From assembly GCA_015233405.1 (NCBI GenBank), contig JADFXT010000005.1, positions 10,210-74,209 of the forward strand: a stretch of DNA of 64,000 bases. Direction: 5' to 3'. Under the pieces are notes generated by a model. The model was not told where the DNA came from. It made no database searches and was given only the letters and a program-made list of their open reading frames with translations. The DNA is from Candidatus Omnitrophota bacterium (GTDB lineage: Bacteria; Omnitrophota; Gorgyraeia; Zapsychrales; Zapsychraceae). The position numbers were made by a program, and so were the translations under genes. Positions 1 through 64,000 of this stretch are shown one piece after another (within the stretch, counting starts at the first letter, position 1; the number at the start of each line of letters is the position of its first letter).

Positions 1-54
1 GAACTACGGATGTCTAATCTGTAGAGCGAAACGAATAGATTAAAAGGAGGAGAT

Positions 55-936
55 ATGAATAGAAAATCTAATTACAAAAAGGTCGTTGCTATTCTTGGCA
101 TTTTGGCGATTCTTTCTCCGCCGGGATTTTCTTATGCCTGGGAGGGCGGCCATCGGGATCATTTTTACCGTTATCATGAGCATCCACGATTTGGGATGAG
201 GATTGACTTGATTTCCAGGGATTATGTCCCGGTCGTAGTCGGTGGGGCCAGCTACTATTATTATGATGGGTTATATTATGTCCCAGGAGGCGCTGGGTAT
301 GTTCTTGTTACTCCTCCTGTGGGAGCCATTGTTTCCATGATCCCGCCGGATTACCATTCGGTCATTATCAATGGCGTGACTTATTATACCGATAGCGGCG
401 TTTATTATGTTTATACCCGTTACGGATATCAAGTTGTTCCTCCGCCGGTGGTCGTGGCACGTCCGGTAGAAGTTTTTGCTGAGCCCCGTAATCAGACCAA
501 AGTGGCTGAAGGAGCTTGGCTGGGAGGACTTATGGGCGCCATAATAGGCGGAATAACAGGGTATCAGATGAAGGGGAACCATGCTGCGGGAGCTGCTCTT
601 TTAGGTGGAGTTGCTGGCGCTACCGCCGGCGGCATTATTGGGGCGCAAATCCCTAATGAGGAAGCTTCCAGACCTGTGACAGTAATCCAACCGGCTCCAG
701 CCGTTGTTGCTCCAACACCAGTTGTTACGACTGCGCCTGTTGCGGCCGCACAGCCAGCCCCATCAACACCCCAAGGATCATCCGAGGAATCATTCACTAT
801 TAATATTCCCAATAACCAAGGCGGATACACGCCCGTGGTCATTAAGAGGTCCGGTAATGGTTTTATCGGCCCGCAAGGAGAATTTTATTCGTTGTTTCCA
901 AGCGTTGCGCAATTAAAGGTTATGTATGTTAAATAA
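55..936 (+). CDS. secreted Tyr/Pro-rich protein with glycine-zipper segment, function unknown
   Basis: 293-aa ORF with AAAAGGAGG RBS just upstream. Signal-like N-terminus (VVAILGILAILSPPGFSYA). Aromatic YYYYDGLYY / GVYYVY motifs. GxxxG-rich stretch GGLMGAIIGGITGY...GGVAGATAGGIIGA. Confidence 0.6.
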   Translation: MNRKSNYKKVVAILGILAILSPPGFSYAWEGGHRDHFYRYHEHPRFGMRIDLISRDYVPVVVGGASYYYYDGLYYVPGGAGYVLVTPPVGAIVSMIPPDYHSVIINGVTYYTDSGVYYVYTRYGYQVVPPPVVVARPVEVFAEPRNQTKVAEGAWLGGLMGAIIGGITGYQMKGNHAAGAALLGGVAGATAGGIIGAQIPNEEASRPVTVIQPAPAVVAPTPVVTTAPVAAAQPAPSTPQGSSEESFTINIPNNQGGYTPVVIKRSGNGFIGPQGEFYSLFPSVAQLKVMYVK

Positions 937-986
937 ATTTTAGAGCATTTTTTAAAACAATACGTTAAATGAAAGGATCAAACGGA

Positions 987-1196
987 ATGAAGAAAATAAT
1001 CATTATTATGCTTTTGGGACTTCTAGTCGTGCCAACGGCATGGGCTGCTGATTTAAAGACCCAAACGTCCACAACGAAACCAGCACTACATTCTCATAAG
1101 GGCAAAGGCAATCATCAGCATAGACAACATAATCAAATTAAAACAAAGAAAACAAAACAAAAAAAGAATGTTGTTGATCAAGGTGCTGGAGAATAA
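987..1196 (+). CDS. small secreted lysine/histidine-rich protein
   Basis: ORF track gives 969..1196. The internal Met at 987 (MKKIIIIMLLGLLVVPTAWA) gives a typical signal peptide. The mature part is basic and low complexity. It is followed by a strong terminator. Confidence 0.45.
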   Translation: MKKIIIIMLLGLLVVPTAWAADLKTQTSTTKPALHSHKGKGNHQHRQHNQIKTKKTKQKKNVVDQGAGE

Positions 1197-1220
1197 GGGA
1201 TCAGCTTTTGAAGATTAATT

Positions 1221-1262
1221 TTAATGGGCCGGAGGGATGCTTCGGCCCATTAATTATTTTTG
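1221..1262 (+). terminator. rho-independent terminator
   Basis: 11-bp perfect stem ttaatgggccg / cggcccattaa (1221-1231 / 1243-1253) followed by a T-rich tail. Confidence 0.7.
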
Positions 1263-1405
1263 TGGCAGGGGATCTTCGAGGATAGTGATTCATATAATGG
1301 AACAAATTAATTTCTTTGTAATATCTTCAAGAAAACAAGTTATAATATAAAAAATAAATGAAATTTTTATTTAAATTAGGTTTAATTTTAAAGTAAAGAA
1401 ACAAA

Positions 1406-4400
1406 ATGAGTTTATCAGAAATATCGATCAAGCGCCCCGTCTTTGCCTGGATGCTAATGGCTGGCCTCATCGTCTTCGGTGGAATTTGTTTTATGCGTAT
1501 GGGCATCAGCCAGCTTCCTGACGTGGACTATCCTGTTGTTTCGGTCAATATCCGTCTGGAAGGCGCAGCCCCAGAGGTCATCGAGACCTCCGTCGTCGAT
1601 ATCATCGAAAATGCGGTCATGAGTATTCAGAGCATTCGTAGCGTCACATCGCGATCGGAAAATAGCGAAGGGACTGTGACAATTGAATTTGAACTCAACC
1701 GTGATATCGATTTAGCCGTCCAGGATGTCCAGGCCAAAATCGCTTCGGTTTTACAGAAATTGCCTAAGGACATCACATCCCCAACTATCCGCAAGTCCAA
1801 TCCCGAAGATCAGCCGATCATGCTGCTCACCCTTGAGAGCGATACGTATCCTTTAAAAGATTTAATGGCCTATACGAATGACCGTATTAAAGACCAGTTT
1901 TCGACGGTAGCAGGCGTTGGTGACATTACTTTAGGCGGTTATCGAGACCCTAATTTGCGCATTTGGGTGGATGAGAAGGCCCTTAGTACTTATGAGCTTT
2001 CGGTCAATGATGTTATCAATACTATTCAAAATGAACACATGGAAACTCCGGCAGGCCAGTTAGAGGAGGGGACACGGCAATTAAATGTTCGGACCATGGG
2101 TGAGGCTAAGACCATCGAGGAGTTTGGCGATCTCGTTATTAATCAGCGCGGTGGGCAACCGAATTATATTCCGATGCATTTAAATCAAGTCGCATACATT
2201 GAAGAAGGTTTGGCTGACGCTTTAAGGATTAGCCGTGCTATGGGGACGCCGTGTGTGGCGCTTAATATTCTCAAACAGCGCGGATCTAACGCTGTTGCGG
2301 TGGCTAAAGCGGTACGGGCCAAGATCGTCGAGGTTCAGCAAGGACTCCCTCAGGGGATGAAGTTAAGCGTCAATTTTGATAGCACCCGATATATTGAACA
2401 AGCGGTGCACGAGCTTAATTTTACTTTGCTTTTGTCAGCGCTTTTGACTGGACTAGTGTGCTGGATGTTTCTGGGATCTTGGAAATCCACACTTAATGTG
2501 CTGTTGGCCATTCCAACGTCGGTTGTCGGAACTTTTATCGTTCTTAATTTTGCGGGGTTCACTTTAAACACTTTTACTTTGCTTGGATTAAGTCTTTCTA
2601 TTGGGATTGTCGTCGATGATGCCATCATGGTTTTGGAAAATATCGTTCGCCATCAGGAAAAAGGTCGAGGCAGGATTTCAGCAGCTTTAAAGGGATCTAA
2701 GGAAATCACCTTTGCGGCCATGGCGGCGACCATATCCGTCGTCGCTATTTTTTTACCGGTTGCGTTTATGAGCGGTGTTATCGGAAAATTTTTCTTTCAG
2801 TTCGGCGTGACCATTACGGTCGCCGTCTTATTGTCTCTGTTGGAAGCTTTAACATTGACTCCCATGCGCTGCTCGCAATTCGTTGATATTGGAAAACGCA
2901 CGACGAGATTTGGCCAAGGAGTCGAATGGTTTATGGATAAGTCAAGAGATCTTTATGCTGGTTCTTTGAAAGCAGCCTTGAATCACCGTGTCCTGGTAAT
3001 TGTCACCGCGATGATTGTTTTTGCGCTTAGTTTTTCTGCCCTAAAGGCGCTCAATAAAGAATTCATTCCTTCTGAGGACCAAAGTCGGTTTAATGTCCGT
3101 CTTAAGACTCCGGTCGGTTCGTCTCTCTCTTATTCCGACGGAAAATTTCGCGAGGTTGAAAAATTTCTATCACAACGTTCGGAGGTCGATCGATACGTTT
3201 TGCAGGTAGGAGGAGGTTCTCCAGGAGATTCCAATAGCGGTTCTGTCCTTGTCACGATGAAAGATCCGGGTAAACGAGGGATCGATCTTTCCGTTGGACA
3301 CGAGCTAAGCCAGCAAGAATTTATGGGCGTCTGCCGTAAACAGTTCAATAAAATTCCCGACGTGCGTGCCGTTATCCAGGACCTTTCTACGCGGGCCTTT
3401 ACTTCTTCCCGGGGTTTTCCGGTTGAGTTTACCATTCAGGGTCCGGATTGGGACCAACTGGCGGAGTATTCGAGGCAAATGGTCGACGGACTAGATAAGA
3501 CTGGTCTTGTGACTGATCTTGATACCAATTATGCTCTCGGCCAGCCGGAGCTCCACGTGGTGCCCGACCGCAAGAAGGCGCCTCAGTATGGCGTGAGTGT
3601 TGCTAGCATCTCCCAAGTGGTCGAGTCGATGATCGGTGGAGTTTTGGTAGGCACTTATGAAAAAGGTGGCCATCGTTACGACATTCGTCTGAAACTTAAA
3701 GAGAGTAAAATAGACCCGCGCACAAAAGTTAACAGTCTTTTTATCCGCAATAATCGCGGCGAGTTGACACCACTTTCTAATCTCGTCACAATGGAAGAGA
3801 AAAAATCCATGGTCGAGATTTCACGAAGCAATCGAGAGCGCTCCATTACGGTTTATGCCAACGTTAAGACGGGGCAATCTCAGCAAAAAGCCTTGCTGGC
3901 CGTGCAAGATATCGCCAAACATATTTTACCACCGGATTATCATATTGCCTTGACTGGAAGTTCACAGACATTTGCGGAATCTCTTAAGAGCCTTATCTGG
4001 GTTTTGTTGCTTGGTATCGTCGTTGCGTATATGGTTTTAGCATCACAGTTTAACAGTTTTATTGATCCCATTTCTGTTTTGATGGCTCTCCCTTTTAGCA
4101 TTTCCGGTGCGCTGGTGGCGTTATTTCTCGCTCACCGATCTATTAATATCTACAGCGTTATCGGTCTCATCTTATTGATGGGCATTGTTAAGAAAAACTC
4201 GATCCTCCTAGTAGATTTTACAAATCAAGTCAGAGAACGAGGAGAAGCTTCTGTCCATAAAGCGCTTTTGACGGCATGTCCAATTCGCCTACGGCCAATT
4301 TTGATGACGTCGGTCGCTACCATTGCCGGCGCTGTGCCAGCGGCTTTAGCCATTGGCCCTGGCGCCGAAAGTCGCATCCCGATGGCCATTGCCGTTATTG

Positions 4401-4540
4401 GAGGCGTGATTTTCTCGACGCTATTAACGCTTTATGTGGTTCCTTGTTTTTACAGCCTCATGTCCCGTTTTGAAGTAAAGGATAGGCACGCCAAACTCTT
4501 GGCCGAGGCCTTGGAAGAAAAAGACATTACAAACCATTAA
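1406..4540 (+). CDS. RND (AcrB/HAE1-type) efflux transporter permease
   Basis: 1044 aa. N-terminus MSLSEISIKRPVFAWMLMAGLIVFGG is typical of AcrB-family pumps. 12-TM layout with two large periplasmic loops, and a conserved GIVVDDAIMVLENI segment. Confidence 0.95.
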   Translation: MSLSEISIKRPVFAWMLMAGLIVFGGICFMRMGISQLPDVDYPVVSVNIRLEGAAPEVIETSVVDIIENAVMSIQSIRSVTSRSENSEGTVTIEFELNRDIDLAVQDVQAKIASVLQKLPKDITSPTIRKSNPEDQPIMLLTLESDTYPLKDLMAYTNDRIKDQFSTVAGVGDITLGGYRDPNLRIWVDEKALSTYELSVNDVINTIQNEHMETPAGQLEEGTRQLNVRTMGEAKTIEEFGDLVINQRGGQPNYIPMHLNQVAYIEEGLADALRISRAMGTPCVALNILKQRGSNAVAVAKAVRAKIVEVQQGLPQGMKLSVNFDSTRYIEQAVHELNFTLLLSALLTGLVCWMFLGSWKSTLNVLLAIPTSVVGTFIVLNFAGFTLNTFTLLGLSLSIGIVVDDAIMVLENIVRHQEKGRGRISAALKGSKEITFAAMAATISVVAIFLPVAFMSGVIGKFFFQFGVTITVAVLLSLLEALTLTPMRCSQFVDIGKRTTRFGQGVEWFMDKSRDLYAGSLKAALNHRVLVIVTAMIVFALSFSALKALNKEFIPSEDQSRFNVRLKTPVGSSLSYSDGKFREVEKFLSQRSEVDRYVLQVGGGSPGDSNSGSVLVTMKDPGKRGIDLSVGHELSQQEFMGVCRKQFNKIPDVRAVIQDLSTRAFTSSRGFPVEFTIQGPDWDQLAEYSRQMVDGLDKTGLVTDLDTNYALGQPELHVVPDRKKAPQYGVSVASISQVVESMIGGVLVGTYEKGGHRYDIRLKLKESKIDPRTKVNSLFIRNNRGELTPLSNLVTMEEKKSMVEISRSNRERSITVYANVKTGQSQQKALLAVQDIAKHILPPDYHIALTGSSQTFAESLKSLIWVLLLGIVVAYMVLASQFNSFIDPISVLMALPFSISGALVALFLAHRSINIYSVIGLILLMGIVKKNSILLVDFTNQVRERGEASVHKALLTACPIRLRPILMTSVATIAGAVPAALAIGPGAESRIPMAIAVIGGVIFSTLLTLYVVPCFYSLMSRFEVKDRHAKLLAEALEEKDITNH

Positions 4541-4563
4541 ATATTTTCTAATAATATTAAATC

Positions 4564-4608
4564 ATAAGCCCTTGTAGCTAAATAAGCTAGAAGGGCTTAT
4601 TTTTTTTA
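4564..4608 (+). terminator. rho-independent terminator
   Basis: Stem ataagccctt / aagggcttat (4564-4573 / 4591-4600) with inner tagc/gcta pairing, then a T7 run. Confidence 0.8.
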
Positions 4609-4715
4609 TTTGCGTCCGGTAGAAAAAAGTCAGAAGAAAGTGGAATGTGCTGGTATGACATTTTGGAAATAAAGGTAAAATGATTAAAAAACATTATTAA
4701 CCAAGGAGGAATAAG

Positions 4716-5294
4716 ATGCGAAGAGGAATATTGTTTCTGAGTGTTGTTTTATTATTTGCGTTTACCCTGCGACCGGCATTTGCAGAAGGGAAGCAGGAGG
4801 CAAGTAAAATCCAGGCAGTAAAGGTTACGGACATCAAAGAGTTTAATGTGGATAAATTCATAAAGAAATCGCCGTTTAACACTGATAAATTTGTATATAA
4901 CGTATTTTATTTCAATCCTCGTCAAATTCTTCCTTTTCATAAACATCCCGCAAGCGACGAGCTTTTTTATATTGTTGATGGTGTTGGGCAATTTACGGTA
5001 GGGAATGAAAGCGTCATTGTTGGTCCGTCATCATCTGTTTATGGACCGGCCAATGTTTTTCATGGACTTGTTAATTCCGGGGATAAGGAGATGATCATCA
5101 TTTCTATTCAGGCTCCCAAACCCGTTACAAACATTTATGCTGAAAACTCAACCTTGGCGTGCCCTGTCTGCAAGCAAGAGATCATCCTTAAAGAGGGCGT
5201 CAAAGAAGGGGATATCTATATCTGTCCACGCTGCGGAGCGAAATTAAAGGTCACAAAAGGAAAAGATGGGAAATGGATAGGAGTTCAGATGTAA
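4716..5294 (+). CDS. exported cupin-domain protein with C-terminal LysW-like zinc ribbon
   Basis: AAGGAGG RBS. Signal peptide ending AFA-EG. Cupin core (LPFHKHPASDELFYIVDGVG ... VFHGLVNSG). C-terminal CPVC-x17-CPRC ribbon resembling the LysW/zinc-ribbon fold. Confidence 0.8.
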   Translation: MRRGILFLSVVLLFAFTLRPAFAEGKQEASKIQAVKVTDIKEFNVDKFIKKSPFNTDKFVYNVFYFNPRQILPFHKHPASDELFYIVDGVGQFTVGNESVIVGPSSSVYGPANVFHGLVNSGDKEMIIISIQAPKPVTNIYAENSTLACPVCKQEIILKEGVKEGDIYICPRCGAKLKVTKGKDGKWIGVQM

Positions 5295-5361
5295 AAAATC
5301 CGGTTAGCAGCATTTAATAAGAAGATAATAAAAAATATTCAAAAAATCTGGGAAAAATTCT

Positions 5362-5403
5362 GGGGACACATACCAATTTTAAGGTATCTGTCCCCGTTTT
5401 TTT
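5362..5403 (+). terminator. rho-independent terminator
   Basis: Long hairpin ggggaca.atacc / ggtat.tgtcccc (5362-5395) followed by a T7 run. Confidence 0.75.
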
Positions 5404-5587
5404 CGTAATTTTGTAAATCTTAAAGGAAAGGGTCTCTTTAATAAACCACACTGAATTATTAAATTTAAAGAAATTTCTTGATTGCGAATAGTGGCTTTGA
5501 TAAGTTATTGTCATTATTACAGCTATACGGACGGGAATTAATGGATTTCGAACACTCTTTTTCAAAATAAAGAAAGGGGTTAAGTGT

Positions 5588-6904
5588 ATGAAGTTTTATC
5601 AGAAGATCAGTTTGTTCCTTTTGTTTATCTTTTTGGCTGTTTGTGCGATCGCTCAAGCGGAGGTTAAATTCACCCCAGGCGTTGATTTAAGAATCCGTCA
5701 CGAATTCTGGAAAAATATCACGGACGTAGAAAATCAATCTAAGGATAACCGCAATTATTTCCGTACCCGTTATCGCTTCTCAGGCGACCTTCAATTCAGT
5801 GACAGCGTCGATATCTACACCCGGTTGACGGATGAATTTAAGGATTACACATATTATCCTAATTCACAAAAAGGACTGAAGTTTGACATTAATGAAACAG
5901 TCATTGATAATTTGTATCTAGGCGTCAAGAATTTTGCCGGACTTCCCGTCAATATGCGGTTTGGCCGCCAGGATCTTTTAGGGCAATACACCGACGGATT
6001 TTTGATCGCGGACGGTACGCCTTTAGACGGCTCGCGCACCATGTATTTTAACGCCGCACAATTAAGTTTCCATCCGAATGAAACTAACATCGTGGACTTT
6101 GTATATATCAATGACCCTAAGGATGACAGTTTCCTGCCTATCATTAACCGTATGGACGGGAACCAAGCATTGAATCAGACGGATGAAATCGGATATCTTT
6201 TAGATTGGAAAAACTCTTTTTGGAAAAATTCATCCTTTGAAACGTATTATATTTATAAAACCGAAGATGACGACGGTGGGAAGCTTGCGCAGGCACAGAA
6301 TAGCAATATCCATACGTTGGGTGTCTTTAACCGGTATGAATTTGATAAGAGTTTGGCGTTACGTACGCAATTCGCCTATCAGACCGGTAGCTATGGCGAT
6401 TATGAACGGCAAGGTTGGGGTGGATATGTTTTTGCTGATAAAACGTTCGATATGCAGTTCAGCCCTAAATTATGCGCAGGGGTTATTTTACTCTCCGGCG
6501 ACGATCCTAATACCAACACGAATGAAGGGTGGGATCCGCTTTTTTCGCGTTATCCGTGGATGTCTGAGCTTTATAACCAGAGTTATAATAACGAAACCGG
6601 TACGGCGTATTGGACTAACTTAAGGATGTATCGCACGCAATTACAACTTGCCCTGACCAAAAAGGCAAAGCTTACTGCAATGTATAATTATCTGCAGGCC
6701 ATGGATAACCCGCCGGCTTCGGCTACGATCGCCTTTGGGAGCGGGAAGAACAGAGGACATCTGCCGGGCTTGCGTTTAGATTACGCGTTTAACAAGAATG
6801 TTTCGGCTTATGTCATGGGAGAATATCTTATTCCTGGCAATTATTATGATAAGGCATCGGATCCGTCGTTGTTTACACGAGTAGAATTGCTTTTTAAGTT
6901 TTAA
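5588..6904 (+). CDS. outer-membrane beta-barrel protein (alginate-export/porin-like)
   Basis: Signal peptide (LAVCAIAQA-E). Alternating beta-strand pattern. DLRIRHEF motif as in alginate-export family barrels. C-terminal ...LLFKF aromatic OMP signature. Confidence 0.7.
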   Translation: MKFYQKISLFLLFIFLAVCAIAQAEVKFTPGVDLRIRHEFWKNITDVENQSKDNRNYFRTRYRFSGDLQFSDSVDIYTRLTDEFKDYTYYPNSQKGLKFDINETVIDNLYLGVKNFAGLPVNMRFGRQDLLGQYTDGFLIADGTPLDGSRTMYFNAAQLSFHPNETNIVDFVYINDPKDDSFLPIINRMDGNQALNQTDEIGYLLDWKNSFWKNSSFETYYIYKTEDDDGGKLAQAQNSNIHTLGVFNRYEFDKSLALRTQFAYQTGSYGDYERQGWGGYVFADKTFDMQFSPKLCAGVILLSGDDPNTNTNEGWDPLFSRYPWMSELYNQSYNNETGTAYWTNLRMYRTQLQLALTKKAKLTAMYNYLQAMDNPPASATIAFGSGKNRGHLPGLRLDYAFNKNVSAYVMGEYLIPGNYYDKASDPSLFTRVELLFKF

Positions 6905-6931
6905 AAAAGTTTTTATCATAAGCATTTAAAT

Positions 6932-6970
6932 AAAATACCCGACGGACAAAAATCGTCGGGTATTTTATTT
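6932..6970 (+). terminator. rho-independent terminator
   Basis: 13-bp perfect stem aaaatacccgacg / cgtcgggtatttt followed by T-rich sequence. Confidence 0.8.
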
Positions 6971-7081
6971 CTCCATATTTTATTCAAAAAATTAAGACAA
7001 GAAAATCAAGAGCATATTGACGGAATTTTTCTCTTGTATTAAAATACAAAAAATTTTAGACAAGGCATCACAAGGATTGAA

Positions 7082-8098
7082 ATGACAAGGCTAGATTGGG
7101 TTATACAGTTAAGTCGTTTTGAAGATACGGATGTCAAAAAAAGCATCAAACAGATTCTAACATCCTTTATCCCGTATTTTGCTTTATTAAGTGCGATGGT
7201 CTTTCTGTTAAAGCGCGGGTTTCCTTATTGGTTCGTCCTAGTTTTGGCTTTCCTTGCCAGCCTGTTTTTGGTCAGAATCTTCGTTATTCTCCATGATTGT
7301 TCACACAAATCTTATTTAGGCCGGTCCTTAAACGGTTGTTTTATCCTCGGGCATATTTGCGGCATCCTGGCTTTTACATCTCTTTTTGCTTTTAGGCGTT
7401 CTCATGTCATACATCACGCCACTTTTTCAAATTTGGAAAAACGGGGAGTCGGAGATATCTGGACTTTGACGGTCGATGAATATCGTTCTTCACCGTTATG
7501 GAAAAGATTTGTTTACCGCGTGTTTCGAAATCCATTTTTTCTTTTTTTGATTGCGCCGCCGATCTTGTTTATTATCCTCAATAGGATTCCCAAAAGAATC
7601 GATCGCTGGAAAGAGATCTTAAGCATTCTTTTTACCGACGTCATGATCGCGCTGATTCTTTTGGTTGCTCATTGGACGATAGGATTAAAAATGTATGCCG
7701 CGATCCAATTGCCGGTCATCTATCTGGCTTCGTGTTTCGGGGTGTGGATTTTTTTCATCCATCATCAATTTGAAGATACTTATTGGGCTGATAATAAGAA
7801 CTATGATATATTTAAAGCCGCAATGGAGGGATCGTCGTTCTATAAATTACCAAAAGTGTTAGCTTGGTTCACGGGCAATATAGGTTATCATCACGTACAC
7901 CATTTGAACTTTAGGGTACCTAATTTCAATCTTAAAGATTGTTATGACCAAACACCTGAAGTTCAGCAGGTTAAACCGCTCACGCTGTTGGGTGGCTTTA
8001 AGTGTATGCATCTCGCTTTATGGGATGAAAGCACCTCCAGACTGATTAACTTTTCCGCGCTCAAAGGGCGAGAGAGAGGATATTTTAAATCTTCGTAG
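7082..8098 (+). CDS. membrane fatty-acid desaturase
   Basis: Three histidine boxes HDCSH, HVIHH and HHVHH in a polytopic membrane protein of 338 aa. Confidence 0.9.
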   Translation: MTRLDWVIQLSRFEDTDVKKSIKQILTSFIPYFALLSAMVFLLKRGFPYWFVLVLAFLASLFLVRIFVILHDCSHKSYLGRSLNGCFILGHICGILAFTSLFAFRRSHVIHHATFSNLEKRGVGDIWTLTVDEYRSSPLWKRFVYRVFRNPFFLFLIAPPILFIILNRIPKRIDRWKEILSILFTDVMIALILLVAHWTIGLKMYAAIQLPVIYLASCFGVWIFFIHHQFEDTYWADNKNYDIFKAAMEGSSFYKLPKVLAWFTGNIGYHHVHHLNFRVPNFNLKDCYDQTPEVQQVKPLTLLGGFKCMHLALWDESTSRLINFSALKGRERGYFKSS

Positions 8099-8134
8099 GG
8101 CAGGAATTGCACGAAAAAAGGAAAGGATTTTATC

Positions 8135-8500
8135 ATGTTCGAACATCGCCACCAGCCATTGCTTTCCCGTCAAGATTTCATTAAAAGAATGTTCAAATCC
8201 GTTGGTCTTGCGTTTTCTTTGCTTGTTCTTATTTTGCTTATTGGCACGGCGGGATTCCATAACATAGAGCAATTTTCTTTGATCGATGCGTTTTTAAATT
8301 CTGTGCTAATTATGACCGGCCTTGGGCTTGTTAATAGCGTTAATACTCCTTATGGAAAGCTGTTCACCTCAGGCTATGCATTATTAAGCGCATTGTTTTT
8401 TTATGCCATCTTAGCTATCCTAATCACGCCATTATTCCACAGGCTTCTTCATCGATTTCATTTTGATGTAGATGATAAACGCTTAAAGGAAAGAAACTAA
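8135..8500 (+). CDS. small 2-TM pore-loop ion-channel-like membrane protein
   Basis: 121 aa with a TM-pore loop-TM arrangement. The segment LIDAFLNSVLIMTGLGLV sits where K+ channels carry TVGYGD. Confidence 0.5.
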   Translation: MFEHRHQPLLSRQDFIKRMFKSVGLAFSLLVLILLIGTAGFHNIEQFSLIDAFLNSVLIMTGLGLVNSVNTPYGKLFTSGYALLSALFFYAILAILITPLFHRLLHRFHFDVDDKRLKERN

Positions 8501-8823
8501 TCCGACGGGGTTTTCTCGCTTACCGTAAACAAAATCCATCCCATTTCTTTGCTCTTGCCGTGGTTGCCTTTGTCAAAATAGAGCTTCATAACGTGGTGTG
8601 ATGTGGTTATTACTTCAAACCAGTGCCTGCGGACATATTGTTCGCCGCTGCCGTGATGGCATGGGCCTGTCGTACGCCAGGTTTTAATGACTTTCTCGAC
8701 GATAAAATTTTGTTTTCGCCAAAGAAATTCGCGGGGTAAGCCGGGCGTACCGCTGGACATAAAGTTTGTGTCGAAGGACCCAGGAATAGGGTCAATGGGT
8801 TCGCTGATAAGTTGGTCGCTCAT
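8497..8823 (-). CDS. conserved hypothetical cytoplasmic protein
   Basis: The only convincing minus-strand ORF (108 aa). It converges on the channel-like gene with a 4-nt overlap. No recognisable catalytic motif. Confidence 0.55.
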   Translation of the reverse strand: MSDQLISEPIDPIPGSFDTNFMSSGTPGLPREFLWRKQNFIVEKVIKTWRTTGPCHHGSGEQYVRRHWFEVITTSHHVMKLYFDKGNHGKSKEMGWILFTVSEKTPSD

Positions 8824-8907
8824 AGAATTTTGATTTACCTTTCAAAAAGATTTTTTTGTATTATAGGCGAAAAGACCTAAGTGGTATACTGAAAAAAGGA
8901 GACGAAC

Positions 8908-9153
8908 ATGAGTGCTAATAATTTTTCAGAAAGAGAACCGTGGTCAGGATGGACATATCGGCAGGCCGTATCCCGGCCAACTTCTCCGATCATTCTTTGT
9001 GGCATTTGGCTGATGTTTGGGATATTACTAATCGGCTCCATAATTTTGCTTCCAAAATTGTTTCCGCTTGCGTTAATTTGTATCATCATTTCCGTCCTGG
9101 CTCTCTACAAAGTCACAATAAACTATAAAAAACATAAAAGAAACCGAAAATAA
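8908..9153 (+). CDS. small membrane protein
   Basis: AAAGGAG RBS, two predicted TM helices, basic C-terminus (KKHKRNRK). Confidence 0.5.
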   Translation: MSANNFSEREPWSGWTYRQAVSRPTSPIILCGIWLMFGILLIGSIILLPKLFPLALICIIISVLALYKVTINYKKHKRNRK

Positions 9154-9161
9154 AAAGGAAG

Positions 9162-10040
9162 ATGGGCGCCATGATAGATCGGGATATCAAAAATAAGATT
9201 TTACATTCCCAAAAGATGGAAATCACTGAGCATTTCGTTTATAAAAATTTAGCCGCCATTGCTAAAAAAGAAAAGCATGCGGAGATTTTTAAGAAAATTG
9301 CCGAGGATGAGTTAAAGCATTATGAATTTTTCAAAACTTTAACCAATGAAGAACTTGGTCCGGATAGGTTTAAAGTGTTTTGGTATACGACGATCTCTAG
9401 AACTTTGGGCTTAAATTTTGGACTAAAGTTAATGGAGGGAGGGGAAGGTTCCGCGCAAGGCGTTTATAAAAGTTTAAAACCTGCATATCCTAATATCGAA
9501 AAAATAATTTCAGACGAAGAAAAACATGAGCGAGCGCTCTTAGACATGATTGACGAAGAACGGCTGATGTATATGAGTTCTGTTGTCCTCGGGCTAAATG
9601 ATGCGCTGGTTGAGTTGACCGCCAGTCTGGCGGGATTTACTCTGGCATTACAGGATTCAAGGCTCATCGGCGTCGTGGGAGCCATTACCGGCATAGCAGC
9701 CTCAACATCTATGGCCGCATCCGAATATTTGGCCACCAAACATGAACAAACAGATAAAGATCCCATTAAGGCAAGCCTCTACACCGGTGTGGCTTATGTC
9801 GGCACAGTGATTTTATTAGTCGCGCCGTACTTTTTCTTAAAGAATATTTTTGTTTGTTTAGGCTTGGCCATCTTAAACGCCCTTTTCCTGATTCTTATTT
9901 TTACATTCTATATCTCCGTCGCTAAAGACCTTTCTTTCAAAAAAAGATTTCTGGAAATGGCAGGCTTAAGTTTAACCATTGCGGTGATCACATTTTTTAT
10001 CGGCCTGGCCATAAGGAAATTTTTTGGAGTCAGCGCGTAA
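9162..10040 (+). CDS. VIT1/CCC1-family iron/manganese transporter with N-terminal ferritin-like domain
   Basis: N-terminal rubrerythrin/ferritin-like helices (AEDELKHYEFF ... EEKHERAL). The VIT1 signature SSVVLGLNDALVELTASLAGFT and C-terminal TM helices. Confidence 0.85.
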   Translation: MGAMIDRDIKNKILHSQKMEITEHFVYKNLAAIAKKEKHAEIFKKIAEDELKHYEFFKTLTNEELGPDRFKVFWYTTISRTLGLNFGLKLMEGGEGSAQGVYKSLKPAYPNIEKIISDEEKHERALLDMIDEERLMYMSSVVLGLNDALVELTASLAGFTLALQDSRLIGVVGAITGIAASTSMAASEYLATKHEQTDKDPIKASLYTGVAYVGTVILLVAPYFFLKNIFVCLGLAILNALFLILIFTFYISVAKDLSFKKRFLEMAGLSLTIAVITFFIGLAIRKFFGVSA

Positions 10041-10072
10041 ATCTGCTCGGTTTTTCAAAGTAAAAAAATATT

Positions 10073-10774
10073 ATGAATATAGAAATAGTTGAGAAAACAT
10101 TACGACAACACGCGGATAAAAAACAAGCTAAGCTTCTCCAGCGTTTTTTTAAGACCGGTCCCGGCCAATACGCCGAAGGCGATATTTTTTTAGGGATAAA
10201 AGTTCCCGTAATGAGACGATTGGCCAAAAAGTTTGAAGACCTTCCATTAGAAAGTGTCGTAGAAATCCTTCAGTCTCCCATTCATGAGATGCGGTTCTTA
10301 GCGCTGATCATCCTTATTTCGCAATATCATAAGGCAGACGATTTGGGGAAGGAAAAAATTTACCGCCTTTATTTGTCGAACACCAAATTTATCAATAATT
10401 GGGACCTCGTCGATGTATCGGCAAAACATATTGTTGGCGGTTTTCTCATGGATAAAGATAAAGTGGTTTTATCGCAATTGGCAAGATCGACGTCTTTGTG
10501 GGAGCGAAGAATCGCAATCCTAGCGACATTTTATTTTATCGGACATGATCAGTTTGAGGAGTCGCTTAAGATCGCGCAAATCCTTCTCTTGGACAAACAT
10601 GATTTGATCCATAAAGCCGTCGGATGGATGTTGCGGGAAGTCGGAAAGAAGGATATCTTCATCGAGGAAAAGTTTTTAAAGAAACATTGTTCAGTGATGC
10701 CTAGGACGATGCTGCGATATGCTATCGAACGGTTCCCTGAACCTAAGCGCCAGGCTTATTTGAAAGGTGTCTAA
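10073..10774 (+). CDS. DNA alkylation repair protein (AlkD-like HEAT-repeat glycosylase family)
   Basis: 233 aa. LQRFFKTGPGQYAEGDIFLGIKVPVMRRLAK and NNWDLVD motifs are typical of the DNA_alkylation family. Confidence 0.8.
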   Translation: MNIEIVEKTLRQHADKKQAKLLQRFFKTGPGQYAEGDIFLGIKVPVMRRLAKKFEDLPLESVVEILQSPIHEMRFLALIILISQYHKADDLGKEKIYRLYLSNTKFINNWDLVDVSAKHIVGGFLMDKDKVVLSQLARSTSLWERRIAILATFYFIGHDQFEESLKIAQILLLDKHDLIHKAVGWMLREVGKKDIFIEEKFLKKHCSVMPRTMLRYAIERFPEPKRQAYLKGV

Positions 10775-10789
10775 AAGGATTCATTCTTA

Positions 10790-11542
10790 ATGGAAAATAA
10801 TTTTGCCATAGATTTGAATAAGATTTATTTAAAACGCGGTGAGACCGAGGTTTTTACAGAATTAACCTGGAGAGTTAAGCAAGGCGAGCATTGGTTCGTC
10901 ATGGGAGATAACGGCTGCGGAAAGACGAGTCTGCTTGAAATTATCATGGGTTATCTTTGGCCGCAGAAAGGAACCGTCCGCGTCTTAGGCGAGCAATTGG
11001 GACAGACGTTTATCCCGGAGCTGCGTAAACGGATCGGATATGTTTCGCCCTGGATCTTTAAGCGTATGGGTCATAAAGTCCCTGTTGAGAAAGTGGTCGC
11101 TTCCGGAACGGATGGCTCCGTCGGATATTGGGGGGACATTCCAGAAAACTTGATCAAAAAGGTCGAAGAAAAACTAGATTTTTTCCATTGCGCTTCACTA
11201 GCAAAACGGCCTTTTGGCATGCTATCGTCCGGGCAGCAATTTAAAGTCATCCTGGCCCGCGCGCTTATTAATGATCCGGAATTATTCTTGTTGGATGAAC
11301 CTTTTTCTCAGCTTGATATTGGCGCCCGCATGCAGGCGTATGACCTCATTGAAAAATGGGCTGACTTAGGACATTCGCCCAGCATTATTCTTGTGACGCA
11401 TCATATCGACGATATTTCGAGCTCTTACAAAAACGGACTTCTTTTAAAAGATAGAAAAACTTATTTAACAGGGGTCAAGGAAGAAATTTTGACCAATAAA
11501 GTTTTTAAGGATATTTTTGACCTTAAACGGGATATTTTTTGA
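10790..11542 (+). CDS. ABC transporter ATP-binding protein (ModF-like, no adjacent permease)
   Basis: Walker A GDNGCGKTS, signature LSSGQQ, Walker B LFLLDEP. Confidence 0.85.
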   Translation: MENNFAIDLNKIYLKRGETEVFTELTWRVKQGEHWFVMGDNGCGKTSLLEIIMGYLWPQKGTVRVLGEQLGQTFIPELRKRIGYVSPWIFKRMGHKVPVEKVVASGTDGSVGYWGDIPENLIKKVEEKLDFFHCASLAKRPFGMLSSGQQFKVILARALINDPELFLLDEPFSQLDIGARMQAYDLIEKWADLGHSPSIILVTHHIDDISSSYKNGLLLKDRKTYLTGVKEEILTNKVFKDIFDLKRDIF

Positions 11543-11560
11543 TCTAAAGGAGACAAAAAG

Positions 11561-12301
11561 ATGGGTAAGAAAAATTATTTATTAGAAAAGATCGTCGACA
11601 TTATTGCTTCAAACAAAAAAGGTCGGATCTTGGATCTAGGCTGCGGCGATGGAAAAACTGGTAAAAGGTTGTTAGATTTAGGTTTTGAGGTCGAGGCGTG
11701 CGATATGGATCAGAACAGATTTGAATTCCATAACGAGATCCGTTTTACCTCGGGGAATTTGGCTGAGCGGCTACCGTATCAAGATAATTCATTCGATTAT
11801 GTGCTCTTTATGGAAGTGATCGAACATCTTTATAACCCACAGTTTGTCATTTCCGAAATAAGCCGTATCTTGCGTCCAGGGGGGAGAATTGTTTTATCAA
11901 CGCCCAATATCCTCAACGTTGGGTCGAGAGCGCGCTTTTTTATTGAAGGGAATTTTGATTTTTTCCGGGAACCAACCTTAGATTACTCTCGATGCTTTCC
12001 GTTAGCCATTCAAAATATGCACGTTATCCCTTGGCGATATCAGGAGCTTGAATATCTGCTGGCTCAGAACAATTTAGAAGTGATCCGTTTTTCTGTCGAT
12101 AAGAGGAAAGAAAATTTCTACTTGTTATTTTATTTATTATTTCCGTTAATGTTTTTTCAGGCAAGAATAAAAGAATTGCGGGCTCAGAAAACAGGCGGTG
12201 TTGATTTTCGGAGAATGAATAAAATAATCTTTTCCAAAGACATGCTGCTCGGAAAACACTTGATTGTTGAAGGCATTAAAAAGGCGAACCGGATCGGTTA
12301 A
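11561..12301 (+). CDS. class I SAM-dependent methyltransferase
   Basis: Motif I ILDLGCGDG. Post-I acidic residue. Motif LRPGGRIVLSTPN. Confidence 0.85.
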   Translation: MGKKNYLLEKIVDIIASNKKGRILDLGCGDGKTGKRLLDLGFEVEACDMDQNRFEFHNEIRFTSGNLAERLPYQDNSFDYVLFMEVIEHLYNPQFVISEISRILRPGGRIVLSTPNILNVGSRARFFIEGNFDFFREPTLDYSRCFPLAIQNMHVIPWRYQELEYLLAQNNLEVIRFSVDKRKENFYLLFYLLFPLMFFQARIKELRAQKTGGVDFRRMNKIIFSKDMLLGKHLIVEGIKKANRIG

Positions 12302-12363
12302 AATTGTTTTGAATAATCAGGAGAATGTCTTGCGGAGACTATCGTTTTGGATAAAATAATTTC

Positions 12364-14130
12364 ATGCATGCGTTAACTTTACTAATTACGAGCCTTTTGG
12401 TTTTTGCGTTAGCTTACCGCTTTTACGCGAAATTTATCATCACCAAAGTCCTCGTTTTTGATGAGCAAAGAACCACGCCCGCCCATACTTTAAAAGACGG
12501 AAGGGACTATCATCCGACGAATAAGTTCGTGCTGTTTGGCCACCATTTTGCCGCCATCTCCGGAGCCGGGCCATTGGTCGGGCCGGTCTTGGCGGCACAA
12601 TTTGGTTTTCTCCCCGGATTCTTGTGGATCCTGATCGGTGCAGTCTTAGGCGGTGCCGTGCATGACATGGTTATTTTGTTTGCGTCGGTAAGGACCAAGG
12701 GGTTATCCTTAACGCGGCTTGCCCGAAAAAATATCAGCCCTGCCGCTGGAGTCATTACAGGGATCGCGGTTCTGTTTATTATTATCACGGCGCTGGCTGG
12801 CTTAGCTCTCGTCGTGGTTTATGCCTTAAGCGAAAGCGCGTGGGCGACGTTCACTATTGCACTAACGGTTCCTGCCGCGTTTCTGGTCGCATTTTATATG
12901 TATAAACTCCGTCCTGGAAAGATCGTAGAAGCGTCTTTGATCGGTGTGGCAATTGTTGTGGCCGGCGTTGTTTTGGGCGAACCGATTTCCAAATCAAGTT
13001 TTGGCCATTTATTTCTTTTTTCAAAGCCGAAGCTTTCTATAATTCTTCCCATGTATGGCTTTATCGCCTCAGTGTTGCCGGTATGGCTTTTATTATGCCC
13101 GAGAGATTATTTAAGTTCCTATATGAAAATCGGGACCATCGGTTTTTTGGCGCTCGGCATATTTTGGGTCAATCCGCACCTTCAAATGCCGGCGGTGACC
13201 CAATTTATAAACGGAGGAGGGCCGATTATTCCAGGGAAAGTCTGGCCGTTTGTCTGTATCACGATCGCCTGCGGGGCGATCAGCGGATTTCACAGTTTGA
13301 TCAGTTCCGGCACGACGCCTAAGATGATCAACAGTGAAGCGGATATCCGCATGATCGGGTTTGGCGCCATGCTCGTCGAGGCTTTTGTTTCCGTTATGGC
13401 ACTCATTGCGGCGACGGTGCTTTTGCCCGGCGATTACTTTGCCATTAACGTACCGGTGGCCGTATTTGCAAAATTAGGATTAAATCCTGTGCATTTAGGC
13501 GAGATAGAAAAAATGACCGGAGAAGTTTTGGCCGGACGGACCGGGGGCGCAGTATCGCTCGCTGCCGGGATGTCAGTTATTCTCTCCTCGATTCCCGGAA
13601 TGAAGGCGCTCATGGGATACTGGTATCACTTCGCTATTATGTTCGAAGCTCTTTTTATTCTGACGACGATCGACACGGGAACGCGTGTTGCACGTTACAT
13701 TTTTGAAGAGCTGATTAAACTTGTTAAACCCAGAGCCCGTCCTAACAAATCCCTTTTTGGCATCATGCTCAGCGGAGGCATCATAAGCCTTTTGTGGGGA
13801 TATTTGGTTTATAACGGTGATATCTCGACGATATGGCCGATGTTTGGCGTGGCGAATCAGCTTTTAGCAACGCTGGCTTTGTTGGTGGGAACAGTCTATA
13901 TCCTTAAACGAACAAAGAAAAAGGTGTACTGCTTGATCACTTTTCTGCCGGCTCTTTTTATGTTTGTCACAACGGTTTATGCTGGAATACTCAATATTAC
14001 CGACAACTACCTTCCTAAACACACTTTCCAGGGAAACCTTAATGCCGCGCTTTGTGCGGTCATGATCATCCTCATCGGAGTTGTTCTCGTGGAATCGTTA
14101 AAGAAAATGTATTTCTTGCGCAAGCAATAG
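12364..14130 (+). CDS. cstA: carbon starvation protein A (CstA family peptide/pyruvate transporter)
   Basis: 588-aa polytopic protein. Conserved CstA blocks HHFAAISGAGPLVGPVLAAQFG and PMFGVANQLLA. Confidence 0.92.
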   Translation: MHALTLLITSLLVFALAYRFYAKFIITKVLVFDEQRTTPAHTLKDGRDYHPTNKFVLFGHHFAAISGAGPLVGPVLAAQFGFLPGFLWILIGAVLGGAVHDMVILFASVRTKGLSLTRLARKNISPAAGVITGIAVLFIIITALAGLALVVVYALSESAWATFTIALTVPAAFLVAFYMYKLRPGKIVEASLIGVAIVVAGVVLGEPISKSSFGHLFLFSKPKLSIILPMYGFIASVLPVWLLLCPRDYLSSYMKIGTIGFLALGIFWVNPHLQMPAVTQFINGGGPIIPGKVWPFVCITIACGAISGFHSLISSGTTPKMINSEADIRMIGFGAMLVEAFVSVMALIAATVLLPGDYFAINVPVAVFAKLGLNPVHLGEIEKMTGEVLAGRTGGAVSLAAGMSVILSSIPGMKALMGYWYHFAIMFEALFILTTIDTGTRVARYIFEELIKLVKPRARPNKSLFGIMLSGGIISLLWGYLVYNGDISTIWPMFGVANQLLATLALLVGTVYILKRTKKKVYCLITFLPALFMFVTTVYAGILNITDNYLPKHTFQGNLNAALCAVMIILIGVVLVESLKKMYFLRKQ

Positions 14131-14463
14131 CATTTTAATCCCATCTAGCGTACTTTGCCGACGGAAGAAGCGTCTCTTTTATAAAGACGTATCACGGCGA
14201 CCGTAGCTTTTTTGTTGTAATCAATACAGAACAAAGATGAAGAATATGTTTAGGAAAGATATTTGATTGGTTATCGGTTTGTTATTCATGGCCAGCCATT
14301 ATTTTAGTAAAATTATGCCAGATTTTCTTTTTTTATGATTGATTTTTCAAATAAAATTCAGCGGGATATTCTTCGGGATATCTGCTAGACAAAGGAAATG
14401 TTTTGGTTTACCATGTAAATATTCTGTTATTTTTAAAAAAGGTGCTTAAATCCAGACGCTGAT

Positions 14464-15534
14464 ATGAAAAATATTTTGATTACAGGGGGCTGTGGGTTCA
14501 TTGGTTCTAACCTGGCCGTTTATTTTGCGGATCAAGGTTATACAGTGACGGCCTTGGATAATTTAAGCCGTCGAGGTTCCGAGCTTTTAAGAGACCGCGT
14601 CGAGGCTCGCGGCATTAAGTTTGTTTTAGGTGATGTCCGCCGTTCTCAAGATTTAAATTCCCTTAAGGAAAATTTTGATCTAATGGTCGAATGCAGCGCC
14701 GAGCCATCTGTTCTGGTCGGGACAAATGGACAGGACGCCCGATATCTTCTAGATGTCAACCTTCAAGGCGCGATCAACTGTTTTGAATGGGCTCGTGAGC
14801 GGCGTGTTCCAGTGATTTTTCTATCGACCTCTCGAGTTTATCCCTATGACCAGTTGAATGCTTGTCAGTATAAAGAAACCTCGACGCGTTTTGAGTTTGT
14901 TGATGGCTGCGCGGGCGTCTCAGCAAAAGGAGTATCGTTGGACATGCCTTTAAAAGGCGTGAGATCGCTTTATGGCACAAGCAAATTATGCGCTGAGCTA
15001 ATTTTACAAGAATATGCAGCGCTCTATGATCTCCCGTCGATTATTAACCGCTCTGGGGTTATTGCCGGGCCTTGGCAATTGGGCAAAGTTGACCAGGGCG
15101 TTTTTACGTTTTGGCTGGCAAGTCATTATTTCAAAAAGCCTTTGGAATATATCGGATTCGGTGGTGAAGGTAAGCAGGTACGCGACCTTTTACATGTTGA
15201 GGATTTAAATGAACTGATCTTTAAACAGGCGCAATGTCTTATCGTTGATAATCCCAAATATCGAGGAGATATTTTTAATGTGGGCGGCTCGTGCCATTCG
15301 AACTTATCTCTTCAAGAGGCGACAGCCCTTTGCTCGGAATTGACGGGGAATAAACTAGCAATAGGAAAAAATCTAAAAACTCGTCCAGCAGATGTGATTT
15401 GGTATATAACAGATAACGGCAATACCGGTGAGATTTTTGATTGGATTCCTAAACGGTCCGCGAAAAAAATCTTGGAAGACACCTTCGGATGGCTCAAAGA
15501 AGATGAAGCAGATTTTAAAAAAATCTTTAGGTGA
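14464..15534 (+). CDS. NAD-dependent sugar epimerase/dehydratase (extended SDR, CDP-paratose 2-epimerase-like)
   Basis: [10 protein letters not shown] Rossmann motif and YGTSK catalytic motif. Confidence 0.9.
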
Positions 15535-15545
15535 GGAAAGAGCAA

Positions 15546-16628
15546 ATGAAGATTGCAATAATCACTGGTTCAGCGGGGCTTATCGGTTCTGAGGCGGTCC
15601 GATTTTTTTATGATAAGGGCTTTCAGGTCGTTGGGATTGATAATGACATGCGCCAATATTTCTTTGGTGCGGATGGCTCGACTAGGCAAAACTTAGCAGC
15701 GCTTAAAACCCAATGCCCCAATTTCATTAATTACGACGTGGACATCCGGGATTTTAAGGCCGTGTCGCGTGTTTTCTCGGAATATAACAAAGATGTCTCC
15801 CTGATCATTCATTGCGCGGCCCAACCCAGCCACGACTGGGCAGCGCGGGAACCGTTCACGGATTTTGGAGTCAATGCGACGGGAACGCTCAACCTTCTGG
15901 AATCTGCCCGTCAACACTGTCCGGATGCTGTTTTCATTTTTACGTCAACGAATAAAGTCTATGGTGATACGCCCAACCGGCTTCCTTTGGTCGAGCTTAA
16001 GACGCGTTGGGAGCTTGATCCGTCACACTGTTACTATGCTAACGGCATCGACGAGTCTCTGTCTATTGATCATTCTACGCATTCTCTTTTTGGCGCATCG
16101 AAACTCGCGGCAGACATTCTGGTCCAGGAATACGGACGATATTTTAAAATGAAGACCGGTGTTTTCCGCGGCGGATGCTTGACCGGACCTCGTCATGCGG
16201 GCGTCGAGCTGCATGGATTTTTGGCCTATTTGATGAAATGCGCGGTGACTGGGCAAGAGTATCAGATCCTTGGCTATAAAGGTAAACAGGTGCGGGATAA
16301 TATCCACAGTTTTGATTTAGTAAGCGCATTTTATCATTTTTTTAAAAATCCCCACGTCGGAGAAGTTTACAATATCGGAGGGAGCCGTTTCAGTAATTGT
16401 TCGCTCCTGGAAGCTATTGGGATGTGCGAGAATATTGTTGGGAAAAAAATGCATACGCATTATGTCGAAGCCAATCGCGTCGGCGATCACATATGGTGGA
16501 TCAGCGATGTATCCAAATTTCAATCGCATTATCCGAATTGGAAATTAACGAAGAACGTTGAGAATATATTAACCGAAATTTACAATTACAACCGGGAGCG
16601 TTGGCTTAAAGAATCCCGTTCCGTTTAA
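15546..16628 (+). CDS. NAD-dependent sugar epimerase/dehydratase (second SDR paralogue)
   Basis: The ORF track starts at GTG 15531. ATG 15546 has a GAGGA RBS 8 nt upstream. GSAGLIGS Rossmann motif and FGASK catalytic motif. Confidence 0.88.
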
Positions 16629-16632
16629 AAAA

Positions 16633-17382
16633 ATGCCCAAGGATATTTTTTTTTCTATAGTTATTCCAGCACATAATGAAGAGGGATGTCTTGCCTTGAC
16701 CTGTGAGGCGATCGTTGAACGCTTCGCGCGGGAAGAGGTTTTAGATTATGAAATCCTTGTCGTGAATGACAATAGTACGGACTCCACAGAAAAAGTTCTG
16801 CAATCCTTATGCACAAAACACCCGATGATGCGTTACGTCAACAATACTTTGCCGAGCGGTTTTGGTTTTGCCGTCCGTAAAGGGCTTGAAGAATTTAAAG
16901 GCGAAGCCGTTGCGATCGCCATGGCTGACCTTTCTGATTCGCCGGAGGATATCCTTACTTATTACAAAGAACTTAAGAATGGCGCTGAATGCGTTTTTGG
17001 CTCCCGTTTTATCAAAGGAGCTAAAGTTTCCAGTTATCCAACGCATAAATATATCCTCAACCGTATGGCTAATTGGTTTATCAAGATTTTCTTTGGTCTT
17101 GATCACAATGATATAACTAACGCTTTTAAAGCTTATCGACGGGAAGTTGTGTTAGGAGTTCAGCCGCTTTTGTCCCACCATTTTAATTTAACCGTTGAGA
17201 TCCCTTTAAAAGCCATTGTTCGGGGGTATCGGTATGTAAAGGTCCCGATTTCTTGGACAAACCGAAAGACCGGAATGTCAAAGCTTAAGATTGAAGAAAT
17301 GGGTAGCCGGTATCTTTTTATTGTCCTTTATGTCTGGCTTGAACGTTCCTTTTCCAAAGGCGATTATAAGCGCAAGCGATAA
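16633..17382 (+). CDS. family 2 glycosyltransferase (polyprenol-phosphate sugar transferase-like)
   Basis: FSIVIPAHNEE N-terminus, VVNDNSTD, and DLSD (DxD-like) motifs. Confidence 0.9.
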   Translation: MPKDIFFSIVIPAHNEEGCLALTCEAIVERFAREEVLDYEILVVNDNSTDSTEKVLQSLCTKHPMMRYVNNTLPSGFGFAVRKGLEEFKGEAVAIAMADLSDSPEDILTYYKELKNGAECVFGSRFIKGAKVSSYPTHKYILNRMANWFIKIFFGLDHNDITNAFKAYRREVVLGVQPLLSHHFNLTVEIPLKAIVRGYRYVKVPISWTNRKTGMSKLKIEEMGSRYLFIVLYVWLERSFSKGDYKRKR

Positions 17383-17407
17383 ATCTTTCGTTATAAATAT
17401 GAAAATG

Positions 17408-17431
17408 CCCCTAAAATGTAGGGGTTTTTTT
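17408..17431 (+). terminator. rho-independent terminator (short)
   Basis: 6-bp stem ccccta/tagggg (17408-17413 / 17419-17424) followed by a T7 run. Confidence 0.55.
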
Positions 17432-17636
17432 ATGAAAAAAAAGGAGAAAAAAGTCAAAAATAAGTGCCTTTATGTACTATTTATTTTTTTAATGTCTTGT
17501 TATTATAATAATATTATGATTATAAACTTAAATTAGTTAGTCGTTTCCTCCTTAAAAATGATAGTTAAAATATATTAAGTTCTTATTGTTTTCATAATAC
17601 ATCTTCATTAAAATATAAAAGTATATTGAAACTATC

Positions 17637-19379
17637 TTGCCATCTAAATTGATCAGGTTTTCATGTTTAGTATGCAAAGGGGAGGAATTTTTGAGGCTGT
17701 CATTTAAACTTTACTTCGTCTTAGTTCTGTCCTTGGGTTTAAGTTTAAGCGCTATATCTTTGCGCGCTGATGAAGAAATTGTTTCCTTAAAACCATCAGA
17801 AAAAATCTCCCTTGATTATAACGATGTTAGCTTGATCTCCGTTCTTAAATCCATCGCGTATTCTTACAACTTCAATATTGTTATTACCAAAAACGTCATT
17901 GGAAAAGTGTCTGCCCAATTAAAGGACGTTTCTCTCGATGAAGCGTTGCATGCAATCCTGAGCGTTAATGGTTATGCTTTTACTCGGAAAGGAAACATTG
18001 TTTATATTATGCCCAAATCCGAGGTGGAACAAGTTTCGGAATCGGTGGCGCTCAGTTATCTTCCTGCTAAAGAAGCGAAACAGCTTTTAAGTAAATCCAT
18101 CTCAAGCAAAGGGGACATTGAGGTTAATGAGTCGACGAATAGTCTGGTTATCAAAGATTTCCCTCAAAACATTGAAAGAGTCCGGAAGTTGATTGCGGAT
18201 ATCGATACCGCGCCGATTCAGGTTCTCATTGAAGCGAGGATCGTCGACATTGATACGAAAGAATTTGAGAACATCGGAACATCTTTGAAAGTTCATTATA
18301 ATCCTATTAGCGGACATCTCGGGTCTCTAAATGCTACGGTCAATGCTCTTGGTATTGCTCCTACCGATACGACGGGAACAGGACAATTTAGTTTATCTCC
18401 CAAGTGGAGAAGTTTTTCTACAGACCTTGTCATTGACGCATTGGTCCAGGAAAATAAAGCTCGTATTTTGGCGTCTCCATCGATTGCAACGTTAAATGGC
18501 CAGGAGGCGCGCATTATCATCGGTCAAAGATATCCTTATACTCAATCAACTTCTGTAACGGGATCCACTTCGACATCAAGCACTCAATTTGTGGACGTGG
18601 GGACCAGTCTTAGGGTCATCCCCATGGTTTCCCCCGATGGGTGGATTACGATGAAAGTGCATCCGGAAGTTTCTTCAGTCGTAGACGTCACCAGCGCTGG
18701 CCCTCAGATTGACACGCGAGAGGCCGATGCCATGATCCGCGTTAAGGACAATGAAACGATTGTTATCGGCGGACTAATTAAAAAAGAAGATACACGCGAA
18801 AAAAATGGTGTGCCTGTTTTAAGGTCCATCCCTATTTTAGGGTGGTTATTTCGGCAGCATAGTTCAACCGTTAATAACACGGAACTAACCGTTTTTATTA
18901 CTCCGCATATTATTCGCTCGCCGAAGGAATTGCCCGTCAAATCAAGTGAGCCGAGGGAAGTTTATGTGGACCCAAAGAGTTTTGGCAAAGATACGGATTT
19001 ACTTTCGGGACTCTTAAAGTATACCGAAGATTTGGAAAAAGACCTGGCTGAGAACCCTTCCGACGATCTCTATCGTAATGCGCAATTGATCAAAACGTAT
19101 AAAATGATCTTTGAAGAGTTCCCTTTGTCAGGAAAAAGCGATTTTTGTTTGTATAAAATTTGTGAGATCTATGTAAAAAAATTTGGCAAATGCGATGCCG
19201 CTCAAGCGTCTTTGACAAAACTAAAAAACATGTTCGAAGATAGCCCGTATATCGAAGTGGCAGAAGAGCTCGTTAATACCTGCTTGGATGAAGAGAACTT
19301 TGCAAATGATGTCTCTTTAGATCCATCAGAAGCAGTCAGCCATGTAAAGAAGAACAACGATGACAGAAAATCTAATTAA
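17637..19379 (+). CDS. secretin (PilQ/GspD family) with C-terminal TPR-like extension
   Basis: TTG start in the track, so the exact start is uncertain. N-terminal secretin N-domains (VSLDEALHAILSVNGYAF). Canonical C-domain GVPVLRSIPILGWLFR...TELTVFITPHII. About 145 extra C-terminal residues. Confidence 0.9.
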   Translation: MPSKLIRFSCLVCKGEEFLRLSFKLYFVLVLSLGLSLSAISLRADEEIVSLKPSEKISLDYNDVSLISVLKSIAYSYNFNIVITKNVIGKVSAQLKDVSLDEALHAILSVNGYAFTRKGNIVYIMPKSEVEQVSESVALSYLPAKEAKQLLSKSISSKGDIEVNESTNSLVIKDFPQNIERVRKLIADIDTAPIQVLIEARIVDIDTKEFENIGTSLKVHYNPISGHLGSLNATVNALGIAPTDTTGTGQFSLSPKWRSFSTDLVIDALVQENKARILASPSIATLNGQEARIIIGQRYPYTQSTSVTGSTSTSSTQFVDVGTSLRVIPMVSPDGWITMKVHPEVSSVVDVTSAGPQIDTREADAMIRVKDNETIVIGGLIKKEDTREKNGVPVLRSIPILGWLFRQHSSTVNNTELTVFITPHIIRSPKELPVKSSEPREVYVDPKSFGKDTDLLSGLLKYTEDLEKDLAENPSDDLYRNAQLIKTYKMIFEEFPLSGKSDFCLYKICEIYVKKFGKCDAAQASLTKLKNMFEDSPYIEVAEELVNTCLDEENFANDVSLDPSEAVSHVKKNNDDRKSN

Positions 19380-19746
19380 ACAAAAGATTCTTGTGGTTGA
19401 TGATGATTTGGGAACAGTAACCCTATTAGCATCGCGCCTGGAGGCTGCTGGTTATATTGTTTTGAAAGGTTACAATGGCCAAGAAGCTCTGGCCGTTGTT
19501 AAACAAGAGGCTCCAGATTTGATTATCTTAGACCGCATGATGCCTAAGATGGACGGTCTTAAAACTTGCGCGCTCTTAAAATCGGACACGCGTTTTTTAA
19601 AGACCCCTGTTATTATGCTGACCGCAAGCGCGGAAAAGTCTGACCAGGACCTTAGCATAGAAGTTGGAGCGGATGCTTTTATCAATAAACCAGTGAATAT
19701 ACCGGAATTGATCCATAAGATTCAAGAACTGATTTCGCGGAAATAG
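19360..19746 (+). CDS. stand-alone CheY-like response regulator receiver
   Basis: VVDDD, phospho-acceptor context LIILDRMMPKMDG, T (MLTAS) and K (NKP) residues. Overlaps the secretin 3' end by 20 nt. Confidence 0.9.
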   Translation: MTENLIKQKILVVDDDLGTVTLLASRLEAAGYIVLKGYNGQEALAVVKQEAPDLIILDRMMPKMDGLKTCALLKSDTRFLKTPVIMLTASAEKSDQDLSIEVGADAFINKPVNIPELIHKIQELISRK

Positions 19747-19775
19747 TTTTAACAATAAATAATGGCAGGAAACAT

Positions 19776-21395
19776 ATGAGTAATTATTCTAAAAAATCTA
19801 TTGGTGAACTTCTTTTGGAAAAAGGGATCCTGTCTCAGCGTGAGTGGGATCAGGCCCAATATGAGGAGCGTAATAGCGGAGAGAGTTTGTTTAAAATTCT
19901 CCCGCGGCTGGGGTTTATAAGCCAGGAACAGATGGTTAATTTTATTGCTGAACAAACAAGTATTCCACGAATAGAATTAGATAACCAAATCATCGATCCG
20001 AAAGTCATTGCTTTAATCCCGGAAGAGTTAGCACGAAAACATTTAGTCATTCCGGTGTTAAAGATCGCCAATAGTTTGACCTGTGCCATGGTCGACGTAT
20101 TCAATATTTATGTGCTTGATGAACTGGCGCTAAAGACAGGCTTGACGATTGAACCTGCGATTGCGACAGAAGAGGAAATTAAAAGGGCCATTGATAAATT
20201 TTACATGGTTAAAGGAAGCATGCAGGACGCTATTAATACGCTTGACGACCAGAAGACTGATGAACCTGCTTTGGAGGACATGGATGTCATCCATTTAGAA
20301 GGCAGCCAGGAGGATGCCCCACCTGTTGTCAAATTTGTTAATTTGATGATTATAAAAGCCGTGTCCGAAGGGGCATCGGACATTCATGTGGAGCCGGAAG
20401 AAAATTCGCTCAGCATCCGTTTTCGTATCGACGGAATTTTGCATGTGCAACCACAGCCGCCCAAACAATTCCGAGCCGAGATTATTTCACGCATTAAAAT
20501 TCTTTCTCATTTGGATATTGCGGAACATCGTCGGCCTCAAGACGGGCGCATTCAGATGCAAATCGACAGCCGGCGAATTGATATTCGCGTTTCATTTATT
20601 CCGACGGTGTATGGAGAAAACGTGGTCTTAAGACTTTTAGACACCAGTAATATTCTTTTAGGGCTTGATCAGATTGGCCTCCAAAAAGAAAATCTTAATA
20701 AATTCCGCAGCCTTTTACAAAGGCCGAACGGTATCATTTTGGTTACAGGTCCGACGGGAAGCGGAAAAACGACCACATTATATTCTTCGCTAAGCACTAT
20801 TAATTCTCCGGATAAATCCATTGTGACCATTGAAGATCCCGTGGAATACCGCCTGCCTGGTGTTCGTCAGACCCAAGTTGAGCCGAAGGTAGATTTGACG
20901 TTTGCTCGAGGGCTTCGAGCCATTTTAAGACAGGACCCGGATATTATTATGGTTGGTGAAATTCGCGACCCAGAAACAGCGCAAATCGCTATTCAAGCAG
21001 CGTTGACAGGACACTTGGTCTTGGCAACGCTTCACACCAACAATGCCGCAGGAGCTGTCACGCGTCTTTTAGATATTGGCGTGGAGCCGTTTTTATTGTC
21101 TTCATCAATTATTGGCGTCATGGCTCAGCGCTTGGTTCGCTTGGTTTGCAAAAATTGTGGTGGACGTGGATGTAAAAGTTGTTCTATGACAGGTTACAAA
21201 GGCCGGACAGGAATTTATGAGCTTTTGGTTTTTGATGAAAAGATCCGTGCGTTGATTTTACGTAAAGCTTCTGCCGATGAAATTAATCGTGCAGGGCTAG
21301 CGGACGGTATGCAGAGTTTAAGGGATAACGGGTTGGATAAAGCGTCCCAGGGGCTTACGACTAAAGAAGAAGTGTTTCGCGTAACCCAGGAATAG
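19776..21395 (+). CDS. type IV pilus / T2SS assembly ATPase (GspE/PilB family)
   Basis: N-terminal T2SSE_N/MshEN-like helices. Walker A GPTGSGKTTT. Asp and His boxes. Tetracysteine CKNC-x4-CKSC. Confidence 0.95.
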   Translation: MSNYSKKSIGELLLEKGILSQREWDQAQYEERNSGESLFKILPRLGFISQEQMVNFIAEQTSIPRIELDNQIIDPKVIALIPEELARKHLVIPVLKIANSLTCAMVDVFNIYVLDELALKTGLTIEPAIATEEEIKRAIDKFYMVKGSMQDAINTLDDQKTDEPALEDMDVIHLEGSQEDAPPVVKFVNLMIIKAVSEGASDIHVEPEENSLSIRFRIDGILHVQPQPPKQFRAEIISRIKILSHLDIAEHRRPQDGRIQMQIDSRRIDIRVSFIPTVYGENVVLRLLDTSNILLGLDQIGLQKENLNKFRSLLQRPNGIILVTGPTGSGKTTTLYSSLSTINSPDKSIVTIEDPVEYRLPGVRQTQVEPKVDLTFARGLRAILRQDPDIIMVGEIRDPETAQIAIQAALTGHLVLATLHTNNAAGAVTRLLDIGVEPFLLSSSIIGVMAQRLVRLVCKNCGGRGCKSCSMTGYKGRTGIYELLVFDEKIRALILRKASADEINRAGLADGMQSLRDNGLDKASQGLTTKEEVFRVTQE

Positions 21396-21413
21396 ATGAA
21401 AGAGAATATTTAA

Positions 21414-22643
21414 ATGGCAATTTATTCTTATAAAGCCAGAAATAATTCCGGAGAGCTGATTACGGGAAAATTGGAATCCTCATCAGAGGCTGAAGCGATC
21501 AATCAGTTGCATCAGATGCAGTATATTCCCATCAAGATCAGCGAGGAAACATCCGTAAGCGCTAAAGAAGCGCCTCAGCCCGGAGTTAAAATGAGCCAAG
21601 CCGGACGAGTGAAAGTCAGCGATTTGATGTTTTTCTGTATCAATCTTTCGAGCATGGTTAGCGCGGGGCTTCCTTTAATGGGCGCTCTTAATGTTACGGC
21701 GGACCAATTGGTTAATCCCTATTTTTCTGAGGTTATTCGCAAGGTCGCTCAATCTGTTTCACAAGGGGTTACGTTTTCCGACTCTTTGGAAAAATTTCCG
21801 ACGATATTTTCAAAATTTTTTGTGAATATGGTTCGCGTTGGAGAAATGTCCGGGACCATGGACAATTCTTTGAAAACATTGGCGGTCTATATGGAGGGGC
21901 AGGAAAATTTAAGGCAAAAGGTCATTGGCGCACTGATTTATCCGGCCATATTAATAACTGCTGGTATAGGCGTCATTCTTCTTATTTTGACTTTTGTCAT
22001 GCCTAAATTTGTCCAGATTTTTACAAGATCCGGCGTACCACTTCCATTGCCGACGAGAATTTTGTATGATTTAAGCGTGCTGATTCAGCAGCGCTGGATT
22101 CTGTTTCTCTTTTGTTTGGGGGCGTTCATCGCCGCTATTAAAATAGGATTACAGACAAAATCTGGTAAGGATCTTTGGCAGCGTTTTTTGTTGAAGACCC
22201 CGTTATTTGGTCCAGTAACAAATAATATTCTTATTGCGCGTTTTACTCGGACATTAGGTTCTTTGTTAAATTCAGGTGTGCCGTTATTACAGTCATTGGA
22301 TATTTTAAAAGGGATCATTGATAATTGTGTTTTTTCTAATATCATCCAGGAAGTTCGGGTTAGCGTGGAGAAAGGAGAGGGGGTTCATAAACCGCTGATA
22401 AAACATAAAGAATTCCCTAAAGATGTGGTCTATATGATTTCCGTCGGAGAAAGCGCCGGTAAAATGGGGCAGATGCTCAATAAGGCGGCTGATTTTTATG
22501 AAAACAAAGTGGATTATTCGATTAAAGGCTTAGTCGTGTTCATTGAACCGGTTTTTATTTCTTTTTTAGGAGTGTGCGTTGGCGGCATCATGGCCAGCGT
22601 TCTTTTACCGATGTTTGATATGATCAAAACAATTAGACACTAA
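21414..22643 (+). CDS. type IV pilus / T2SS inner-membrane platform protein (GspF/PilC family)
   Basis: 409 aa. Duplicated T2SSF domains and three TM segments. Confidence 0.95.
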   Translation: MAIYSYKARNNSGELITGKLESSSEAEAINQLHQMQYIPIKISEETSVSAKEAPQPGVKMSQAGRVKVSDLMFFCINLSSMVSAGLPLMGALNVTADQLVNPYFSEVIRKVAQSVSQGVTFSDSLEKFPTIFSKFFVNMVRVGEMSGTMDNSLKTLAVYMEGQENLRQKVIGALIYPAILITAGIGVILLILTFVMPKFVQIFTRSGVPLPLPTRILYDLSVLIQQRWILFLFCLGAFIAAIKIGLQTKSGKDLWQRFLLKTPLFGPVTNNILIARFTRTLGSLLNSGVPLLQSLDILKGIIDNCVFSNIIQEVRVSVEKGEGVHKPLIKHKEFPKDVVYMISVGESAGKMGQMLNKAADFYENKVDYSIKGLVVFIEPVFISFLGVCVGGIMASVLLPMFDMIKTIRH

Positions 22644-22719
22644 CCGTAATAATACAAAAAGGAGCTAACAAATGGACAAAAAAAGAAATCAACGTATTAA
22701 CAAAGAAAGGAGTCAAGAA

Positions 22720-23169
22720 ATGAACAAAAAAGGTTTTACACTTCTGGAAATCCTGGTGGTGATTTCCGTCATAGCAATCCTCATAGGAATTGCTGTGCCC
22801 CGTCTAAAAGGTATGCAGGATGAAGCTAATTCCACCAAAGCCAAAAGTGAGTTAAAGACCCTTCAAACCGCTATTGAGTCGTATTATATTCATAAAAGTC
22901 CGCATGCTTACCCAGGCACCTCTGATACCATATTTGTTGATTCTTTGCAATCAGCAACTCCACAGATCATTGGGACAGTAGCTCTATTTGATCCTTTTGC
23001 GGCTACGGGAACCGAATATAATTATGTGCGGTTCGGAGATAATGATCAGTACTATGTTATATATTCCGTTGGAGTTAATGGAAACGGTACAGTTACACCT
23101 GTTGATGCTACAGGCGCAGCTGCTCCTTCCAGTGGCGCTATATGCGTAACCAATGGAAGTGGGTGTTAA
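22720..23169 (+). CDS. major (pseudo)pilin with prepilin N-terminal methylation motif
   Basis: The ORF track starts at 22672. Met at 22720 has an AAAGGAG RBS and gives a short leader MNKKG-FTLLEILVVISVIAILIGIAVP (class III signal with Glu5). Confidence 0.85.
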   Translation: MNKKGFTLLEILVVISVIAILIGIAVPRLKGMQDEANSTKAKSELKTLQTAIESYYIHKSPHAYPGTSDTIFVDSLQSATPQIIGTVALFDPFAATGTEYNYVRFGDNDQYYVIYSVGVNGNGTVTPVDATGAAAPSSGAICVTNGSGC

Positions 23170-23182
23170 GGAAAGGTTTTTT

Positions 23183-23557
23183 ATGGGAAAGGGGCCAGGG
23201 GTTCATGGCGACGGATTCACATTATTAGAATTACTGTTAACCGTTGCTTTGTTGGTCGTAGGAGTTGTATCTGTGGTAAGTGCATTGTCTGCAGGTGTAA
23301 CCACCGACCAAAGCGTGGAAGGACAAGCAATTGCGTTGACCTTGGCCCAGGAAGAAATGGAAACTCTTAAAGACTCGAGTTGGGCATCTGTTTCTGCGGC
23401 AGGACAAAGTCAAGTTTCTGGTTTTCCGGATTACAATCAAGAGATTCTTGTTTCCGGTGATGATCCCAAAGAAGTGACCGTTAATGTTTATTGGGCATTT
23501 AAAGGAGTTCAGCAGAAGGTCAGTTTAGTCACGCTTTTGACCAACCCGTCTCCGTAA
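23183..23557 (+). CDS. minor pseudopilin (GspI-like)
   Basis: Leader ...HGDG-FTLLELLLTVALLVVG. Start taken at the internal Met 23183. Confidence 0.75.
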   Translation: MGKGPGVHGDGFTLLELLLTVALLVVGVVSVVSALSAGVTTDQSVEGQAIALTLAQEEMETLKDSSWASVSAAGQSQVSGFPDYNQEILVSGDDPKEVTVNVYWAFKGVQQKVSLVTLLTNPSP

Positions 23558-23624
23558 TAAATGTCTAAGAAAATAAGGATATTTTCTTCCAATCATAAAA
23601 AAACCGAAATTTCCTTGAAAGCCA

Positions 23625-24116
23625 ATGAAGAAGACTGGATTTACGATTGTTGAGCTGATCATCGCCGTAGGATTAATGGCGATTTTGACAGTCACGCTGA
23701 TATTTGTTTATTTGGCGTGTTTTAGGGTCTGGGATTCAGGCCAGAATCGTTCCTCGCTGAGGACAAAATTGTCGCAGGCCATGGAATTGATGTCTGAAGA
23801 TTTACGGCAGGCGAATACAATAGATTCCTTAACAGACAACAGCGTATCCTTTTTTGGCGAGAATTCCGTTCAATATAATTTTTATTTGTATAATGCAACG
23901 GATTCCGAGGAAGAAGGTTCTTACGACCTGTTGAGAAGTTTAGCGAGTGAACCTGCCGGCGATGGAGCAGTGATGGCGACCGGAATACAGTCAACGGGAA
24001 CCCCAGCATTTAGTCGAAATAACGGTTTAATAACGATTGATTTGACTTCAACGAATTCCGGAGAAACAGTCCATATGCGGACTAAGGTTAAGCTCAGAAA
24101 TATTTCTTCCCAATGA
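23625..24116 (+). CDS. minor pseudopilin (GspJ/PulJ-like)
   Basis: MKKTG-FTIVELIIAVGLMAIL prepilin motif. Followed by a RSSLRTKLSQAMELMSEDLRQA helix, as in GspJ-type proteins. Confidence 0.8.
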   Translation: MKKTGFTIVELIIAVGLMAILTVTLIFVYLACFRVWDSGQNRSSLRTKLSQAMELMSEDLRQANTIDSLTDNSVSFFGENSVQYNFYLYNATDSEEEGSYDLLRSLASEPAGDGAVMATGIQSTGTPAFSRNNGLITIDLTSTNSGETVHMRTKVKLRNISSQ

Positions 24117-25891
24117 AAATGTTTATGCGTCCAGGCATTAACAAGAAGCGCGGCAGTATCCTGCTGATAACTTTGATATTGATGATCACTTTGACTGTTT
24201 TTGTCACAAGCTTTTTATCAGGCGTTCTTTATGATAACAGGACCGTTGACAATCAAACCACGAACAGCAAAGCTCTATATTTGGCGGAAGCAGGTTTGAA
24301 TAAGGCTATGTGGTATTTGCTTCATACCGCGCCCAATGGAACTACTAATGGTTCCTGGCGAACAACCGCTTACCCGGCGGCATCCGGCGCTGGAGCTACA
24401 GATCCTAAAAAAGAATCTTTTGCTGACGGAACTTATACGATGTGGGTTCAGGATTATGGAGATGGTTCGATTTTAATTACGGCGAGTGGGACTTATAATA
24501 ATTTTACAAAGACGATTCATCAGCGAGTTAATCTTTCTTCTGCAAGTGGCGAGTTAGTAGGCTGGTGGAAATTTGATGAAGGGGAAGACGAAACAGCAAC
24601 GGATTCAAGCGGGAATAGTTATGACGGCACATTTGTTCACAGCCCCCAATGGATTTCCGGAAGAATTAAAAATGCGCTTAGCTTTAATGGGAGCAATTCT
24701 TATGTCAATTTACCAAACGCGCCGAATGTTAGTAATTCTTCGCTTACGATCACGGCTTGGGCGCAGCGTAACGGACGGGGAAGCGGCCCTGATGATATCA
24801 TTTTTTGTCAGGGAGAAAACAACCATAATAAGATGATCAGTTTTGGTTTTTATGGTGATACTTTTGGTGTTAACTGTAGTTGGGATGATTTACATAGTAC
24901 TACTTCCTACCCGGATACTGATTGGCATCTTTGGGCTCTTACTTGGGATGCAAACAACAATCAACGGCGCATTTACCGGGATGGAGTTATTGTAGCTAAT
25001 GATGTGGCAGATGGAAATTATCAAGGTCAAGGCAATACTTATATCGGGGCTAGATTGGATAATGGGAGCTATTTTAATGGAGCTATTGATGACGTCCGTG
25101 TTTATAACACGGCCTTATCCACCGCACAAATTAAAGGGATTTACCTGGATGGAGACCCGAACTTAGTCGCGCATTGGACATTTGACGACGGGACTGCTAC
25201 GGATTCCATGGGCAATTATGATGGAACACTGAACAACGGCCCGACAAAGGTTTCCGGAAAAGTTGGCAGCGGGGCTTTAAGTTTTACTAGCTCAAATCAA
25301 AACGTATCTATCCCTACAGATATAATAGCTTTAAACAATGCCTCTAAATTTAGTATTACAGGATGGGCAAATATAAAAGGTGATTGGGGAAACGGCGGGA
25401 ACGCAATTTTCGGAAAACTTAGCGATTATTGGCATGATATAGATTTAATGGTAAGCAGTAACCATGATTGGTTCATGCAAGTAGATAATAGCGCTGATCA
25501 CGACAGCACGGGATTTGTTAATAATTCGAGTTTAGATAATCAATGGGCTTTTGTTTCAGGAGTCTTTGATGGCACAAAAGATGGAGATGACAATCGCTTA
25601 AAATTGTATTTAAATGGTGCACCGCAATCATTATCTTTTAACAATACGCCTTTTCCAGCGACAAGTCCAAATATTCCTGGCGCTCCACAAGCAATAGGAT
25701 CATATGCTGGGAGCGGTTGGAATTTTAACGGATATCTAGATGATATTCGTATTTACAGTAAGCCATTATCCGACGATGAAGTTACAAGTCTTTACAGTCT
25801 TGGAAACATTGGCGGTAGCGGCAACCGCAAGTTGACCGTAGTGCCCCAATCTTGGGCGGAATGTGGGACAGCATCTTTTGTTTGTCCATAA
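24113..25891 (+). CDS. large GspK/PilX-like minor pilin carrying two LamG (concanavalin A-like lectin) domains
   Basis: ATGA start/stop overlap with the upstream pilin. N-terminus KKRGSILLITLILMITLTVFV (pseudopilin-like, no Glu5). ALYLAEAGLNKA PilX_N-like helix. Two LamG_3-type modules starting LVGWWKFDEGEDETATDSSGNSYDGT and LVAHWTFDDGTATDSMGNYDGT, each ending with an IDD(V/I)R(V/I)Y motif. Confidence 0.8.
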   Translation: MKMFMRPGINKKRGSILLITLILMITLTVFVTSFLSGVLYDNRTVDNQTTNSKALYLAEAGLNKAMWYLLHTAPNGTTNGSWRTTAYPAASGAGATDPKKESFADGTYTMWVQDYGDGSILITASGTYNNFTKTIHQRVNLSSASGELVGWWKFDEGEDETATDSSGNSYDGTFVHSPQWISGRIKNALSFNGSNSYVNLPNAPNVSNSSLTITAWAQRNGRGSGPDDIIFCQGENNHNKMISFGFYGDTFGVNCSWDDLHSTTSYPDTDWHLWALTWDANNNQRRIYRDGVIVANDVADGNYQGQGNTYIGARLDNGSYFNGAIDDVRVYNTALSTAQIKGIYLDGDPNLVAHWTFDDGTATDSMGNYDGTLNNGPTKVSGKVGSGALSFTSSNQNVSIPTDIIALNNASKFSITGWANIKGDWGNGGNAIFGKLSDYWHDIDLMVSSNHDWFMQVDNSADHDSTGFVNNSSLDNQWAFVSGVFDGTKDGDDNRLKLYLNGAPQSLSFNNTPFPATSPNIPGAPQAIGSYAGSGWNFNGYLDDIRIYSKPLSDDEVTSLYSLGNIGGSGNRKLTVVPQSWAECGTASFVCP

Positions 25892-25909
25892 TATATTAGA
25901 GTAATTAAA

Positions 25910-27640
25910 ATGGATAAAAATAATATAAAAACAACATTAGACGAGAAAAAGGCGGCAGGTCCTGATTTTTCTAAACTTCAGGAGGCTTTGTCTAAAGGGA
26001 AAACTGTTATCGGTATTGATATCGGTGTAAGCTCTATTGGCGTGGTCCAAACGGCGAATTATCAAGGTAAACCAACGATTATAAAAACTGCGATTGAGAG
26101 TATTAATTCTGCCAATGAGAAAGAACACGAAAAGGCAACTCTTGCCGCGCTAAAACGTGTTTTAGCTTATTTTAACACAAAGAAATCCGATGTTGTTTGT
26201 GTTATCCCCAGTTTCCAGACGCAGATTGAACATATGATCATGCCTGTCATTCCGCCAAAAGAAATTTCTGATGCCGTTTATTTGGAGATCAGCCATTCTC
26301 CACATTTTGCCAAAGAAAAGCCCATTGTGGATTTTCAAATTATGGGACGCATTATTGATAAGGGTTTGGAAAAAATAAGTGTGATTGTGGCGGCAACATC
26401 GAAAACCGTCGTTGACAAGCTTTTGGCAAAATTTATACCTCAAAAAGCCAAACTTTTAACCGGCCTAGAGAAAAAATCCTTCGAAGAATCCCCTGTAGGA
26501 GTAGAAGTTACGGCTATTATTCCCGTATCGATTGCCATGGAGAATATCATTAAGAAATCAAAACTAAACGCAGAGGAAGAGGAGATCATCGCAGTTATTG
26601 AAATTGGAGCTAGTTCTACAGAGTTAAATATTTTTCGCAATTCTCAACTGGAATTCTCCCGTCTAATTCCTGTTTCGGGTTTTGATTTAACAAAGGTCTT
26701 AACGAATGCATTATTTACGGAGACTGGAAAGGTTGAAATGACCCTTGAGGAAGCCGAACGCGTAAAAAGAGAATACGGCATTCCTTCTGCTGGAGACAAT
26801 TTTCTTATTAACAAAAAAATATCTTCCAATCAAATTCTTTCATTACTGCGTCCTCGGTTAGAACAACTTGTGGCGGAAATTTCGAGAACATTTGACTATT
26901 ATCACCAGAAAAGACCTGTGGGCAAAATTGAGCGGCTCATTATGTTTGGCGGAGGAGCTAAGCTTAAAGGATTAGCCGGTTTTCTCAATGCAGAACTTGG
27001 ATTACCGGTTCATCTGGGGAATCCTTTGCAAGATGTAGACCTTCTTTTTAAAGATGTGGTGGCTCATGAGGAGGACGCACAAAGGTTGGTCTTGGCTATA
27101 GGCGCTTCCTTAGATAATTCAAAAGGCATTAATCTTTTGCCTGTTCATTTAAAAGAGAAGAAGAAAATATTAATTCAAAGGATGTCTATTATATCAACAG
27201 CAGCTATCATCGTAGGGATTCTGGTTTTTATGTTCTTTGGATTGCTGACAAAAATGATGTTAGTCCGCGAACAATTGAAGATTGCTCAAAGTGACTTTCC
27301 TGAGTTGGCCCCACGTATTGATAAATTAAGAAATACTCTGTTAACTCAGCGGCTTGTCCGTAACCGTCCGGATGTAGGCATTTTATTTGAACAGTTGAGC
27401 AATTTGCCGGAAAATATTTATTTGACAGACTTAAGCGTAACCTCCGGCAGAGTGCAGATCACGGGATTTGTTATGGGGGAAAGCCACGAAGTCCAGGGAA
27501 TTCCCGCTCAACTTGGCATAGATTTACAAAAGAAAGGATTCCTGGTGTCTTCGAATCCTTTGTGGACAAAACGAATGCAAAAAAGAAATGCGACAGAATT
27601 TAAAATAGAAGGCTGCTTAAGCCCGACGGGATGCTACTGA
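25910..27640 (+). CDS. PilM (actin-like ATPase fold) fused to PilN
   Basis: N-terminal PilM-type domain (VIGIDIGVSSIGVV, MFGGGAKLKGL). It continues without a stop into the PilN signature INLLP (27128-27142), a TM helix and a periplasmic PilN-like domain. Confidence 0.8.
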   Translation: MDKNNIKTTLDEKKAAGPDFSKLQEALSKGKTVIGIDIGVSSIGVVQTANYQGKPTIIKTAIESINSANEKEHEKATLAALKRVLAYFNTKKSDVVCVIPSFQTQIEHMIMPVIPPKEISDAVYLEISHSPHFAKEKPIVDFQIMGRIIDKGLEKISVIVAATSKTVVDKLLAKFIPQKAKLLTGLEKKSFEESPVGVEVTAIIPVSIAMENIIKKSKLNAEEEEIIAVIEIGASSTELNIFRNSQLEFSRLIPVSGFDLTKVLTNALFTETGKVEMTLEEAERVKREYGIPSAGDNFLINKKISSNQILSLLRPRLEQLVAEISRTFDYYHQKRPVGKIERLIMFGGGAKLKGLAGFLNAELGLPVHLGNPLQDVDLLFKDVVAHEEDAQRLVLAIGASLDNSKGINLLPVHLKEKKKILIQRMSIISTAAIIVGILVFMFFGLLTKMMLVREQLKIAQSDFPELAPRIDKLRNTLLTQRLVRNRPDVGILFEQLSNLPENIYLTDLSVTSGRVQITGFVMGESHEVQGIPAQLGIDLQKKGFLVSSNPLWTKRMQKRNATEFKIEGCLSPTGCY

Positions 27641-28170
27641 TGAATATAAAGGACAAAAAACAAAGAACGCTTTTTATGTCTATCGCCGCAGGAATTATTT
27701 TGTTGGCTGTTGGGCTGGGTTTATTGTGTGTACGATTTTATAGTGAAATCAATCAAATGACTGAACTGAGAAAAAATGTCATGCAAGAAAATCTTGCGGC
27801 CCGTAATTTGCTTACCGCCAAGCATGGTTCCTGGACAGATGCCAAGTTGATATCTCCGATGAAAGTAGATGTTTTAATAGACACGTTAATAAAAATTGCT
27901 GGGCAAAACAATGTGGACTTGACCGTGTTGACGCCGCCGTCCGTTGTTAAAGAAACCGCGAAGAAGAAAAATTATTATCAACGGATTATTTTTGATATGG
28001 AAGCCAGGGCTTCTTTTAAAGATTTCGGATTATTTCTTGCTGCGGTAAGGGATACTCCAGAAGGGATTGTAGATATCAACGGCTTACATGTAGGTCCAGA
28101 TGACCTTAACTCTCAACACATTAAAGCCAGGATCACATTTATGTTGTTTGTGGACATTAACAATGGATAA
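27631..28170 (+). CDS. PilO-like pilus alignment protein
   Basis: Single N-terminal TM, a coiled segment, and a ferredoxin-like C-terminal domain (YQRIIFDMEARASFKDFGLFLAAV). Overlaps the pilMN stop. Confidence 0.7.
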   Translation: MLLMNIKDKKQRTLFMSIAAGIILLAVGLGLLCVRFYSEINQMTELRKNVMQENLAARNLLTAKHGSWTDAKLISPMKVDVLIDTLIKIAGQNNVDLTVLTPPSVVKETAKKKNYYQRIIFDMEARASFKDFGLFLAAVRDTPEGIVDINGLHVGPDDLNSQHIKARITFMLFVDINNG

Positions 28171-28657
28171 AAATAAAAAAATCATCAGCATTGTCTTGTT
28201 TCTTATCGTGCCGGCGATTTTGTTTTGGGGGAGCAACTCTAAACCAACAAAGGCGCCAACGCCCGCTTCAACGACGGCAACAATATTCCCTAATAAAAAA
28301 GAATTGACGACGTTGATGCAAGAAGACAAGGATTGGCAAGAAAAATCAGTTAAGGTCAATTGGGGTAGCCGAAATCCTTTTGATGTTAGCGTATTTAAGA
28401 CTATTGAAACATCGACAGCATCATCTTTAAAGCCTGGAACAAAGGTTCACGGGACCGCGGCGGGGGATAATGGGCTTGAACTTATGGGGATTTTATCCAG
28501 CGGCCCTAGGCCAAGCGCCATTATCAATAATGAGGTTGTCGGCCTCGGAGCTAAGATCAATGGTATGACTGTTAAAGAAATCACCGACAGGGCTGTTATC
28601 CTTACCGATGGGGAAAAAGAAAAGATTCTATCAATGCGAACGATCCTTGCCCAGTAA
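28163..28657 (+). CDS. PilP/GspC-like periplasmic protein
   Basis: The ORF track starts at 28100. Met 28163 gives MDKNKKIISIVLFLIVPAILFW. The C-terminus AIINNEVVGLGAKINGMTVKEITDRAVILTDG matches the beta-domain pattern of PilP/GspC proteins. Confidence 0.6.
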   Translation: MDKNKKIISIVLFLIVPAILFWGSNSKPTKAPTPASTTATIFPNKKELTTLMQEDKDWQEKSVKVNWGSRNPFDVSVFKTIETSTASSLKPGTKVHGTAAGDNGLELMGILSSGPRPSAIINNEVVGLGAKINGMTVKEITDRAVILTDGEKEKILSMRTILAQ

Positions 28658-28701
28658 TTTCCGCACAACTTATTTTATAAAAAACAATTTATCGCCTAAA
28701 T

Positions 28702-30492
28702 ATGTCTATTAATAATTCCAAATATAACTCGCTTGCTTTATGGATGTGCGCTTTGGGTTTTTGTTCTTGGGCGTGGATTCTAACAATTAAATTTTATCAT
28801 TTTGGATATTGGGGCTGGGACCTGCCTTTGTATGACCAGCTGATGTGGAATTTGTGCCGCGGCTCTGTTCAAACATCTTTATTCGGCGGCAATTTTCTAA
28901 TTGACCACGCCAATTACATTGCTTTTTTCTTGGCGCCATTTTATTTTTTCTTTCAGAATCCAATGGCTCTTTTGTATTTTAAGCTGGCCGCTTTCTTTAT
29001 CGGGTCATATATTTTCTATCTGATTACATTAAAAAAAATAGGAGGGCTGTGGGGGATCCTTTTTTTGTTAGGATATCTTTTTTATCCGGCAAATATATCG
29101 ATGTTGCTTTTTGAGTTTAATTTCGAAAATTTGGCGTTACCGCTAATCTTTTTGGTGTTTTATTTTTTTGAAGAACGAAAAATCGGGCCGTTTCTCCTGA
29201 CTTGTTTTTTCTTAAGCATTGTTAAAGAAAATATGCCGTTCGTTGTCGGTATGTTTGGTGTTTATGGCCTTTTGACACGAAGAAATAACAAGAAAGATAT
29301 TTTTTATTGGGGACTTTGTCCTCTTGTCTTGAGTATCGATATTTTCTTGGTTGAGATGTTCCTTGTTTATCCCTGGCTGACGAAAAATCTTGGTTTTCAT
29401 GCTAGCGGATATTTTGAATTCTATCGAAAAAGTTTCCTTGCCGATCCACTGTCTTTTTTTCAGAACTTTTTTACTCTTAAAAAGATTTTATTTTTAAGCG
29501 AATTATTCGGTCCGTTATTGCTTTTGGCCATATTAAACCCTCAAATTTTATTTCTAGGATTACCGTTATTCTTTCAAAACCTTTTGTCTAATTTTTTTGG
29601 GCAACAATCCATATTTTTTTATTATGCAAGCTCTATGGCCGTTTTTGTTTTCTTAGCGGCGATTCAGTCTTTATCTATCCTTGAACCAAAACAGCGACGA
29701 CGTCTTTCTTTTTTAATGATCATTGCTGTTTTATTCTTCAGTTTTTGTTACATTCGTGAGTGGAACAAGCGAATTCCATGGCAAGATAAAGAACTATATA
29801 TAAGGCGTCGTCAGCTTTTGGCTAAAATCCCCCCGCAAGCCGGAGTCTTAAGCAGTTACAATTTCCTTCCTTTTTTATCTCAAAGAAAAGATTTGTATTT
29901 GTTTGGAAGAACGTTCGTGCTTTTTACGCGTCAAAATCAGAACGTCCCCGACTCCGTGAATTATGCGTTGATTGATTTCTCTACTGAAATTATTGATAAA
30001 TTTGCAGTAAAAGAATTGTTGCTAAACAAACATTGGACGGTGGAAGCCGCGATTGAAAATGTGGTCTTGCTGAGAAAAAACTTTTATCGAGGGAATCCGC
30101 TGATTGAAGGGATCCAAGAACATTCTAGAGAATCTTTTGCCCGCTCTGTTTTTCCAGATAATCCACTGTTAGAATTGAAATCTTTTGATTTTCCGGCTGT
30201 TATTTCTTCAAAGACAACTGTTTTTCCTGTCAATTATTATTGGAAAGCCCTCCAAGATTTGCCCCAAGCTGGCAAGGTTATTATGACAATCAGTCAAAAA
30301 GGAAAGTCCGTTTGGAATAAAACTCGACGTATTCTGTATTCTTTGCCATTTAAGAAAGACGAAGAGATAAAGGATTGTTTTTATTATGTTCTCCCGCATT
30401 TTCCAAAAGGCCAATATGATGTTGAAATTTATATTTGGGATAGCGCTTATCAGTGGACCGGGCCATTTATTAAAAAGTTGGAGGTTCGATAA
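28702..30492 (+). CDS. polytopic membrane protein, DUF2079-like (GT-C-like fold family)
   Basis: 596 aa with about 12 TM helices plus a soluble C-terminal domain. N-terminal block WDLPLYDQLMWNLCRG...LIDHANYIAFFLAPFYF resembles the DUF2079 family. Confidence 0.6.
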   Translation: MSINNSKYNSLALWMCALGFCSWAWILTIKFYHFGYWGWDLPLYDQLMWNLCRGSVQTSLFGGNFLIDHANYIAFFLAPFYFFFQNPMALLYFKLAAFFIGSYIFYLITLKKIGGLWGILFLLGYLFYPANISMLLFEFNFENLALPLIFLVFYFFEERKIGPFLLTCFFLSIVKENMPFVVGMFGVYGLLTRRNNKKDIFYWGLCPLVLSIDIFLVEMFLVYPWLTKNLGFHASGYFEFYRKSFLADPLSFFQNFFTLKKILFLSELFGPLLLLAILNPQILFLGLPLFFQNLLSNFFGQQSIFFYYASSMAVFVFLAAIQSLSILEPKQRRRLSFLMIIAVLFFSFCYIREWNKRIPWQDKELYIRRRQLLAKIPPQAGVLSSYNFLPFLSQRKDLYLFGRTFVLFTRQNQNVPDSVNYALIDFSTEIIDKFAVKELLLNKHWTVEAAIENVVLLRKNFYRGNPLIEGIQEHSRESFARSVFPDNPLLELKSFDFPAVISSKTTVFPVNYYWKALQDLPQAGKVIMTISQKGKSVWNKTRRILYSLPFKKDEEIKDCFYYVLPHFPKGQYDVEIYIWDSAYQWTGPFIKKLEVR

Positions 30493-30671
30493 TTTGACCG
30501 TTATTAAGATTGCTTTTTATGTTGCGAATGATTTTTCTTTAGAGTAAGATTGATTAAATTAAAATTTTAATTAAGCTCGCATTTTGGGCGCAATGTTCTA
30601 GCCGCTAAACCCTTTTATGCATATTGCTGATGGGGTCTAGGCCGCAAGACATGAAAAGAAAAGGGGGAGTT

Positions 30672-31442
30672 ATGGGGATCTTGGCCGTATTAATTTTTGC
30701 TGGAATTTTTTTCCTCATGTTTTCAATCAGGATCATCCAACAATATGAAACCGGGGTTGTTTTTCAGCTTGGTCGATATTCTCGAACCCTTCAGCCTGGG
30801 TTAAATTTAATTATTCCGGTTATCGAATATTCTACTGTCATTGACATGAGAATCTCCACCAATGATATTCCAAAGCAGCAGGTGATAACCAAGGATAATA
30901 TCCCCGTTTCGATTAATGGCGTCGTTTATTTTAAAGTCGCAGATGCTCAAACAGCGGTTATTGAAGTTCAAAACTATTTATATGCCATTTCGCAATACGC
31001 TCAGGCTGCATTAAGAGATGTTGTTGGCGGATTAACTCTCGACGAGCTTTTAGCTGAAAGAGAAAAAATCGGCGAAGAAATTGAAGCCGCAACGCAAAAA
31101 CAGGCGAAATCCTGGGGCTTGGAAGTCAAGGCGATTAAAATTCAAGATGTTGACATGCCAGAAGACTTAAAGAAAATGATGTCGCGTCAGGCTTCTGCTG
31201 AAAGAGAAAAACGCGCCACGATTACAAAAGCTGAAGGTGATAAGCTTGCTGCAATTAATTTGTCAGAAGCCGCTAAGACAATGGCCCTGTCTCCGGGGGC
31301 TATGCAGCTAAGGACTCTTCAGACTATCGATGGGCTTGGACCGACCGCATCCAATACTGTTGTCATCGCCGTTCCTGTAGATATCATGGACATGGCAAGA
31401 GCAATTACAAATAAACTTACTACGGATAAGAAACAAGAATAA
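30672..31442 (+). CDS. SPFH/band-7 (stomatin-like) membrane protein
   Basis: The track starts at TTG 30624. ATG 30672 follows a GGGGGAG RBS. Conserved IIQQYETGVVFQLGRY...LNLIIPVIE and RQASAEREKRA blocks. Confidence 0.88.
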   Translation: MGILAVLIFAGIFFLMFSIRIIQQYETGVVFQLGRYSRTLQPGLNLIIPVIEYSTVIDMRISTNDIPKQQVITKDNIPVSINGVVYFKVADAQTAVIEVQNYLYAISQYAQAALRDVVGGLTLDELLAEREKIGEEIEAATQKQAKSWGLEVKAIKIQDVDMPEDLKKMMSRQASAEREKRATITKAEGDKLAAINLSEAAKTMALSPGAMQLRTLQTIDGLGPTASNTVVIAVPVDIMDMARAITNKLTTDKKQE

Positions 31443-31461
31443 AGAATAGGATGCACACACC

Positions 31462-32253
31462 ATGCCGGTTTTGCATGCAATTATCCTCGGGATTGTTCAA
31501 GGATTAACAGAAGTTTTTCCCATTTCAAGCTCAGCTCATTTAGTGATTATCCCCTGGATTTTCAAATGGCCGTATCAAGGGCTTTCATTTGATGTCGCTT
31601 TACATGTGGGGACAGCAGTGGCCTTTTGTATTTATTTTTTTAAAGATTGGGTTCAAATAATCAAAGGGGCTTTTGCAAAAGAGGGACAGGGGAGAAATAA
31701 CCTTTTTCTCTGTATTGTCATTGGGACGATCCCTGCGGTGTTGGCGGGATTAATCTTAGAAAAGAAAGCAGAATTTGCTTTTAGGTCTCCGTTGATTTTA
31801 GCCGGAATGTTATTTCTCTTTGCCATTATTCTTTGGTGGGCGGATAATTCCCTGGGAACGAAACAAAAATCCTTGGAAGAAGTTAATTTAAAGACCGCGA
31901 TTTTTATAGGATTAGCGCAAATGTTGGCGATCATTCCGGGAGTATCTCGATCAGGAATAACCATAACCGCCGGCCTATTAAAAGGATTTTCCCGAGAAGC
32001 AGCCGCACGATTTTCATTCCTATTGGCCACGCCGATTGTGTTTGCCGCAGGGCTATTAAAGCTTTCCAAATTACATCCCGGCGATTTAACCGTTTCGTTC
32101 TGGGCAGGAGTTCTTTTTTCTGCCATAAGTGGATTTTTTGCCATTGGATTCCTCCTAAATCTTGTCAAAAGAACCAGCTTGAAAGTTTTTGTGTTTTATC
32201 GAATTGCATTGGCCGCGTTTATTTTGGTCGCATTCTTTTCTAAGTTGCGATAA
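31462..32253 (+). CDS. uppP: undecaprenyl-diphosphate phosphatase
   Basis: GIVQGLTEVFPISSSAHL and PGVSRSGITITAGL motifs of BacA/UppP. Confidence 0.93.
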   Translation: MPVLHAIILGIVQGLTEVFPISSSAHLVIIPWIFKWPYQGLSFDVALHVGTAVAFCIYFFKDWVQIIKGAFAKEGQGRNNLFLCIVIGTIPAVLAGLILEKKAEFAFRSPLILAGMLFLFAIILWWADNSLGTKQKSLEEVNLKTAIFIGLAQMLAIIPGVSRSGITITAGLLKGFSREAAARFSFLLATPIVFAAGLLKLSKLHPGDLTVSFWAGVLFSAISGFFAIGFLLNLVKRTSLKVFVFYRIALAAFILVAFFSKLR

Positions 32254-32266
32254 AAAAAGAGGTTTT

Positions 32267-32395
32267 ATGCTAAAGAAAATTTTTTATTTTATTGTGGCTG
32301 GAGTATTTTTAACCTCGATTTACGGTTGTTCTTTAATAGGAACCGCTTTAAGCGCCGCGGCGGGTTACGCAATTTATAAGGCAACCAGCAAATAA
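32267..32395 (+). CDS. small lipoprotein
   Basis: 42-aa ORF from the internal Met of track ORF 32189..32395. Lipobox SIYG-C. Confidence 0.45.
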   Translation: MLKKIFYFIVAGVFLTSIYGCSLIGTALSAAAGYAIYKATSK

Positions 32396-32469
32396 TTGAT
32401 AACTATCATTATGCTGATCTAGAATCTGCAATCGCATATTAATATGAAATAGAGTGTTGTTTTTTTGCT

Positions 32470-33354
32470 ATGAAAAAAAACTTTTTATTGGTAATGGTGT
32501 TTTTCTTTATGCTTACACGTTTATCATCGGCTTTAGAATGGAAAAAAATACATAATGAGGCTGATGCTACAACTCTTCAGAAGGCTCAAAAATCCGTTCT
32601 CAAGAATCCCAATTCGATACCTGATCTGTACCGACTAAGCTTGGTTGATTTGAACCTTCACAAGGATAATGACGCCAAGGGTATATATACTAAAATATTA
32701 AGTTTGGATCCAAAATCATTGGAGGCGCTCTGGGGACAAGCCGAGGTTCTCCGTCGACAGGATAAACTTGAAGAAAGCAATAAAATCCTCAATAAAATCA
32801 TAAAATCCAACCCAAAATTTTCTCCAGCGCTGATTTCTCTGGCGTATATTCAGTACACTCTTTTGAAATTTGATGATGCGGCACAATTGGCCAAAAAAGT
32901 GATCGATCAAGGGAAAGATAATGTGGACTTGAGTAATTATACTCGCGCCCATCTCATTTTAGCTGGCAGTAAGGGAATGATCGCTAGTCGCGGAGGCTTA
33001 TTCTCCAAATTTATTAATGGAACAGCTGTTTTGCCTCTTTTAAAAAAAGCACAGAAGCTTCAGCCTGATTCGCCTGCGGTTTTGTTTGGGCTAGGGAGTT
33101 ATTATTTTCTGGCACCTCATATTGCCGGCGGAAATCTGGATAAAGCTATTTACTATCTTGAGTTAGCTGTCAAAGCAGACCCGCTTTTTGCTGATGCTCA
33201 TGTGCGATTAGCGCAAGCTTTTAAAACCAAAGGGGATATTAAGAAATACCAGGAGCATTTAAACAAAGCTATTCAGATCGATCCTTTAAATGCTTTGGCT
33301 CTTGATGAGAAGAATAAAAAATGCAAATTTAACTGTTCTACGGTTCACGAATAA
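32470..33354 (+). CDS. secreted TPR-repeat protein
   Basis: Signal peptide. Repeated 34-aa A/L/Y/P patterns (ALWGQAEVLRRQDKLEES, AHVRLAQAFKTKGDIKKY). Confidence 0.75.
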   Translation: MKKNFLLVMVFFFMLTRLSSALEWKKIHNEADATTLQKAQKSVLKNPNSIPDLYRLSLVDLNLHKDNDAKGIYTKILSLDPKSLEALWGQAEVLRRQDKLEESNKILNKIIKSNPKFSPALISLAYIQYTLLKFDDAAQLAKKVIDQGKDNVDLSNYTRAHLILAGSKGMIASRGGLFSKFINGTAVLPLLKKAQKLQPDSPAVLFGLGSYYFLAPHIAGGNLDKAIYYLELAVKADPLFADAHVRLAQAFKTKGDIKKYQEHLNKAIQIDPLNALALDEKNKKCKFNCSTVHE

Positions 33355-33367
33355 CAAGAAGAAGAGT

Positions 33368-34261
33368 ATGATGAAAAACCTTATCAGAGCTTTACGATTA
33401 CCTTTTATTACAGCAAGTGTTTTGCCGTTTGTTTTTGGCTCTTTAATTAATCGAAGCCATTTTCAAGTGGCGGGCTTTCTTTTGGGGTTCATCGCGGCAG
33501 CGGCAACACATTTAGGGTCCAATTTGATTAATGATTATGCGGATTCAAAAAGCGGAGCAGATTGGCAGGATAAGAAGTTTTATGGACTGTTCGGCGGATC
33601 AAAACTTATCCAAGAGAATGTCTTGTCAGAGAAATTTTATCTTAATAGTGCAATTGTCTGTGCCATTATTGCATCCACGGCTGTTTTAGGTTTAGCATTT
33701 CTTTTGAAAAGCTCTGCCGTTGTTATTTATTATCTGATTATAATAATCTTAGGCTGGTCGTATTCGACTAAACCATTACAATTTTCATATCATAAACTTG
33801 GAGAAATCATTATTTTTCTTCTTTTTGGCCCAGCGGTCGTTATGGGGGGATATTTTATTCAAACAGGTGTATTCCCTGATATGAAAAGTTTTGTCCTGTC
33901 GTTGCCATTCGGTTTTTTTACAACAGCGATTTTGTATGCCAATGAAATTCCGGACTTTTATAATGATCAAAAAGCTCATAAATTCAATTGGGTCAGCATT
34001 TTGGGAGTTGACCGAGCCTATATTCTTTATCTTGTCTTGATGTTTTCTGGGGTTGCTTCTGTTGCGTTGGCTTTTCGATTAGGATTCTTGAAAATGTTTT
34101 CACTCGGCGGAGTTGTTATTTTAACAGTGCCAATTGTTAAAGCCGCCCTAATTATGAAGAAATCGCCTGCCGATAAAGACCAGCTGGTAAAATCCTCTCA
34201 AATGACCATCGCCGTTCAGACGGTGGCAAGTATCATTCTAATTTTTGGGACTTTCTTATAA
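33368..34261 (+). CDS. UbiA-family prenyltransferase (MenA-like)
   Basis: Start taken at ATGATG 33368. NLINDYADSKSGAD Asp-rich motif and 8-9 TM helices. Confidence 0.8.
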   Translation: MMKNLIRALRLPFITASVLPFVFGSLINRSHFQVAGFLLGFIAAAATHLGSNLINDYADSKSGADWQDKKFYGLFGGSKLIQENVLSEKFYLNSAIVCAIIASTAVLGLAFLLKSSAVVIYYLIIIILGWSYSTKPLQFSYHKLGEIIIFLLFGPAVVMGGYFIQTGVFPDMKSFVLSLPFGFFTTAILYANEIPDFYNDQKAHKFNWVSILGVDRAYILYLVLMFSGVASVALAFRLGFLKMFSLGGVVILTVPIVKAALIMKKSPADKDQLVKSSQMTIAVQTVASIILIFGTFL

Positions 34262-34310
34262 GATAAATAAGACAATTTCATCAAGGTTTTTGGGGGATGA
34301 AGTATTTCTA

Positions 34311-34338
34311 TTGCAGATAAATTTTTTTTTGATACAAT
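34311..34338 (+). promoter_or_regulatory. candidate sigma70-type promoter
   Basis: TTGCAG (34311-34316), 16-nt spacer, TACAAT (34333-34338). Sits about 25 nt upstream of the 34364 CDS. Confidence 0.35.
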
Positions 34339-34363
34339 AGAGAAAATAAAAAAGGAGGAAGCA

Positions 34364-34579
34364 ATGGCTGTTTCAAAGAATTCAGAATTATTAAAAGAAC
34401 CTGGCGTCAAACAAGAAATCGAACGCCACAAGTGGTTTGAAAGCGAGAAGGCCGGATATGACATCGGTTTTGATAAAGCTGCAGAAAGCTGGATCAAGCT
34501 TTATTCAAAGCAATGGCTGAAAGCCCATCCTGCTAAAGAAGAAAAAACCGCAACAAGAAAAGCTAAGAGAATATTTTAA
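34364..34579 (+). CDS. small conserved hypothetical protein
   Basis: AAAGGAGGAAG RBS. 71 aa with the motif HKWFESEKAGYDIG. Confidence 0.55.
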   Translation: MAVSKNSELLKEPGVKQEIERHKWFESEKAGYDIGFDKAAESWIKLYSKQWLKAHPAKEEKTATRKAKRIF

Positions 34580-34677
34580 GGACATTTGTTTCTTAAAAAA
34601 ATTTAAGCTGCATCCATAAAGATTTTTACTTGCTTGTTTGATGCTAGCGATTTATAAAACTAGTTTCTTGGCTTTAG

Positions 34678-34714
34678 AACCCTCTGCAGTAGAACATATT
34701 GCAGAGGGTTTTTT
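34678..34714 (+). terminator. rho-independent terminator
   Basis: 11-bp stem aaccctctgca / tgcagagggtt followed by a T6 run. Confidence 0.8.
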
Positions 34715-34740
34715 GTGAACAATGTTGGAGTTATTAAAAC

Positions 34741-35676
34741 ATGGGTATTATGAAGAACTCTGAAGAAAATATTATCCACGCTAAAGGGCTTTCAAAAGCT
34801 TTTGGAGATGTCCAGGCTGTTGACCAGATAGATTTTACAGTCAAAAAGCAGAGCTGCTTTGGTTTTTTGGGACCTAATGGCGCCGGAAAAACAACGACCA
34901 TTCGAATGATTTCCTGTTTTCTGGAACCAAGTGATGGCGTGCTTGAAGTTTTAGGCAAAAACGTGAAAGAATCACCGCGATATATTAAAGAACGCATTGG
35001 AATTTGCCCTCAAGAAGACAATCTTGACCCTGATTTGACCGTAGAAAATAACCTGCGCGTTTTTGCCCGATATTTTGATATTGTAGGGAAAGAAGCGAAT
35101 TTGCGTTCGGAAGAATTACTTCATTTTATGGGACTGTTTTCAAAAAGAAAAGCAACCATTGAAGAATTGTCTGGTGGTATGAAACGCCGTCTTATCATCG
35201 CAAGGTCCTTATTAAACCGGCCTAAATTGCTAGTTTTAGATGAGCCGACAACAGGACTTGATCCTCAATCCCGGCACCAAATATGGGAAAAGCTTCAACA
35301 ACTGAAAAACGAAGGGACAACGATTCTTTTAACGACCCATTATATGGAAGAGGCCGCGCGTCTTTGTGATCAATTAGTGATTATGGATCAAGGCAAAATC
35401 GTTGTTGAAGGGGAACCCAAAGCTTTGATTGAACAACATATCGGCTCTTCTATCGTTGAAATTGAATCTGATCAAGAAGATGTCGAGATTTATTTAAAGG
35501 CCCACGGGCTTGAATTTGAAAGAAATCCAACGCATTTCTTTATTTATGGCCGGGCTATTATGTCTCTGTGGCCCGAGATTTCTCAAAAATTTGGCGAAAA
35601 ATTTTGCGTCCTAAGGATGGCAACGCTGGAAGATGTTTTCTTAAAATTAACCGGCCGGGCATTACGGGAATCATAA
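34741..35676 (+). CDS. ABC-2 type exporter ATP-binding protein (NodI/DrrA-like)
   Basis: Walker A GPNGAGKTT, signature LSGGMKRR, Walker B LLVLDEPT. Confidence 0.9.
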   Translation: MGIMKNSEENIIHAKGLSKAFGDVQAVDQIDFTVKKQSCFGFLGPNGAGKTTTIRMISCFLEPSDGVLEVLGKNVKESPRYIKERIGICPQEDNLDPDLTVENNLRVFARYFDIVGKEANLRSEELLHFMGLFSKRKATIEELSGGMKRRLIIARSLLNRPKLLVLDEPTTGLDPQSRHQIWEKLQQLKNEGTTILLTTHYMEEAARLCDQLVIMDQGKIVVEGEPKALIEQHIGSSIVEIESDQEDVEIYLKAHGLEFERNPTHFFIYGRAIMSLWPEISQKFGEKFCVLRMATLEDVFLKLTGRALRES

Positions 35677-35679
35677 CAC

Positions 35680-36468
35680 ATGAAAACAATCCTTAAAAAT
35701 ATCAGTTGGCGCTCTTGGCGGGTTTGGCAAAGGAATTTTGACGTCTATAAAGCCACGTGGAAAGTGAATTTTATCCCGCCATTATTGGAGCCTTTATTAT
35801 ATCTTTTGGCTTTCGGTTTTGGATTTGGGAACCTTATCCAGAATGTTACTTACGAAGGACAGGCCGTAACATATTTAAAATTTTTAGCCCCTGGTCTTGT
35901 GGCGAGTGCCATCATGAACCACGGTTTTTTTGAAACGACGTATGCGTCTTTTGTGCGGATGTATTTTCAAAAGACCTATGACGCCATTTTATCGACGCCG
36001 CTTATGCTCGAAGATGTGATTTTAGGAGAAATTATCTGGGGTGCGACCAAAGCGCTTTTGGCAGGAAGTTTTATGCTCGTGATCGCTTGTCTTTGGGGCT
36101 TAATCTCCTGGACGGCCGCTTTGATGATGCTACCGATTGCTTTTCTCGCAGGAATGGCATTCTCCGGAATGGGGATGTGCTTTACCGCGGTAGTCAAAAA
36201 TATTGAGATGTTTAATTTCCCAGTATTTTTATTGATCACGCCGATGTTTCTTTTTAGCAGTGTCTTTTTTCCGATTGAATCGCTCCCGCGCTGGACGCAG
36301 TACGTGGCCCAGGCCATGCCGCTGACATTTTTAGTTTCTGTTTTGCGTGCTTTGGTTATGGGACATTTTTATCAGCCGCACATCATACAAATCGTCGGAC
36401 TTTTAGCCATTGCAGTTATCTGTACTTTTTTAAGTATATTCTTGATGAAAAAGAAACTTCTTAAATAA
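35680..36468 (+). CDS. ABC-2 type exporter permease (NodJ-like)
   Basis: 262 aa with 6 TM helices, immediately downstream of the ATPase. Confidence 0.85.
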   Translation: MKTILKNISWRSWRVWQRNFDVYKATWKVNFIPPLLEPLLYLLAFGFGFGNLIQNVTYEGQAVTYLKFLAPGLVASAIMNHGFFETTYASFVRMYFQKTYDAILSTPLMLEDVILGEIIWGATKALLAGSFMLVIACLWGLISWTAALMMLPIAFLAGMAFSGMGMCFTAVVKNIEMFNFPVFLLITPMFLFSSVFFPIESLPRWTQYVAQAMPLTFLVSVLRALVMGHFYQPHIIQIVGLLAIAVICTFLSIFLMKKKLLK

Positions 36469-36496
36469 GGCGCAGTAGAGAAAGGACGCACAAAGG

Positions 36497-36988
36497 ATGT
36501 TAAATAAATTAAAACAGGACAAACGTTTTAATCAAACTAAATTCAGTTTTGGTGCCACGTCGGCGATTATCACCATTTTAGGGCTTATTACCGGCCTGGA
36601 TTCTTTAACACATCCTAAATCAAGTATTTTCGCAGGGATCTTAGTTATCGCGCTGGCAGATAATATTTCAGATTCCATGGGGATTCATATTTATCAAGAA
36701 TCAGAGCACTTAAATGAAAAAGAGGTATGGATTTCAACTTTGACAAATTTCCTGACACGATTGGGCGTTTCTCTAAGTTTTCTTTTCTTGATCGCGGTGT
36801 TGCCCTTGTCTTTAGCCGTGCCCTGTTCGGTTGTTTGGGGTTTGACCTTATTAGCCAGCATCAGTTATATTATCGCCAAAGACAGAAACAAGAATCCATT
36901 CCTGGCAATCGTTGAGCATCTTAGCATAGCAATCTTTGTGATTATTTTAAGTCACCTTGTCGGCAGATGGGTCATCAGCAAGGTTTAA
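36497..36988 (+). CDS. VIT-family-like membrane protein (short form)
   Basis: FGATSAIITILGLITGL and ALADNISDSMGIH resemble the VIT1 transmembrane core. No ferritin-like domain. Confidence 0.5.
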   Translation: MLNKLKQDKRFNQTKFSFGATSAIITILGLITGLDSLTHPKSSIFAGILVIALADNISDSMGIHIYQESEHLNEKEVWISTLTNFLTRLGVSLSFLFLIAVLPLSLAVPCSVVWGLTLLASISYIIAKDRNKNPFLAIVEHLSIAIFVIILSHLVGRWVISKV

Positions 36989-37017
36989 TTTAAACACAAA
37001 AGGATAATAAAGCCTTT

Positions 37018-37048
37018 ACAAACCTTGAAGGTTTGTGTACACTTTTTT
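37018..37048 (+). terminator. possible rho-independent terminator
   Basis: Stem acaaacc/ggtttgt (37018-37024 / 37030-37036). The T6 run starts 6 nt after the stem. Confidence 0.45.
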
Positions 37049-37088
37049 CTTTATTAAATAACACTATGAATAGTTTAAGGATCTCAGC

Positions 37089-38705
37089 ATGATTTCAGTT
37101 AATGATGTATCGCTTCAATACGGGCAGCGGAAACTTTTTTCCGGTGTCAATATCGTTTTTACTCCGGGAAATTGTTACGGGCTTATTGGTGCCAACGGTT
37201 CTGGGAAATCAACGTTTCTAAAGATTCTTTCCGGCGAGATCGAGTCGACAGCTGGAGAGGTCAACGTCGTTCCGGGCAAACGTATTTCTATTCTGAAACA
37301 GGATCAGTTTGCTTTCGACACCTATACGGCATTGACAACCGTTATCATGGGCCATAAAAGGCTCTACGATATTATCACAGAAAAAGATACGCTTTATTCC
37401 AAGACAGATTTTTCTGACGCCGATGGTATTCGCGTTTCTGAACTAGAAGCAGAATTTAGCGATTTGAATGGTTGGAACTCTGAGTCCGACGCAGCGAAAT
37501 TGCTGAGCGATTTAGGGATCCCGGAAGAATTTCATCAAATGCAGATGAACCAGCTTGAGTCCGGACAAAAAGTGCGAGTCCTTTTGGCCCAGGCGCTGTT
37601 CGGTAATCCGGATATCTTGCTTTTAGACGAGCCCACGAACCATCTCGACGTAGAAACATGTATGTGGCTGGAAGAATTTTTATGTAACTTCGAAAATACC
37701 GCCATTATTGTTTCCCATGACCGCCATTTTTTAGACAAAGTTTGTACGCATATCGCAGATATTGATTACGGAAAAATTGAGCTTTATGCGGGAAATTTCA
37801 GTTTTTGGCTGGAATCAAGCCAATTGGCTTTACGGCAACGTAGCGAAGCGAATAAAAAGATTGAAGAAAAACGTAAAGAACTGCAGGAATTTATCGCCCG
37901 TTTTAGCGCGAACGCATCAAAATCCAAGCAAGCCACCAGCCGAAAGAAAATCCTTGAAAAATTGACCATTGAGAACATCAAGCCGTCATCTCGTCGATAT
38001 CCTTATATCGGTTTTGAGCAGGAACGCGAGGCTGGTAACGAACTTTTGCATATTAATCATTTATCGAAATCTGTAGACGGACAGGTGATGTTTGAAAATT
38101 TGACCATTACCGTTGAAAAAGGCGATAAGATCGCATTTTTAGGGCCAAGCGATTTGATGAAAACAATGCTCTTTCAGATCCTGATGGGCGAAGCCCAACC
38201 CGACGGAGGAAGTTTTAAATGGGGGTCTTCAACGAATCGGGCGTATTATCCAAAGGATAACACAAAATATTTTGAAAGGGATCTCAGTATCATTGATTGG
38301 CTTCGTCAGTATTCTCCGAACCAAGATGAAAACTTTGTGCGCGGATTTTTAGGCCGCATGCTTTTCTCCGGCGACGAATCTTTAAAGCCGGTTAATGTGC
38401 TCTCCGGTGGAGAAAAGGTTAGGTGTATGTTCGCACGCATGATGCTTGCCCAGCCCAACGTCCTGGTCCTAGATGAGCCGACGAACCATTTGGATTTGGA
38501 GTCCATCACGGCGCTTAACAAAGGACTTGAAAAATTTCGTGGCACGATCCTTTTTTCTTCACATGATCACCAATTAATTGAAACGGTGGCGACCAGGATC
38601 ATTGAAATCACACCCAAAGGATATATTGACCGCGTTCACACGACGTTTGATGAATATTTGTCGGATGACGCCATAAAAAATCAACGACACCAGCTTTACT
38701 CTTAA
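37089..38705 (+). CDS. ABC-F family ATPase (YbiT/EttA-like translation factor type)
   Basis: Two ABC cassettes (GANGSGKST / LLLDEPTNHLD and LVLDEPTNHLD) separated by a charged linker. No TM domain. Confidence 0.92.
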   Translation: MISVNDVSLQYGQRKLFSGVNIVFTPGNCYGLIGANGSGKSTFLKILSGEIESTAGEVNVVPGKRISILKQDQFAFDTYTALTTVIMGHKRLYDIITEKDTLYSKTDFSDADGIRVSELEAEFSDLNGWNSESDAAKLLSDLGIPEEFHQMQMNQLESGQKVRVLLAQALFGNPDILLLDEPTNHLDVETCMWLEEFLCNFENTAIIVSHDRHFLDKVCTHIADIDYGKIELYAGNFSFWLESSQLALRQRSEANKKIEEKRKELQEFIARFSANASKSKQATSRKKILEKLTIENIKPSSRRYPYIGFEQEREAGNELLHINHLSKSVDGQVMFENLTITVEKGDKIAFLGPSDLMKTMLFQILMGEAQPDGGSFKWGSSTNRAYYPKDNTKYFERDLSIIDWLRQYSPNQDENFVRGFLGRMLFSGDESLKPVNVLSGGEKVRCMFARMMLAQPNVLVLDEPTNHLDLESITALNKGLEKFRGTILFSSHDHQLIETVATRIIEITPKGYIDRVHTTFDEYLSDDAIKNQRHQLYS

Positions 38706-38728
38706 TAATATTTAAAAAGGAGAAGACT

Positions 38729-39205
38729 ATGAAAAAAATCATCACAGGACTTCTTGCTGCGGCACTTATTACTATGATTAGCGGCGCGGCAATGGCGGAA
38801 AATTGTAATTTTATCGCCAGTAAAGGATCAGACAAATATCATAAGCCAGATTGCGCTACTGTTCAGAAAATTAAAGCAGAAAATAAACTTTGCTATAAAT
38901 ACGCTGAAGAAGCAATTTCCGACGAATTTACTTCCTGCGGAGCTTGTAAACCGGCTGAACATACTAAAGTGGTCGCGAGCAAAGGTTCTGATAAATACCA
39001 CCTTCCTGAATGCAGCATCGTGAAAAATATTAAACCAGAAAATCTTCAAACTTTTGATTCTCCCGAGGAGGCTGTCAAAGCTGGATCAACGACGCCATGT
39101 GGCGTTTGCAAACCGCCGAAACCAGTTGAAAAAAAAGAAAAAACTGAAAAAGCAGAAAAGCCTACAAAAACCGAGAAGAAAAAAGATTCCAAGAAATCCA
39201 AATAA
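38729..39205 (+). CDS. secreted protein with two Ada-like Cys4 metal-binding modules and a Lys-rich tail
   Basis: AAAGGAG RBS and a signal peptide (AAMA-EN). Duplicated module SKGSDKYH-x-P-x-C...C-x2-CKP. C-terminal KKEKTEKAEKPTKTEKKKDSKKSK. Confidence 0.75.
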   Translation: MKKIITGLLAAALITMISGAAMAENCNFIASKGSDKYHKPDCATVQKIKAENKLCYKYAEEAISDEFTSCGACKPAEHTKVVASKGSDKYHLPECSIVKNIKPENLQTFDSPEEAVKAGSTTPCGVCKPPKPVEKKEKTEKAEKPTKTEKKKDSKKSK

Positions 39206-39228
39206 TTAAAGGAAGCAGAATTAATTTT

Positions 39229-39270
39229 AACGCCTGTTATTCTTTATGGAATAGCAGGCGTTATTATTTG
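39229..39270 (+). terminator. rho-independent terminator
   Basis: 13-bp stem aacgcctgttatt / aatagcaggcgtt followed by T-rich sequence. Confidence 0.8.
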
Positions 39271-39296
39271 TTAGGATATAAGTAAAACTTTTTATG

Positions 39297-39326
39297 TTGG
39301 ACAGGGTTGTTTTAGTCGTTTAAAAT
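39297..39326 (+). promoter_or_regulatory. candidate sigma70-type promoter
   Basis: TTGGAC (39297-39302), 18-nt spacer, TAAAAT (39321-39326). Confidence 0.35.
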
Positions 39327-39369
39327 GGAAAATTAACTGGCCCTAGTTAGAACAAAAACAAAGGATGTT

Positions 39370-40194
39370 ATGAGTTTTTTTACTGTGGATAAATCTAAAT
39401 GTTGTTCTGATGGAATCTGTGTTGACGTGTGTCCTATAGGAATTCTACAAATGGATGCATCAGGCCAAATGCCTGTGCCTGTTGAAGGCGCGGAAAATCT
39501 TTGTATCAATTGCGGACATTGTTTAGCGGTCTGCCCTCAAGGGGCGATTTCTCTTTCCGCCATGCCCATTAAAGACTGCGAACCATTACGCAATAATTGG
39601 AATCTTTCGTCAGAGGATGTTAAACATTTTTTAAAAGGCCGCCGGTCTATTCGGCTTTATAAAGAACAGCTCGTCGACCGCGCAATCATTGAACAATTGG
39701 TCGATACGGCCAGATATGCTCCTTCGGGGATTAATCTTCAACCGGTGTCGTGGAAAATTGTTTATGAACCTCAAAAAGTCCAAGAATTAGCTAAACGAGT
39801 TATTGATTGGATGATCGCTCAGATTAAGGCAGAATCTCCGTTTGCGAAAGGCTTACGGATGGAAAAAATTGTTGCCGCTTGGGATAAGGGAGAGGACCGG
39901 ATTTGCCGTAAGGCCCCGCATATTGTCATTGCTTATGGGCTAAAAGATGACGGCACAGCCGCCCAAGCTAGCACCATCGCGCTCACCTATTTTGAGTTAA
40001 TCGCGGCAGCGTCGGGGCTTGGCGCCTGTTGGGCAGGATATGCAGGTATGGCGGCCTCTTTGGATCCGGAAGTAAAGAAATTTCTTGGCCTTCGTTCCCG
40101 TGAAAATTGCTTTGGTGCCATGATGTTTGGTTATCCTAAATATCAATATCGCCGAATTCCACTACGGAATCCTGCTAGAATTTCGTGGGCGTAA
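39370..40194 (+). CDS. nitroreductase-family protein with N-terminal 2x[4Fe-4S] ferredoxin domain
   Basis: Cys clusters CCSDGICVDVCP and CINCGHCLAVCP. Followed by the nitroreductase fold (RRSIRLYK...ARYAPSGINLQP). Confidence 0.88.
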   Translation: MSFFTVDKSKCCSDGICVDVCPIGILQMDASGQMPVPVEGAENLCINCGHCLAVCPQGAISLSAMPIKDCEPLRNNWNLSSEDVKHFLKGRRSIRLYKEQLVDRAIIEQLVDTARYAPSGINLQPVSWKIVYEPQKVQELAKRVIDWMIAQIKAESPFAKGLRMEKIVAAWDKGEDRICRKAPHIVIAYGLKDDGTAAQASTIALTYFELIAAASGLGACWAGYAGMAASLDPEVKKFLGLRSRENCFGAMMFGYPKYQYRRIPLRNPARISWA

Positions 40195-40209
40195 AAAAAG
40201 GAGGGGTTT

Positions 40210-40392
40210 ATGATCGATGTCGAGGTTCTTCAGTTAGCTTTAACTCAAGAAGAAGCGGCCATAAAAACATATCAGCAATTAGCTGAACAGTATCCGAATT
40301 TAAGAGACCTGCTTTATTTCTTAGTCGTTGAAGAACAAAAGCACCGCAGCTTGCTACAAAAAAAGATCGCAGAATTGTGTCGAGAAAATTAA
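40210..40392 (+). CDS. small ferritin-like (rubrerythrin-type helix pair) protein
   Basis: GGAGG RBS. 60 aa with QEEAAIKTYQQL...VVEEQKHRSLL (an E...EExxH pattern). Confidence 0.5.
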   Translation: MIDVEVLQLALTQEEAAIKTYQQLAEQYPNLRDLLYFLVVEEQKHRSLLQKKIAELCREN

Positions 40393-40415
40393 GGTTTTAT
40401 AAGCGAGGTTAAATT

Positions 40416-41303
40416 ATGCATGCAGCTGATTTAAAAGAAAAACAATGGGCCGCCACAAGCTCTGCGATTGCGGCTTTAGGCTTGACGAGTTTTAAGATCA
40501 TCGTCGGTGTTCTTACCGGAAGCTTAGGGCTTTTGGCCGAAGCGCTTCATTCAGGGCTGGATTTAGTTGCCGCCCTCATCACGGCATTTGCCGTAAAAAT
40601 ATCCGGACATCCGGCGGACTATGAACATCCTTATGGCCACGGAAAAGCAGAAAATCTTTCGGCATTTGTTGAAACAGCACTTTTATTGATCACCTGCTTC
40701 TGGATTATTTTTATCGCCATTAAACGGATCCTTTCCGGAAACATCCATATTGAAGTTACAATTTGGTCGTTTATTGTGATGTTTGTTTCGATTGCCGTAG
40801 ATCTTTCTAGGTCTCGCATGCTCTATAAGGCGGCTAAAAAATTCGGAAGCCAAGCCTTGGAAGCCGATGCGCTTCATTTCAGCACGGATATCTGGAGCTC
40901 GGCGGTTGTTATCTTAGGGCTTTTTTGCGTAAAATTAAGCGACTGGCTTCATGGTTATAAATTTTTGCATTATGCCGACGCTGTTGCCGCCATCATTGTC
41001 GGGGTTATTGTTATTCGTCTTAGTTTAAATTTAGGATTAAAAACAATCAATGCTCTTTTAGATACCGCGCCCGCTGGATTAAAAGAAAAAATAATTTTGA
41101 CCGTTCAATCTTTGCCGAATATTACAGACTGCCATAAAGTCAGGGTCCGTTCCTTGGGTCATCAATGTTTTATTGACCTTCACGTCCGGATGCGTGGAGA
41201 TATTAGCCTGAGGGAAGCTCATAAGCTTACAGAAGAGATTGAACGATCTATTAAAAAAATCATTCCTGGCGCAGATGTCACCGTTCATCCAGAACCTGCA
41301 TAA
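40416..41303 (+). CDS. cation diffusion facilitator (CDF) family metal efflux transporter
   Basis: TM2 HSGLD and TM5 HFSTD metal-site motifs. C-terminal cytoplasmic domain. Confidence 0.9.
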   Translation: MHAADLKEKQWAATSSAIAALGLTSFKIIVGVLTGSLGLLAEALHSGLDLVAALITAFAVKISGHPADYEHPYGHGKAENLSAFVETALLLITCFWIIFIAIKRILSGNIHIEVTIWSFIVMFVSIAVDLSRSRMLYKAAKKFGSQALEADALHFSTDIWSSAVVILGLFCVKLSDWLHGYKFLHYADAVAAIIVGVIVIRLSLNLGLKTINALLDTAPAGLKEKIILTVQSLPNITDCHKVRVRSLGHQCFIDLHVRMRGDISLREAHKLTEEIERSIKKIIPGADVTVHPEPA

Positions 41304-41371
41304 ACTCCAATAAATAACAACGATTAAACCATTGCCATAGAAGAAAATAGTGCTATAATTACCCTTTAATT

Positions 41372-41698
41372 ATGGACAATCCCGAGTTTCATCCTCCTTC
41401 GCAGAAGACCAACTCCTCCGATAGCAGCGTGGATGAAAAATCTCAAAAAAATGATCGGCCAGCAGGTAAATCAATAGGGCTCCATAAACGCGTTAAAATC
41501 GCCTGCGTATTATCCGTTATGCCTTTTGTCGTCGCCATAGGACCTGTGAGTGGTTATTTTTTAGGAGAATATCTTAGAAGCAAGTTTGGGTTTAATTATC
41601 ATGTGGTTGTTATTTCTTTGTTGCTCGGAACTGTAGTGAGCATTAAAGAAACGATTAAAATTATAAAACTTGCTCTTAAATTTGATAAAGAGCCGTAA
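41372..41698 (+). CDS. AtpZ/AtpI-like small membrane protein preceding the ATP synthase operon
   Basis: Two TM helices (VMPFVVAIGPVSGYFLGEYL ...), positioned directly 5' of atpB. The N-terminal approximately 40 aa are low complexity, so the start is uncertain. Confidence 0.6.
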   Translation: MDNPEFHPPSQKTNSSDSSVDEKSQKNDRPAGKSIGLHKRVKIACVLSVMPFVVAIGPVSGYFLGEYLRSKFGFNYHVVVISLLLGTVVSIKETIKIIKLALKFDKEP

Positions 41699-41700
41699 AC

Positions 41701-42435
41701 ATGCATAAAGAACTTCCCAATATTATTACTGTTCTAGCCGAGCATTTCCCTGGCCCCGTGGCTGAATTTTTATTGACCTGGCAGAATGTCATTCTTTCTT
41801 TAATCGTTATTTCCATTCTTATCCTCATTTCATTTGCAGTATATTCTTCCATCCGAAAGAACGGCCTTATCCCATCCGCGATCCAAAACGTTGTTGAAAT
41901 TTTCGTGGAGGGAGTTGATGGATTTGTCTGCAGTATTTTAGGGCATCACGGAAGAAAATTCGTGCCGTTTATAGGAACGCTCTTTATCTATATCCTTTTC
42001 ATGAATTTGCTCGGACTTATCCCATATTTTAAATCTCCGACGGCCAGCTGGTCAACGACCATGGCTTTAGCTTTATGCGTTTTTGTTTATCTACAATATA
42101 CAGCCTTAAAAGAACTCGGATTTAAAGGATACACTTATCATCTCTTGGGAAAACCGAAGGGTGTCATAGCATTTTCCGTTGTTATTCCACTATTAATGTT
42201 CGTCCTGCACGTTGTTTCAGAATTCGTCCGACCACTGAGCTTGTCGCTTCGTTTACGAAGCAATATCTGGGGAGACGAAGTCTTATTCGGTGTACTGGCA
42301 GGATTCGGACTCCAAGGTGTTCCACTATTAATTTTTAACAGCTTTCTGGCGCTCATTGCTGCATTAGTTCAAGCGGTGGTGTTTTGCCTTTTAACAACCA
42401 TTTATTTTGCATTAGTTCTTGTTCACGAAGAATAA
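41701..42435 (+). CDS. atpB: F-type ATP synthase Fo subunit a
   Basis: Conserved LSLSLRLRSNIWGDE (essential Arg) and operon context. Confidence 0.95.
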   Translation: MHKELPNIITVLAEHFPGPVAEFLLTWQNVILSLIVISILILISFAVYSSIRKNGLIPSAIQNVVEIFVEGVDGFVCSILGHHGRKFVPFIGTLFIYILFMNLLGLIPYFKSPTASWSTTMALALCVFVYLQYTALKELGFKGYTYHLLGKPKGVIAFSVVIPLLMFVLHVVSEFVRPLSLSLRLRSNIWGDEVLFGVLAGFGLQGVPLLIFNSFLALIAALVQAVVFCLLTTIYFALVLVHEE

Positions 42436-42465
42436 GAAATCTAAAGTCAAAAAGGAGGAAGTGAA

Positions 42466-42696
42466 ATGGATTACAAGAGCATGTTAGCATTATCATTGCC
42501 CTTAGGGCTAGGTTTGGCAGCTTGCGGCTGTGCTTTGGGTTTAGGAAAGGCTATTGCCGCTGCTATGGATGCGACTGGCCGTCAGCCAGAGGCATCAACA
42601 AAGATCCTTATCAATATGGCAACAGGTTGCGCTTTCATCGAAGCGTTGACGATTTACGTCCTTGTTGTTGTGTTCAATTTCCTTGGAAAACTATAA
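42466..42696 (+). CDS. atpE: F-type ATP synthase Fo subunit c
   Basis: 76-aa hairpin with the GRQPE loop and carboxylate in AFIEAL. Confidence 0.95.
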   Translation: MDYKSMLALSLPLGLGLAACGCALGLGKAIAAAMDATGRQPEASTKILINMATGCAFIEALTIYVLVVVFNFLGKL

Positions 42697-42708
42697 AAAG
42701 AGAAAACC

Positions 42709-43209
42709 ATGGAACTTTTTAAATTACTTGCCGCCAATGAAGTTGTTGCGCAGATCATCAGTTTCTTAGTTCTGCTTGCTATTTTGCGGTTCCTTTTATG
42801 GAAACCGGTCCTTAAGATGCTCGACGACCGGAAAGCCAAAATAGCGGATGATTTTAAGCAGATCGAAGATGTGAAAAAAGAAGTGGCTGGCCTTAAGGCC
42901 GAATATGAAGAGAATATGTCTTCTATTCAAGAAGTTGCCAAAGAGAAAATGAGGGAAGCTATCGACGAAGGCCGAAAAGCAGCGGAGGCCATCAAGAAGG
43001 ACGCCCAACAATCCGCTAAGGCCATCATCGACGATGCCAAGGTCTCCATTGAGATTGAAGTGGCCAAGGCCAGAATAAATCTTAAAAAAGACATCGTGGA
43101 TTTGACGATTCAAGCCACGGAAGAGATCGTGCAACAAAAACTGACCGAAGAACAGGACCGGAAGTTGGTCATGGATTTTTTGGACAAAATGGATAACATC
43201 GAAAAATGA
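42709..43209 (+). CDS. atpF: F-type ATP synthase Fo subunit b
   Basis: N-terminal TM plus a long charged helix. Operon position. Confidence 0.9.
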   Translation: MELFKLLAANEVVAQIISFLVLLAILRFLLWKPVLKMLDDRKAKIADDFKQIEDVKKEVAGLKAEYEENMSSIQEVAKEKMREAIDEGRKAAEAIKKDAQQSAKAIIDDAKVSIEIEVAKARINLKKDIVDLTIQATEEIVQQKLTEEQDRKLVMDFLDKMDNIEK

Positions 43210-43751
43210 AGAACTCCATTATAGCAAGAAGATACGGGGATGCGTTCATTAGCCTGGCGCGAGCGACCATCGGCATAGAGCAGGCGGTCAAAGAAGCCAA
43301 TACCCTTAAAAGAATTCTTAAAGAAAGCGAAGAGTTCAATATCTTCTTTGCGAGCCCACAGATCAGCCGTCCGGAAAAGACCCGTTTTATCGATGATATT
43401 CTGAAAAACGATTTTTCGGAAGATATGCGGAATTTCCTAAAGCTCCTGATTAACAAAGGCCGCATGGATTATTTTGTCGGCATTGCGGATCATATCAGAG
43501 AAACTTACTCGCATGAGGATGTCGTCAATGTCGTTTTAAAAACCACGTTTTTTCTCGACAATGCGCTGATCCAAAAGGTGCAAAACAAATTACAGGAAAA
43601 ACTTCAGAAAAAAATGAATTTTTATATCAATCTCGCTCCGGAGTTATGCGGCGGGATCCAAGTCATTATTGGCAATAAAATTATCGACGGCTCGGTGAAA
43701 TACCGGCTTAACGAATTAAAGAAAAAGCTAAAAGCGATAGAGGTGTTTTAA
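43206..43751 (+). CDS. atpH: F-type ATP synthase subunit delta (OSCP)
   Basis: 181 aa. Starts ARRYGDAF. Ends [20 protein letters not shown]. Confidence 0.9.
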
Positions 43752-45279
43752 TGGATATTAGGCCCGAAGAAATAACGTCAATTATCAAAAAAGAATTGGA
43801 AAAATATACCACCCGGCTTTCCGTGGAATCCGTAGGAACGGTCATTCAGGTCGGCGACGCTATTGCGCGGATTTATGGCCTTGATGATGTCATGGTCGGC
43901 GAGCTGATTGAATTTTCCGACAATGTCATGGGCATGGTCTTAAGTTTGGAAGAAGACACTGTGGGCGCTGTTATTTTTGGTTCGGATAATCCCGACCGAA
44001 ACATTAAAGAAGGCGATGTCGTCAAACGGACCGGAAAAATTGTTCAGATTCCTGTTGGTGATGCCTTGATCGGACGTACCGTTGGAACTTTAGGAAAACC
44101 TATCGACGGAAAAGGCGAACTTCACACAGATAAATTTAGACCGTTACAATCTAATGCGCCAAGTATTGTTGACCGCCAGCCAGTGTTTGAACCTTTGGAA
44201 ACCGGGCTTAAGGCTATTGACTCTATGATTCCGATCGGCCGCGGCCAAAGAGAGCTTATTATCGGCGACCGACAGACCGGAAAAACCGCTATTGCCATCG
44301 ACACGATCATCAATCAAAAAGGAAAAGGTGTTTTTTGCGTTTATGTCGCTATCGGGCAAAAGATGTCGAATATCGTCGCTGTGGCTGAGACGTTACAGAA
44401 ATATGGGGCTATGGAATATACGACGATCGTGAGCGCCTCATCCCGGGCGTCGGCATCTTTACAGTACCTAGCGCCTTATGCCGGTTGCGCTATTGCCGAA
44501 GAATTTATGTATTCCGGCAAGCACGCGCTCGTTATTTACGATGACCTTTCTCGTCACGCCATGGCGTATCGTCAGCTTTCCTTATTGTTACGTCGTCCGC
44601 CAGGCCGCGAGGCTTATCCGGGCGATATTTTTTATCTCCATTCAAGGCTTTTGGAGCGCGCCGCCAAGTTATCCAACGATTTGGGCGGAGGGTCTTTAAC
44701 CGCTCTTCCGATTATTGAAACACAGGCCGGCGATATTACCAGCTACATTCCAACGAACGTTATTTCCATTACCGACGGACAGATTTATCTGGAAGGCGAT
44801 TTATTTTACGGCGGTGTACGTCCAGCCATTAACGTCGGATTCTCAGTTTCCCGCGTCGGCGGCAAGGCCCAATCCAAGGCCATGCGCAAGGTTGCTGGAA
44901 AGCTTCGACTTGATTTAGCGCAATACCGCGAACTGGTCACCTTTACCCAATTCGGGTCTGAGTTGGATAAAGCAACCCAAGCCCAGCTTGTCCGCGGTGA
45001 GAGAATGGTCGAAATCCTAAAACAAAAGCAATATGAGCCGTTGTCTTTGGCTCATCAGGTCATGATCATTTACGTCGGGACACAAGGGTATCTGGACGAT
45101 ATCCCAACTAACCTCATTGCGGTGTTTGAAAAGGAATTTTATCAGTTTATCGATTCCGATTATCCGCAAGTTCCTATCGAAATCGCATCACAAAAACAAT
45201 TGACCGACGAGCTCATGAAAACCTTAAACAGCGCTGTCGCGACTTTTAAGGAAAAATTTAAACAAGGACATCTCAAGTA

Positions 45280-45280
<1 letters not shown>
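43751..45280 (+). CDS. atpA: F-type ATP synthase subunit alpha
   Basis: GDRQTGKT P-loop and high overall family similarity. Confidence 0.98.
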
Positions 45281-47554
<2,274 letters not shown>

Positions 47555-47559
47555 GCCAT

Positions 47560-47811
47560 ATGGCGAATGTTTTTCATTTAAATATCTCTTCGCAAGAAAA
47601 AACAATCTATGATGCCAACGTGGTTTCGCTCATTGTCCCGGCGGAGTCCGGCTATATGGGCGTCTTGGCGAATCATGCGCCGCTCATTGCATCCCTTGTC
47701 CCAGGCAAAGTTACCATAAAAGAAGAGAGTGGGGATCTTAATACGATTGATCTTTCTTCTGAAGGCTTCTTGGAGGTTTTAAAAAATAACGTGACTGTTC
47801 TTTTGACGTAA
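47560..47811 (+). CDS. atpC: F-type ATP synthase subunit epsilon, N-terminal beta-sandwich only
   Basis: 83 aa. Matches the epsilon N-domain (GYMGVLANHAPLIASLVPG) but stops before the usual C-terminal helical hairpin. Confidence 0.85.
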   Translation: MANVFHLNISSQEKTIYDANVVSLIVPAESGYMGVLANHAPLIASLVPGKVTIKEESGDLNTIDLSSEGFLEVLKNNVTVLLT

Positions 47812-47825
47812 AATATTCCCATCCC

Positions 47826-47864
47826 AAAGCCTTGAATCCGGATTTTCCGGCCAAGGCTTTTTTA
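47826..47864 (+). terminator. rho-independent terminator of the atp operon
   Basis: Stem aaagccttg / caaggcttt with inner ccgg/ccgg pairing, followed by a T6 run. Confidence 0.85.
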
Positions 47865-47910
47865 TTCGCTGCAGAAATCTTTATTTTATAAAAAGAAAGA
47901 CCTTTTTAAT

Positions 47911-48606
47911 ATGCGCGCATTAATCGTCGAAGACGAACAAAAAGTTGCCAATTTTATCAAAAAGGGCTTGCTTGAAAATAATTTTGCTGCCGATATTGCT
48001 CCTGACGGTGAAGAAGGCCTGTTCTTGGCTGAGAATGAAAAGTATGATATCGTCGTCCTCGATTTGATGTTGCCTAAGATCAGCGGGTTGGAAATTTTAA
48101 AAAGTATCCGTAAAAAAGGAATCGGCACGCCCGTCATTTGCCTGACCGCCAAAGGCAATCTTAAAGACAAAATAGAAGGGTTTAACGCCGGAACAGATGA
48201 TTATATCGTTAAACCGTTTATGTTCGCCGAACTTTTAGCTCGTATCAGAGCACTCTTAAAGCGTACCCAAAATCATTTGGAGAATTCAGTCTTAAAATAT
48301 GCAGATCTGGTCTTGGACCAAAAAACACGCCGGGCTGAAAGAAACGGGCGCATCATTGTTTTGACCGCTAAAGAATTCAGCATTTTAGAGTTGTTGATGA
48401 TCAACTCCGAGCAGGTCGTAACCCGCACATTGATCACGGAATCCGCCTGGGACTATAATTTCGACCTGATGTCTAACGTCGTTGATGTCCATATCCGTCG
48501 TTTGCGCGAAAAGATCGACGGCAATGAAAAAGAAAAACTGATTCACACCATTTGGGGCATGGGTTATGTCATCAAAAAAATCTCCGGCAAAAAGAAAATG
48601 GTTTAA
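47911..48606 (+). CDS. OmpR-family response regulator
   Basis: Receiver domain (LIVEDE, VVLDLMLPKISG, KPF) plus a winged-helix C-terminal domain (IHTIWGMGY). Confidence 0.93.
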   Translation: MRALIVEDEQKVANFIKKGLLENNFAADIAPDGEEGLFLAENEKYDIVVLDLMLPKISGLEILKSIRKKGIGTPVICLTAKGNLKDKIEGFNAGTDDYIVKPFMFAELLARIRALLKRTQNHLENSVLKYADLVLDQKTRRAERNGRIIVLTAKEFSILELLMINSEQVVTRTLITESAWDYNFDLMSNVVDVHIRRLREKIDGNEKEKLIHTIWGMGYVIKKISGKKKMV

Positions 48607-50032
48607 AAGCCTCGGGTGGAAAATCACGCTATGGTATGCGTTTCTCTTCCTTTTTTCCAGCCTCATGTTTTCATTCTTTCTCTATCAGCTTCTTCAGCGC
48701 CAATTATATGCGGAAGTAGACTTCTTTTTAAACTATGAAATGAGCGACTTTAGCCAGTACGTCGCCGACCATCAAAATAATCTTTCCTTAATAGAACGCC
48801 AGATGCAAAAAGAATCCGTAGCGATTCATAAAGATTATCAGGTATTCTACGGCATATTGGATGCCGAAAAAAGAGTTATTATCCAGTCGAGTGAGTTTAC
48901 GCTTTTGGATGTTAAGCCGATTGTTGTCAAATCCTCCATTTTTCCGGCGGCAGACATCAAAGAATATAACCTGGGCAATAAAAAAACCAATGATGCCGTC
49001 AGGATCTTAACTAAAAAATTTGAAGGGGAGAACGAATTTATCCGCTATATTCAAGTCGGCATGAATCTTACCCGTATCCGAAAAACCCTTGATAATTTTC
49101 GAAGGAATATCCTGATCGCGTTGCCGCTTTTCTTTATTTTTTCTTTAGGCGGAGGGTTCATTCTTGCGCGACGGAATTTAAAACCTCTTTCCCAAATGAT
49201 CACAACGGCCTCCCACATTACGGCCTTTAATTTGGATGAGCGCCTGCCGGTAAGAGGCGCGGAGGATGAGCTCGATAGGCTTGCCCAAACTTTTAATGAT
49301 ATGATCGCCCGTATCAAGCAGGCATATGAAAAACTTTCCCAGTTTTCTTTTGATGCCGCCCATGAGCTACGCACGCCGATTACGGCGATCATTGGGGAGA
49401 TCGAGTCTGTCCTTTCACGTCGAGGGTCCTCGGAGAAATATCAGCAGGTCCTTATGAGTAACTTAGAAGAGCTTTCGCGATTGCAAAAGCTGGTAAACCA
49501 CTTATTGTTCCTGTCGCAAGACCCTAAAGCGACCCAGAAAAAAAATATAGAGACCATCGAATTAAATGAAATTGTCCGAGATATTGCAGAACTTTTTGAG
49601 CCTGTAGCTAAAGAAAATACAGTTGAAATAACAACAAAGATCCCGTCGGACCCCATATATTTTCACGCGGAAAAATGGCGCATTGAACAAGTGATTTCCA
49701 ATTTAATTGATAATGCCATTCGCTATAACCGTCCGCAAGGGAACATCGTCATCGAACTACAAAGAAAAGAATCGGTTATAGAGATTATTGTAACGGACAC
49801 TGGGGTTGGGATCTCAGAAGAAGATAAACAAAAAATTTTCGACCGTTTTTATCGAGGGGACCCTTCGCGGAGCCGCTCTTTAGGCGGGTTTGGTTTAGGG
49901 TTAAGCATTGTAAAATCTATTGTGGAATCTTATTCAGGAACAGTTTTAGTAGATAGCCTACTGGGAAAAGGGAGCATTTTTACTGTTAGCCTTCCAGCCA
50001 TTAATAACGACTCCTCGAGGGGAACGGGATAA
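48566..50032 (+). CDS. sensor histidine kinase (2 TM, HAMP, HisKA, HATPase_c)
   Basis: H-box FDAAHELRTP, N-box DNAIRYN, G-boxes DTGVGI and GGFGLGLSIV. Overlaps the RR gene by 41 nt. Confidence 0.92.
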   Translation: MSSKKSPAKRKWFKSLGWKITLWYAFLFLFSSLMFSFFLYQLLQRQLYAEVDFFLNYEMSDFSQYVADHQNNLSLIERQMQKESVAIHKDYQVFYGILDAEKRVIIQSSEFTLLDVKPIVVKSSIFPAADIKEYNLGNKKTNDAVRILTKKFEGENEFIRYIQVGMNLTRIRKTLDNFRRNILIALPLFFIFSLGGGFILARRNLKPLSQMITTASHITAFNLDERLPVRGAEDELDRLAQTFNDMIARIKQAYEKLSQFSFDAAHELRTPITAIIGEIESVLSRRGSSEKYQQVLMSNLEELSRLQKLVNHLLFLSQDPKATQKKNIETIELNEIVRDIAELFEPVAKENTVEITTKIPSDPIYFHAEKWRIEQVISNLIDNAIRYNRPQGNIVIELQRKESVIEIIVTDTGVGISEEDKQKIFDRFYRGDPSRSRSLGGFGLGLSIVKSIVESYSGTVLVDSLLGKGSIFTVSLPAINNDSSRGTG

Positions 50033-50140
50033 TCATTGCTTTAAAAGTCATTAAGAAAAATTAATCTTTTTGTAATGGTTTTTTAATTGCGAGTTTGCTA
50101 ACTTTTATTAAATTTAATTTTAAAGAAAGGGGGTGAAAAA

Positions 50141-50638
50141 ATGGAAAAAACTCAGAAACTATTATTGGGATTAGCTCTCATCGCCGCTGTTGTGATGGTT
50201 GCTCTTCCTGTGATGGCTCAGACAGAAGAAAAGATGGCTGAACCTGCAGTTGCTAATGCTGAAGTTGCTGCTCCAGCTGTCGAAGCTACTGCTCCGGCTG
50301 TTGAAGCTACTGCTCCAGCTGTCGAAGCTGCCGCTCCTGCCGTTGAAGCTGCTCCGGCTGTTGAACCTGCCGTAGCCGCTGCTGTCGAACAGGTCGTTGG
50401 AGAAGTCGTTTCTACTGACGTAGAAAAGTCATCTTTAGTCGTGAAATATGTTGTAGATAAAGAGCTAAATATTCAAAGAACAGAAGTCTTTGATCTTAGC
50501 GCTACGACAGAAATCATGAAGGCTGAAGCGAAAATGACTCTGGCTGACGTAAAAGTCGGAGATTCTGTTACTGTCAAATATACGACAGATGCAGAAGGCA
50601 AAAAAATCGCAAGTGCTATCGCTATCGAAGTAAAGTAA
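50141..50638 (+). CDS. secreted protein with APAVEA(T/A) heptad repeats and a small beta-rich C-terminal domain
   Basis: GGGGGTGA RBS. Signal peptide (VMA-QT). Five tandem APAVEAx units. C-terminal VGDSVTVKYTTDAEGKKIA domain. Confidence 0.75.
   Translation: MEKTQKLLLGLALIAAVVMVALPVMAQTEEKMAEPAVANAEVAAPAVEATAPAVEATAPAVEAAAPAVEAAPAVEPAVAAAVEQVVGEVVSTDVEKSSLVVKYVVDKELNIQRTEVFDLSATTEIMKAEAKMTLADVKVGDSVTVKYTTDAEGKKIASAIAIEVK
50270..50368 (+). repeat. tandem 21/18-nt coding repeat (APAVEAT units)
   Basis: Units at 50270, 50291, 50312 (21 nt each) and 50333, 50351 (18 nt each): gctccNgcYgtYgaagct(act). Confidence 0.9.
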
Positions 50639-50662
50639 GACCACCTTGGTTTTATTTTGAAG

Positions 50663-50714
50663 AAGAGCGCAGAAAGGGATCGTTAAAAAACCTGATTGCG
50701 CTCTTTTTCTTTTT
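50663..50714 (+). terminator. rho-independent terminator (large loop)
   Basis: 9-bp stem aagagcgca / tgcgctctt (50663-50671 / 50697-50705) followed by tttttctttt. Confidence 0.6.
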
Positions 50715-50802
50715 AAAAGGTAGTCATCTTAGAAAAAATATTGGACACGTTTAAGATAAATGCATATAGTAATGCGAAAAATTTAACTAAGAATAAATCC
50801 TT

Positions 50803-51567
50803 ATGACGACAATAAAGAATCAAAAAATAAGCCGGGTGATGGGTGAAATCTCCAAGAAAGTTGGACAGGCTATTTTTGACTATGAAATGCTTAAAGAAGG
50901 CGACAAGGTTATCGTTGCTGTTTCCGGCGGCAAAGATAGCTTGTGTCTTTTAAAGCTGCTTCAATATCGTCAGACATTTATCCCTATTGATTTTGAGATC
51001 CTTGCTGTTCATGTGGACTATGGCATCCCCGGATTCCCGGTCGAGAAGATTGAATCCTACTGTCAGTCGCTCGAAATCCCTTTCCATCGAGAGAAAATTG
51101 ATATTCTCAAAGACAAGACCATGGAAGAGCTTAATTGCTTCTGGTGTTCTTGGAATCGACGGAAAGCCTTATTTCAGCTCGCCGATAAGCTTGGGTTCAA
51201 TAAAGTGGCTTTAGGTCATCATATGGACGACATTGTAGAGACAATCCTGATGAATATGTTCTTTAAAGGCGAGATCTCTGCGATGAAGCCGAATCAGGAT
51301 TTCTTTAAAGGCAAGCTGGCCATTATCCGGCCCTTGGCATATATTTATGAAAGCCAAATCATTCAGATGGTAAAAAAAGAATGCATTCCTGTCATTGAAG
51401 AATATACCTGCCCGCATAATGACACGACCATGCGGATATTTATGAAGAAAACCCTCGCCCAGCTTGAGAGCAAGATCCCCAAGATCAAACAGAATATTTT
51501 TAACAGCCTTCAGAATATTAAAGACGAATATCTGCTTGATAAAACAGAAGAGAGGAAAGCCTTATGA
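50803..51567 (+). CDS. ttcA: PP-loop ATPase, tRNA 2-thiocytidine biosynthesis TtcA-family
   Basis: VAVSGGKDS PP-loop. CFWCS and C-P-H Cys motifs. HHMDD block. Confidence 0.8.
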   Translation: MTTIKNQKISRVMGEISKKVGQAIFDYEMLKEGDKVIVAVSGGKDSLCLLKLLQYRQTFIPIDFEILAVHVDYGIPGFPVEKIESYCQSLEIPFHREKIDILKDKTMEELNCFWCSWNRRKALFQLADKLGFNKVALGHHMDDIVETILMNMFFKGEISAMKPNQDFFKGKLAIIRPLAYIYESQIIQMVKKECIPVIEEYTCPHNDTTMRIFMKKTLAQLESKIPKIKQNIFNSLQNIKDEYLLDKTEERKAL

Positions 51568-52346
51568 AAACGGCATTGTTTTATTTTTCCGGGACCGGCA
51601 ATTCCTTAGTCTTAGCACGAAAACTCAGCGCAAAGCTAAATGGCGCTGAAATCATTTCCATTGCTGAAGCTATAAATAAAAATATTGTCGTCGATGTCGA
51701 GTGCGTCGGGATCATTTTTCCTGTTTACATGTTCGGGTTACCGTTAATCGTCTTACGATTCCTTAAGAAATTAAACCCATTAAAAAATAAATATATTTTT
51801 GCCATTGCAGATTTTGGAGGCGCGGCCGGAGACCCATTAGGCCAAATGAACCAAGAATTGAAACCTTTGGGATTAAAATTAAATGCGGGATTCTTTGTTC
51901 GGATGCCCGACAACTATATTCCGTTGTTTGAGGCCGTCAAAGAAGATAGGCAGCAAAAAATGTTTAAAAAGGCGGAAAAACGCCTGGAGGAAATCGCGCC
52001 GATTATTTTAAACAGACAAGAAGCAAAAATTGAAAAAACATTTTTTTTGCTGACAGCCATTCTTTCCATTATTCACAAAATCTGCTCGCCGCAGATCCCT
52101 GTTATGGACAAGCATTTCTGGGTTGACGAAAAATGTAACGGCTGTGAACTTTGCCAAAAAGTTTGCCCTGTCTTTAATATCAGGATTGTCGACCATAAAC
52201 CTGTTTGGTTACACCATTGTGAGCAATGCCTGGCCTGCCTTCATTGGTGTCCAACACAAGCTATTCAATTTTTTGGAAAATCCACCCTAAAACATAAGCG
52301 ATACCACCACCCCGAAACCCATATCACTGATTTCTTGTCAAAATAA
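51564..52346 (+). CDS. EFR1-family flavodoxin-like / 4Fe-4S ferredoxin protein
   Basis: FYFSGTGNS N-terminus. C-terminal CNGCELCQKVCP and CEQCLACLHWCP clusters. Confidence 0.75.
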   Translation: MKTALFYFSGTGNSLVLARKLSAKLNGAEIISIAEAINKNIVVDVECVGIIFPVYMFGLPLIVLRFLKKLNPLKNKYIFAIADFGGAAGDPLGQMNQELKPLGLKLNAGFFVRMPDNYIPLFEAVKEDRQQKMFKKAEKRLEEIAPIILNRQEAKIEKTFFLLTAILSIIHKICSPQIPVMDKHFWVDEKCNGCELCQKVCPVFNIRIVDHKPVWLHHCEQCLACLHWCPTQAIQFFGKSTLKHKRYHHPETHITDFLSK

Positions 52347-52529
52347 CTTTCTTGCCTGCACGCCTTGTTTTTTCCCAAACATGTGTTATCTTTTATACCA
52401 AGTAAGCTATAAGACTATCTTTTCATTATTTTATCCAGCCAAAGAGATAGTTCTGGAATAATTAACTGTTATTCTCATAACTTTTTATCCAGACGTGCTA
52501 ACCCTTATTTTTAGGAGGCTGGTCATAAA

Positions 52530-55500
52530 ATGATAGTCACATTTAAGAAAAGACAGTTGAATTTATTTACTAAATCCATCTCGTTTCTTCTTCTCGCGAC
52601 TTTTCTATCCACAACCATCATTCCTCAGGGCTATGCCCAGAGCATAGCACTGCCGACTCCGGGCGCGATGGTGACACCGTCCATGGCGTATGTGCCAGCG
52701 CTTTTAAAAGGCATGACGCTACATAAGGACAATCCATTTCAGTTTGATTTTATTATCGATAACGGCCAAAGCGGTCTTCAAGGCGACGCTCTTAAAAATG
52801 AATCCAAACGCTTAGTCAAATATTTCCTCGCATCCATGACCGTTCCGCAGAATGACCTTTGGGTTAACTTGTCTCCGGCAGAAAAGAATCGCATTGTCCC
52901 CGACGCATTAGGCAAAACTGAATTAGGCCAGGATTTATTAGCCCAGGATTACATTTTAAAGCAATTGACTGCCACATTGATGTATCCGGAAGGGGAGTTA
53001 GGCAAAAAATTTTGGGATCGCATATATAAGGAAGCAAAAGAAAAGTACGGCGTAACCGATATTCCGACGGACACATTTAACAAAGTCTGGATTTTACCCG
53101 AATCCGCGACGATCTATGAAAATGGTGCCACGGTGTATGTTGTTGATGCGAAATTGAAGGTGATGTTGGATCAAGACTACGCAGCAATGCCCCAAAAGGG
53201 TGTCATTGCGAGGAACGAAGTGACGAAGCAATCTTTTTTAAAAGGGATTGCTTCGCAAAAAGACGCTCGCAATGACACAAATATGATGAATTCTCAGATC
53301 ATTCGTCAAATCATCCTCCCTGAAATAGAAAAAGAAGTAAACACCGGTAAAAACTTCGCCCCACTTCGCCAAATCTATCATTCGCTCATTTTAGCCAAGT
53401 GGTACAAAGAGAAGGTCCGCAACAGCATTCTTTCCTCGTCGTATATCAATAAAAATAAAGTTACAGGCATTGATGAAAATAATCCGAAAGCCAAGGAAGA
53501 AATTTACGCGCAGTACATGGAAGCCTACAAAAAGGGTGTCTATAGCTATATGAAGGAAGAGTATGACCCCAAGACCCAGCAGATCACACCTAAAAAATAT
53601 TTCTCCGGCGGGTTTAAGGATGCGGATTTGGCCATGAAAACCGCCAATGCTGCGGATATTGCCAACTCTGTCGTCGGGCAGGATTTCGCCATGTCGGTTG
53701 ATATTGCAGTAAAAGACCGACAAAATATAAGAAACATTAAGCCTTTTAACGAAGAAATTCAGCAAACCGCCAAACGATTTGGTATTAATATCTCTGATAA
53801 AACTAAAATTACTGTTTTTATCGGCGAGACCCATATTGAAAATGGCTATTATTACAACTTATTTAATCAAGTTATGAAAGAAACGCTTGGCCTCGACATT
53901 GTTTATCTTCCTTATTCCATAATAAAAGGAGACACGCAAAGAATTGCTTATATCAAACAAGAGCTGGCCAATAATCCACAGCTGGTCGGCGCTGTTGTGA
54001 CTAGCCCATTTAAAGGGAAAGATGGATTCTTTGAGCCAAAAGATAATCAAATTGGCGCCATTAATTATATTGTCAAAGACACAACCGGAAAACTTACTCG
54101 TACAGCAATCGACGGAGATGCATGGCTAAAAGGATTAATTAAAGACCTGCATAGTAATATTGATTTTAAAGACAAAACCGTTGTCATTATCGGTAGCGGT
54201 GGCGCTGCCAGAGAATTGGCAGAAATTCTTAATGGCAAAGGAATCAAAAGAATCATTTTTACCGACAAAGATGCGGAGCAAAGCGATAGTCTTAAATCTA
54301 TGATTAAAGATTTGGGCGTTGATTATACTCCGGAATTCTTTTTATCCACGGATAGCGAATATTCTTTAAAATTACACCAAGCCTTTCAAGAAGCAGACCT
54401 CATCGTTAATTCGACAGGCATTGGACGCGAAAAAACTCTTGGGCAAGATCCAGTCGATAGCCAACTCTTTCAAGGCATCAAGCCCGACGTCATTATCTCT
54501 GATCTTATCAGTAACACTTTCACACAGTTTTTAATCGATGCAAAGACCGCTGGAGCTAAACACACATTCTTTGGCCGTTCCATGTTTATTAATGGCATGG
54601 TGGACTTCATGCAAGGATGGATCAAACAAAACTTTCCCGAAAAAAAAGTCAGCGATGATAAGTTATTTAACCTGATTTCTGCCTGGCTGTATAAAAAAGA
54701 TCACCCACAAGTAAATATCACAAATCAAAAAGGGCAGAAGCTTTCTGATATTAAAGCCGCTGTTTTCGATTTCGACGATACGATTGTTTTCATGGAAGAG
54801 AATCCTGTTTCCGTAATTCGGACGAATCTGCACATAAAATCGTTGATAAGTATTTGGTATGGACCTAATCAGCCATTAACACCGTCGAAAATAAAAGAAG
54901 CGCAAGATTTCTTAAGAGATATCCAAGGCCAAACCGCGGAAGAATTCCTTGAAACAGCTATAAAAATAAAAGGCCATAATCTTAGCGGGAAAACAGTTTC
55001 GGAAATGATTGCGATACGCGAACAAAAAACCGCTGAAGCGCTTCCGGATTTGATAAAGCAATGGAAAAAGAATCTTCCGACAAGCATCTTCGTTCCCGGC
55101 GTAGTAAATTTTATTAAGGAATTGCATAAATCCAAAGTGCCCGTTTATGTTGTGACCGGAAATTCGTATTTGGAAAAATATAATCTCTTAGATGTTTTAG
55201 GCTTATCGAACTATGTGACCGGAGTTTATGACGCTGAATCCAAAGAATTTATGCATCAAGATGGTCAAAAAGAACTGATCGAAAATTTTAACAAAAATGA
55301 TGTCCTTAAGAGGATCCGTGACGACTACGCATCTGTTGGGGGCAAAATTTTGATCGCCGGCGATGGGGACAGAGAATCAGAAGTAGCCCAAGATCTTCAA
55401 GAACCTTTTATGGCCGTTGCCCATACAGCAGAGCGCGTCGAACATTTCAACAATTTAAAATCGGATATGGTTCTTGCCGGCCCGGACTTTTTTAACAATC

Positions 55501-56078
55501 TGACGATCACGCCAGCAGCTGACAACGCTCTTGTCACTAATGGCAGGCCTGCGCTCATCGGCATCGACATTGGAGGGACAAAGGTCGAAGTGGCAGTTGT
55601 CACTCAGGATGAACACGGGAATTTTACGAAAGTTCTATTTTCTCAAAAAATAGCAACGTCAGAAATTAAAGGAGACCCGGCAAAATTCTTCGATAAACTT
55701 GCAAAATTTATCCGCGGGATTAAAACGGAAGCCCAAGAGAAATATAGTATCAAGATGCTTGATGTCGTCGGCGTTGGGTCTCCGGGACGATTTATCAAGA
55801 ACGCTAACAATGAAGAAGTGATCGCAGACGGGTCCGCTGAAAATTTAGGAGACGCTCCTGGGGCTTTTAATGGCGTCAATTGCCAAAAAGAGCTCTTTGA
55901 TCGCCTGGGGGGAACCGTTGTTGTCCATAATGATGCCATTGCCCAGATGATGTATGCCTATCAAAACTTATTAGAAAATTTTCCCGATATTGCAAAAACC
56001 TTCCTGAATAAAAACATTGCTTACATTGGTCCGGGAACCGGTCTTGGCGGCGGATTTGCATTTGTCGACGAAAACTGA
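52530..56078 (+). CDS. giant modular protein, part 1: signal peptide + conserved exported N-domain + AroE-like + HAD-like + N-terminal half of an actin-fold sugar kinase
   Basis: AGGAGG RBS. Signal (IIPQGYAQS). AroE-like motifs VVTSPFKG, GAINYIV, IDGD, IGSGGAARE. HAD motifs FDFDDT, VVTGNS, GDGDRE. Kinase motifs LIGIDIGGTKVEV, VGSPGRF, VHNDAIAQ, GPGTGLGGG. The ORF ends inside the kinase domain. Confidence 0.85.
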   Translation: MIVTFKKRQLNLFTKSISFLLLATFLSTTIIPQGYAQSIALPTPGAMVTPSMAYVPALLKGMTLHKDNPFQFDFIIDNGQSGLQGDALKNESKRLVKYFLASMTVPQNDLWVNLSPAEKNRIVPDALGKTELGQDLLAQDYILKQLTATLMYPEGELGKKFWDRIYKEAKEKYGVTDIPTDTFNKVWILPESATIYENGATVYVVDAKLKVMLDQDYAAMPQKGVIARNEVTKQSFLKGIASQKDARNDTNMMNSQIIRQIILPEIEKEVNTGKNFAPLRQIYHSLILAKWYKEKVRNSILSSSYINKNKVTGIDENNPKAKEEIYAQYMEAYKKGVYSYMKEEYDPKTQQITPKKYFSGGFKDADLAMKTANAADIANSVVGQDFAMSVDIAVKDRQNIRNIKPFNEEIQQTAKRFGINISDKTKITVFIGETHIENGYYYNLFNQVMKETLGLDIVYLPYSIIKGDTQRIAYIKQELANNPQLVGAVVTSPFKGKDGFFEPKDNQIGAINYIVKDTTGKLTRTAIDGDAWLKGLIKDLHSNIDFKDKTVVIIGSGGAARELAEILNGKGIKRIIFTDKDAEQSDSLKSMIKDLGVDYTPEFFLSTDSEYSLKLHQAFQEADLIVNSTGIGREKTLGQDPVDSQLFQGIKPDVIISDLISNTFTQFLIDAKTAGAKHTFFGRSMFINGMVDFMQGWIKQNFPEKKVSDDKLFNLISAWLYKKDHPQVNITNQKGQKLSDIKAAVFDFDDTIVFMEENPVSVIRTNLHIKSLISIWYGPNQPLTPSKIKEAQDFLRDIQGQTAEEFLETAIKIKGHNLSGKTVSEMIAIREQKTAEALPDLIKQWKKNLPTSIFVPGVVNFIKELHKSKVPVYVVTGNSYLEKYNLLDVLGLSNYVTGVYDAESKEFMHQDGQKELIENFNKNDVLKRIRDDYASVGGKILIAGDGDRESEVAQDLQEPFMAVAHTAERVEHFNNLKSDMVLAGPDFFNNLTITPAADNALVTNGRPALIGIDIGGTKVEVAVVTQDEHGNFTKVLFSQKIATSEIKGDPAKFFDKLAKFIRGIKTEAQEKYSIKMLDVVGVGSPGRFIKNANNEEVIADGSAENLGDAPGAFNGVNCQKELFDRLGGTVVVHNDAIAQMMYAYQNLLENFPDIAKTFLNKNIAYIGPGTGLGGGFAFVDEN
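53201..53279. repeat. TGTCAT-terminated nested palindromic element lying inside the coding sequence
   Basis: Outer arms gtgtcattgcgag (53201-53213) / ctcgcaatgacac (53267-53279). Inner arms cgaagcaatc (53225-53234) / gattgcttcg (53247-53256). Translates as VIARNEVTKQSFLKGIASQKDARNDT. Confidence 0.75.
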
Positions 56079-59000
56079 CGGACATATTTATGACATGAAG
56101 ATCCTTGATAAACCGGTTACCCTTGCTTTGAACTGGCAGGGACAAAAAATGGAAATTCCTTTATTTGAAATGGCACAAGACTTATTCTCCGGCGGCAATG
56201 GGATCGGAGAAACTCTCATGATGAGGATCAATCAAAAAGCCCTAGATATGGGATTGGAAAAACCTTTTTCCTATCAGGAAGGGTTGAATGAAAAAGAAAT
56301 TATTGGTTTTATGAAAGCATCAGGAGGAAAACTTTTGAGCGATATTCTTGTTGCAGGAAAAGCTGATTCTCGCTATGAAATCGCTCAACAGATAGCCGCA
56401 TTTGAAGGTCAAATGTTAGCTCTCATTATTGAACATATTTATAACGGCGATATTCGGAAATGGAACCCGTCGGCAGATTGGTCACAAGAGGATAGGGATT
56501 TTGTCAAAGGGACCAAGAATTTCATTTTGGGCGGGAGCGTTACGAAAGGGTCATTCGGAACCATTGTTGAAAAAACAGCCCGGGAAGAATTAGCCGCCAA
56601 AGGATTGGTCGATGTTCAATTGATCCTTCCGAAGATGGATACCGCTAAAGCCGGAGTTTTGGGTGCAGCCGGATTTGTCAACGATGTTGCCAAAATGAAA
56701 ACAACAGATTCTGATTCAGCGATGGTAGCAGCCCAAGGCGTTTTGGTGAATGGCGTTGTAGTCGATAAAAATTTAGCGCTCGAAGCCATAAATTTATTAG
56801 AAAAGCCCGTCAAAGAACGTTTTATCTATAAAATCCCAACAGCAATTTTTAGACGCTATCCTTACCTTGCTCCGGTTTTAGATTTAACTTTGCCGGCCAA
56901 GGAAACAGAATCCAAGAAACGAGAAACCGCGCGGCTTTTTATCGAGAAATTCATCCGTGCCAAGCATCCGAATTCCGTAAAATCTGTTTCCACAGAAACG
57001 GAATCCTTGGCTCTTCAAATGGAACGCGTCAGCCCTACGGATTTTGGCCTGCGATTTTCTTTTGATCCGTTTGGATTAAGAGTCAAACGGCTTGCCAAAG
57101 AATTAGCGGCATTCTTAAAAGAAGAGAAAGCTCGTATAGAAAAAATCATGCTGCCCAATATTTATCAAGTCCCGTCAGCTCAAGCCACCCGAGCCATCGA
57201 TATGGATTTAAGAAGAATCAAATCAGAGCTTATCGAACAAACTCCAGAAGAATTTGAAAGCGACTTAGCTGCTTTAAAAAATCAAACACTTTCTTATGAA
57301 CAACGTAATACCAAGATGTATCCTTTGATCCTTAAAAGCAAAGGAGAGAGGCTAAACAGAGTAAAGAGCACTCTTCTGGAAATCTTTCGTACAGAAGCCG
57401 GCATCATGCGCGAACGGGCGTGGAACGGTTTACGTTTTATGGGCATCCCGGGAGAAGAAATTCAAGAAACCCCCGCGACTTCCGTTACTACAGACAAGGC
57501 GATGATATCAATCACAGCAGGCCTTATTGGATTTGGTGTTATAGCGACGTATATCGGCATTCGAAAATTTTTCCGTTACCACACCATTAACGGTGCCATG
57601 TCCATGTTAGAAAATCCTTTGTCAGAACGGTCATTAGAGAAAGCGAACCATTTCTTAAGGAACCAACAGGATTGGCCAGGTACCCCAGACACCAAGGAAA
57701 GACTTTTTAACGGATATATGAACGTCTTAAAAAATTCTATGCATATAGGGTCCATGATCGAAGCCATTGAACAATTGGCCAATTTAGGTATCAGGCAGAC
57801 TGAAGCAATTGATACCATTGCCGATTACTTAGGCGGGTTACGAAAAAGAGACGCCCAATTTTTGGCTTCATTGAAGAAAAAATATCCTCCACAAAATGAC
57901 TTTAGAGATTATTTGGCCGACTGGATGTATAAATTGGATTTTAAGTTTTATTTTAGCATAGGCGCAAATACGCGTTTTGCGGCAAGGGCCGCTTTAGTCA
58001 AGCTCAAAGCTCCAGAAGAGAAATATGTTCCCGGGTATTTCGCCGCCGTGAAGGCCGATATCAAAGAAAATATGCTTAACGGCAAAAAACACATCGCCGA
58101 AAACGCTATGGCCGAATTAAGGGAATTGAACTCCGACAAGGCCAAAAAATTACGTTACGATGGGTATTTGGAAATCCTCAAAACCCCGGAAATGGCGGAT
58201 TATGTTCTCCAGGAAGCCTTGGAACAACTCGAGGTCCTGGGACATCCTCAGGCAAAAACTTTTAAGAAATTTTATGAAAAACTAGGGGCTAGAACCTTTG
58301 GACAAATTTTTGTTACCGGCACAATATATGAAAAAAGATTTCAAGAGGCTTGGGAAATCCAAAACTCAGGATACGAGTTTGAAATAATTTATAATGAAGA
58401 AAAGAGCCATTTGAAGCAATACACGGTTGATCCCGGAGATGGGGGCGGCCTGCTGTTAAGGGAAAGGAAAATCATTGACGTGCCGGCGCATCCGATTGAA
58501 ATCGTTAAAACAGAAAAATTGCCGGACGCTTTACCATCGACAGACAAGGCGATGCTAGTTCGTTGGACAACGGATTGGTATATTGAAAAAGGGCTGAATA
58601 TCAATATTGTTTCCAAGGAAAACACGAAAATCCATATCAAAACAATTAAAATCCTTACCCATCGCTATCTCAAAAGTCCGAAAAATAGGGAGATAATAAA
58701 ACAAGCACTGTTCAATATGCTGACCGATTTCTCAAAAGAGGCGAGAGAAGCTACCAGAGCCGCGTTGGCTAAACTCAATATCTCAAAAGTAGAAATTATT
58801 GCTGCGAATATGCACGTCCTCAAAACTGTTTGGTTTGATCCGGCCATCCCGGAAGCTATTGAACAGTTGAAACAGTTAGAGTCAGACGACACAAGAGAAC
58901 CGCTGATCAACGGTTATCTGGAGGTCCTGAAAACTACGTCTTCCACTGAGTTGGCAATCCAAGGGACGGTTGAACGGTTGAGGCACTTAAGATCGGAGGA

Positions 59001-59850
59001 CACAAAAGAACGAATTATTAACGGGTACCTGGAAGTCCTCAAAACTCCTGGGAACGGGAGTGCCATTGAAGAAACCATTAAAGAATTGGGTGACTTGAAA
59101 GACCCAAGGGCAATACCATTGATACTTAAATATTTTTCCATATACCCGACGATAGCAACGATTGCTTTAACTAAACTTCATGTTCCCCCAAAAACACTCA
59201 TTACCAAAAACATGAACGTCCTGAAAACCCCATTGGAGTCTTATATTCTCCAACAAGCGATTGAACAGTTAAGACAATTAAAATCGGACGATACAAGAGA
59301 ACTGTTTATTACCGGTTATCTGGACGTCATGAAAACTTCTGACTGGTCTGCCTCCATTAAAGAAGCCATTCAACAGTTAGCTGCGCTGGGACATCCTCAA
59401 GTTAAAATTTTCCAAGAAGTCAGTAACAGGATATCTTCTTCTCCTATCCCTGGAGAAACATTCGGCCTATTTTTTAGGCAGGCCTTGGACATCCGGTTGT
59501 CAGGGTGCGATTTCAAGATTCCTGAGTATTCCAATCCCTGGATTTATTATCGAAGAAATGACCTTGATAATCCGGTCATTGTCTCAATCGGGGCAGTCGA
59601 CAACGCGCTGGTGACCAAGAAAAACGTCGGTGGTATTGACATGAACAACATTAATTTAAAAGGCGATGGGAAGGGGACGTTCACTGCGTTTACGTTCCAG
59701 TTCGACTTAAAGGTAATGGAACAATTCAAAGATGTGCCCGTCGATAACCTTTCTCCGGTGATTATCAATATCGTGCCGATTCCAAGCATTCTGCCGCTTC
59801 TTGGACTTAAAGAAGATACGACGGAAAAACTAGCAAAAGCGGAAAATTAA
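56017..59850 (+). CDS. giant modular protein, part 2 (+1 frame): C-terminal half of the sugar kinase + linker + TM helix + HEAT-like repeats + C-terminal GGIDMN module
   Basis: Kinase C-half ILGGSVTKGSFG...AKAGVLGAAGF. TM MISITAGLIGFGVIATYIGI. Repeated NGYLEVLKT...AIEQL(x)xL units. The end is VGGIDMNNINLKGDG...IVPIPSILPLLGLKE. The Met at 56017 is probably not the real start (see findings). Confidence 0.8.
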   Translation: MLTLVREPVLAADLHLSTKTDGHIYDMKILDKPVTLALNWQGQKMEIPLFEMAQDLFSGGNGIGETLMMRINQKALDMGLEKPFSYQEGLNEKEIIGFMKASGGKLLSDILVAGKADSRYEIAQQIAAFEGQMLALIIEHIYNGDIRKWNPSADWSQEDRDFVKGTKNFILGGSVTKGSFGTIVEKTAREELAAKGLVDVQLILPKMDTAKAGVLGAAGFVNDVAKMKTTDSDSAMVAAQGVLVNGVVVDKNLALEAINLLEKPVKERFIYKIPTAIFRRYPYLAPVLDLTLPAKETESKKRETARLFIEKFIRAKHPNSVKSVSTETESLALQMERVSPTDFGLRFSFDPFGLRVKRLAKELAAFLKEEKARIEKIMLPNIYQVPSAQATRAIDMDLRRIKSELIEQTPEEFESDLAALKNQTLSYEQRNTKMYPLILKSKGERLNRVKSTLLEIFRTEAGIMRERAWNGLRFMGIPGEEIQETPATSVTTDKAMISITAGLIGFGVIATYIGIRKFFRYHTINGAMSMLENPLSERSLEKANHFLRNQQDWPGTPDTKERLFNGYMNVLKNSMHIGSMIEAIEQLANLGIRQTEAIDTIADYLGGLRKRDAQFLASLKKKYPPQNDFRDYLADWMYKLDFKFYFSIGANTRFAARAALVKLKAPEEKYVPGYFAAVKADIKENMLNGKKHIAENAMAELRELNSDKAKKLRYDGYLEILKTPEMADYVLQEALEQLEVLGHPQAKTFKKFYEKLGARTFGQIFVTGTIYEKRFQEAWEIQNSGYEFEIIYNEEKSHLKQYTVDPGDGGGLLLRERKIIDVPAHPIEIVKTEKLPDALPSTDKAMLVRWTTDWYIEKGLNINIVSKENTKIHIKTIKILTHRYLKSPKNREIIKQALFNMLTDFSKEAREATRAALAKLNISKVEIIAANMHVLKTVWFDPAIPEAIEQLKQLESDDTREPLINGYLEVLKTTSSTELAIQGTVERLRHLRSEDTKERIINGYLEVLKTPGNGSAIEETIKELGDLKDPRAIPLILKYFSIYPTIATIALTKLHVPPKTLITKNMNVLKTPLESYILQQAIEQLRQLKSDDTRELFITGYLDVMKTSDWSASIKEAIQQLAALGHPQVKIFQEVSNRISSSPIPGETFGLFFRQALDIRLSGCDFKIPEYSNPWIYYRRNDLDNPVIVSIGAVDNALVTKKNVGGIDMNNINLKGDGKGTFTAFTFQFDLKVMEQFKDVPVDNLSPVIINIVPIPSILPLLGLKEDTTEKLAKAEN
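58855..59337 (+). repeat. three diverged 81-nt coding repeats (HEAT-like unit AIEQLxxLxSxDTxExxINGYLEVLKT)
   Basis: Units at 58855-58935, 58966-59046 and 59257-59337 align at the DNA level without gaps, with many identical stretches (attgaacagtt, acaagagaac, ggttatctgga, gaaaact). Confidence 0.7.
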
Positions 59851-59881
59851 TCGTTTGATCCTAAAAATATTTTATAAAATC

Positions 59882-59914
59882 AGGGGCTGAGTCTTCAGCC
59901 CCTTTTAATTTTAT
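59882..59914 (+). terminator. rho-independent terminator of the giant gene
   Basis: Stem ggggctga / tcagcccc (59883-59890 / 59895-59902), loop gtct, then ttttaatttt. Confidence 0.8.
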
Positions 59915-59974
59915 CGACGGAGAAACGAAGAAATAAACCATTTCTAAAAAAGATAAATATTTTTTGCCGGCACC

Positions 59975-60003
59975 TTGTCGAGAAGCAAATCATATGCTAT
60001 TCT
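59975..60003 (+). promoter_or_regulatory. candidate sigma70-type promoter for the riboswitch leader
   Basis: TTGTCG (59975-59980), 17-nt spacer, TATTCT (59998-60003). It sits about 10 nt upstream of the aptamer. Confidence 0.35.
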
Positions 60004-60013
60004 TGTAATAGAA

Positions 60014-60104
60014 TTTGGTAAAGGTAAACTACTCGAAAGAGTAGGGCGCAAAGCCGTGAACCTAAAACCTTCTGGAGGAAGGGAATGGTTGTCTGGCTGC
60101 CGAA
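60014..60104 (+). promoter_or_regulatory. c-di-GMP-I (GEMM-I) riboswitch aptamer
   Basis: Core CTACTC-GAAA-GAGTAG-GGCGCAAAGCC-GTGAA-CCTAAAACC closely parallels the V. cholerae Vc2 core CCAUUC-GAAA-GAGUGG-GACGCAAAGCC-UCCGG-CCUAAACC (recalled from memory). GAAA tetraloop hairpin 60029-60044. Receptor-bearing hairpin gcc/aacc/ccttc...gaagg/ggtt/ggc at 60053-60097. Possible P1 tttgg/ccgaa (60014-18 / 60100-04). Confidence 0.8.
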
Positions 60105-60126
60105 GCGGAGGCTTCGTTAAACATAT

Positions 60127-60157
60127 CGCGCCCCTTTACTAGAGGCGCGTTTTTATT
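60127..60157 (+). terminator. intrinsic terminator forming the riboswitch expression platform
   Basis: Stem cgcgcc/ggcgcg (60127-60132 / 60144-60149) plus 2 further bp, then a T5 run at 60150-60154. The 5' arm gcgccc (60128-33) is complementary to aptamer core gggcgc (60044-49). Confidence 0.7.
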
Positions 60158-60385
60158 AGTTGCCTTCCATTATGATGGAAAAGGCAACTAGAAGACCCTT
60201 TGAGATCCTAAAATCTATTCAAGGACTCAAAGGGTAAAAAGTATGGGGGAGTAAGCATATAACCATTTGAGCTTAAGAAGTGTAATGAAAAAGCTCGATG
60301 GTCTAGAGAAAGGGGTTGTAAGTAGGGGGAACTCTAACAGATAAACTCCCAGGTGAGGTGGCCCCCTGCCTCACCTTTCCTGGGG
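60157..60385 (+). other. array of four strong hairpins in the rtcB leader (unclassified structured RNA or palindromic repeat units)
   Basis: Hairpin A 60157-60190 (14 bp). B 60195-60235 (10+4 bp, contains CCTAAAA). C 60262-60302 (5+6 bp). D 60346-60385 (8-bp core aggtgagg/cctcacct with C5 loop). G5 tracts at 60245-49 and 60325-29 are complementary to the D loop. Confidence 0.5.
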
Positions 60386-60501
60386 TGTTTGGCATATGAT
60401 GTAGGAAAATGGTGGACACTGTCGTTTTTCATAAATATACTACATTCATGTGTTAGGCATCCCAGGCCGGATTTTCCTGCCTGTCGTTATCAAAAACATC
60501 C

Positions 60502-61680
60502 ATGAGCTTTCAACTTATCCACAATATTCCTGTCTGGGGCGAACCCATTGACGAGGCGGTTAATCAACTTATCAACTGCGCTAAGACTGCAGACAAATGC
60601 GCTTTAATGGCGGACCATCATCCTGGCTATGCCGTGCCTATTGGCGGCGTTGTGGCGTATAGGGATAAGATCAGCCCGTCGGGTGTTGGCTATGACATTG
60701 CCTGCGGTAATAAAGCCGTACGCCTTGATATTCCTGCCGACGAAGTTAAAGATCACATCAAAGAGATCATGACCGACATTTTTGAAACGCTCTCATTCGG
60801 CATTGGCCTAAAAAATAATGAACGCGTGGATCATCCATTATTTCACGATGACGCGGCATGGCAGCTTGGTGTCGCCAAAGAACTTAAATTAAAAAAACTG
60901 GCGCAGGAACAATTGGGCACCATCGGTTCAGGGAATCATTACGTTGATTTATTTACCGACGAAGAAAACAGGGTTTGGCTTGGCATCCATTTTGGGTCGC
61001 GCGGGCTTGGCCATAGATTAGCCAAATATTTTATCCAAAAAGGCGGCGGGCGAGATGGCATGAACGTAGACCCGGTGGTGCTTAATGTGAAAAGCGATCT
61101 CGCGCAAGATTATCTTTTAGGTATGAAACTCGCCGGGCGTTATGCCTATGCGGGACGAGATTGGGTTTGTAAACGCATTGCTCAATTATTGCAGGCAAAT
61201 ATCTTGGAAGAAGTCCATAACCATCATAATTACGCTTGGGCCGAAGAACATAATGGAGAAAAACTTTGGGTCATCCGCAAAGGCGCGACCCCGGCGTTTC
61301 CGGGACAGAAAGGTTTTATCGGCGGGAGCATGGGAGATATTTCCGTGATCGTCGAAGGAATTGACTCGGATGAAAGCCGGCGGGCCATGTATTCGACCGT
61401 CCACGGTGCCGGACGCCTGATTTCACGGACAGCCGCAGCCGGAAGGAAAAGAGGCCGTTATCGTATGGGCGGAAAAATTACGCGCGAGATGATGAAAGAG
61501 TGGGTGGATTCTAAAAATGTTACGCTTATCGGCGCAGGAACAGATGAGTCTCCGCATTGTTATAAAAGATTACCGGAAGTCTTGAAATATCATGAAAAAA
61601 CCATTAGAATTCTCCATACGCTTACCCCGATTGGGGTAGCAATGGCAGGAGAAGACGTTTTCGACCCATTTAAAGATTAA
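60502..61680 (+). CDS. rtcB: RNA ligase RtcB (3'-phosphate/5'-hydroxyl RNA-splicing ligase family)
   Basis: Motifs HHPGYAVPIGGV, GVGYDIACG, GSGNHY, FGSRGLGH, HNHHNYA, IRKGATPA, GGSMGD, VHGAGR. Confidence 0.93.
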   Translation: MSFQLIHNIPVWGEPIDEAVNQLINCAKTADKCALMADHHPGYAVPIGGVVAYRDKISPSGVGYDIACGNKAVRLDIPADEVKDHIKEIMTDIFETLSFGIGLKNNERVDHPLFHDDAAWQLGVAKELKLKKLAQEQLGTIGSGNHYVDLFTDEENRVWLGIHFGSRGLGHRLAKYFIQKGGGRDGMNVDPVVLNVKSDLAQDYLLGMKLAGRYAYAGRDWVCKRIAQLLQANILEEVHNHHNYAWAEEHNGEKLWVIRKGATPAFPGQKGFIGGSMGDISVIVEGIDSDESRRAMYSTVHGAGRLISRTAAAGRKRGRYRMGGKITREMMKEWVDSKNVTLIGAGTDESPHCYKRLPEVLKYHEKTIRILHTLTPIGVAMAGEDVFDPFKD

Positions 61681-61697
61681 ATCCTAAATCCGGAACA

Positions 61698-61780
61698 CGA
61701 AATTCGAAACAAAAATCTAAATTTGAATTTTGGAATTTGAGTTTTGTTTCGGTTTTCGATATTCGTATTTCGAATTTTTT
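61698..61780. repeat. AT-rich cgaaa/tttcg palindromic element plus weak terminator
   Basis: Arms cgaaa..cgaaacaaaa (61698-61714) / ttttgtttcg..tttcg (61742-61758). Then attcg-tattt-cgaat followed by T6 (61761-61780). Confidence 0.5.
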
Positions 61781-61798
61781 AACAAAAAGGAGAAGAAA

Positions 61799-63190
61799 GT
61801 GCAGACAACAAAATTCTTTTTAAAAGATAAGGATGTTCCCAAAAAGTGGTATAACCTGGCTGCGGATTTGCCGACCCCGCTATTGCCGCCTTTAGGCCCA
61901 GACGGAAAACCTATAACGCCGGATATGCTTAAGCCGGTCTTTCCAGAGAATCTTATCGAACAGGAAGTGAGTACCAAACGTTGGATTGATATTCCCGAAG
62001 AAATCCTTGAAATACTTTACCGCTGGAGGCCGACTCCACTAAGACGAGCTATTTATCTGGAAAAATATTTAAAAACCCCGGCGAGAATTTATTATAAAGA
62101 TGAAAGTGTCAGTCCCGCCGGAAGCCATAAGACCAACACCTCTATTCCTCAAGCATGGTATAACAAAAAATTTGGTATCAAGAAATTAACCACCGAAACC
62201 GGCGCCGGCCAATGGGGATGCGCACTAGCGTTCGCCTGCCAGTTGGTCGGATTAGAATGTAAAGTTTACATGGTCCGTGTCAGTTTTGAACAGAAGCCGA
62301 TGCGGAAAACCATGATGCAGGTCTGGGGCGCGAAATGTCTGGCAAGCCCGTCGGAATTTACGCAAGCCGGACGAGACATTTTAAAGAAAATGCCGGATAC
62401 TCCGGGAAGCTTAGGCATTGCCATCAGCGAAGCCGTCGAGGACGCCGTTTCGGATAAAACCGGTCAGACCAGGTATTCCTTGGGAAGTGTTTTAAACCAC
62501 GTTCTATTACATCAGACCATTATTGGACTTGAAGCCAAAAAACAGCTGGCCATTGCCAAAGAAAAAAAGGTGGACGTTGTCATCGGCTGTGCCGGCGGCG
62601 GAAGTAATTTTGGCGGCATCGCTTTTCCGTTTGCCTACGATAAAATTCACGGCAAGAAGATCACAATCATTCCGGTCGAATCCGCATCGTGTCCTAAAAT
62701 GACGCGCGGCAAATTCTCCTATGACTTCGGCGATGTTTCCGGAATGACGCCGCTATTGGCCATGATGACATTAGGCCACCAATTTATTCCTGCGCCGATT
62801 CACGCCGGAGGGCTTCGTTATCATGCTATGGCGCCATTAGTCAGCCAAGGAATTGTAGAAGGGCTTTTAACTCCTAAAGCTTATGACCAAGCCCAGGCCT
62901 ATGAAGCCGCGCTTCTGTGGGCCAAGACCGAAGGCTTTATCTGTGCGCCGGAGACGAGCCATGCGATTGCCTGCGTTATCGACGAGGCCAAGAAAGCCAA
63001 GGCTGAAGGCAAACAAAAAGTCATTCTTTTTAACTATAGCGGCCACGGATTAATGGATTTGGTCGGCTATGATAAATATTTATCCGGGCAACTAAAAGGA
63101 TATTGCTTACCGGAAGATGAACTGATCGACACCTTAAAGACATTGGAAGGCTTCCCTAAAGCTAATGCCCGAAAAACAGGAAAGTGGTAG
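61799..63190 (+). CDS. trpB: tryptophan synthase beta-like protein, TrpB2 type
   Basis: GTG start at 61799 with an AAAAAGGAGAAG RBS. The track ORF begins at 61730, inside the repeat. Motifs KWYNLAADLP, WRPTPL, YYKDESVSPAGSHKTNT, TETGAGQWG, GCAGGGSNFGG. About 463 aa, as for the TrpB2 class. Confidence 0.9.
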   Translation: MQTTKFFLKDKDVPKKWYNLAADLPTPLLPPLGPDGKPITPDMLKPVFPENLIEQEVSTKRWIDIPEEILEILYRWRPTPLRRAIYLEKYLKTPARIYYKDESVSPAGSHKTNTSIPQAWYNKKFGIKKLTTETGAGQWGCALAFACQLVGLECKVYMVRVSFEQKPMRKTMMQVWGAKCLASPSEFTQAGRDILKKMPDTPGSLGIAISEAVEDAVSDKTGQTRYSLGSVLNHVLLHQTIIGLEAKKQLAIAKEKKVDVVIGCAGGGSNFGGIAFPFAYDKIHGKKITIIPVESASCPKMTRGKFSYDFGDVSGMTPLLAMMTLGHQFIPAPIHAGGLRYHAMAPLVSQGIVEGLLTPKAYDQAQAYEAALLWAKTEGFICAPETSHAIACVIDEAKKAKAEGKQKVILFNYSGHGLMDLVGYDKYLSGQLKGYCLPEDELIDTLKTLEGFPKANARKTGKW

Positions 63191-63201
63191 TCCCCTCACA
63201 A

Positions 63202-63300
63202 TGTCATCCCCGAATGCATTAGTCGGGGAACCATAGAGGTTGAAGGCATGGATTCCCGACCTGCCTGACGGTAGGCAGGCAAAAAATTTCGGGAATGACA
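63202..63300. repeat. TGTCAT-terminated MITE/REP-like palindromic element
   Basis: Terminal inverted repeats tgtcatccccgaa (63202-63214) / ttcgggaatgaca (63288-63300), with 1 mismatch. Internal hairpins tccccga/tcgggga, attcccga/tcgggaat and cctgcct/aggcagg. Confidence 0.7.
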
Positions 63301-63335
63301 AACTTTTTAAAAATTTTAGTTTGAGGACAAATATC

Positions 63336-63908
63336 ATGAAAAAATCTATTGGAGCAAGTACGATCGTTTTTCCCACACCCGTTTTTATCGTCGGAAGTTA
63401 TGATAATAAAGGCGTTGCTGATGTCATGACTGCCGCATGGGGAGGGATTGCATGTTCCATCCCGCCATGCGTAAGCGTCTCCATCAGGCCGGAGAGGCAA
63501 ACACATGCCAACATTATGGCCAAAAAGGCTTTCACAGTAAGCATCCCATCGTCGGATTATCTTAAAGAAGCGGATTATTTCGGCATTGTCTCCGGAAAGA
63601 ATGAAGATAAATTTAAAGTCTCCGGATTAACGCCGGTCAAAAGCGATATTGTCGACGCGCCTTACGTTAAAGAATTTCCATTTGTCCTAGAATGCTCACT
63701 ATTTAAGACGCTCGAACTCGGGGCCCACACGGTGTTTGTCGGCGAGATCAAAGATGTCAAGGTCGAAGAATCTTGTTTAAATAACGAAGGTAAGCCCGAT
63801 ATTGTTAAACTTAAGCCCATGATTTTTGATCCTGCAACATGGGGTTATTATGGATTCGGAAAATTTTTAGACAAAGCTTTTACAGCCGGAAAAACGGTAA
63901 AGAAATGA
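63336..63908 (+). CDS. flavin reductase-like (FMN-binding split-barrel) protein
   Basis: Start at ATG 63336 with a GAGGA RBS. The track ORF start at 63240 lies in the repeat element. Typical block FPTPVFIVGSYDNKGVADVMTAAWGG...VSIRPERQTHANI. Confidence 0.85.
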   Translation: MKKSIGASTIVFPTPVFIVGSYDNKGVADVMTAAWGGIACSIPPCVSVSIRPERQTHANIMAKKAFTVSIPSSDYLKEADYFGIVSGKNEDKFKVSGLTPVKSDIVDAPYVKEFPFVLECSLFKTLELGAHTVFVGEIKDVKVEESCLNNEGKPDIVKLKPMIFDPATWGYYGFGKFLDKAFTAGKTVKK

Positions 63909-64000
63909 CGGTTTTACAAAAGAACGCGTTAGATAAAATTAAAAAAATCCACGTCCTTTCTCGCAAGCTCAACGGAAAAACAAAATCCCGTCATGAAAAG
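63905..64000 (+). CDS. 5' end of an unidentified CDS (truncated by the window edge)
   Basis: ATGA start/stop overlap with the upstream gene. Open to the window end (MTVLQKNALDKIKKIHVLSRKLNGKTKSRHEK). Confidence 0.35.
   Translation, partial: MTVLQKNALDKIKKIHVLSRKLNGKTKSRHEK

What the first reader, a model, noticed from the sequence alone, without database searches (positions are those of the whole stretch)
56017..56100. A sugar-kinase domain is cut in half by a frame change: two giant ORFs are probably one ~2,440-aa gene
What the sequence shows:
- ORF 52530..56078 ends ...NIAYIGPGTGLGGGFAFVDEN-TGA (stop at 56076-56078). That is in the middle of an actin-fold (ROK/glucokinase-like) kinase domain.
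- The N-terminal motifs of that domain (LIGIDIGGTKVEV, VGVGSPGRF, VHNDAIAQ, GPGTGLGGG) are all in this frame.
- The missing C-terminal half (ILGGSVTKGSFGTIVEK...AKAGVLGAAGF) is encoded by ORF 56017..59850 in the +1 frame.
- Deleting one A from the run GAAAAC (56070-56075) joins them as ...GGGFAFVDETDGHIYDMKILDKPV...
- The exported N-terminal domain is in part 1 and the matching C-terminal GGIDMN module is in part 2. This also argues for a single gene.

Inference: this is an assembly or sequencing indel in a homopolymer, a recent pseudogenising frameshift, or a +1 recoding event.
Basis: partly seen in the sequence, partly recalled or inferred. Interest (0 to 1): 0.8.

Follow-up and report, generated by a model that had tools for sequence, protein, structure and literature searches.

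The report
Frame-broken giant Omnitrophota multi-enzyme gene
Two adjacent large reading frames are the halves of one roughly 2,440-residue Omnitrophota multi-enzyme protein gene, broken by a small out-of-frame indel inside its sugar-kinase domain; this is most likely an ordinary recent gene disruption (or an assembly error), not a new mechanism.

Summary
ORF A (52530..56078) ends inside an actin-fold (ROK-like) kinase, and the rest of the domain continues in the +1 frame (ORF B, to 59850).

Three tests show one ancestral gene:
- 107 of the 120 best family hits, all single ORFs, carry the N-module (in ORF A) and the GGIDMN C-module (in ORF B) as the two ends of one protein.
- Single-ORF homologues align straight across the junction. 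The closest is P0152, with 46% identity and E 5e-101.
- The joined domain models as one complete ROK-type kinase (pLDDT 81; Foldseek E 4e-13).

Removing one A is probably not the true repair. It leaves 7 residues between GGG and DGH, whereas 85 homologues have 10-21 (mode 14). The gap falls exactly at the frame switch, so one 3k+2-nt deletion (8 nt relative to P0152) fits best.

- The run is only A4, and about 50 other genes in the window are intact. A homopolymer read error is therefore unlikely.
- ORF B has no stop in 1,257 codons, so the lesion is recent or an artefact.
- There are no signals for programmed frameshifting.
- GenBank lists the halves as two proteins.

Overall this is an ordinary broken gene. 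The poorly described gene family it belongs to is the more interesting part.

The parts
52530..56078 (+). ORF A (1182 aa, GenBank MBF0522321.1, 'HAD hydrolase-like protein'). It is the N-terminal part of the broken gene. It has an AGGAGG Shine-Dalgarno sequence 8 nt upstream of the ATG and ends at TGA 56076-56078.
52530..52640 (+). Predicted Sec-type signal peptide (MIVTFKKRQLNLFTKSISFLLLATFLSTTIIPQGYA|Q). The YAQS motif is invariant in the family.
   Evidence: Read from the sequence. Y5 and A6 are invariant in alignment A2. No signal-peptide predictor was run.
52620..53729 (+). Conserved family N-module (~370 aa). It is present in all 120 best family hits at 50-62% identity and has no Pfam, NCBIfam or PDB relative.
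53790..54653 (+). Shikimate-dehydrogenase-like Rossmann domain. NCBIfam aroE models match residues 421-708 with E 6e-21, far below the equivalog cut-offs.
54750..55283 (+). HAD-superfamily hydrolase domain. Motif I DFDDT is present, and PF00702 scores 31.3 bits against a cut-off of 26.4.
55545..56069 (+). Kinase N-lobe and the start of the C-lobe, read in frame A. It carries DIGGTK (phosphate-1), HNDAIAQ (catalytic Asp) and GPGTGLGGG-FAFV(D) (phosphate-2).
56067..56076 (+). Lesion interval (GACGAAAACT). Frame A is validated up to FAFV(D) and frame B from T of TDGH. Only 22 nt separate GGG (ends 56054) from DGH (starts 56077). Three to seven codons of the hairpin's return strand are missing.
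56074..56661 (+). Rest of the kinase, read in frame B. It carries TDGHIYD, a helical insert shared with P0152, ILGGS (adenosine motif) and AKAGVLGAAGF.
56017..59850 (+). ORF B as deposited (1277 aa, MBF0522322.1, 'hypothetical protein'). Its first 19 residues (MLTLVREPVLAADLHLSTK) are an out-of-frame reading of the GPGTGLGGGFAFVDEN codons. No Shine-Dalgarno-like start is present.
57502..57561 (+). Single strongly hydrophobic segment (ISITAGLIGFGVIATYIGI), a predicted transmembrane helix. It directly follows a DKAM linker motif.
   Evidence: Kyte-Doolittle scan
57613..59535 (+). Helical repeat region with recurring ...INGYLEVLKT... units. Pfam HEAT_PBS and HEAT_2 hits here are only weak.
59548..59850 (+). 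Conserved family C-module (…DNALVTKKNVGGIDMN…SPVIINIVPIPSILPLLGL…) at the extreme C-terminus. It lies 0-44 aa from the C-terminus in 107 of the 120 best family hits.

Best explanation
ORF A and ORF B are the two pieces of what was one gene of about 2,440-2,450 codons. The gene belongs to a large Omnitrophota-specific family of exported multi-domain proteins.

Architecture of the ancestral protein:
- signal peptide
- conserved N-module
- variable 'cargo' of cytoplasmic-type enzyme domains, here shikimate-DH-like, HAD phosphatase-like and a ROK-like sugar kinase
- one transmembrane helix
- helical repeats
- conserved GGIDMN C-module

The gene is interrupted in the beta-hairpin that follows the kinase's phosphate-2 loop, at 56067-56076. 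The cause is a small indel whose length is not a multiple of three. The most likely event is a single deletion of 3k+2 nt: 8 nt relative to the nearest relative, or 20 nt relative to the modal homologue. That one event removed the return strand of the hairpin and shifted the frame by +1.

Consequences (inferred):
- Translation from the ORF A start stops at TGA 56076. The product is a 1182-aa exported protein with the N-module, the SDH-like and HAD domains and a dead half-kinase, but no transmembrane helix, repeats or C-module.
- ORF B has no recognisable initiation signal and is probably not made.
- ORF B has accumulated no stop or further frameshift, so the event is recent. The genome carries intact paralogues, so the loss is tolerable.

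What is shown: common origin, position of the break, and missing residues. What is inferred: that the lesion exists in the organism rather than only in the assembly, and its consequences for expression.
For: One ancestral gene:
- All 120 best family hits carry the N-module, and 107 also carry the C-module within 44 aa of their C-terminus. The window has exactly one of each, split between ORF A and ORF B.
- Thirty free-standing kinases cover 85-94% of the joined domain in one alignment.
- P0152 is a single ORF of N-module + this kinase + C-module. It aligns at 46% identity over 401 columns, E 5e-101, across the junction.
- The homologue profile is split 10-183 / 183-349 between the two ORFs.
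- The AF2 model of the joined domain has pLDDT 81.4 and pTM 0.82. It matches ROK kinases over ~390-400 columns (2yhw E 4e-13, TM-score normalised to target length 0.6-0.7).

Deletion rather than one extra A:
- The GGG-to-DGH spacing is 7 after the 1-nt repair, against 10-21 (mode 14) in 85 homologues.
- The gap sits exactly at the frame switch.
- The model's confidence collapses only there (pLDDT blocks of 56 and 60, with values below 50 at residues 174-177).

Real lesion rather than read error:
- The run is only A4.
- The window holds 218 A/T runs of 6 nt or more.
- All other ~50 genes have full-length domain matches.

Recent event:
- ORF B has 0 stops in 1257 codons, against 72-82 in its off-frames. 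GC3 is equal in both halves.

Redundancy:
Against: - No reads and no second assembly of this organism were available, so an assembly or consensus error cannot be excluded. Scans of genome and metagenome contigs found no close relative.
- A fully open 3.8-kb ORF B is also what an artefact in an intact gene would look like.
- The hairpin length varies among homologues (10-21), and the nearest relative already has a short one. A uniquely short native hairpin plus a 1-nt error is therefore possible, though it needs two coincident peculiarities.
- The sequencing platform of the source MAG was not verified.
Confidence: 0.55

Rival explanations
1. Assembly or consensus artefact. The organism carries an intact single gene, and the out-of-frame junction arose during assembly of the MAG, for example as a local mis-assembly, a collapse between strain variants or a small deletion. 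The true protein would be about 2,440-2,447 aa with a working kinase.
For: - ORF B is perfectly open, with 0 stops in 1257 codons and GC3 matching ORF A.
- All catalytic motifs on both sides are intact.
- The source is a metagenome-assembled genome deposited with two CDS.
- No second assembly exists to confirm the lesion.
Against: - It is the only broken gene among ~50 in 64 kb.
- The site is an A4 run, while 218 longer A/T runs show no visible frameshift.
- The simplest repair leaves a hairpin shorter than in all 85 homologues. A multi-nucleotide deletion is therefore needed, which is atypical of read errors.
- If the MAG is from the Illumina/metaSPAdes study PMC7602337, homopolymer errors are rare. 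That link is from memory and unverified.
Confidence: 0.3
2. Programmed +1 ribosomal frameshifting at AAC-UGA-C (prfB-like, stop-codon-stimulated). It would give ...FAFVDEN-DGHIYD... and produce both a truncated and a full-length protein.
For: The required shift is +1. The zero-frame stop is UGA followed by C, as in prfB (CUU UGA C), a weak termination context (prfB features from established knowledge).
Against: - There is no Shine-Dalgarno-like element in the ~20 nt upstream of the stop codon (sequence; the window's genes otherwise show AGGAG-type sites upstream of their starts).
- tRNA-Asn on AAC cannot re-pair on ACU.
- There is no downstream RNA structure (z -0.10).
- A4 is too short for transcriptional slippage.
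- None of the more than 100 family members or kinase homologues examined needs a shift.
- The shifted product would still lack the hairpin strand.
Confidence: 0.03
3. A stable, functional two-gene arrangement. ORF A and ORF B would be expressed separately, for example with ORF B re-initiated at ATG 56095, 17 nt after the stop. They would work as two polypeptides, and the kinase would be dispensable or reassembled from its halves.
For: - ORF B stays open.
- An ATG lies 17 nt downstream of the ORF A stop.
- Thirteen of the 120 family hits lack a detectable C-module, so truncated forms may exist. At least two of those are annotated as partial.
Against: - There is no Shine-Dalgarno sequence before any candidate ORF B start.
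- Starting at 56095 would drop the nearly invariant TDGHIYD motif.
- ORF B would lack a signal peptide and N-module, which all 120 family hits have.
- The break is inside a beta-sheet, not at a domain boundary.
- No homologue is split here.
Confidence: 0.07

Closest known systems
ROK-family / actin-fold sugar kinases (Pfam PF00480; e.g. human ManNAc kinase 2yhw, GlcNAc kinase 7p7w, E. faecalis glucokinase 2qm1)
   Same: - The fold is the same two-lobed actin-like ATPase (Foldseek E 4e-13 to 1e-9, ~390-400 aligned columns).
- The motifs match: phosphate-1 DIGGTK, catalytic NDA, phosphate-2 GPGTGLGGG, a (T)DGH sugar-site motif, and the GG adenosine motif.
   Different: - Sequence similarity to Pfam ROK is sub-threshold (16.9 bits against a cut-off of 22.9) and covers only the N-half.
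- There is no ROK zinc-binding Cys motif.
- A ~100-aa helical insert is shared only with P0152-like relatives.
- The domain is embedded in a 2,440-aa exported protein, and here it is broken by a frameshift.
Omnitrophota long multi-domain proteins ('Archaeovorin'-type giant proteins and the SP+TM long proteins with metabolic Pfam content described in bioRxiv 10.1101/2023.11.21.568195 and 10.64898/2026.06.07.730766)
   Same: - Same phylum.
- Signal peptide plus transmembrane helices.
- The same domain vocabulary: HEAT, HAD, NUDIX, PPDK, methyltransferase and sugar-metabolism enzymes.
- Those authors proposed proteolytic processing into smaller polypeptides.
   Different: - These proteins are 1.3-4.3 kaa, not 10 kaa or more.
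- They are defined by a specific ~370-aa N-module and ~90-aa GGIDMN C-module that bracket the cargo.
- I did not find those modules described in the two preprints or in PMC10066038, nor modelled in Pfam or NCBIfam.
prfB (RF2) programmed +1 frameshift
   Same: A +1 shift is needed at an in-frame UGA followed by C.
   Different: There is no slippery CUU-U codon, no upstream Shine-Dalgarno stimulator and no evidence of conservation. The product would remain structurally defective.
Ordinary frameshift pseudogenes and split genes in bacterial genomes and MAGs
   Same: - Two adjacent same-strand ORFs in different frames together cover one homologous protein.
- The break lies inside a domain.
- The downstream half has no start signal.
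- Paralogues are present.
   Different: Nothing essential differs. The only unusual points are the size of the gene, and that the downstream 3.8 kb is still completely open.

Membership tests
Omnitrophota N-module/C-module 'bookend' protein family (defined here hits) | Signal peptide plus conserved ~370-aa N-module at the N-terminus | tested here: met
   ORF A residues 31-400 match all 120 best hits at 50-62% identity. The phmmer hit in the window has E 1e-248.
Omnitrophota N-module/C-module 'bookend' protein family (defined here hits) | Conserved GGID(M/L)N...PVIINI.PI.S.LPLLGL module at the extreme C-terminus of the same polypeptide | tested here: not met
   The module is present (59548..59847, E 2e-58) but in ORF B, a different frame from the N-module. 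In 107 of 120 relatives both are in one ORF. The gene is therefore a disrupted member.
Omnitrophota N-module/C-module 'bookend' protein family (defined here hits) | Variable enzyme or repeat cargo separated by D-x-A-M-[LVM] linker motifs | tested here: met
   Six motifs lie at domain boundaries (joined residues 385, 998, 1395, 1655, 2005, 2357). In the family there are 327 observed against 78 expected from shuffles.
ROK family (Pfam PF00480) | Score above the Pfam gathering threshold over the full-length profile | tested here: not met
   The score is 16.9 bits against a cut-off of 22.9, covering only profile positions 2-139 of 294.
ROK family (Pfam PF00480) | Complete two-lobed actin-like ATPase fold with phosphate-1, phosphate-2 and adenosine motifs | tested here: met
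   This holds for the joined sequence only. AF2 gives pLDDT 81.4. The top Foldseek hits are ROK kinases, with TM-score normalised to target length of 0.6-0.7. The motifs are in alignment A1.
ROK family (Pfam PF00480) | ROK zinc-binding cysteine motif (CxCGxxGC) after the ExGH motif | tested here: not met
   There are no cysteines in the corresponding region of the window protein or its close homologues (alignment A1). The motif definition is from established knowledge.
ROK family (Pfam PF00480) | Intact beta-hairpin between the phosphate-2 loop and the (E/D)GH motif | tested here: not met
   There are 7 residues after the 1-nt repair, against 10-21 in 85 homologues. Local pLDDT is below 60.
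Shikimate dehydrogenase (AroE; NCBIfam NF001314 / TIGR00507) | Score above the equivalog cut-off | tested here: not met
   The score is 74.7 bits against a cut-off of 248. This is an SDH-like Rossmann domain only. The catalytic residues were not examined.
HAD superfamily hydrolase (PF00702) | Pfam score above the gathering threshold, and motif I DxDx(T/V) | tested here: met
   The score is 31.3 bits against 26.4. The motif DFDDT is at the start of the domain.
prfB-type programmed +1 frameshift site | In-frame UGA followed by C at the shift site | tested here: met
   The sequence is AAC TGA C at 56073-56079.
prfB-type programmed +1 frameshift site | P-site codon that allows +1 re-pairing (CUU-U), and a Shine-Dalgarno-like stimulator ~3 nt upstream | tested here: not met
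   AAC to ACU has a mismatch in the second position. The upstream sequence TTTGCATTTGTCGACGAA has no GGAGG-like element. There is no stimulatory structure.
prfB-type programmed +1 frameshift site | Conservation of the out-of-frame junction in orthologues | not testable with these tools
   No orthologue or second assembly was found.
Homopolymer sequencing or polishing error | Long homopolymer at the site, other frameshifts in the same assembly, and a repaired product collinear with homologues | tested here: not met
   The run is only A4, while there are 218 A/T runs of 6 nt or more elsewhere. No other split gene occurs among ~50. The repaired product has a 3-7 residue gap at the site. Read-level evidence is not available.

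The most novel reading that the evidence does not exclude
The broken gene belongs to an uncharacterised system found, as far as the hits carry source names, only in Omnitrophota. A conserved exported N-module and a conserved hydrophobic C-terminal GGIDMN module bracket freely swappable cytoplasmic-type enzymes. Across the family these include kinases, NDK, Maf, UGPase, PEP-utilising enzymes, glycolytic and glyoxylate-cycle enzymes, methyltransferases and radical-SAM domains.

The cargo domains are separated by a strongly enriched D-x-A-M-[LVM] linker motif. One member (P0001) even has an internal twin-arginine signal directly after the N-module.

The most novel reading not excluded is that these are polyproteins, or cargo-delivery scaffolds, cut at the DxAM sites. 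They would export or display metabolic enzymes, for example towards a host or prey cell. Frame-broken copies like this one would then reflect rapid turnover of a paralogous effector repertoire.
Probability: 0.15. Interest if true: 0.75.

Novelty: new member of a known kind. Interest (0 to 1): 0.3.

Why it matters
For the finding itself, the value is mainly one of annotation. GenBank carries the two halves as unrelated proteins: 'HAD hydrolase-like protein' MBF0522321.1 and 'hypothetical protein' MBF0522322.1. The latter has a spurious TTG start and 19 out-of-frame residues. They should be one disrupted gene, or one intact gene if reads show an artefact.

It also gives a worked example of how to distinguish a simple homopolymer error from a multi-nucleotide deletion: check whether the repaired product is collinear with homologues at the junction.

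The wider value lies in the family. More than 2,000 Omnitrophota proteins share unmodelled N- and C-terminal modules around variable metabolic-enzyme cargo. This bears on the open question of what the large proteins of these putatively host-dependent nanobacteria do.

Tried and rejected
- **Single-sequence AF2 of the joined kinase.** It was uninformative (pLDDT 44) and was superseded by the MSA-based model.
- **Searches for the source genome or a close relative.**
  - Scans of genome contigs and metagenome contigs with the kinase found only chance pattern hits.
  - Exact look-ups of ORF A and ORF B positions returned nothing.
  - Conservation of the junction across strains therefore could not be tested.
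- **SAM-methyltransferase reading of the junction.** A PDB phmmer search gave a weak hit (E 0.02) of NIAYIGPGTGLGGGFAFVDETDGHIYDMKILDK to motif I of phosphoethanolamine N-methyltransferases. I rejected it as a chance glycine-loop resemblance. The full-length homologues and the fold search are unambiguously actin-fold kinases.
- **Frame B extending upstream.** The profile alignment extended frame B to ADLHLSTK. I rejected this because frame A's F-A-F-V matches the nearly invariant F and the consensus strand after GGG, so the lesion lies after 56066.
- **UGA read as a sense codon.** Rejected. Frame A continues R-T-Y-L and then hits a second TGA.
- **-1 frameshifting.** Excluded arithmetically, because ORF B is in frame +1.
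- **Other overlapping ORF pairs** (28100, 33290, 48566). I checked them as possible further frameshifts. They are ordinary gene starts.
- **The 50-aa 'representative' P0285 of ORF A's cluster.** It is unrelated sequence and a clustering oddity.
- **Pfam, NCBIfam and PDB-profile searches of the N- and C-modules.** They found nothing.

Full report
**1. Observation**

- ORF A (52530..56078, 1182 aa) ends ...NIAYIGPGTGLGGGFAFVDEN-TGA.
- ORF B lies in frame +1 and runs to 59850. It reads ...TDGHIYDMKILDKPV... and then ILGGSVTKG...AKAGVLGAAGF.
- Removing one A of GAAAAC (56070-56075) gives an uninterrupted 2439-aa product.
- ORF A has a strong AGGAGG ribosome-binding site. None of the candidate starts of ORF B has one.

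**2. Is it one gene?**

Three independent lines say yes.

*(a) Family architecture.*
- A search with the joined protein returned 2,083 hits. Every hit that carries a source name is from Omnitrophota/Omnitrophica MAGs, and the listed hits are 1.3-4.3 kaa long.
- All 120 best hits carry the ~370-aa N-module found in ORF A. Of these, 107 also carry the GGIDMN...PVIINI.PI.S.LPLLGL module found at the end of ORF B, always within 0-44 residues of their C-terminus.
- At least two of the 13 exceptions are annotated as partial.
- In six-frame translation the window contains exactly one N-module and one C-module, split between the two ORFs.

*(b) The kinase.*
- Thirty free-standing proteins of 283-635 aa cover 85-94% of the joined 409-aa kinase region in one BLASTP alignment, with E down to 2e-40.
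- An exhaustive HMMER search found 214 relatives.
- The closest is P0152, a single 1043-aa ORF built as N-module + this kinase + C-module. It aligns at 46% identity over 401 columns (E 5e-101), straight across the junction.
- A profile of 106 homologues matches ORF A at positions 10-183 and ORF B at positions 183-349 of 361.

*(c) Structure.*
- With the homologue alignment, AlphaFold2 models the joined region at pLDDT 81.4 and pTM 0.82.
- Foldseek's best PDB matches are ROK sugar kinases: ManNAc kinase 2yhw (E 4e-13), GlcNAc kinase 7p7w and glucokinase 2qm1. They align over ~390-400 columns, with TM-score normalised to target length of 0.6-0.7.
- Both halves are needed for one actin fold.

**3. 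What is the lesion?**

- In frame A, F-A-F-V after GGG matches the family consensus, including a nearly invariant F.
- In frame B, T-D-G-H-I matches a nearly invariant motif.
- The break therefore lies between 56067 and 56073.
- Only 22 nt separate the last G codon (ends 56054) from the D of DGH (starts 56077).
- After the 1-nt repair that is 7 residues. The 85 homologues that could be scored have 10-21, with a mode of 14. The closest relative has 10.
- BLASTP places a 3-residue gap exactly at the frame switch: GGGFAFVDE---TDGH against GGGFLNLEGKVVTDGH.
- The missing residues are the return strand of the hairpin. The AF2 model loses confidence only there, with pLDDT blocks of 56 and 60 and no regular hairpin.
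- A frame shift and a residue deficit at the same spot are most economically explained by one deletion of 3k+2 nt. That is 8 nt against a P0152-like ancestor, or 20 nt against the modal length.
- The alternative is a uniquely short native hairpin plus an unrelated 1-nt insertion.

**4. Real or artefact?**

Points against a read or polishing error:
- The run is only A4, while the window has 218 A/T runs of 6 nt or more.
- The other ~50 genes of the window all give full-length domain matches, with no other split gene.
- Three other overlapping ORF pairs are normal gene starts.

Points that keep an artefact possible:
- The window is part of a GenBank MAG, 'Candidatus Omnitrophica bacterium', on a 145,861-bp contig. 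The halves are deposited there as MBF0522321.1 ('HAD hydrolase-like protein') and MBF0522322.1 ('hypothetical protein', HQL24_04610).
- From memory only, HQL-prefixed MAGs belong to the magnetotactic-bacteria study PMC7602337, which used Illumina HiSeq and metaSPAdes. I could not verify that link.
- ORF B has no stop in 1257 codons, against 72-82 in its off-frames, and the same GC3 as ORF A. This means a very recent event, or no event at all in vivo.
- No second assembly or orthologue exists in the collections searched.

I therefore put about 0.55 on a real recent disruption and about 0.30 on an assembly artefact.

**5. Recoding**

- Only +1 (or -2) could join the frames.
- The site AAC-UGA-C shares the UGA-C context of prfB.
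- It lacks a re-pairable P-site codon and an upstream Shine-Dalgarno-like stimulator. It also lacks a downstream structure (z -0.10).
- A4 is too short for transcriptional slippage.
- No homologue is split, and the shifted product would still lack the hairpin strand.
- Probability is about 0.03.

**6. What the gene encodes**

Order of features in the joined protein:
- signal peptide, with a conserved YA|QS site
- N-module, with no Pfam, NCBIfam or PDB relative
- shikimate-dehydrogenase-like domain (E 6e-21, far below equivalog cut-offs)
- HAD hydrolase with a DFDDT motif
- ROK-like kinase
- ~260 aa of unknown function
- one transmembrane helix
- helical INGYLEVLKT-type repeats
- C-module

Other observations on the family:
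- Domain boundaries are marked by a D-x-A-M-[LVM] motif. There are six copies here. In the family there are 327 against 78 expected by shuffling, with Met at 79% of the fourth position.
- Family members carry very diverse cytoplasmic-type enzymes between the same two end modules.
- Published work on Omnitrophota long proteins reports the same domain vocabulary and signal-peptide-plus-transmembrane topologies, and suggests proteolytic processing.
- I did not find the two end modules or the linker motif described in the three papers searched.

**7. Verdict**

- The specific single-A repair and the homopolymer-error idea are the weakest parts of the interpretation.
- As a phenomenon, a frame-broken paralogue in a MAG is ordinary, so interest is about 0.3.
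- Its practical value is to correct the annotation and to draw attention to the family.

Noticed in passing
window 60013..60104 (+): A c-di-GMP-I riboswitch (RF01051, 67.7 bits, E 4e-11, full-length) lies in the 650-nt gap after ORF B. It is ~400 nt upstream of an RtcB-type RNA ligase gene (60502..61680), an unusual gene to sit behind this riboswitch.
   Followed up: no
joined protein residues 385, 998, 1395, 1655, 2005, 2357 (window ~53683, 55521, 56698, 57478, 58528, 59584); also P0001, P0004, P0017, P0152: A D-x-A-M-[LVM] motif marks every domain boundary, including the position directly before the transmembrane helix and before the GGIDMN module. It is enriched about 4-fold in 120 family proteins (327 against 78 expected). 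It could be a processing site or a conserved linker.
   Followed up: partly
P0001 residues ~400-430: A family member has a twin-arginine signal-like sequence (TRRQFLKTAGAVVAGGLL; precomputed PF10518) inside the protein, directly after the N-module. This would make sense only if the protein is cut there.
   Followed up: no
window 17637..28657 and 41701..47554 (+): A secretin / T2SS-E / T2SS-F / pseudopilin / PilM cluster and a complete F-type ATP synthase operon lie about 13 kb apart on the same strand. Seymour et al. 2023 (PMC10066038) describe co-located T4aP and F-type ATPase loci as a symbiosis signature in Omnitrophota.
   Followed up: no
window 1..64000: All ~50 credible genes are on the + strand. 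The only - strand ORFs of 147 aa or more (31653..32168, 53391..53834) lie inside + strand genes.
   Followed up: no
window 56017..56073: The deposited ORF B protein (MBF0522322.1) starts at a TTG. Its first 19 residues (MLTLVREPVLAADLHLSTK) are the out-of-frame reading of the codons for GPGTGLGGGFAFVDEN, so this is an annotation artefact.
   Followed up: yes
protein collection, cluster of ORF A: ORF A's 90%-identity cluster is represented by an unrelated 50-aa protein (P0285). This may be why ORF A never appeared among the search hits.
   Followed up: partly
window 56020..56130 (joined kinase residues 160-215): There is a weak PDB sequence resemblance (E 0.02) between the junction region and motif I of SAM-dependent phosphoethanolamine N-methyltransferases. 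I judged it a chance glycine-loop similarity.
   Followed up: yes

What the first reader, a model, noticed from the sequence alone, without database searches (positions are those of the whole stretch)
60014..60157. c-di-GMP-I (GEMM-I) riboswitch with terminator upstream of the RNA ligase gene rtcB
Seen in the sequence:
- A GAAA-capped 6-bp hairpin (ctactc/gagtag).
- It is immediately followed by GGCGCAAAGCC.
- Then a second hairpin carries CCTAAA...AATGG, a tetraloop-receptor-like pair.
- This order and spacing match the core of the Vc2 c-di-GMP-I aptamer as I recall it.
- The nucleotide just 5' of TAAAC is G (60024). From memory, this is the position that separates c-di-GMP (G) from 3'3'-cGAMP (A) aptamers.
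- A cgcgcc/ggcgcg + U5 terminator follows.
- Its 5' arm can alternatively pair with the aptamer core gggcgc (60044-49).
- The putative P1 3' strand (ccgaa) overlaps a competing hairpin cgaagc-ggag-gcttcg (60101-60116).

Together these suggest a transcriptional switch.

Unusual aspects: the next gene is rtcB, about 345 nt further on. RtcB is an RNA repair/splicing ligase. GEMM-I is usually linked to motility, pili, adhesion or signalling genes, not RNA repair. No GGDEF, EAL or PilZ genes are in the window.
Basis: partly seen in the sequence, partly recalled or inferred. Interest (0 to 1): 0.78.

Follow-up and report, generated by a model that had tools for sequence, protein, structure and literature searches.

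The report
c-di-GMP riboswitch ahead of rtcB
This is a genuine, canonical c-di-GMP-sensing riboswitch, predicted to stop transcription when the signal molecule is bound; it sits 400 bases ahead of an RNA-repair ligase gene (rtcB) in an uncultured Omnitrophota bacterium, a pairing seen in none of 165 related rtcB loci.

Summary
Rfam's c-di-GMP-I model (RF01051) matches window 60013-60104 (+) over its full length at 67.7 bits (gathering score 35, E 4e-11). It is the only Rfam hit in the 64 kb. The tetraloop, its receptor and the ligand-contacting positions are all canonical, so the expected ligand is c-di-GMP, not cGAMP or the GGC variant.

A 6-bp G/C hairpin plus U5 (60127-60154) follows. Sixteen bases of its 5' arm and loop are complementary to two aptamer strands. 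Unconstrained folding gives this antiterminator (-55.2 kcal/mol, terminator probability 0). With the aptamer enforced, the terminator forms (probability 0.93-0.99). This is the logic of an OFF switch like C. difficile Cd1.

The next gene is an intact rtcB (60502-61680). The 345-nt gap has no credible ORF and no known RNA family. It is unusually structured, including a 26-bp hairpin that forms only on the + strand.

The link to rtcB is inferred from position only. None of 165 other rtcB loci, about 16 of them from Omnitrophota, has the aptamer, and no close relative of this genome is available.

Verdict: a new member of a known riboswitch class with an unusual, unconserved gene association. Interest is modest.

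The parts
59882..59913 (+). Intrinsic terminator of the upstream 1277-aa gene (stop at 59850). It shows that the riboswitch starts a new transcription unit.
   Evidence: 9-bp stem AGGGGCTGA/TCAGCCCCT followed by TTTTAATTTTA.
59975..60003 (+). Candidate sigma-70-type promoter for the riboswitch: TTGTCG, 17 nt, TATTCT. The predicted start is near 60010, 2-3 nt before the aptamer.
   Evidence: Read directly from the sequence. It matches 8 of 12 positions, below the 9/12 cut-off of the scan, so this is inference only.
60013..60104 (+). c-di-GMP-I (GEMM-I) aptamer.
- P1: 60014-17 with 60101-04.
- Junction pairs: 60024-25 with 60048-49.
- P2: 60029-44, with GAAA loop 60035-38.
- P3: 60052-98, with receptor CCUAAA 60061-66 and AAUGG 60084-88.
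- Ligand positions: G60023 (G20), A60050 (A47), C60100 (C92).
- Interhelical pair: C60047-G60091 (C44-G83).
   Evidence: RF01051 at 67.7 bits against a gathering score of 35, E 4e-11, full model. My own model R1 scores 92 bits. Contacts are from PMC4744006. The mapping onto Vc2 numbering goes through the Rfam consensus and my recollection of the numbering.
60101..60116 (+). Hairpin CGAAGC-GGAG-GCUUCG. It uses the 3' strand of P1 and so competes with P1 when no ligand is bound.
   Evidence: -9.0 kcal/mol on its own. It is present in the unconstrained MFE fold and shortened when the aptamer is enforced.
60127..60154 (+). Intrinsic terminator: 6 G-C pairs (60127-32 with 60144-49), an 11-nt loop, then UUUUU.
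   Evidence: -10 kcal/mol. Pair probabilities are 0.93-0.99 when the aptamer is enforced and 0.0 otherwise. The consensus scan did not list it on the + strand because its loop exceeds the 8-nt limit.
60128..60143 (+). Antiterminator strand, made of the terminator 5' arm and loop. 60128-32 pairs with GGCGC 60045-49, and 60133-43 pairs with UUUGGUAAAGG 60014-24.
   Evidence: All 16 pairs are in the MFE fold (-55.2 kcal/mol) with probabilities 0.97-1.0.
60157..60235 (+). Two perfect 10-bp palindromic hairpins directly after the terminator: 60157-66/60181-90 and 60195-204/60226-35. Function unknown.
   Evidence: Found by the repeat finder. Folding gives -37.5 kcal/mol with z -7.8, equally stable on both strands.
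60342..60466 (+). Strand-specific RNA structure in the leader. A 26-bp hairpin (60379-60404 with 60440-60466) has 6 G.U pairs and one bulge. Its 5' arm can alternatively pair upstream with 60343-53. It ends 35 nt before the rtcB start codon.
   Evidence: + strand -42.7 kcal/mol (z -5.3) against - strand -20.8 (z -1.0). This is the largest strand asymmetry of any 100-nt window in the 64 kb. Pair list.
60502..61680 (+). rtcB, an RNA 3'-phosphate/5'-OH ligase of 392 aa. It is the first ORF downstream of the riboswitch.
   Evidence: Pfam PF01139 at 229.9 bits. 100% identical to NCBI MBF0522323.1 from a Candidatus Omnitrophica MAG. Aligns with solved RtcB structures, including the HGAGR motif.
61799..63908 (+). 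Possible co-transcribed genes: a TrpB-like PLP enzyme (GTG 61799 with AAGGAG, to 63190) and a flavin reductase-like protein (63240-63908).
   Evidence: NCBIfam NF009057 at 689.5 bits and Pfam PF01613 at 115.5 bits. No G/C-rich + strand terminator was found between rtcB and these genes. Operon membership is inferred.

Best explanation
A canonical class I c-di-GMP riboswitch opens a transcription unit whose first gene is rtcB, and it works as a transcription-termination OFF switch.

Without ligand:
- The hairpin 60101-16 takes the 3' strand of P1.
- The freed aptamer strands 60014-24 and 60045-49 pair with 60128-43, which is the terminator's 5' arm and loop.
- The terminator cannot form, so RNA polymerase reads on into the 345-nt structured leader and rtcB, and probably into the TrpB-like and flavin-reductase genes.

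With c-di-GMP bound:
- P1 and the three-helix junction are locked.
- 60127-32 is free to pair with 60144-49, and transcription stops at the U-run 60150-54.
- High c-di-GMP would therefore lower RtcB expression.

What is shown: the aptamer's identity, its key nucleotides, and the two mutually exclusive folds.
What is inferred: ligand binding, the direction of regulation in vivo, the promoter, and that read-through transcripts reach rtcB.
For: - Aptamer: RF01051 at 67.7 bits against 35, full length.
- Canonical binding-site positions, read from the and alignments. Contacts as in PMC4744006.
- The MFE fold of 60010-60158 is the antiterminator at -55.2 kcal/mol. Aptamer plus hairpin plus terminator is -45.4 kcal/mol.
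- Terminator pair probability is 0.0 in the free ensemble and 0.93-0.99 with the aptamer enforced. The antiterminator goes from 0.97-1.0 to 0.
- The same architecture, where aptamer and terminator coexist and an antiterminator competes, is documented for the Cd1 OFF switch (PMC9262584). Class I c-di-GMP riboswitches of C. difficile are transcriptional OFF switches (PMC11477304).
- The upstream gene has its own terminator at 59882-59903.
- There is no credible ORF between the riboswitch and rtcB. GenBank protein accessions of the two flanking genes are consecutive.
- The leader carries a hairpin that exists only in + strand RNA. This implies transcription from upstream through 60379-60466 towards rtcB.
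- All genes in the window are on the + strand.
Against: - The aptamer is 400 nt and the terminator 345 nt from the rtcB start.
- A sigma-70-like site (60413-60441, 10 of 12) lies 60 nt before rtcB and could drive rtcB independently.
- None of 165 other rtcB loci has a c-di-GMP-I aptamer.
- In the closest Omnitrophota relatives, rtcB abuts the preceding gene by 3-14 nt in unrelated operons.
- No covariation test is possible, because no close relative of this genome is in the collections.
- The terminator stem is short (6 bp) with a large 11-nt loop.
- No paper in the searchable library links c-di-GMP riboswitches with rtcB.
Confidence: 0.6

Rival explanations
1. The riboswitch is functional but does not control rtcB. 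It gates a non-coding RNA encoded in 60157-60470, or it is an 'orphan' whose terminated 140-nt transcript is the product. rtcB is transcribed from its own promoter near 60413-60441.
For: - There is a 345-nt gap and a promoter-like site at 10 of 12.
- rtcB has no leader or riboswitch in any other locus examined.
- In C. difficile, c-di-GMP-I riboswitches precede antisense RNAs and tiny ORFs, and one is an orphan (PMC11477304, Table 1).
- The leader is exceptionally structured (z -5.97).
Against: - Promoter-like sites occur at the chance rate in this region: 5 found against 4.4 expected.
- The site lies in the loop of a hairpin that forms only in + strand RNA. That region is therefore itself transcribed from further upstream.
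- No + strand intrinsic terminator separates 60157 from rtcB.
- The leader matches no RNA family even at E up to 10 and no tRNA-like gene.
Confidence: 0.28
2. The aptamer belongs to a specificity variant, either 3'3'-cGAMP (GEMM-Ib) or the c-di-GMP-I-GGC class, and senses something other than c-di-GMP.
For: In E-value mode the clan competition lists RF03167 (c-di-GMP-I-GGC) at 58.7 bits, just under its gathering score of 59.
Against: - The discriminating positions are canonical.
- G is at the G20 position (60023). cGAMP aptamers carry A there, which is my knowledge of Kellenberger 2015 and Nelson 2015.
- The motif reads GCAAAGC, with A60050, where the GGC consensus has GCGAAGC.
- RF01051 scores higher in bits and nearly doubles its threshold.
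Confidence: 0.05
3. It is a decaying relic left by a rearrangement. It is recognisable as an aptamer but no longer regulates anything.
For: It is a single occurrence in an atypical 650-nt intergenic region. There is no conservation and no synteny with other rtcB loci.
Against: - Every conserved position, the tetraloop-receptor pair and a 16-bp antiterminator matched to a terminator are intact.
- A relic would be expected to score near or below the threshold and to lose the platform complementarity.
Confidence: 0.07

Closest known systems
Cd1 (flgB) c-di-GMP-I riboswitch of Clostridioides difficile
   Same: It has the same aptamer class. It is a transcriptional OFF switch in which the ligand-bound aptamer and the terminator coexist, while an antiterminator built from an aptamer strand and the terminator 5' strand competes (PMC9262584; PMC11477304). 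From my own knowledge, Cd1 also sits at the start of a long (about 500 nt) 5' UTR rather than next to the start codon.
   Different: Cd1 controls flagellar genes in a Firmicute. Here the downstream gene is an RNA ligase in Omnitrophota. Here the antiterminator uses the 5' aptamer strand plus the junction GGCGC, and an extra hairpin (60101-16) competes with P1. The leader here has no invertible element; only short palindromes were found.
Vc2 c-di-GMP-I riboswitch of Vibrio cholerae (structural reference)
   Same: GAAA tetraloop on P2, a CCUAAA/AAUGG-type receptor in P3, equivalents of G20, A47 and C92, and the C44-G83 interhelical pair (alignment; PMC4744006).
   Different: Vc2 lies upstream of tfoY and is not followed by a simple intrinsic terminator (my knowledge). 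P1 here is only about 4 bp.
Bc1 c-di-GMP-I riboswitch of the Bacillus cereus group (long expression platform)
   Same: A class I aptamer followed by a long, structured expression platform whose output is not a simple one-terminator decision (PMC11218506).
   Different: Bc1 has two tandem terminators 28 bp apart and dual transcription-translation control. Here there is one terminator, then 345 nt of hairpins without U-tracts.
RtcR/sigma-54-controlled rtcBA operons and ncRNA genes next to rtcB (Salmonella rsr-yrlBA-rtcBA; Pelobacter mutant tRNA-rtcAB)
   Same: rtcB is preceded by structured non-coding RNA sequence (PMC3543383; the Salmonella case is from my own knowledge).
   Different: There is no rtcR, rtcA or rsr here. 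There is no tRNA-like or Y-RNA-like match. The regulation would be by a riboswitch rather than by RtcR.

Membership tests
c-di-GMP-I riboswitch (GEMM-I, Rfam RF01051) | Covariance-model score at or above the curated gathering score, over the full model | tested here: met
   67.7 bits against 35, model positions 1-87 of 87, E 4e-11.
c-di-GMP-I riboswitch (GEMM-I, Rfam RF01051) | Two adjacent hairpins (P2, P3) with a GNRA tetraloop on P2 docking into a receptor in P3 | tested here: met
   GAAA at 60035-38 on a 6-bp stem. CCUAAA at 60061-66 and AAUGG at 60084-88 in P3. Docking itself is not testable here.
c-di-GMP-I riboswitch (GEMM-I, Rfam RF01051) | Ligand-contacting nucleotides G20, A47 and C92, and the interhelical C44-G83 pair (Vc2 numbering) | tested here: met
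   G60023, A60050, C60100, and C60047 with G60091, read from the alignment. The contact list is from PMC4744006. The mapping to Vc2 numbers is partly from memory.
c-di-GMP-I riboswitch (GEMM-I, Rfam RF01051) | Binds c-di-GMP with high affinity and selectivity | not testable with these tools
   Needs in-line probing or ITC of a 60010-60110 transcript.
c-di-GMP-I riboswitch (GEMM-I, Rfam RF01051) | Expression platform whose fold depends on the state of the aptamer | tested here: met
   In silico only. Terminator probability is 0.0 in the free ensemble and 0.93-0.99 with the aptamer enforced. There is a 16-bp antiterminator.
c-di-GMP-I riboswitch (GEMM-I, Rfam RF01051) | Lies in the 5' leader of, and on the same strand as, the gene it controls | tested here: inconclusive
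   It is on the same strand with no ORF in between. However, it is 400 nt from the rtcB ATG, a promoter-like site lies in between, and the arrangement is not conserved.
3'3'-cGAMP riboswitch (GEMM-Ib) | A instead of G at the position equivalent to Vc2 G20 | tested here: not met
   G at 60023, and the neighbouring 60024 is also G. The rule itself is from my knowledge of Kellenberger 2015 and Nelson 2015.
c-di-GMP-I-GGC variant (Rfam RF03167) | Score at or above the gathering score of 59, and G at the A47-equivalent position (consensus GCGAAGC) | tested here: not met
   58.7 bits, below 59. The sequence reads GCAAAGC with A60050.
Cd1-type transcriptional OFF switch | The ligand-bound aptamer and the terminator can coexist, and the antiterminator needs aptamer strands | tested here: met
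   The aptamer-enforced fold contains the terminator. The free fold pairs 60014-24 and 60045-49 with 60128-43. The definition is from PMC9262584. This is thermodynamic modelling only.

The most novel reading that the evidence does not exclude
c-di-GMP gates production of a roughly 300-nt, strand-specifically structured RNA together with RtcB. On this reading the RNA is not just a spacer. It would be a functional partner, substrate or second regulatory module of the RNA ligase, in the way Y-RNA-like or tRNA-like genes accompany rtcB elsewhere. That would tie second-messenger signalling directly to RNA repair.
Probability: 0.1. Interest if true: 0.6.

Novelty: new member of a known kind. Interest (0 to 1): 0.3.

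Why it matters
If c-di-GMP really sets RtcB levels, RNA repair/ligation would join motility, adhesion and biofilm formation as an output of c-di-GMP signalling. The example would come from a barely studied, uncultured phylum (Omnitrophota). It would also be a compact, well-formed OFF-switch example for riboswitch engineering.

As it stands, the aptamer class and the mechanism are textbook. The gene association is a single, unconserved case, so its significance is mainly as an annotation and a lead.

Tried and rejected
1. Conservation of the riboswitch-rtcB pairing.
- I fetched 80 rtcB loci from species-representative genomes, 80 from metagenomes and 5 from exact look-ups of the closest homologues.
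- None has the aptamer by regular expressions, by Rfam gathering scans of 40 loci, or by my own covariance model R1.

2. Similarity of the 650-nt intergenic region to those loci or to the rest of the window. None was found.

3. Pseudogene remnants of the genes that precede rtcB in other Omnitrophota. None was found.

4. A second, degenerate aptamer in the leader. This was prompted by a 73% direct repeat, 60058-79 against 60204-25. R1 and Rfam find nothing there.

5. A tRNA-like, Y-RNA-like or other known RNA in the leader. ARAGORN finds none, and Rfam at E up to 10 gives only chance-level hits.

6. A small protein gene in the leader. There are only 25-50-aa ORFs starting with TTG or GTG and without a ribosome-binding site.

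7. Closer relatives through the upstream 1277-aa gene. It is an ORFan with no homologue. Exact look-up of RtcB found no other contig.

8. Literature link between c-di-GMP riboswitches and rtcB. None of the co-mentions checked makes this link.

9. The original description of the GGC and UAU variants could not be retrieved. The meaning of 'GGC' therefore rests on the Rfam consensus and on my memory.

Full report
**1. What is there**

A scan of both strands of the whole window against Rfam 15 gives exactly one match above a gathering score. It is RF01051 (c-di-GMP-I) at 60013-60104 on the + strand, at 67.7 bits against a threshold of 35, with E 4e-11 and all 87 model positions matched. This is not a chance resemblance.

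**2. Anatomy of the aptamer**

Read through the Rfam alignment, the parts are as follows.
- P1 is short: U60014-A60104, U15-A103, U16.G102 and G17-C101.
- The junction pairs are G60024-C60049 and U60025.G60048.
- P2 is the 6-bp hairpin 60029-60044, capped by GAAA.
- P3 is 60052-60098 and carries CCUAAA (60061-66) and AAUGG (60084-88), a close variant of the 11-nt tetraloop receptor.

The three nucleotides that contact c-di-GMP in Vc2 are G20, A47 and C92, and there is a universally conserved interhelical pair (PMC4744006). These map to G60023, A60050 and C60100, and to C60047 with G60091. The mapping to Vc2 numbers goes through the Rfam consensus and my recollection of the numbering.

Both bases are G, so the conclusion is unchanged.

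In E-value mode the clan filter displays RF03167 (c-di-GMP-I-GGC) at 58.7 bits, just under its threshold of 59. That variant's consensus reads GCGAAGC where this sequence has the canonical GCAAAGC. The aptamer is therefore the ordinary c-di-GMP type. It is neither the GGC variant nor the cGAMP type, which has A at position 20 (my knowledge).

**3. Expression platform**

Downstream lie three elements:
- a hairpin 60101-60116 that uses the 3' strand of P1;
- a terminator of six G-C pairs (60127-32 with 60144-49) with an 11-nt loop;
- a U5 run (60150-54).

The terminator's 5' arm and loop (60128-60143) are complementary to two aptamer segments. GCGCC pairs with GGCGC 60045-49, and CCUUUACUAGA pairs with UUUGGUAAAGG 60014-24, giving 16 pairs in all.

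Folding results support a two-state switch.
- The unconstrained MFE of 60010-60158 is this antiterminator fold at -55.2 kcal/mol.
- Aptamer plus hairpin plus terminator is -45.4 kcal/mol.
- In the Boltzmann ensemble the terminator pairs have probability 0.0 and the antiterminator pairs 0.97-1.0.
- With the aptamer helices enforced as a proxy for bound ligand, the terminator pairs rise to 0.93-0.99 and the antiterminator falls to 0.
- In growing transcripts the antiterminator appears as soon as 60132-60143 is made.

The roughly 10 kcal/mol gap is of the order that tight c-di-GMP binding could offset (inference). This is the logic of an OFF switch: ligand leads to termination.

It is the same design as the Cd1 riboswitch, where aptamer and terminator coexist and an antiterminator competes (PMC9262584). 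Class I c-di-GMP riboswitches of C. difficile are described as transcriptional OFF switches (PMC11477304).

**4. Surroundings**

The window comes from a Candidatus Omnitrophica/Omnitrophota MAG. RtcB is 100% identical to NCBI MBF0522323.1 on a 145,861-bp contig.

The upstream gene (56017-59850) is a 1277-aa protein with no Pfam or NCBIfam match and no homologue among 5.8 billion proteins. It ends with its own terminator at 59882-59903. The riboswitch therefore starts a new transcription unit. A weak promoter candidate, TTGTCG-17-TATTCT at 59975-60003, would place the start 2-3 nt before the aptamer (read; inference).

The next ORF is rtcB (60502-61680).
- Pfam RtcB scores 229.9 bits over nearly the whole profile.
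- The conserved Cys and His motifs, including HGAGR, are visible in the translation and in the alignment to Pyrococcus RtcB.

It is followed by a TrpB-like PLP enzyme and a flavin reductase-like protein on the same strand, with no G/C-rich terminator between them.

**5. The 345-nt leader**

No credible ORF lies between the terminator and rtcB. GenBank also annotates none, since the accessions of the flanking proteins are consecutive. The leader matches no Rfam family even at E up to 10 and no tRNA-like gene.

It nevertheless folds much better than shuffled sequence (z -5.97). Six of the 25 most stable 100-nt windows of the whole 64 kb lie in this one intergenic region, 60021-60480: four in the riboswitch itself (aptamer to terminator), two in the leader.

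Its structural elements fall into two groups.
- Two perfect 10-bp palindromes follow the terminator directly (60157-90 and 60195-235).
- A 26-bp hairpin (60379-60404 with 60440-60466) contains six G.U pairs. It forms only on the + strand: -42.7 kcal/mol (z -5.3) against -20.8 (z -1.0) on the - strand. This is the largest strand asymmetry in the window.

That asymmetry argues that this part is transcribed rightwards as RNA, from a start upstream of 60379. It favours a long leader continuous with the riboswitch transcript.

The only sigma-70-like site before rtcB (60413-60441, 10 of 12) lies in the loop of this hairpin. Such sites occur here at the chance rate, 5 found against 4.4 expected.

The 5' arm of the long hairpin can alternatively pair upstream with 60343-53. 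This might be a second toggle, but without homologues it cannot be tested.

**6. Is the association with rtcB conserved?**

No. I fetched 80 rtcB loci from species-representative genomes, 80 from metagenomes and 5 by exact look-up of the closest homologues. About 16 of them are Omnitrophota at 71-76% protein identity.

None contains a c-di-GMP-I aptamer by any of three methods:
- regular expressions;
- Rfam gathering scans of 40 loci;
- a covariance model built from this aptamer and the two Rfam consensus sequences. Its best non-self score is 13.6 bits, against 92 for the window.

In the closest relatives rtcB follows the preceding gene by only 3-14 nt, and the neighbours differ from locus to locus: a Na/H exchanger, ThiS, or DUF2490. 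The leader has no similarity to any of these loci and holds no pseudogene remnants.

No close relative of this genome exists in the collections, so no covariation or synteny test of the leader is possible. The searchable literature does not link c-di-GMP riboswitches with rtcB.

**7. c-di-GMP context**

None of the 53 large ORFs has a GGDEF, EAL, HD-GYP or PilZ domain, and there is no GG[DE]EF motif in six frames.

The window does hold a type IV pilus/T2SS-like cluster at 17637-28657. Its ATPase (19776-21395) carries an MshEN domain (PF05157, 68.5 bits). From my own knowledge, MshEN is a described c-di-GMP receptor domain. The N-terminus resembles the binding motif as I recall it. This suggests that the organism uses c-di-GMP.

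**8. Verdict**

- The aptamer is a canonical c-di-GMP-I riboswitch (confidence about 0.95).
- Its platform is a Cd1-like transcriptional OFF switch (about 0.7, in silico only).
- Control of rtcB is the most economical reading of the locus (about 0.6), but it rests on position and on the strand-specific leader structure.
- The main rival is a riboswitch that gates only a non-coding RNA, or is an orphan, with rtcB on its own promoter (about 0.28). This has precedent in C. difficile.

This is a new member of a known kind with an unusual, unconserved gene association. Interest is modest at 0.3. It would rise if GEMM-I before rtcB recurred elsewhere, or if the leader proved to be a functional RNA.

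Noticed in passing
window 19776-21395 (cluster 17637-28657): A type IV pilus/T2SS-like gene cluster: secretin, response regulator, T2SSE ATPase, T2SSF, pseudopilins and PilM. Its ATPase carries an MshEN domain (PF05157, 68.5 bits), a described c-di-GMP receptor domain. Its N-terminus (SIGELLLEKGILSQREWDQAQ...) resembles the binding motif as I recall it. It is a likely c-di-GMP effector 40 kb from the riboswitch.
   Followed up: partly
window 56017-59850: A 1277-aa ORF directly upstream of the riboswitch. It has no Pfam or NCBIfam match and no homologue except itself among 5.8 billion proteins. It contains several HEAT-like repeats of the form ..NGYLEVLKT..AIE.L..L...
   Followed up: partly
window 60379-60466: A 26-bp hairpin with 6 G.U pairs that forms only on the + strand. 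It has the largest strand asymmetry of folding energy in the whole window. Its 5' arm can alternatively pair with 60343-60353. Function unknown.
   Followed up: partly
window 60157-60235: Two perfect 10-bp inverted repeats, back to back, right after the riboswitch terminator: TAGTTGCCTT/AAGGCAACTA and ACCCTTTGAG/CTCAAAGGGT. They are equally stable on both strands, so they could be protein-binding sites on DNA or RNA hairpins.
   Followed up: no
window 1-64000: Nearly all ORFs of at least 120 aa lie on the + strand; the three on the - strand are embedded within longer + strand ORFs, across 64 kb.
   Followed up: no
window 52530-56078: A 1182-aa protein combining shikimate-dehydrogenase-like, HAD-hydrolase and ROK-kinase-like regions. 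This is an unusual fusion.
   Followed up: no
window 60490-60502 and 61785-61801: rtcB has no recognisable Shine-Dalgarno sequence before its ATG. The next gene has a strong AAGGAG before a GTG start at 61799. The longer TTG-61730 ORF is probably an over-extension.
   Followed up: no
L090 200-1000; L095, L096, L098, L099 60-1500: In several Acidobacteria-type rtcB loci, arrays of 5-10 tRNA genes lie within 2 kb upstream of rtcB. This fits the recurring theme of RNA genes next to rtcB.
   Followed up: no
L161, L163, L164, L165: In the closest Omnitrophota relatives rtcB starts 3-14 nt after the preceding gene. The neighbours differ each time: a Na/H exchanger, ThiS with molybdopterin genes, or DUF2490. 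One locus also has a LigT-like 2'-5' RNA ligase nearby.
   Followed up: partly

Follow-up and report, generated by a model that had tools for sequence, protein, structure and literature searches.

A densely folded region between a c-di-GMP-I riboswitch and the RNA ligase gene rtcB in a Candidatus Omnitrophota genome

In a 64,000-nt stretch of DNA from Candidatus Omnitrophota (the window), about 345 nt (60157-60501, + strand) lie between the terminator of a c-di-GMP-I riboswitch and rtcB. The dense folding of this region is far above chance and above the genomic background. We tentatively read it as the downstream part of an rtcB 5' leader of about 490 nt, specific to this lineage, gated by the riboswitch and with a role at the transcript level, a reading that we hold with slightly less than even confidence. 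Since nothing similar to the region was found elsewhere, it stands as a single-genome orphan, and its function can only be inferred.

On the + strand, the region folds at -127.2 kcal/mol (z -5.97), and none of 100 shuffled sequences was as stable; against the genomic background, the GC-adjusted z was -4.97. The - strand reached -100.2 kcal/mol (z -3.84). Of 1061 sliding 345-nt windows, the six that ranked highest for structure all fell inside the intergenic gap between the riboswitch and rtcB, and the folding-energy density of this gap, -0.35 kcal/mol per nt, is the highest among gaps in the window. The gap measures 652 nt, more than any other stretch between called genes in the window, when the 1182-aa ORF at 52530-56078 is counted and the 1036-nt gap at 32254-33289 is set aside. 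The first-pass annotation of this DNA had described a dense, unclassified RNA structure with four hairpins, A to D. Folding recovered all four at the positions given there, and the density itself holds, strengthened by a fifth, larger and strand-specific hairpin (E, Table 1) that the earlier list omits. The predicted fold is a linear row of independent hairpins, A to E, without a multi-helix junction core, and A to D and the body of E have ensemble pair probabilities of 0.85-1.0.

Table 1. Features mapped in and around the riboswitch-rtcB gap, with positions counted from the first nucleotide of the window.
Feature	Positions	Strand	Evidence
c-di-GMP-I riboswitch aptamer	60013-60104	+	RF01051 at 67.7 bits (gathering score 35; E 4e-11)
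Intrinsic terminator of the riboswitch (expression platform)	60127-60155	+	Stem and U5 read from the sequence, -12.6 kcal/mol
Hairpin A	60157-60190	+	-16.6 kcal/mol, z -5.8 on both strands; pair probability 0.88-1.0
Hairpin B	60195-60235	+	-18.8 kcal/mol, z -4.7; pair probability 0.94-1.0
Hairpin C	60262-60302	+	-11.5 kcal/mol, z -3.9
G-rich linker GUAGGGGG, which may form a pseudoknot with the D loop CCCCCUGC (60362-60369)	60322-60329	+	Duplex prediction
Hairpin D, inner stem with C5 loop	60351-60376	+	Pair probability 0.85-1.0
Hairpin E	60379-60466	+	-40.9 kcal/mol, z -6.7 on the + strand; pair probability 0.99-1.0, closing pair 0.24
Possible internal rtcB promoter in the apical loop of E, with sigma-70-like hexamers TGGACA-17-TATACT	60413-60441	+	10 of 12 matches
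A-rich translation-initiation region of rtcB, no Shine-Dalgarno (SD)	60482-60501	+	Mostly unpaired
rtcB (392 aa)	60502-61680	+	PF01139, 229.9 bits

Hairpin A begins 1 nt past the U tract of the terminator and consists of 14 bp (9 + 5), a 4-nt UAUG loop and a 2-nt bulge on its 3' strand. Hairpins B and C are both 41 nt long; B has 10 + 4 bp and contains GAUCCUAAAA, with the CCTAAAA string that had been pointed out earlier. The stem of C is kin to that of B (ACCAUUUGAG vs ACCCUUUGAG), with one compensatory difference, C-G to A-U, and this single within-sequence pair is the only compensatory change seen for the region, which yielded no homologue and no covariation. Without mismatch, the B/C stem string is found in these two hairpins only, and likeness among the five hairpins is limited to this pair. 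The perfect palindromes A, B and C are equally stable on either strand and thus carry no strand information.

This symmetry would also suit a DNA-level origin, in which the palindromes are the relic of a REP/MITE-like or terminator-targeting element that was inserted past the terminator and does not itself function as RNA. A single 41-nt unit present twice could account for B and C, and the region is absent in relatives. REP/BIME palindromes and MITEs, which occur in many copies per genome, share with the region the arrangement of several strong palindromic hairpins in an intergenic row, here with B and C related. However, blastn, repeat finding and two covariance models detected no second copy of A to E in the 64-kb window, where the other structured sites are single terminators, and the earlier proposal of stacked palindromic repeats like those elsewhere in the window finds no support within these 64 kb. 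No match to the region was found by blastn in plasmids and phages. When viral contigs and JGI metagenomes were scanned for the patterns of hairpins A, B, D and E, only unrelated chance palindromes turned up, including two chance matches to the D pattern in the JGI metagenomes. Hairpin E, moreover, folds on the + strand only and depends on wobble pairs.

The same reading could invoke a group II intron. Domain V of these introns, 34 nt long, is built from 9 bp, 5 bp, a tetraloop and a 2-nt 3' bulge, a geometry shared by hairpin A; geometry is all that agrees, as A has neither the catalytic triad nor a GNRA loop. The start of the block just past a U tract matches the known target of group IIC introns, which insert just after intrinsic terminators (PMC9481103). 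Unlike such introns, the block is too short, and A lies at its 5' end, while domain V is placed near the 3' end. A group II intron was rejected, with no GTG[CT]G / GUGYG 5' end, no AGC/CGC triad, no GNRA loop and no Rfam match in the region. Taken as a whole, an origin from DNA-level palindromes appears quite unlikely.

The GAWCCTAAAA motif occurs four times in the window, three of them inside the riboswitch-rtcB gap, against 0.56 expected. This clustering is compatible with hairpins A and B being what is left of a tandem riboswitch, a second c-di-GMP-I aptamer that has decayed: the two form a hairpin, a short junction and a hairpin with GAUCCUAAAA on its 5' strand, resembling the real receptor hairpin (GAACCUAAAA), with 73% identity over 22 nt. 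Yet cmscan at E <= 10 gives one aptamer only, the loop of A is UAUG rather than GNRA, and B holds the 5' half of the tetraloop receptor while its 3' half is missing. A tandem aptamer was therefore rejected, and its decayed form, which would leave C, D and E unexplained, is highly improbable.

Hairpins D and E compete for the same sequence. Folded alone, D (60346-60385) reaches -22.3 kcal/mol (z -2.9). Its outer stem has the string CCUGGG in common with E, and the ensemble favours E, so that the outer stem of D has a pair probability of 0.0 and only the inner stem is left. E combines a 26-bp stem, in which six pairs are G·U (nine when the apical part is included), with one bulge and an apical region of about 36 nt. 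All six non-Watson-Crick positions of the stem are G·U, with no A·C or other mismatch, and the - strand yields only -18.3 kcal/mol (z -2.0). Because E is predicted to fold on the + strand only, via G·U pairs, it speaks for an RNA of the sense strand and against a palindrome at the DNA level.

Two other explanations for E were considered and rejected. An integron attC site was suggested by its 3' arm, where GTTAGGC resembles the R' core; read directly, however, the 5' arm is GTTTGGC and not the required GCCTAAC. An invertible promoter is implausible: the arms of E flank a promoter-like site, but they are about 36-46 nt apart and match via G·U only. None of the hairpins A to E was called as an intrinsic terminator, that is, a G+C-rich stem with a U tract, and a scan of 59700-60700 found no intrinsic terminator-like site between 60156 and the rtcB start.

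Runs of five or more G (22) or C (6) are rare in the 64 kb. The first-pass annotation had correctly located G5 at 60245-49 and 60325-29 and C5 in the D loop (60362-66). The best loop-linker pairing joins GUAGGGGG (60322-29) to CCCCCUGC (60362-69) through 8 bp at -16.4 kcal/mol, and a pseudoknot between the C5 loop of D and GUAGGGGG is possible according to this prediction. A chain of alternative pairings (CCCAGG/CCUGGG/CCCAGG/CCUGCC, plus the 3' arm of B with the 5' arm of C) runs through the region. Together with the concentration of rare G5 and C5 runs, these pairings could denote a second sensor, a new aptamer or protein-binding RNA pseudoknotted via the C5 loop that would combine a further signal with c-di-GMP, as tandem riboswitches do; tandem arrangements with c-di-GMP-I aptamers are known (PMC9481103). 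We consider this rather improbable. The hairpins are long regular helices, not junction-rich aptamer cores, and neither a terminator nor occlusion of the start site would serve as expression platform. The pseudoknot is a prediction, the G/C-run statistic is post hoc, and no conservation was found in 83 rtcB loci, the nearest with an RtcB 75-76% identical.

Upstream of the region, the riboswitch aptamer carries GCAAAGCC as its ligand-contact stretch, which is the canonical form; the GGC-variant model scored 58.7, just under its cut-off of 59. The RF01051 score, the terminator and a competing antiterminator together identify a c-di-GMP-I riboswitch with a downstream expression platform. A consensus scan flags the hairpin of the terminator on the - strand only. 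The 5' arm of the terminator has an alternative partner in the 5' strand of the aptamer (60014-24 and 60045-49 with 60128-43). In the absence of ligand, the minimum free energy structure is the antiterminator form, at -55.2 kcal/mol, compared with -42.4 kcal/mol for the form with aptamer and terminator, and an OFF switch responding to c-di-GMP is therefore predicted. The sequence GGAGG is found between the aptamer and the terminator, at 60107-11. An Rfam scan of 60 other rtcB loci found no c-di-GMP riboswitch in any of them.

Downstream, the RtcB protein is 100% identical to an NCBI protein of a 'Candidatus Omnitrophica bacterium' MAG. The genes flanking the region encode a protein without Pfam domains, RtcB, a PLP-dependent enzyme and a flavin reductase. 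The earlier remark that rtcB lacks an obvious SD was confirmed by a duplex energy of +1.2 kcal/mol with the anti-SD. Since 37% of the 51 called genes in the window also have none, such a start is ordinary here. Across the initiation region, the mean probability of being unpaired stays at 0.57-0.62 both with and without the leader, and the fact that the start stays mainly open in both cases argues against translational occlusion by the hairpins, which was rejected. Coding explanations for the region fared no better. The ORF search bore out the earlier statement that no ORF of at least 60 aa is present, the ORFs of 25-50 aa begin at poor start codons, lack an SD and encode sequences implausible for small proteins or type I toxins, and blastx against all ORFs of related loci gave no match indicating a pseudogene remnant.

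The sigma-70-like hexamers within E, 60 nt upstream of the AUG, raise the issue of where transcription of rtcB begins. If this promoter were used, rtcB would have a short leader of its own and A to D would lie outside its main mRNA. The riboswitch could then gate a separate ncRNA, an sRNA of about 250-350 nt comprising A to D and ending at or near D, which is G+C-rich and followed by UUU. There are parallels for RNA genes beside rtcB: Y RNAs are ncRNA genes of the rsr-yrlBA-rtcBA operon (PMC4201824, PMC7790460), and in Bryobacterales loci rtcB is directly preceded by tRNA genes. Nevertheless, shuffles of the same 1-kb region yield 2.0 such promoter sites, so that the 10/12 match is at chance frequency and not significant. 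Only three U follow the stem of D, which was not called a terminator, and a transcript starting near 60448 would preclude hairpin E, the element with the clearest signature at the RNA level. A separate ncRNA thus seems unlikely.

Known RNA families were searched with the 4227 models of Rfam 15, using gathering thresholds for the whole window and a permissive E <= 10 for 59850-60650. In the first scan, c-di-GMP-I was the sole family; in the second, on either strand, the matches apart from the aptamer were noise of at most 19 bits, far under their cut-offs. For the region itself, this agrees with the earlier failure to match it by eye to known families. ARAGORN detected no tRNA, tmRNA or tRNA-like gene in the window.

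Y RNAs (YrlA/YrlB) belong to the rsr-yrlBA-rtcBA RNA-repair operon (PMC4201824, PMC7790460). They measure 80-130 nt, with a Ro60-binding stem, a tRNA-like T arm and a GNCGAAN0-1G motif, and adjoin rsr (PMC4201824). The Omnitrophota region resembles them as structured RNA adjoining rtcB on the same strand, but all of these Y-RNA features are absent from it. A bacterial Y RNA was rejected, with neither CGAA nor GTTCRA in the region on either strand and no T arm; rsr/Ro60 is absent among the flanking genes, and six further upstream genes have no TROVE domain.

The chemistry of RtcB and the dense structure are circumstantial hints of a self-cleaving or self-splicing ribozyme, with RtcB joining its 2',3'-cyclic-phosphate and 5'-OH products. 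Splicing could, in principle, bring the GGAGG upstream of the terminator near the SD-less start codon. One precedent exists in Clostridioides difficile, where the tandem-riboswitch review PMC9481103, citing Lee et al. 2010, describes a c-di-GMP-II aptamer controlling a self-splicing ribozyme of group I. The two systems share a cyclic-di-GMP aptamer, a few hundred nucleotides of structured RNA and a gene with a poor ribosome-binding site. They differ in that the aptamer here is of class I, has its own complete terminator and is followed by no group I match. That review takes an intact terminator after the aptamer to indicate that a ribozyme downstream does not act as expression platform (PMC9481103). 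No intron-family match appeared at E <= 10, and the linear hairpin series has no P3-P9-type core, so that a group I intron was rejected; the small self-cleaving ribozymes (hammerhead, twister, twister-sister, pistol, hatchet, HDV-like and hairpin) likewise had no family match at that threshold. With no Rfam match accounting for the region and a string of independent hairpins instead of a multi-helix junction core, a ribozyme is extremely unlikely. The ideas of a ribozyme, an RtcB substrate and, within the 64 kb, a repeat element found no support.

Relatives of the region were sought in 83 rtcB loci, 80 from GTDB genomes and three from the closest metagenomic RtcB proteins, by blastn, nhmmer and two single-sequence covariance models, R1 (D+E) and R2 (A+B+C). 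No counterpart was found upstream of rtcB in these loci, the best foreign matches having E ~10. The first-pass annotation had taken a lack of conservation upstream of rtcB in relatives as a refutation, and no conservation was seen. The power of this comparison is low: the databases searched contain no close relative of the genome, the closest RtcB shares 75-76% identity, and the adjacent 1277-aa protein is without any homologue among 5.8 billion proteins. The gap upstream of rtcB, measured in 77 related loci, has a median of 79 nt and a maximum of 576, all below 652 nt. It spans 0-128 nt in Omnitrophota relatives and 3-12 nt in the closest ones, where rtcB has no leader at all. In Acidobacteriaceae, an unrelated structured element ending in a terminator is conserved upstream of rtcB.

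We return to the reading of the region as part of the rtcB leader. The region, the riboswitch and rtcB are adjacent on the same strand, with no terminator-like site from 60156 to rtcB, which makes one continuous transcript from the riboswitch into rtcB plausible and would imply that the region is co-transcribed with the gene. Transcription would begin upstream of the aptamer. With c-di-GMP bound, the aptamer would keep its 5' strand, the terminator would form and transcription would halt. Without ligand, the 5' strand of the aptamer would pair with the 5' arm of the terminator and the polymerase would continue through A to E into rtcB, placing the gene under the OFF logic of the riboswitch. 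The hairpins would then fold as independent modules on the sense-strand RNA, possibly with the pseudoknot between the D loop and GUAGGGGG. As they are not predicted to cover the start codon, their role would most likely be at the transcript level. They may compact the long untranslated leader, limiting Rho loading and attack by single-strand RNases, and hairpin E, 36 nt upstream of the AUG, may be a double-stranded determinant of processing or stability of the RNase III-substrate type. Of the earlier hypothesis of a structured leader or ncRNA acting as substrate or regulator of RtcB, the structured sense-strand leader before rtcB is retained, and nothing was found in favour of the part on a substrate or regulator of RtcB, with no self-cleaving ribozyme, tRNA-like or Y-RNA signature in the region.

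Such a generic role in stability or processing would have precedents by analogy. The rnc and pnp leaders of E. coli contain hairpins processed by RNase III and share with hairpin E a regular stem of more than 20 bp in a 5' UTR upstream of an accessible start. Here, however, four more hairpins precede E, there is no homology and the likeness to E is one of geometry. For the overall layout, the closest parallel is the leader of flgB in C. difficile, about 500 nt long, which has the riboswitch Cd1 and a spacer with an invertible DNA switch between inverted repeats. In both arrangements, a c-di-GMP-I aptamer and an intrinsic terminator form an OFF switch, a predicted one here, and several hundred untranslated nucleotides separate it from the first gene. 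In the Omnitrophota locus, by contrast, the spacer is a row of RNA hairpins, there is no recombinase context, the loop of E is about 36 nt and the gene encodes an RNA ligase rather than a flagellar protein.

A bolder version, which we regard as very doubtful, would make the leader a new class of compact, pseudoknotted regulatory RNA coupling rtcB to a second input, either RNA damage or a ligand. In the RNA-damage form, a stress endoribonuclease would cut the leader, and RtcB would re-seal or sense it. If true, a second-input leader combined with c-di-GMP control would do with RNA alone what the RtcR/CARF damage sensor does.

The structured spacer will gain value only if further Omnitrophota genomes or transcript data make it a family. 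A full-text literature search found no paper joining a c-di-GMP riboswitch and RtcB. If the leader and the riboswitch do control rtcB, this would be the first link found between c-di-GMP signalling and the RtcB RNA-repair ligase. In enterobacteria, rtcB is regulated via the protein sensor RtcR (PMC7790460); by contrast, if the leader reading is true, rtcB would be regulable purely at the RNA level in Omnitrophota, a phylum without experimental knowledge.

The 345 nt between the c-di-GMP-I riboswitch terminator and rtcB (60157-60501) folded at -127.2 kcal/mol, with a z-score relative to shuffles (z) of -5.97, and none of 100 dinucleotide shuffles was equally stable. This bears out the dense structure described in the first-pass annotation, which had placed four hairpins (A to D) at positions that proved exact, each of them significant on its own. 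Against a genome background of 1061 sliding 345-nt windows, the GC-adjusted z was -4.97; all six of the most structured windows come from this single intergenic gap, whose energy density is the highest among all gaps in the window. The other strongly structured sites are single gene-end terminators. A fifth, larger element, hairpin E, had been overlooked. It has an ensemble probability of ~1 (closing pair, 0.24) and takes up the CCUGGG assigned to the outer stem of hairpin D, of which only the inner stem (60351-60376) stands.

Features of the rtcB locus (window positions)
Feature	Position	Strand	Details
1277-aa ORF	56017-59850	+	no Pfam domain
Terminator of the 1277-aa ORF	59882-59903	+	
c-di-GMP-I aptamer	60013-60104	+	RF01051, 67.7 bits (gathering score 35)
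Intrinsic terminator	60127-60155	+	stem and U5 read from the sequence
Hairpin A	60157-60190	+	-16.6 kcal/mol, z -5.8
Hairpin B	60195-60235	+	-18.8 kcal/mol, z -4.7
Hairpin C	60262-60302	+	-11.5 kcal/mol, z -3.9
Hairpin D	60346-60385	+	-22.3 kcal/mol, z -2.9
Hairpin E	60379-60466	+	26-bp stem, -40.9 kcal/mol, z -6.7
rtcB	60502-61680	+	PF01139, 229.9 bits
PLP-dependent enzyme and flavin reductase	downstream of rtcB		

Hairpins B and C are related (both 41 nt, with stems beginning ACC[C/A]UUUGAG and one C-G to A-U pair swap), which is the only internal relationship among the hairpins. The CCTAAAA string previously pointed out in hairpin B belongs to a 10-mer, GA[T/A]CCTAAAA, at 60204-60213. Four copies of it occur on the + strand of the window (0.56 expected), three of them in this intergenic region: just past the upstream stop codon (59857-59866), in the riboswitch receptor hairpin (60058-60067) and in hairpin B; the other lies at 24401-24410. 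The G5 and C5 tracts proposed to form pseudoknots had been located correctly and are rare (22 G5+ and 6 C5+ runs per 64 kb). Their complementarity was confirmed, while the pseudoknot itself is a prediction, the best pair being GUAGGGGG (60322-60329) with CCCCCUGC (60362-60369), 8 bp at -16.4 kcal/mol.

Hairpins A to C are perfect palindromes that fold equally on either strand. For hairpin E, the - strand reached only -18.3 kcal/mol (z -2.0), compared to -40.9 kcal/mol on the + strand, and for the whole region z was -3.84 on the - strand. Of the 26 pairs in the stem of E, 20 are Watson-Crick and 6 are G·U; mismatches of A·C or any other kind are absent, and all 6 G·U pairs become C·A mismatches on the opposite strand. 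In a decaying DNA palindrome, transitions yielding G·U and A·C should be equally frequent on each strand, under which six of six wobbles in one direction would arise about once in 64 (one-sided). A DNA-level or mobile relic is, in our assessment, distinctly unlikely: plasmids and phages showed no similarity to the region, and pattern scans for the hairpins in viral and JGI metagenome contigs returned chance palindromes only. Stacked palindromic repeat units, the other origin suggested initially, are disfavoured on the 64-kb window, within which neither seed-and-extend repeat finding nor single-sequence covariance models of D+E (R1) and A+B+C (R2) detected a second copy of any hairpin. On these folding models, the structure is real, stands out statistically and is specific to the sense strand; it is read most simply as a functional RNA structure formed on the rtcB sense strand.

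A permissive Rfam scan of 59850-60650 (E <= 10, both strands), as the first-pass annotation had recommended after matching no known RNA by eye, returned the riboswitch and otherwise noise of at most 19 bits. Within these limits there was no match to an intron, self-cleaving ribozyme, T-box, 6S, Y RNA or RNase P, and ARAGORN found no tRNA-like gene in the window. Hairpin A was rejected as a group II domain V: its geometry fits (9 + 5 bp, tetraloop, 2-nt 3' bulge), but neither the catalytic triad nor a GNRA loop is present, and its position is at the wrong end. Y RNAs adjoin rtcB and are a precedent for an rtcB-linked ncRNA (PMC4201824, PMC7790460). The region has none of their defining features; the motif GNCGAAN0-1G and the T arm (GTTCRA), both YrlA features (PMC4201824), are absent from it, as is the group II GUGYG. 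The likeness to the c-di-GMP-II/group I allosteric ribozyme is superficial, the region failing every testable feature, and an uninterrupted terminator after the aptamer argues against a downstream ribozyme as expression platform (PMC9481103). A ribozyme or RtcB substrate, as first proposed, is extremely improbable. We regard a second sensor as distinctly unlikely, an RNA-only damage or ligand sensor for rtcB as improbable and a decayed tandem aptamer as very improbable.

We compared 80 rtcB loci of GTDB species representatives, together with three contigs that carry the genes for the closest metagenomic RtcB proteins. No leader-like sequence or structure was detected in related rtcB loci by blastn, nhmmer, R1 or R2. 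Conservation upstream of rtcB, whose absence from relatives had been named beforehand as refuting, is thus lacking, in a test of little power: the 1277-aa protein has no homologue except itself among 5.8 billion proteins, indicating that no available genome is near enough to retain intergenic RNA. In the same protein set, the window RtcB matches, at 100% identity, an NCBI protein encoded on a 145,861-nt contig of a 'Candidatus Omnitrophica bacterium' MAG, with the next best at 75-76%. The gap before rtcB is 652 nt here versus a median of 79 and a maximum of 576 across 77 loci; it spans 0-128 nt in seven Omnitrophota relatives. Of the three closest metagenomic relatives, two have gaps of 12 and 3 nt, and in the third only 15 nt of contig precede rtcB. 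None of the 60 rtcB loci scanned with Rfam had a c-di-GMP riboswitch.

The rtcB homologues of Acidobacteriaceae/Terracidiphilus, Bryobacterales and Armatimonadota, which are 55-65% identical, lie within or beside large tRNA gene arrays (loci L024-L033, L035, L037, L038, L042, L043, L056, L058 and L065; rtcB near position 3001 in most), with as many as 29 tRNA genes in the surrounding ±3 kb, compared to 0 in the Omnitrophota window. tRNA-His and tRNA-Ala lie directly upstream of rtcB, on the same strand, in L033, L038, L042, L043 and L058. Acidobacteriaceae also have a conserved ~200-nt element that precedes rtcB by ~90-340 nt (alignment A4: L023, L024, L026, L028-L031, L035, L065). It folds into a long stem, for which RNAalifold shows some compensatory changes; a strong terminator (GAGCCCCTGGCCTGATGGTCAGGGGCTTTTT) closes it, ~90 nt ahead of the rtcB start codon, and Rfam gave no match at E <= 5. 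We take it as a candidate rtcB leader or sRNA with no relation to the one in the window.

As initially observed, the region contains no ORF of at least 60 aa; shorter ORFs are not credible, and no pseudogene remnant was found. rtcB indeed lacks a Shine-Dalgarno sequence, which is unremarkable given that 37% of the 51 called genes in the window (longest-ORF starts) also lack one. The genes upstream provide no RNA-repair context. Two giant ORFs precede the locus, of 1182 aa (52530-56078) and 1277 aa, the latter with internal 83-nt coding repeats (58853-59337). Within the former, 53200-53279 folds into a long perfect hairpin of two nested stems, the outer of 13 bp and the inner of 14 bp (covering 100-nt windows down to -45.6 kcal/mol, z -5.4, in a sliding scan), which looks like a palindromic insertion in the coding region and shows no similarity to hairpins A-E.

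Without ligand, the minimum-energy fold of 60008-60160 (-55.2 kcal/mol) has the aptamer 5' strand (60014-60024, 60045-60049) paired with the terminator 5' arm and loop (60128-60143), versus -42.4 kcal/mol for the closed aptamer plus terminator, ligand binding not counted. This layout predicts an OFF switch, in which c-di-GMP binding would cause termination and read-through would occur at low c-di-GMP. On the GGC-variant model, the aptamer reached 58.7 bits against a cut-off of 59, yet the canonical GCAAAGCC is present; the consensus terminator scan called the 60127-60155 hairpin on the - strand only. It found no terminator-like site between 60156 and rtcB, so read-through transcripts should carry hairpins A-E together with rtcB. 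Alternatively, A-D could be a separate riboswitch-gated sRNA, with rtcB expressed from an internal promoter. A sigma-70-like site in the loop of E (TGGACA-17-TATACT, 60413-60441) would, if used, yield a short riboswitch-independent rtcB transcript; however, such a match is at chance frequency, hairpin E could not form in that transcript, and we consider this arrangement unlikely. The middle of E consists of two near-identical direct repeats, GGUGUUUGGCAU (60384-60395) and UGUGUUAGGCAU (60449-60460), which pair with each other through G·U wobbles only; as DNA, they are direct repeats around a promoter-like site and could thus conceivably bind a protein.

The start region (60482-60516) is mostly unpaired, both in folds that include the leader and in folds that omit it (mean P(unpaired) 0.57-0.62); therefore, gating of translation through occlusion by the hairpins is not predicted, and transcript-level roles remain. 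We tentatively favour a structured cis-leader of rtcB, giving it a little short of an even chance. Its hairpins may compact the ~490-nt untranslated leader, reducing Rho loading and attack by single-strand RNases, and the regular duplex of E may be a target of double-strand-specific RNases, by analogy with the rnc and pnp leaders, whose regular duplexes are processed by such enzymes. In C. difficile, flgB has a long leader behind a c-di-GMP-I OFF switch. A full-text literature search found no report of a c-di-GMP riboswitch paired with rtcB, and the pairing is unusual. The spacer is an orphan, for which a function can be suggested in generic terms only. As a putative structured mRNA leader, the element is a single-genome example outside every described family, and its closest counterparts in function would be RNase III-type leader hairpins and the long leaders that follow c-di-GMP-I OFF switches, as at flgB.
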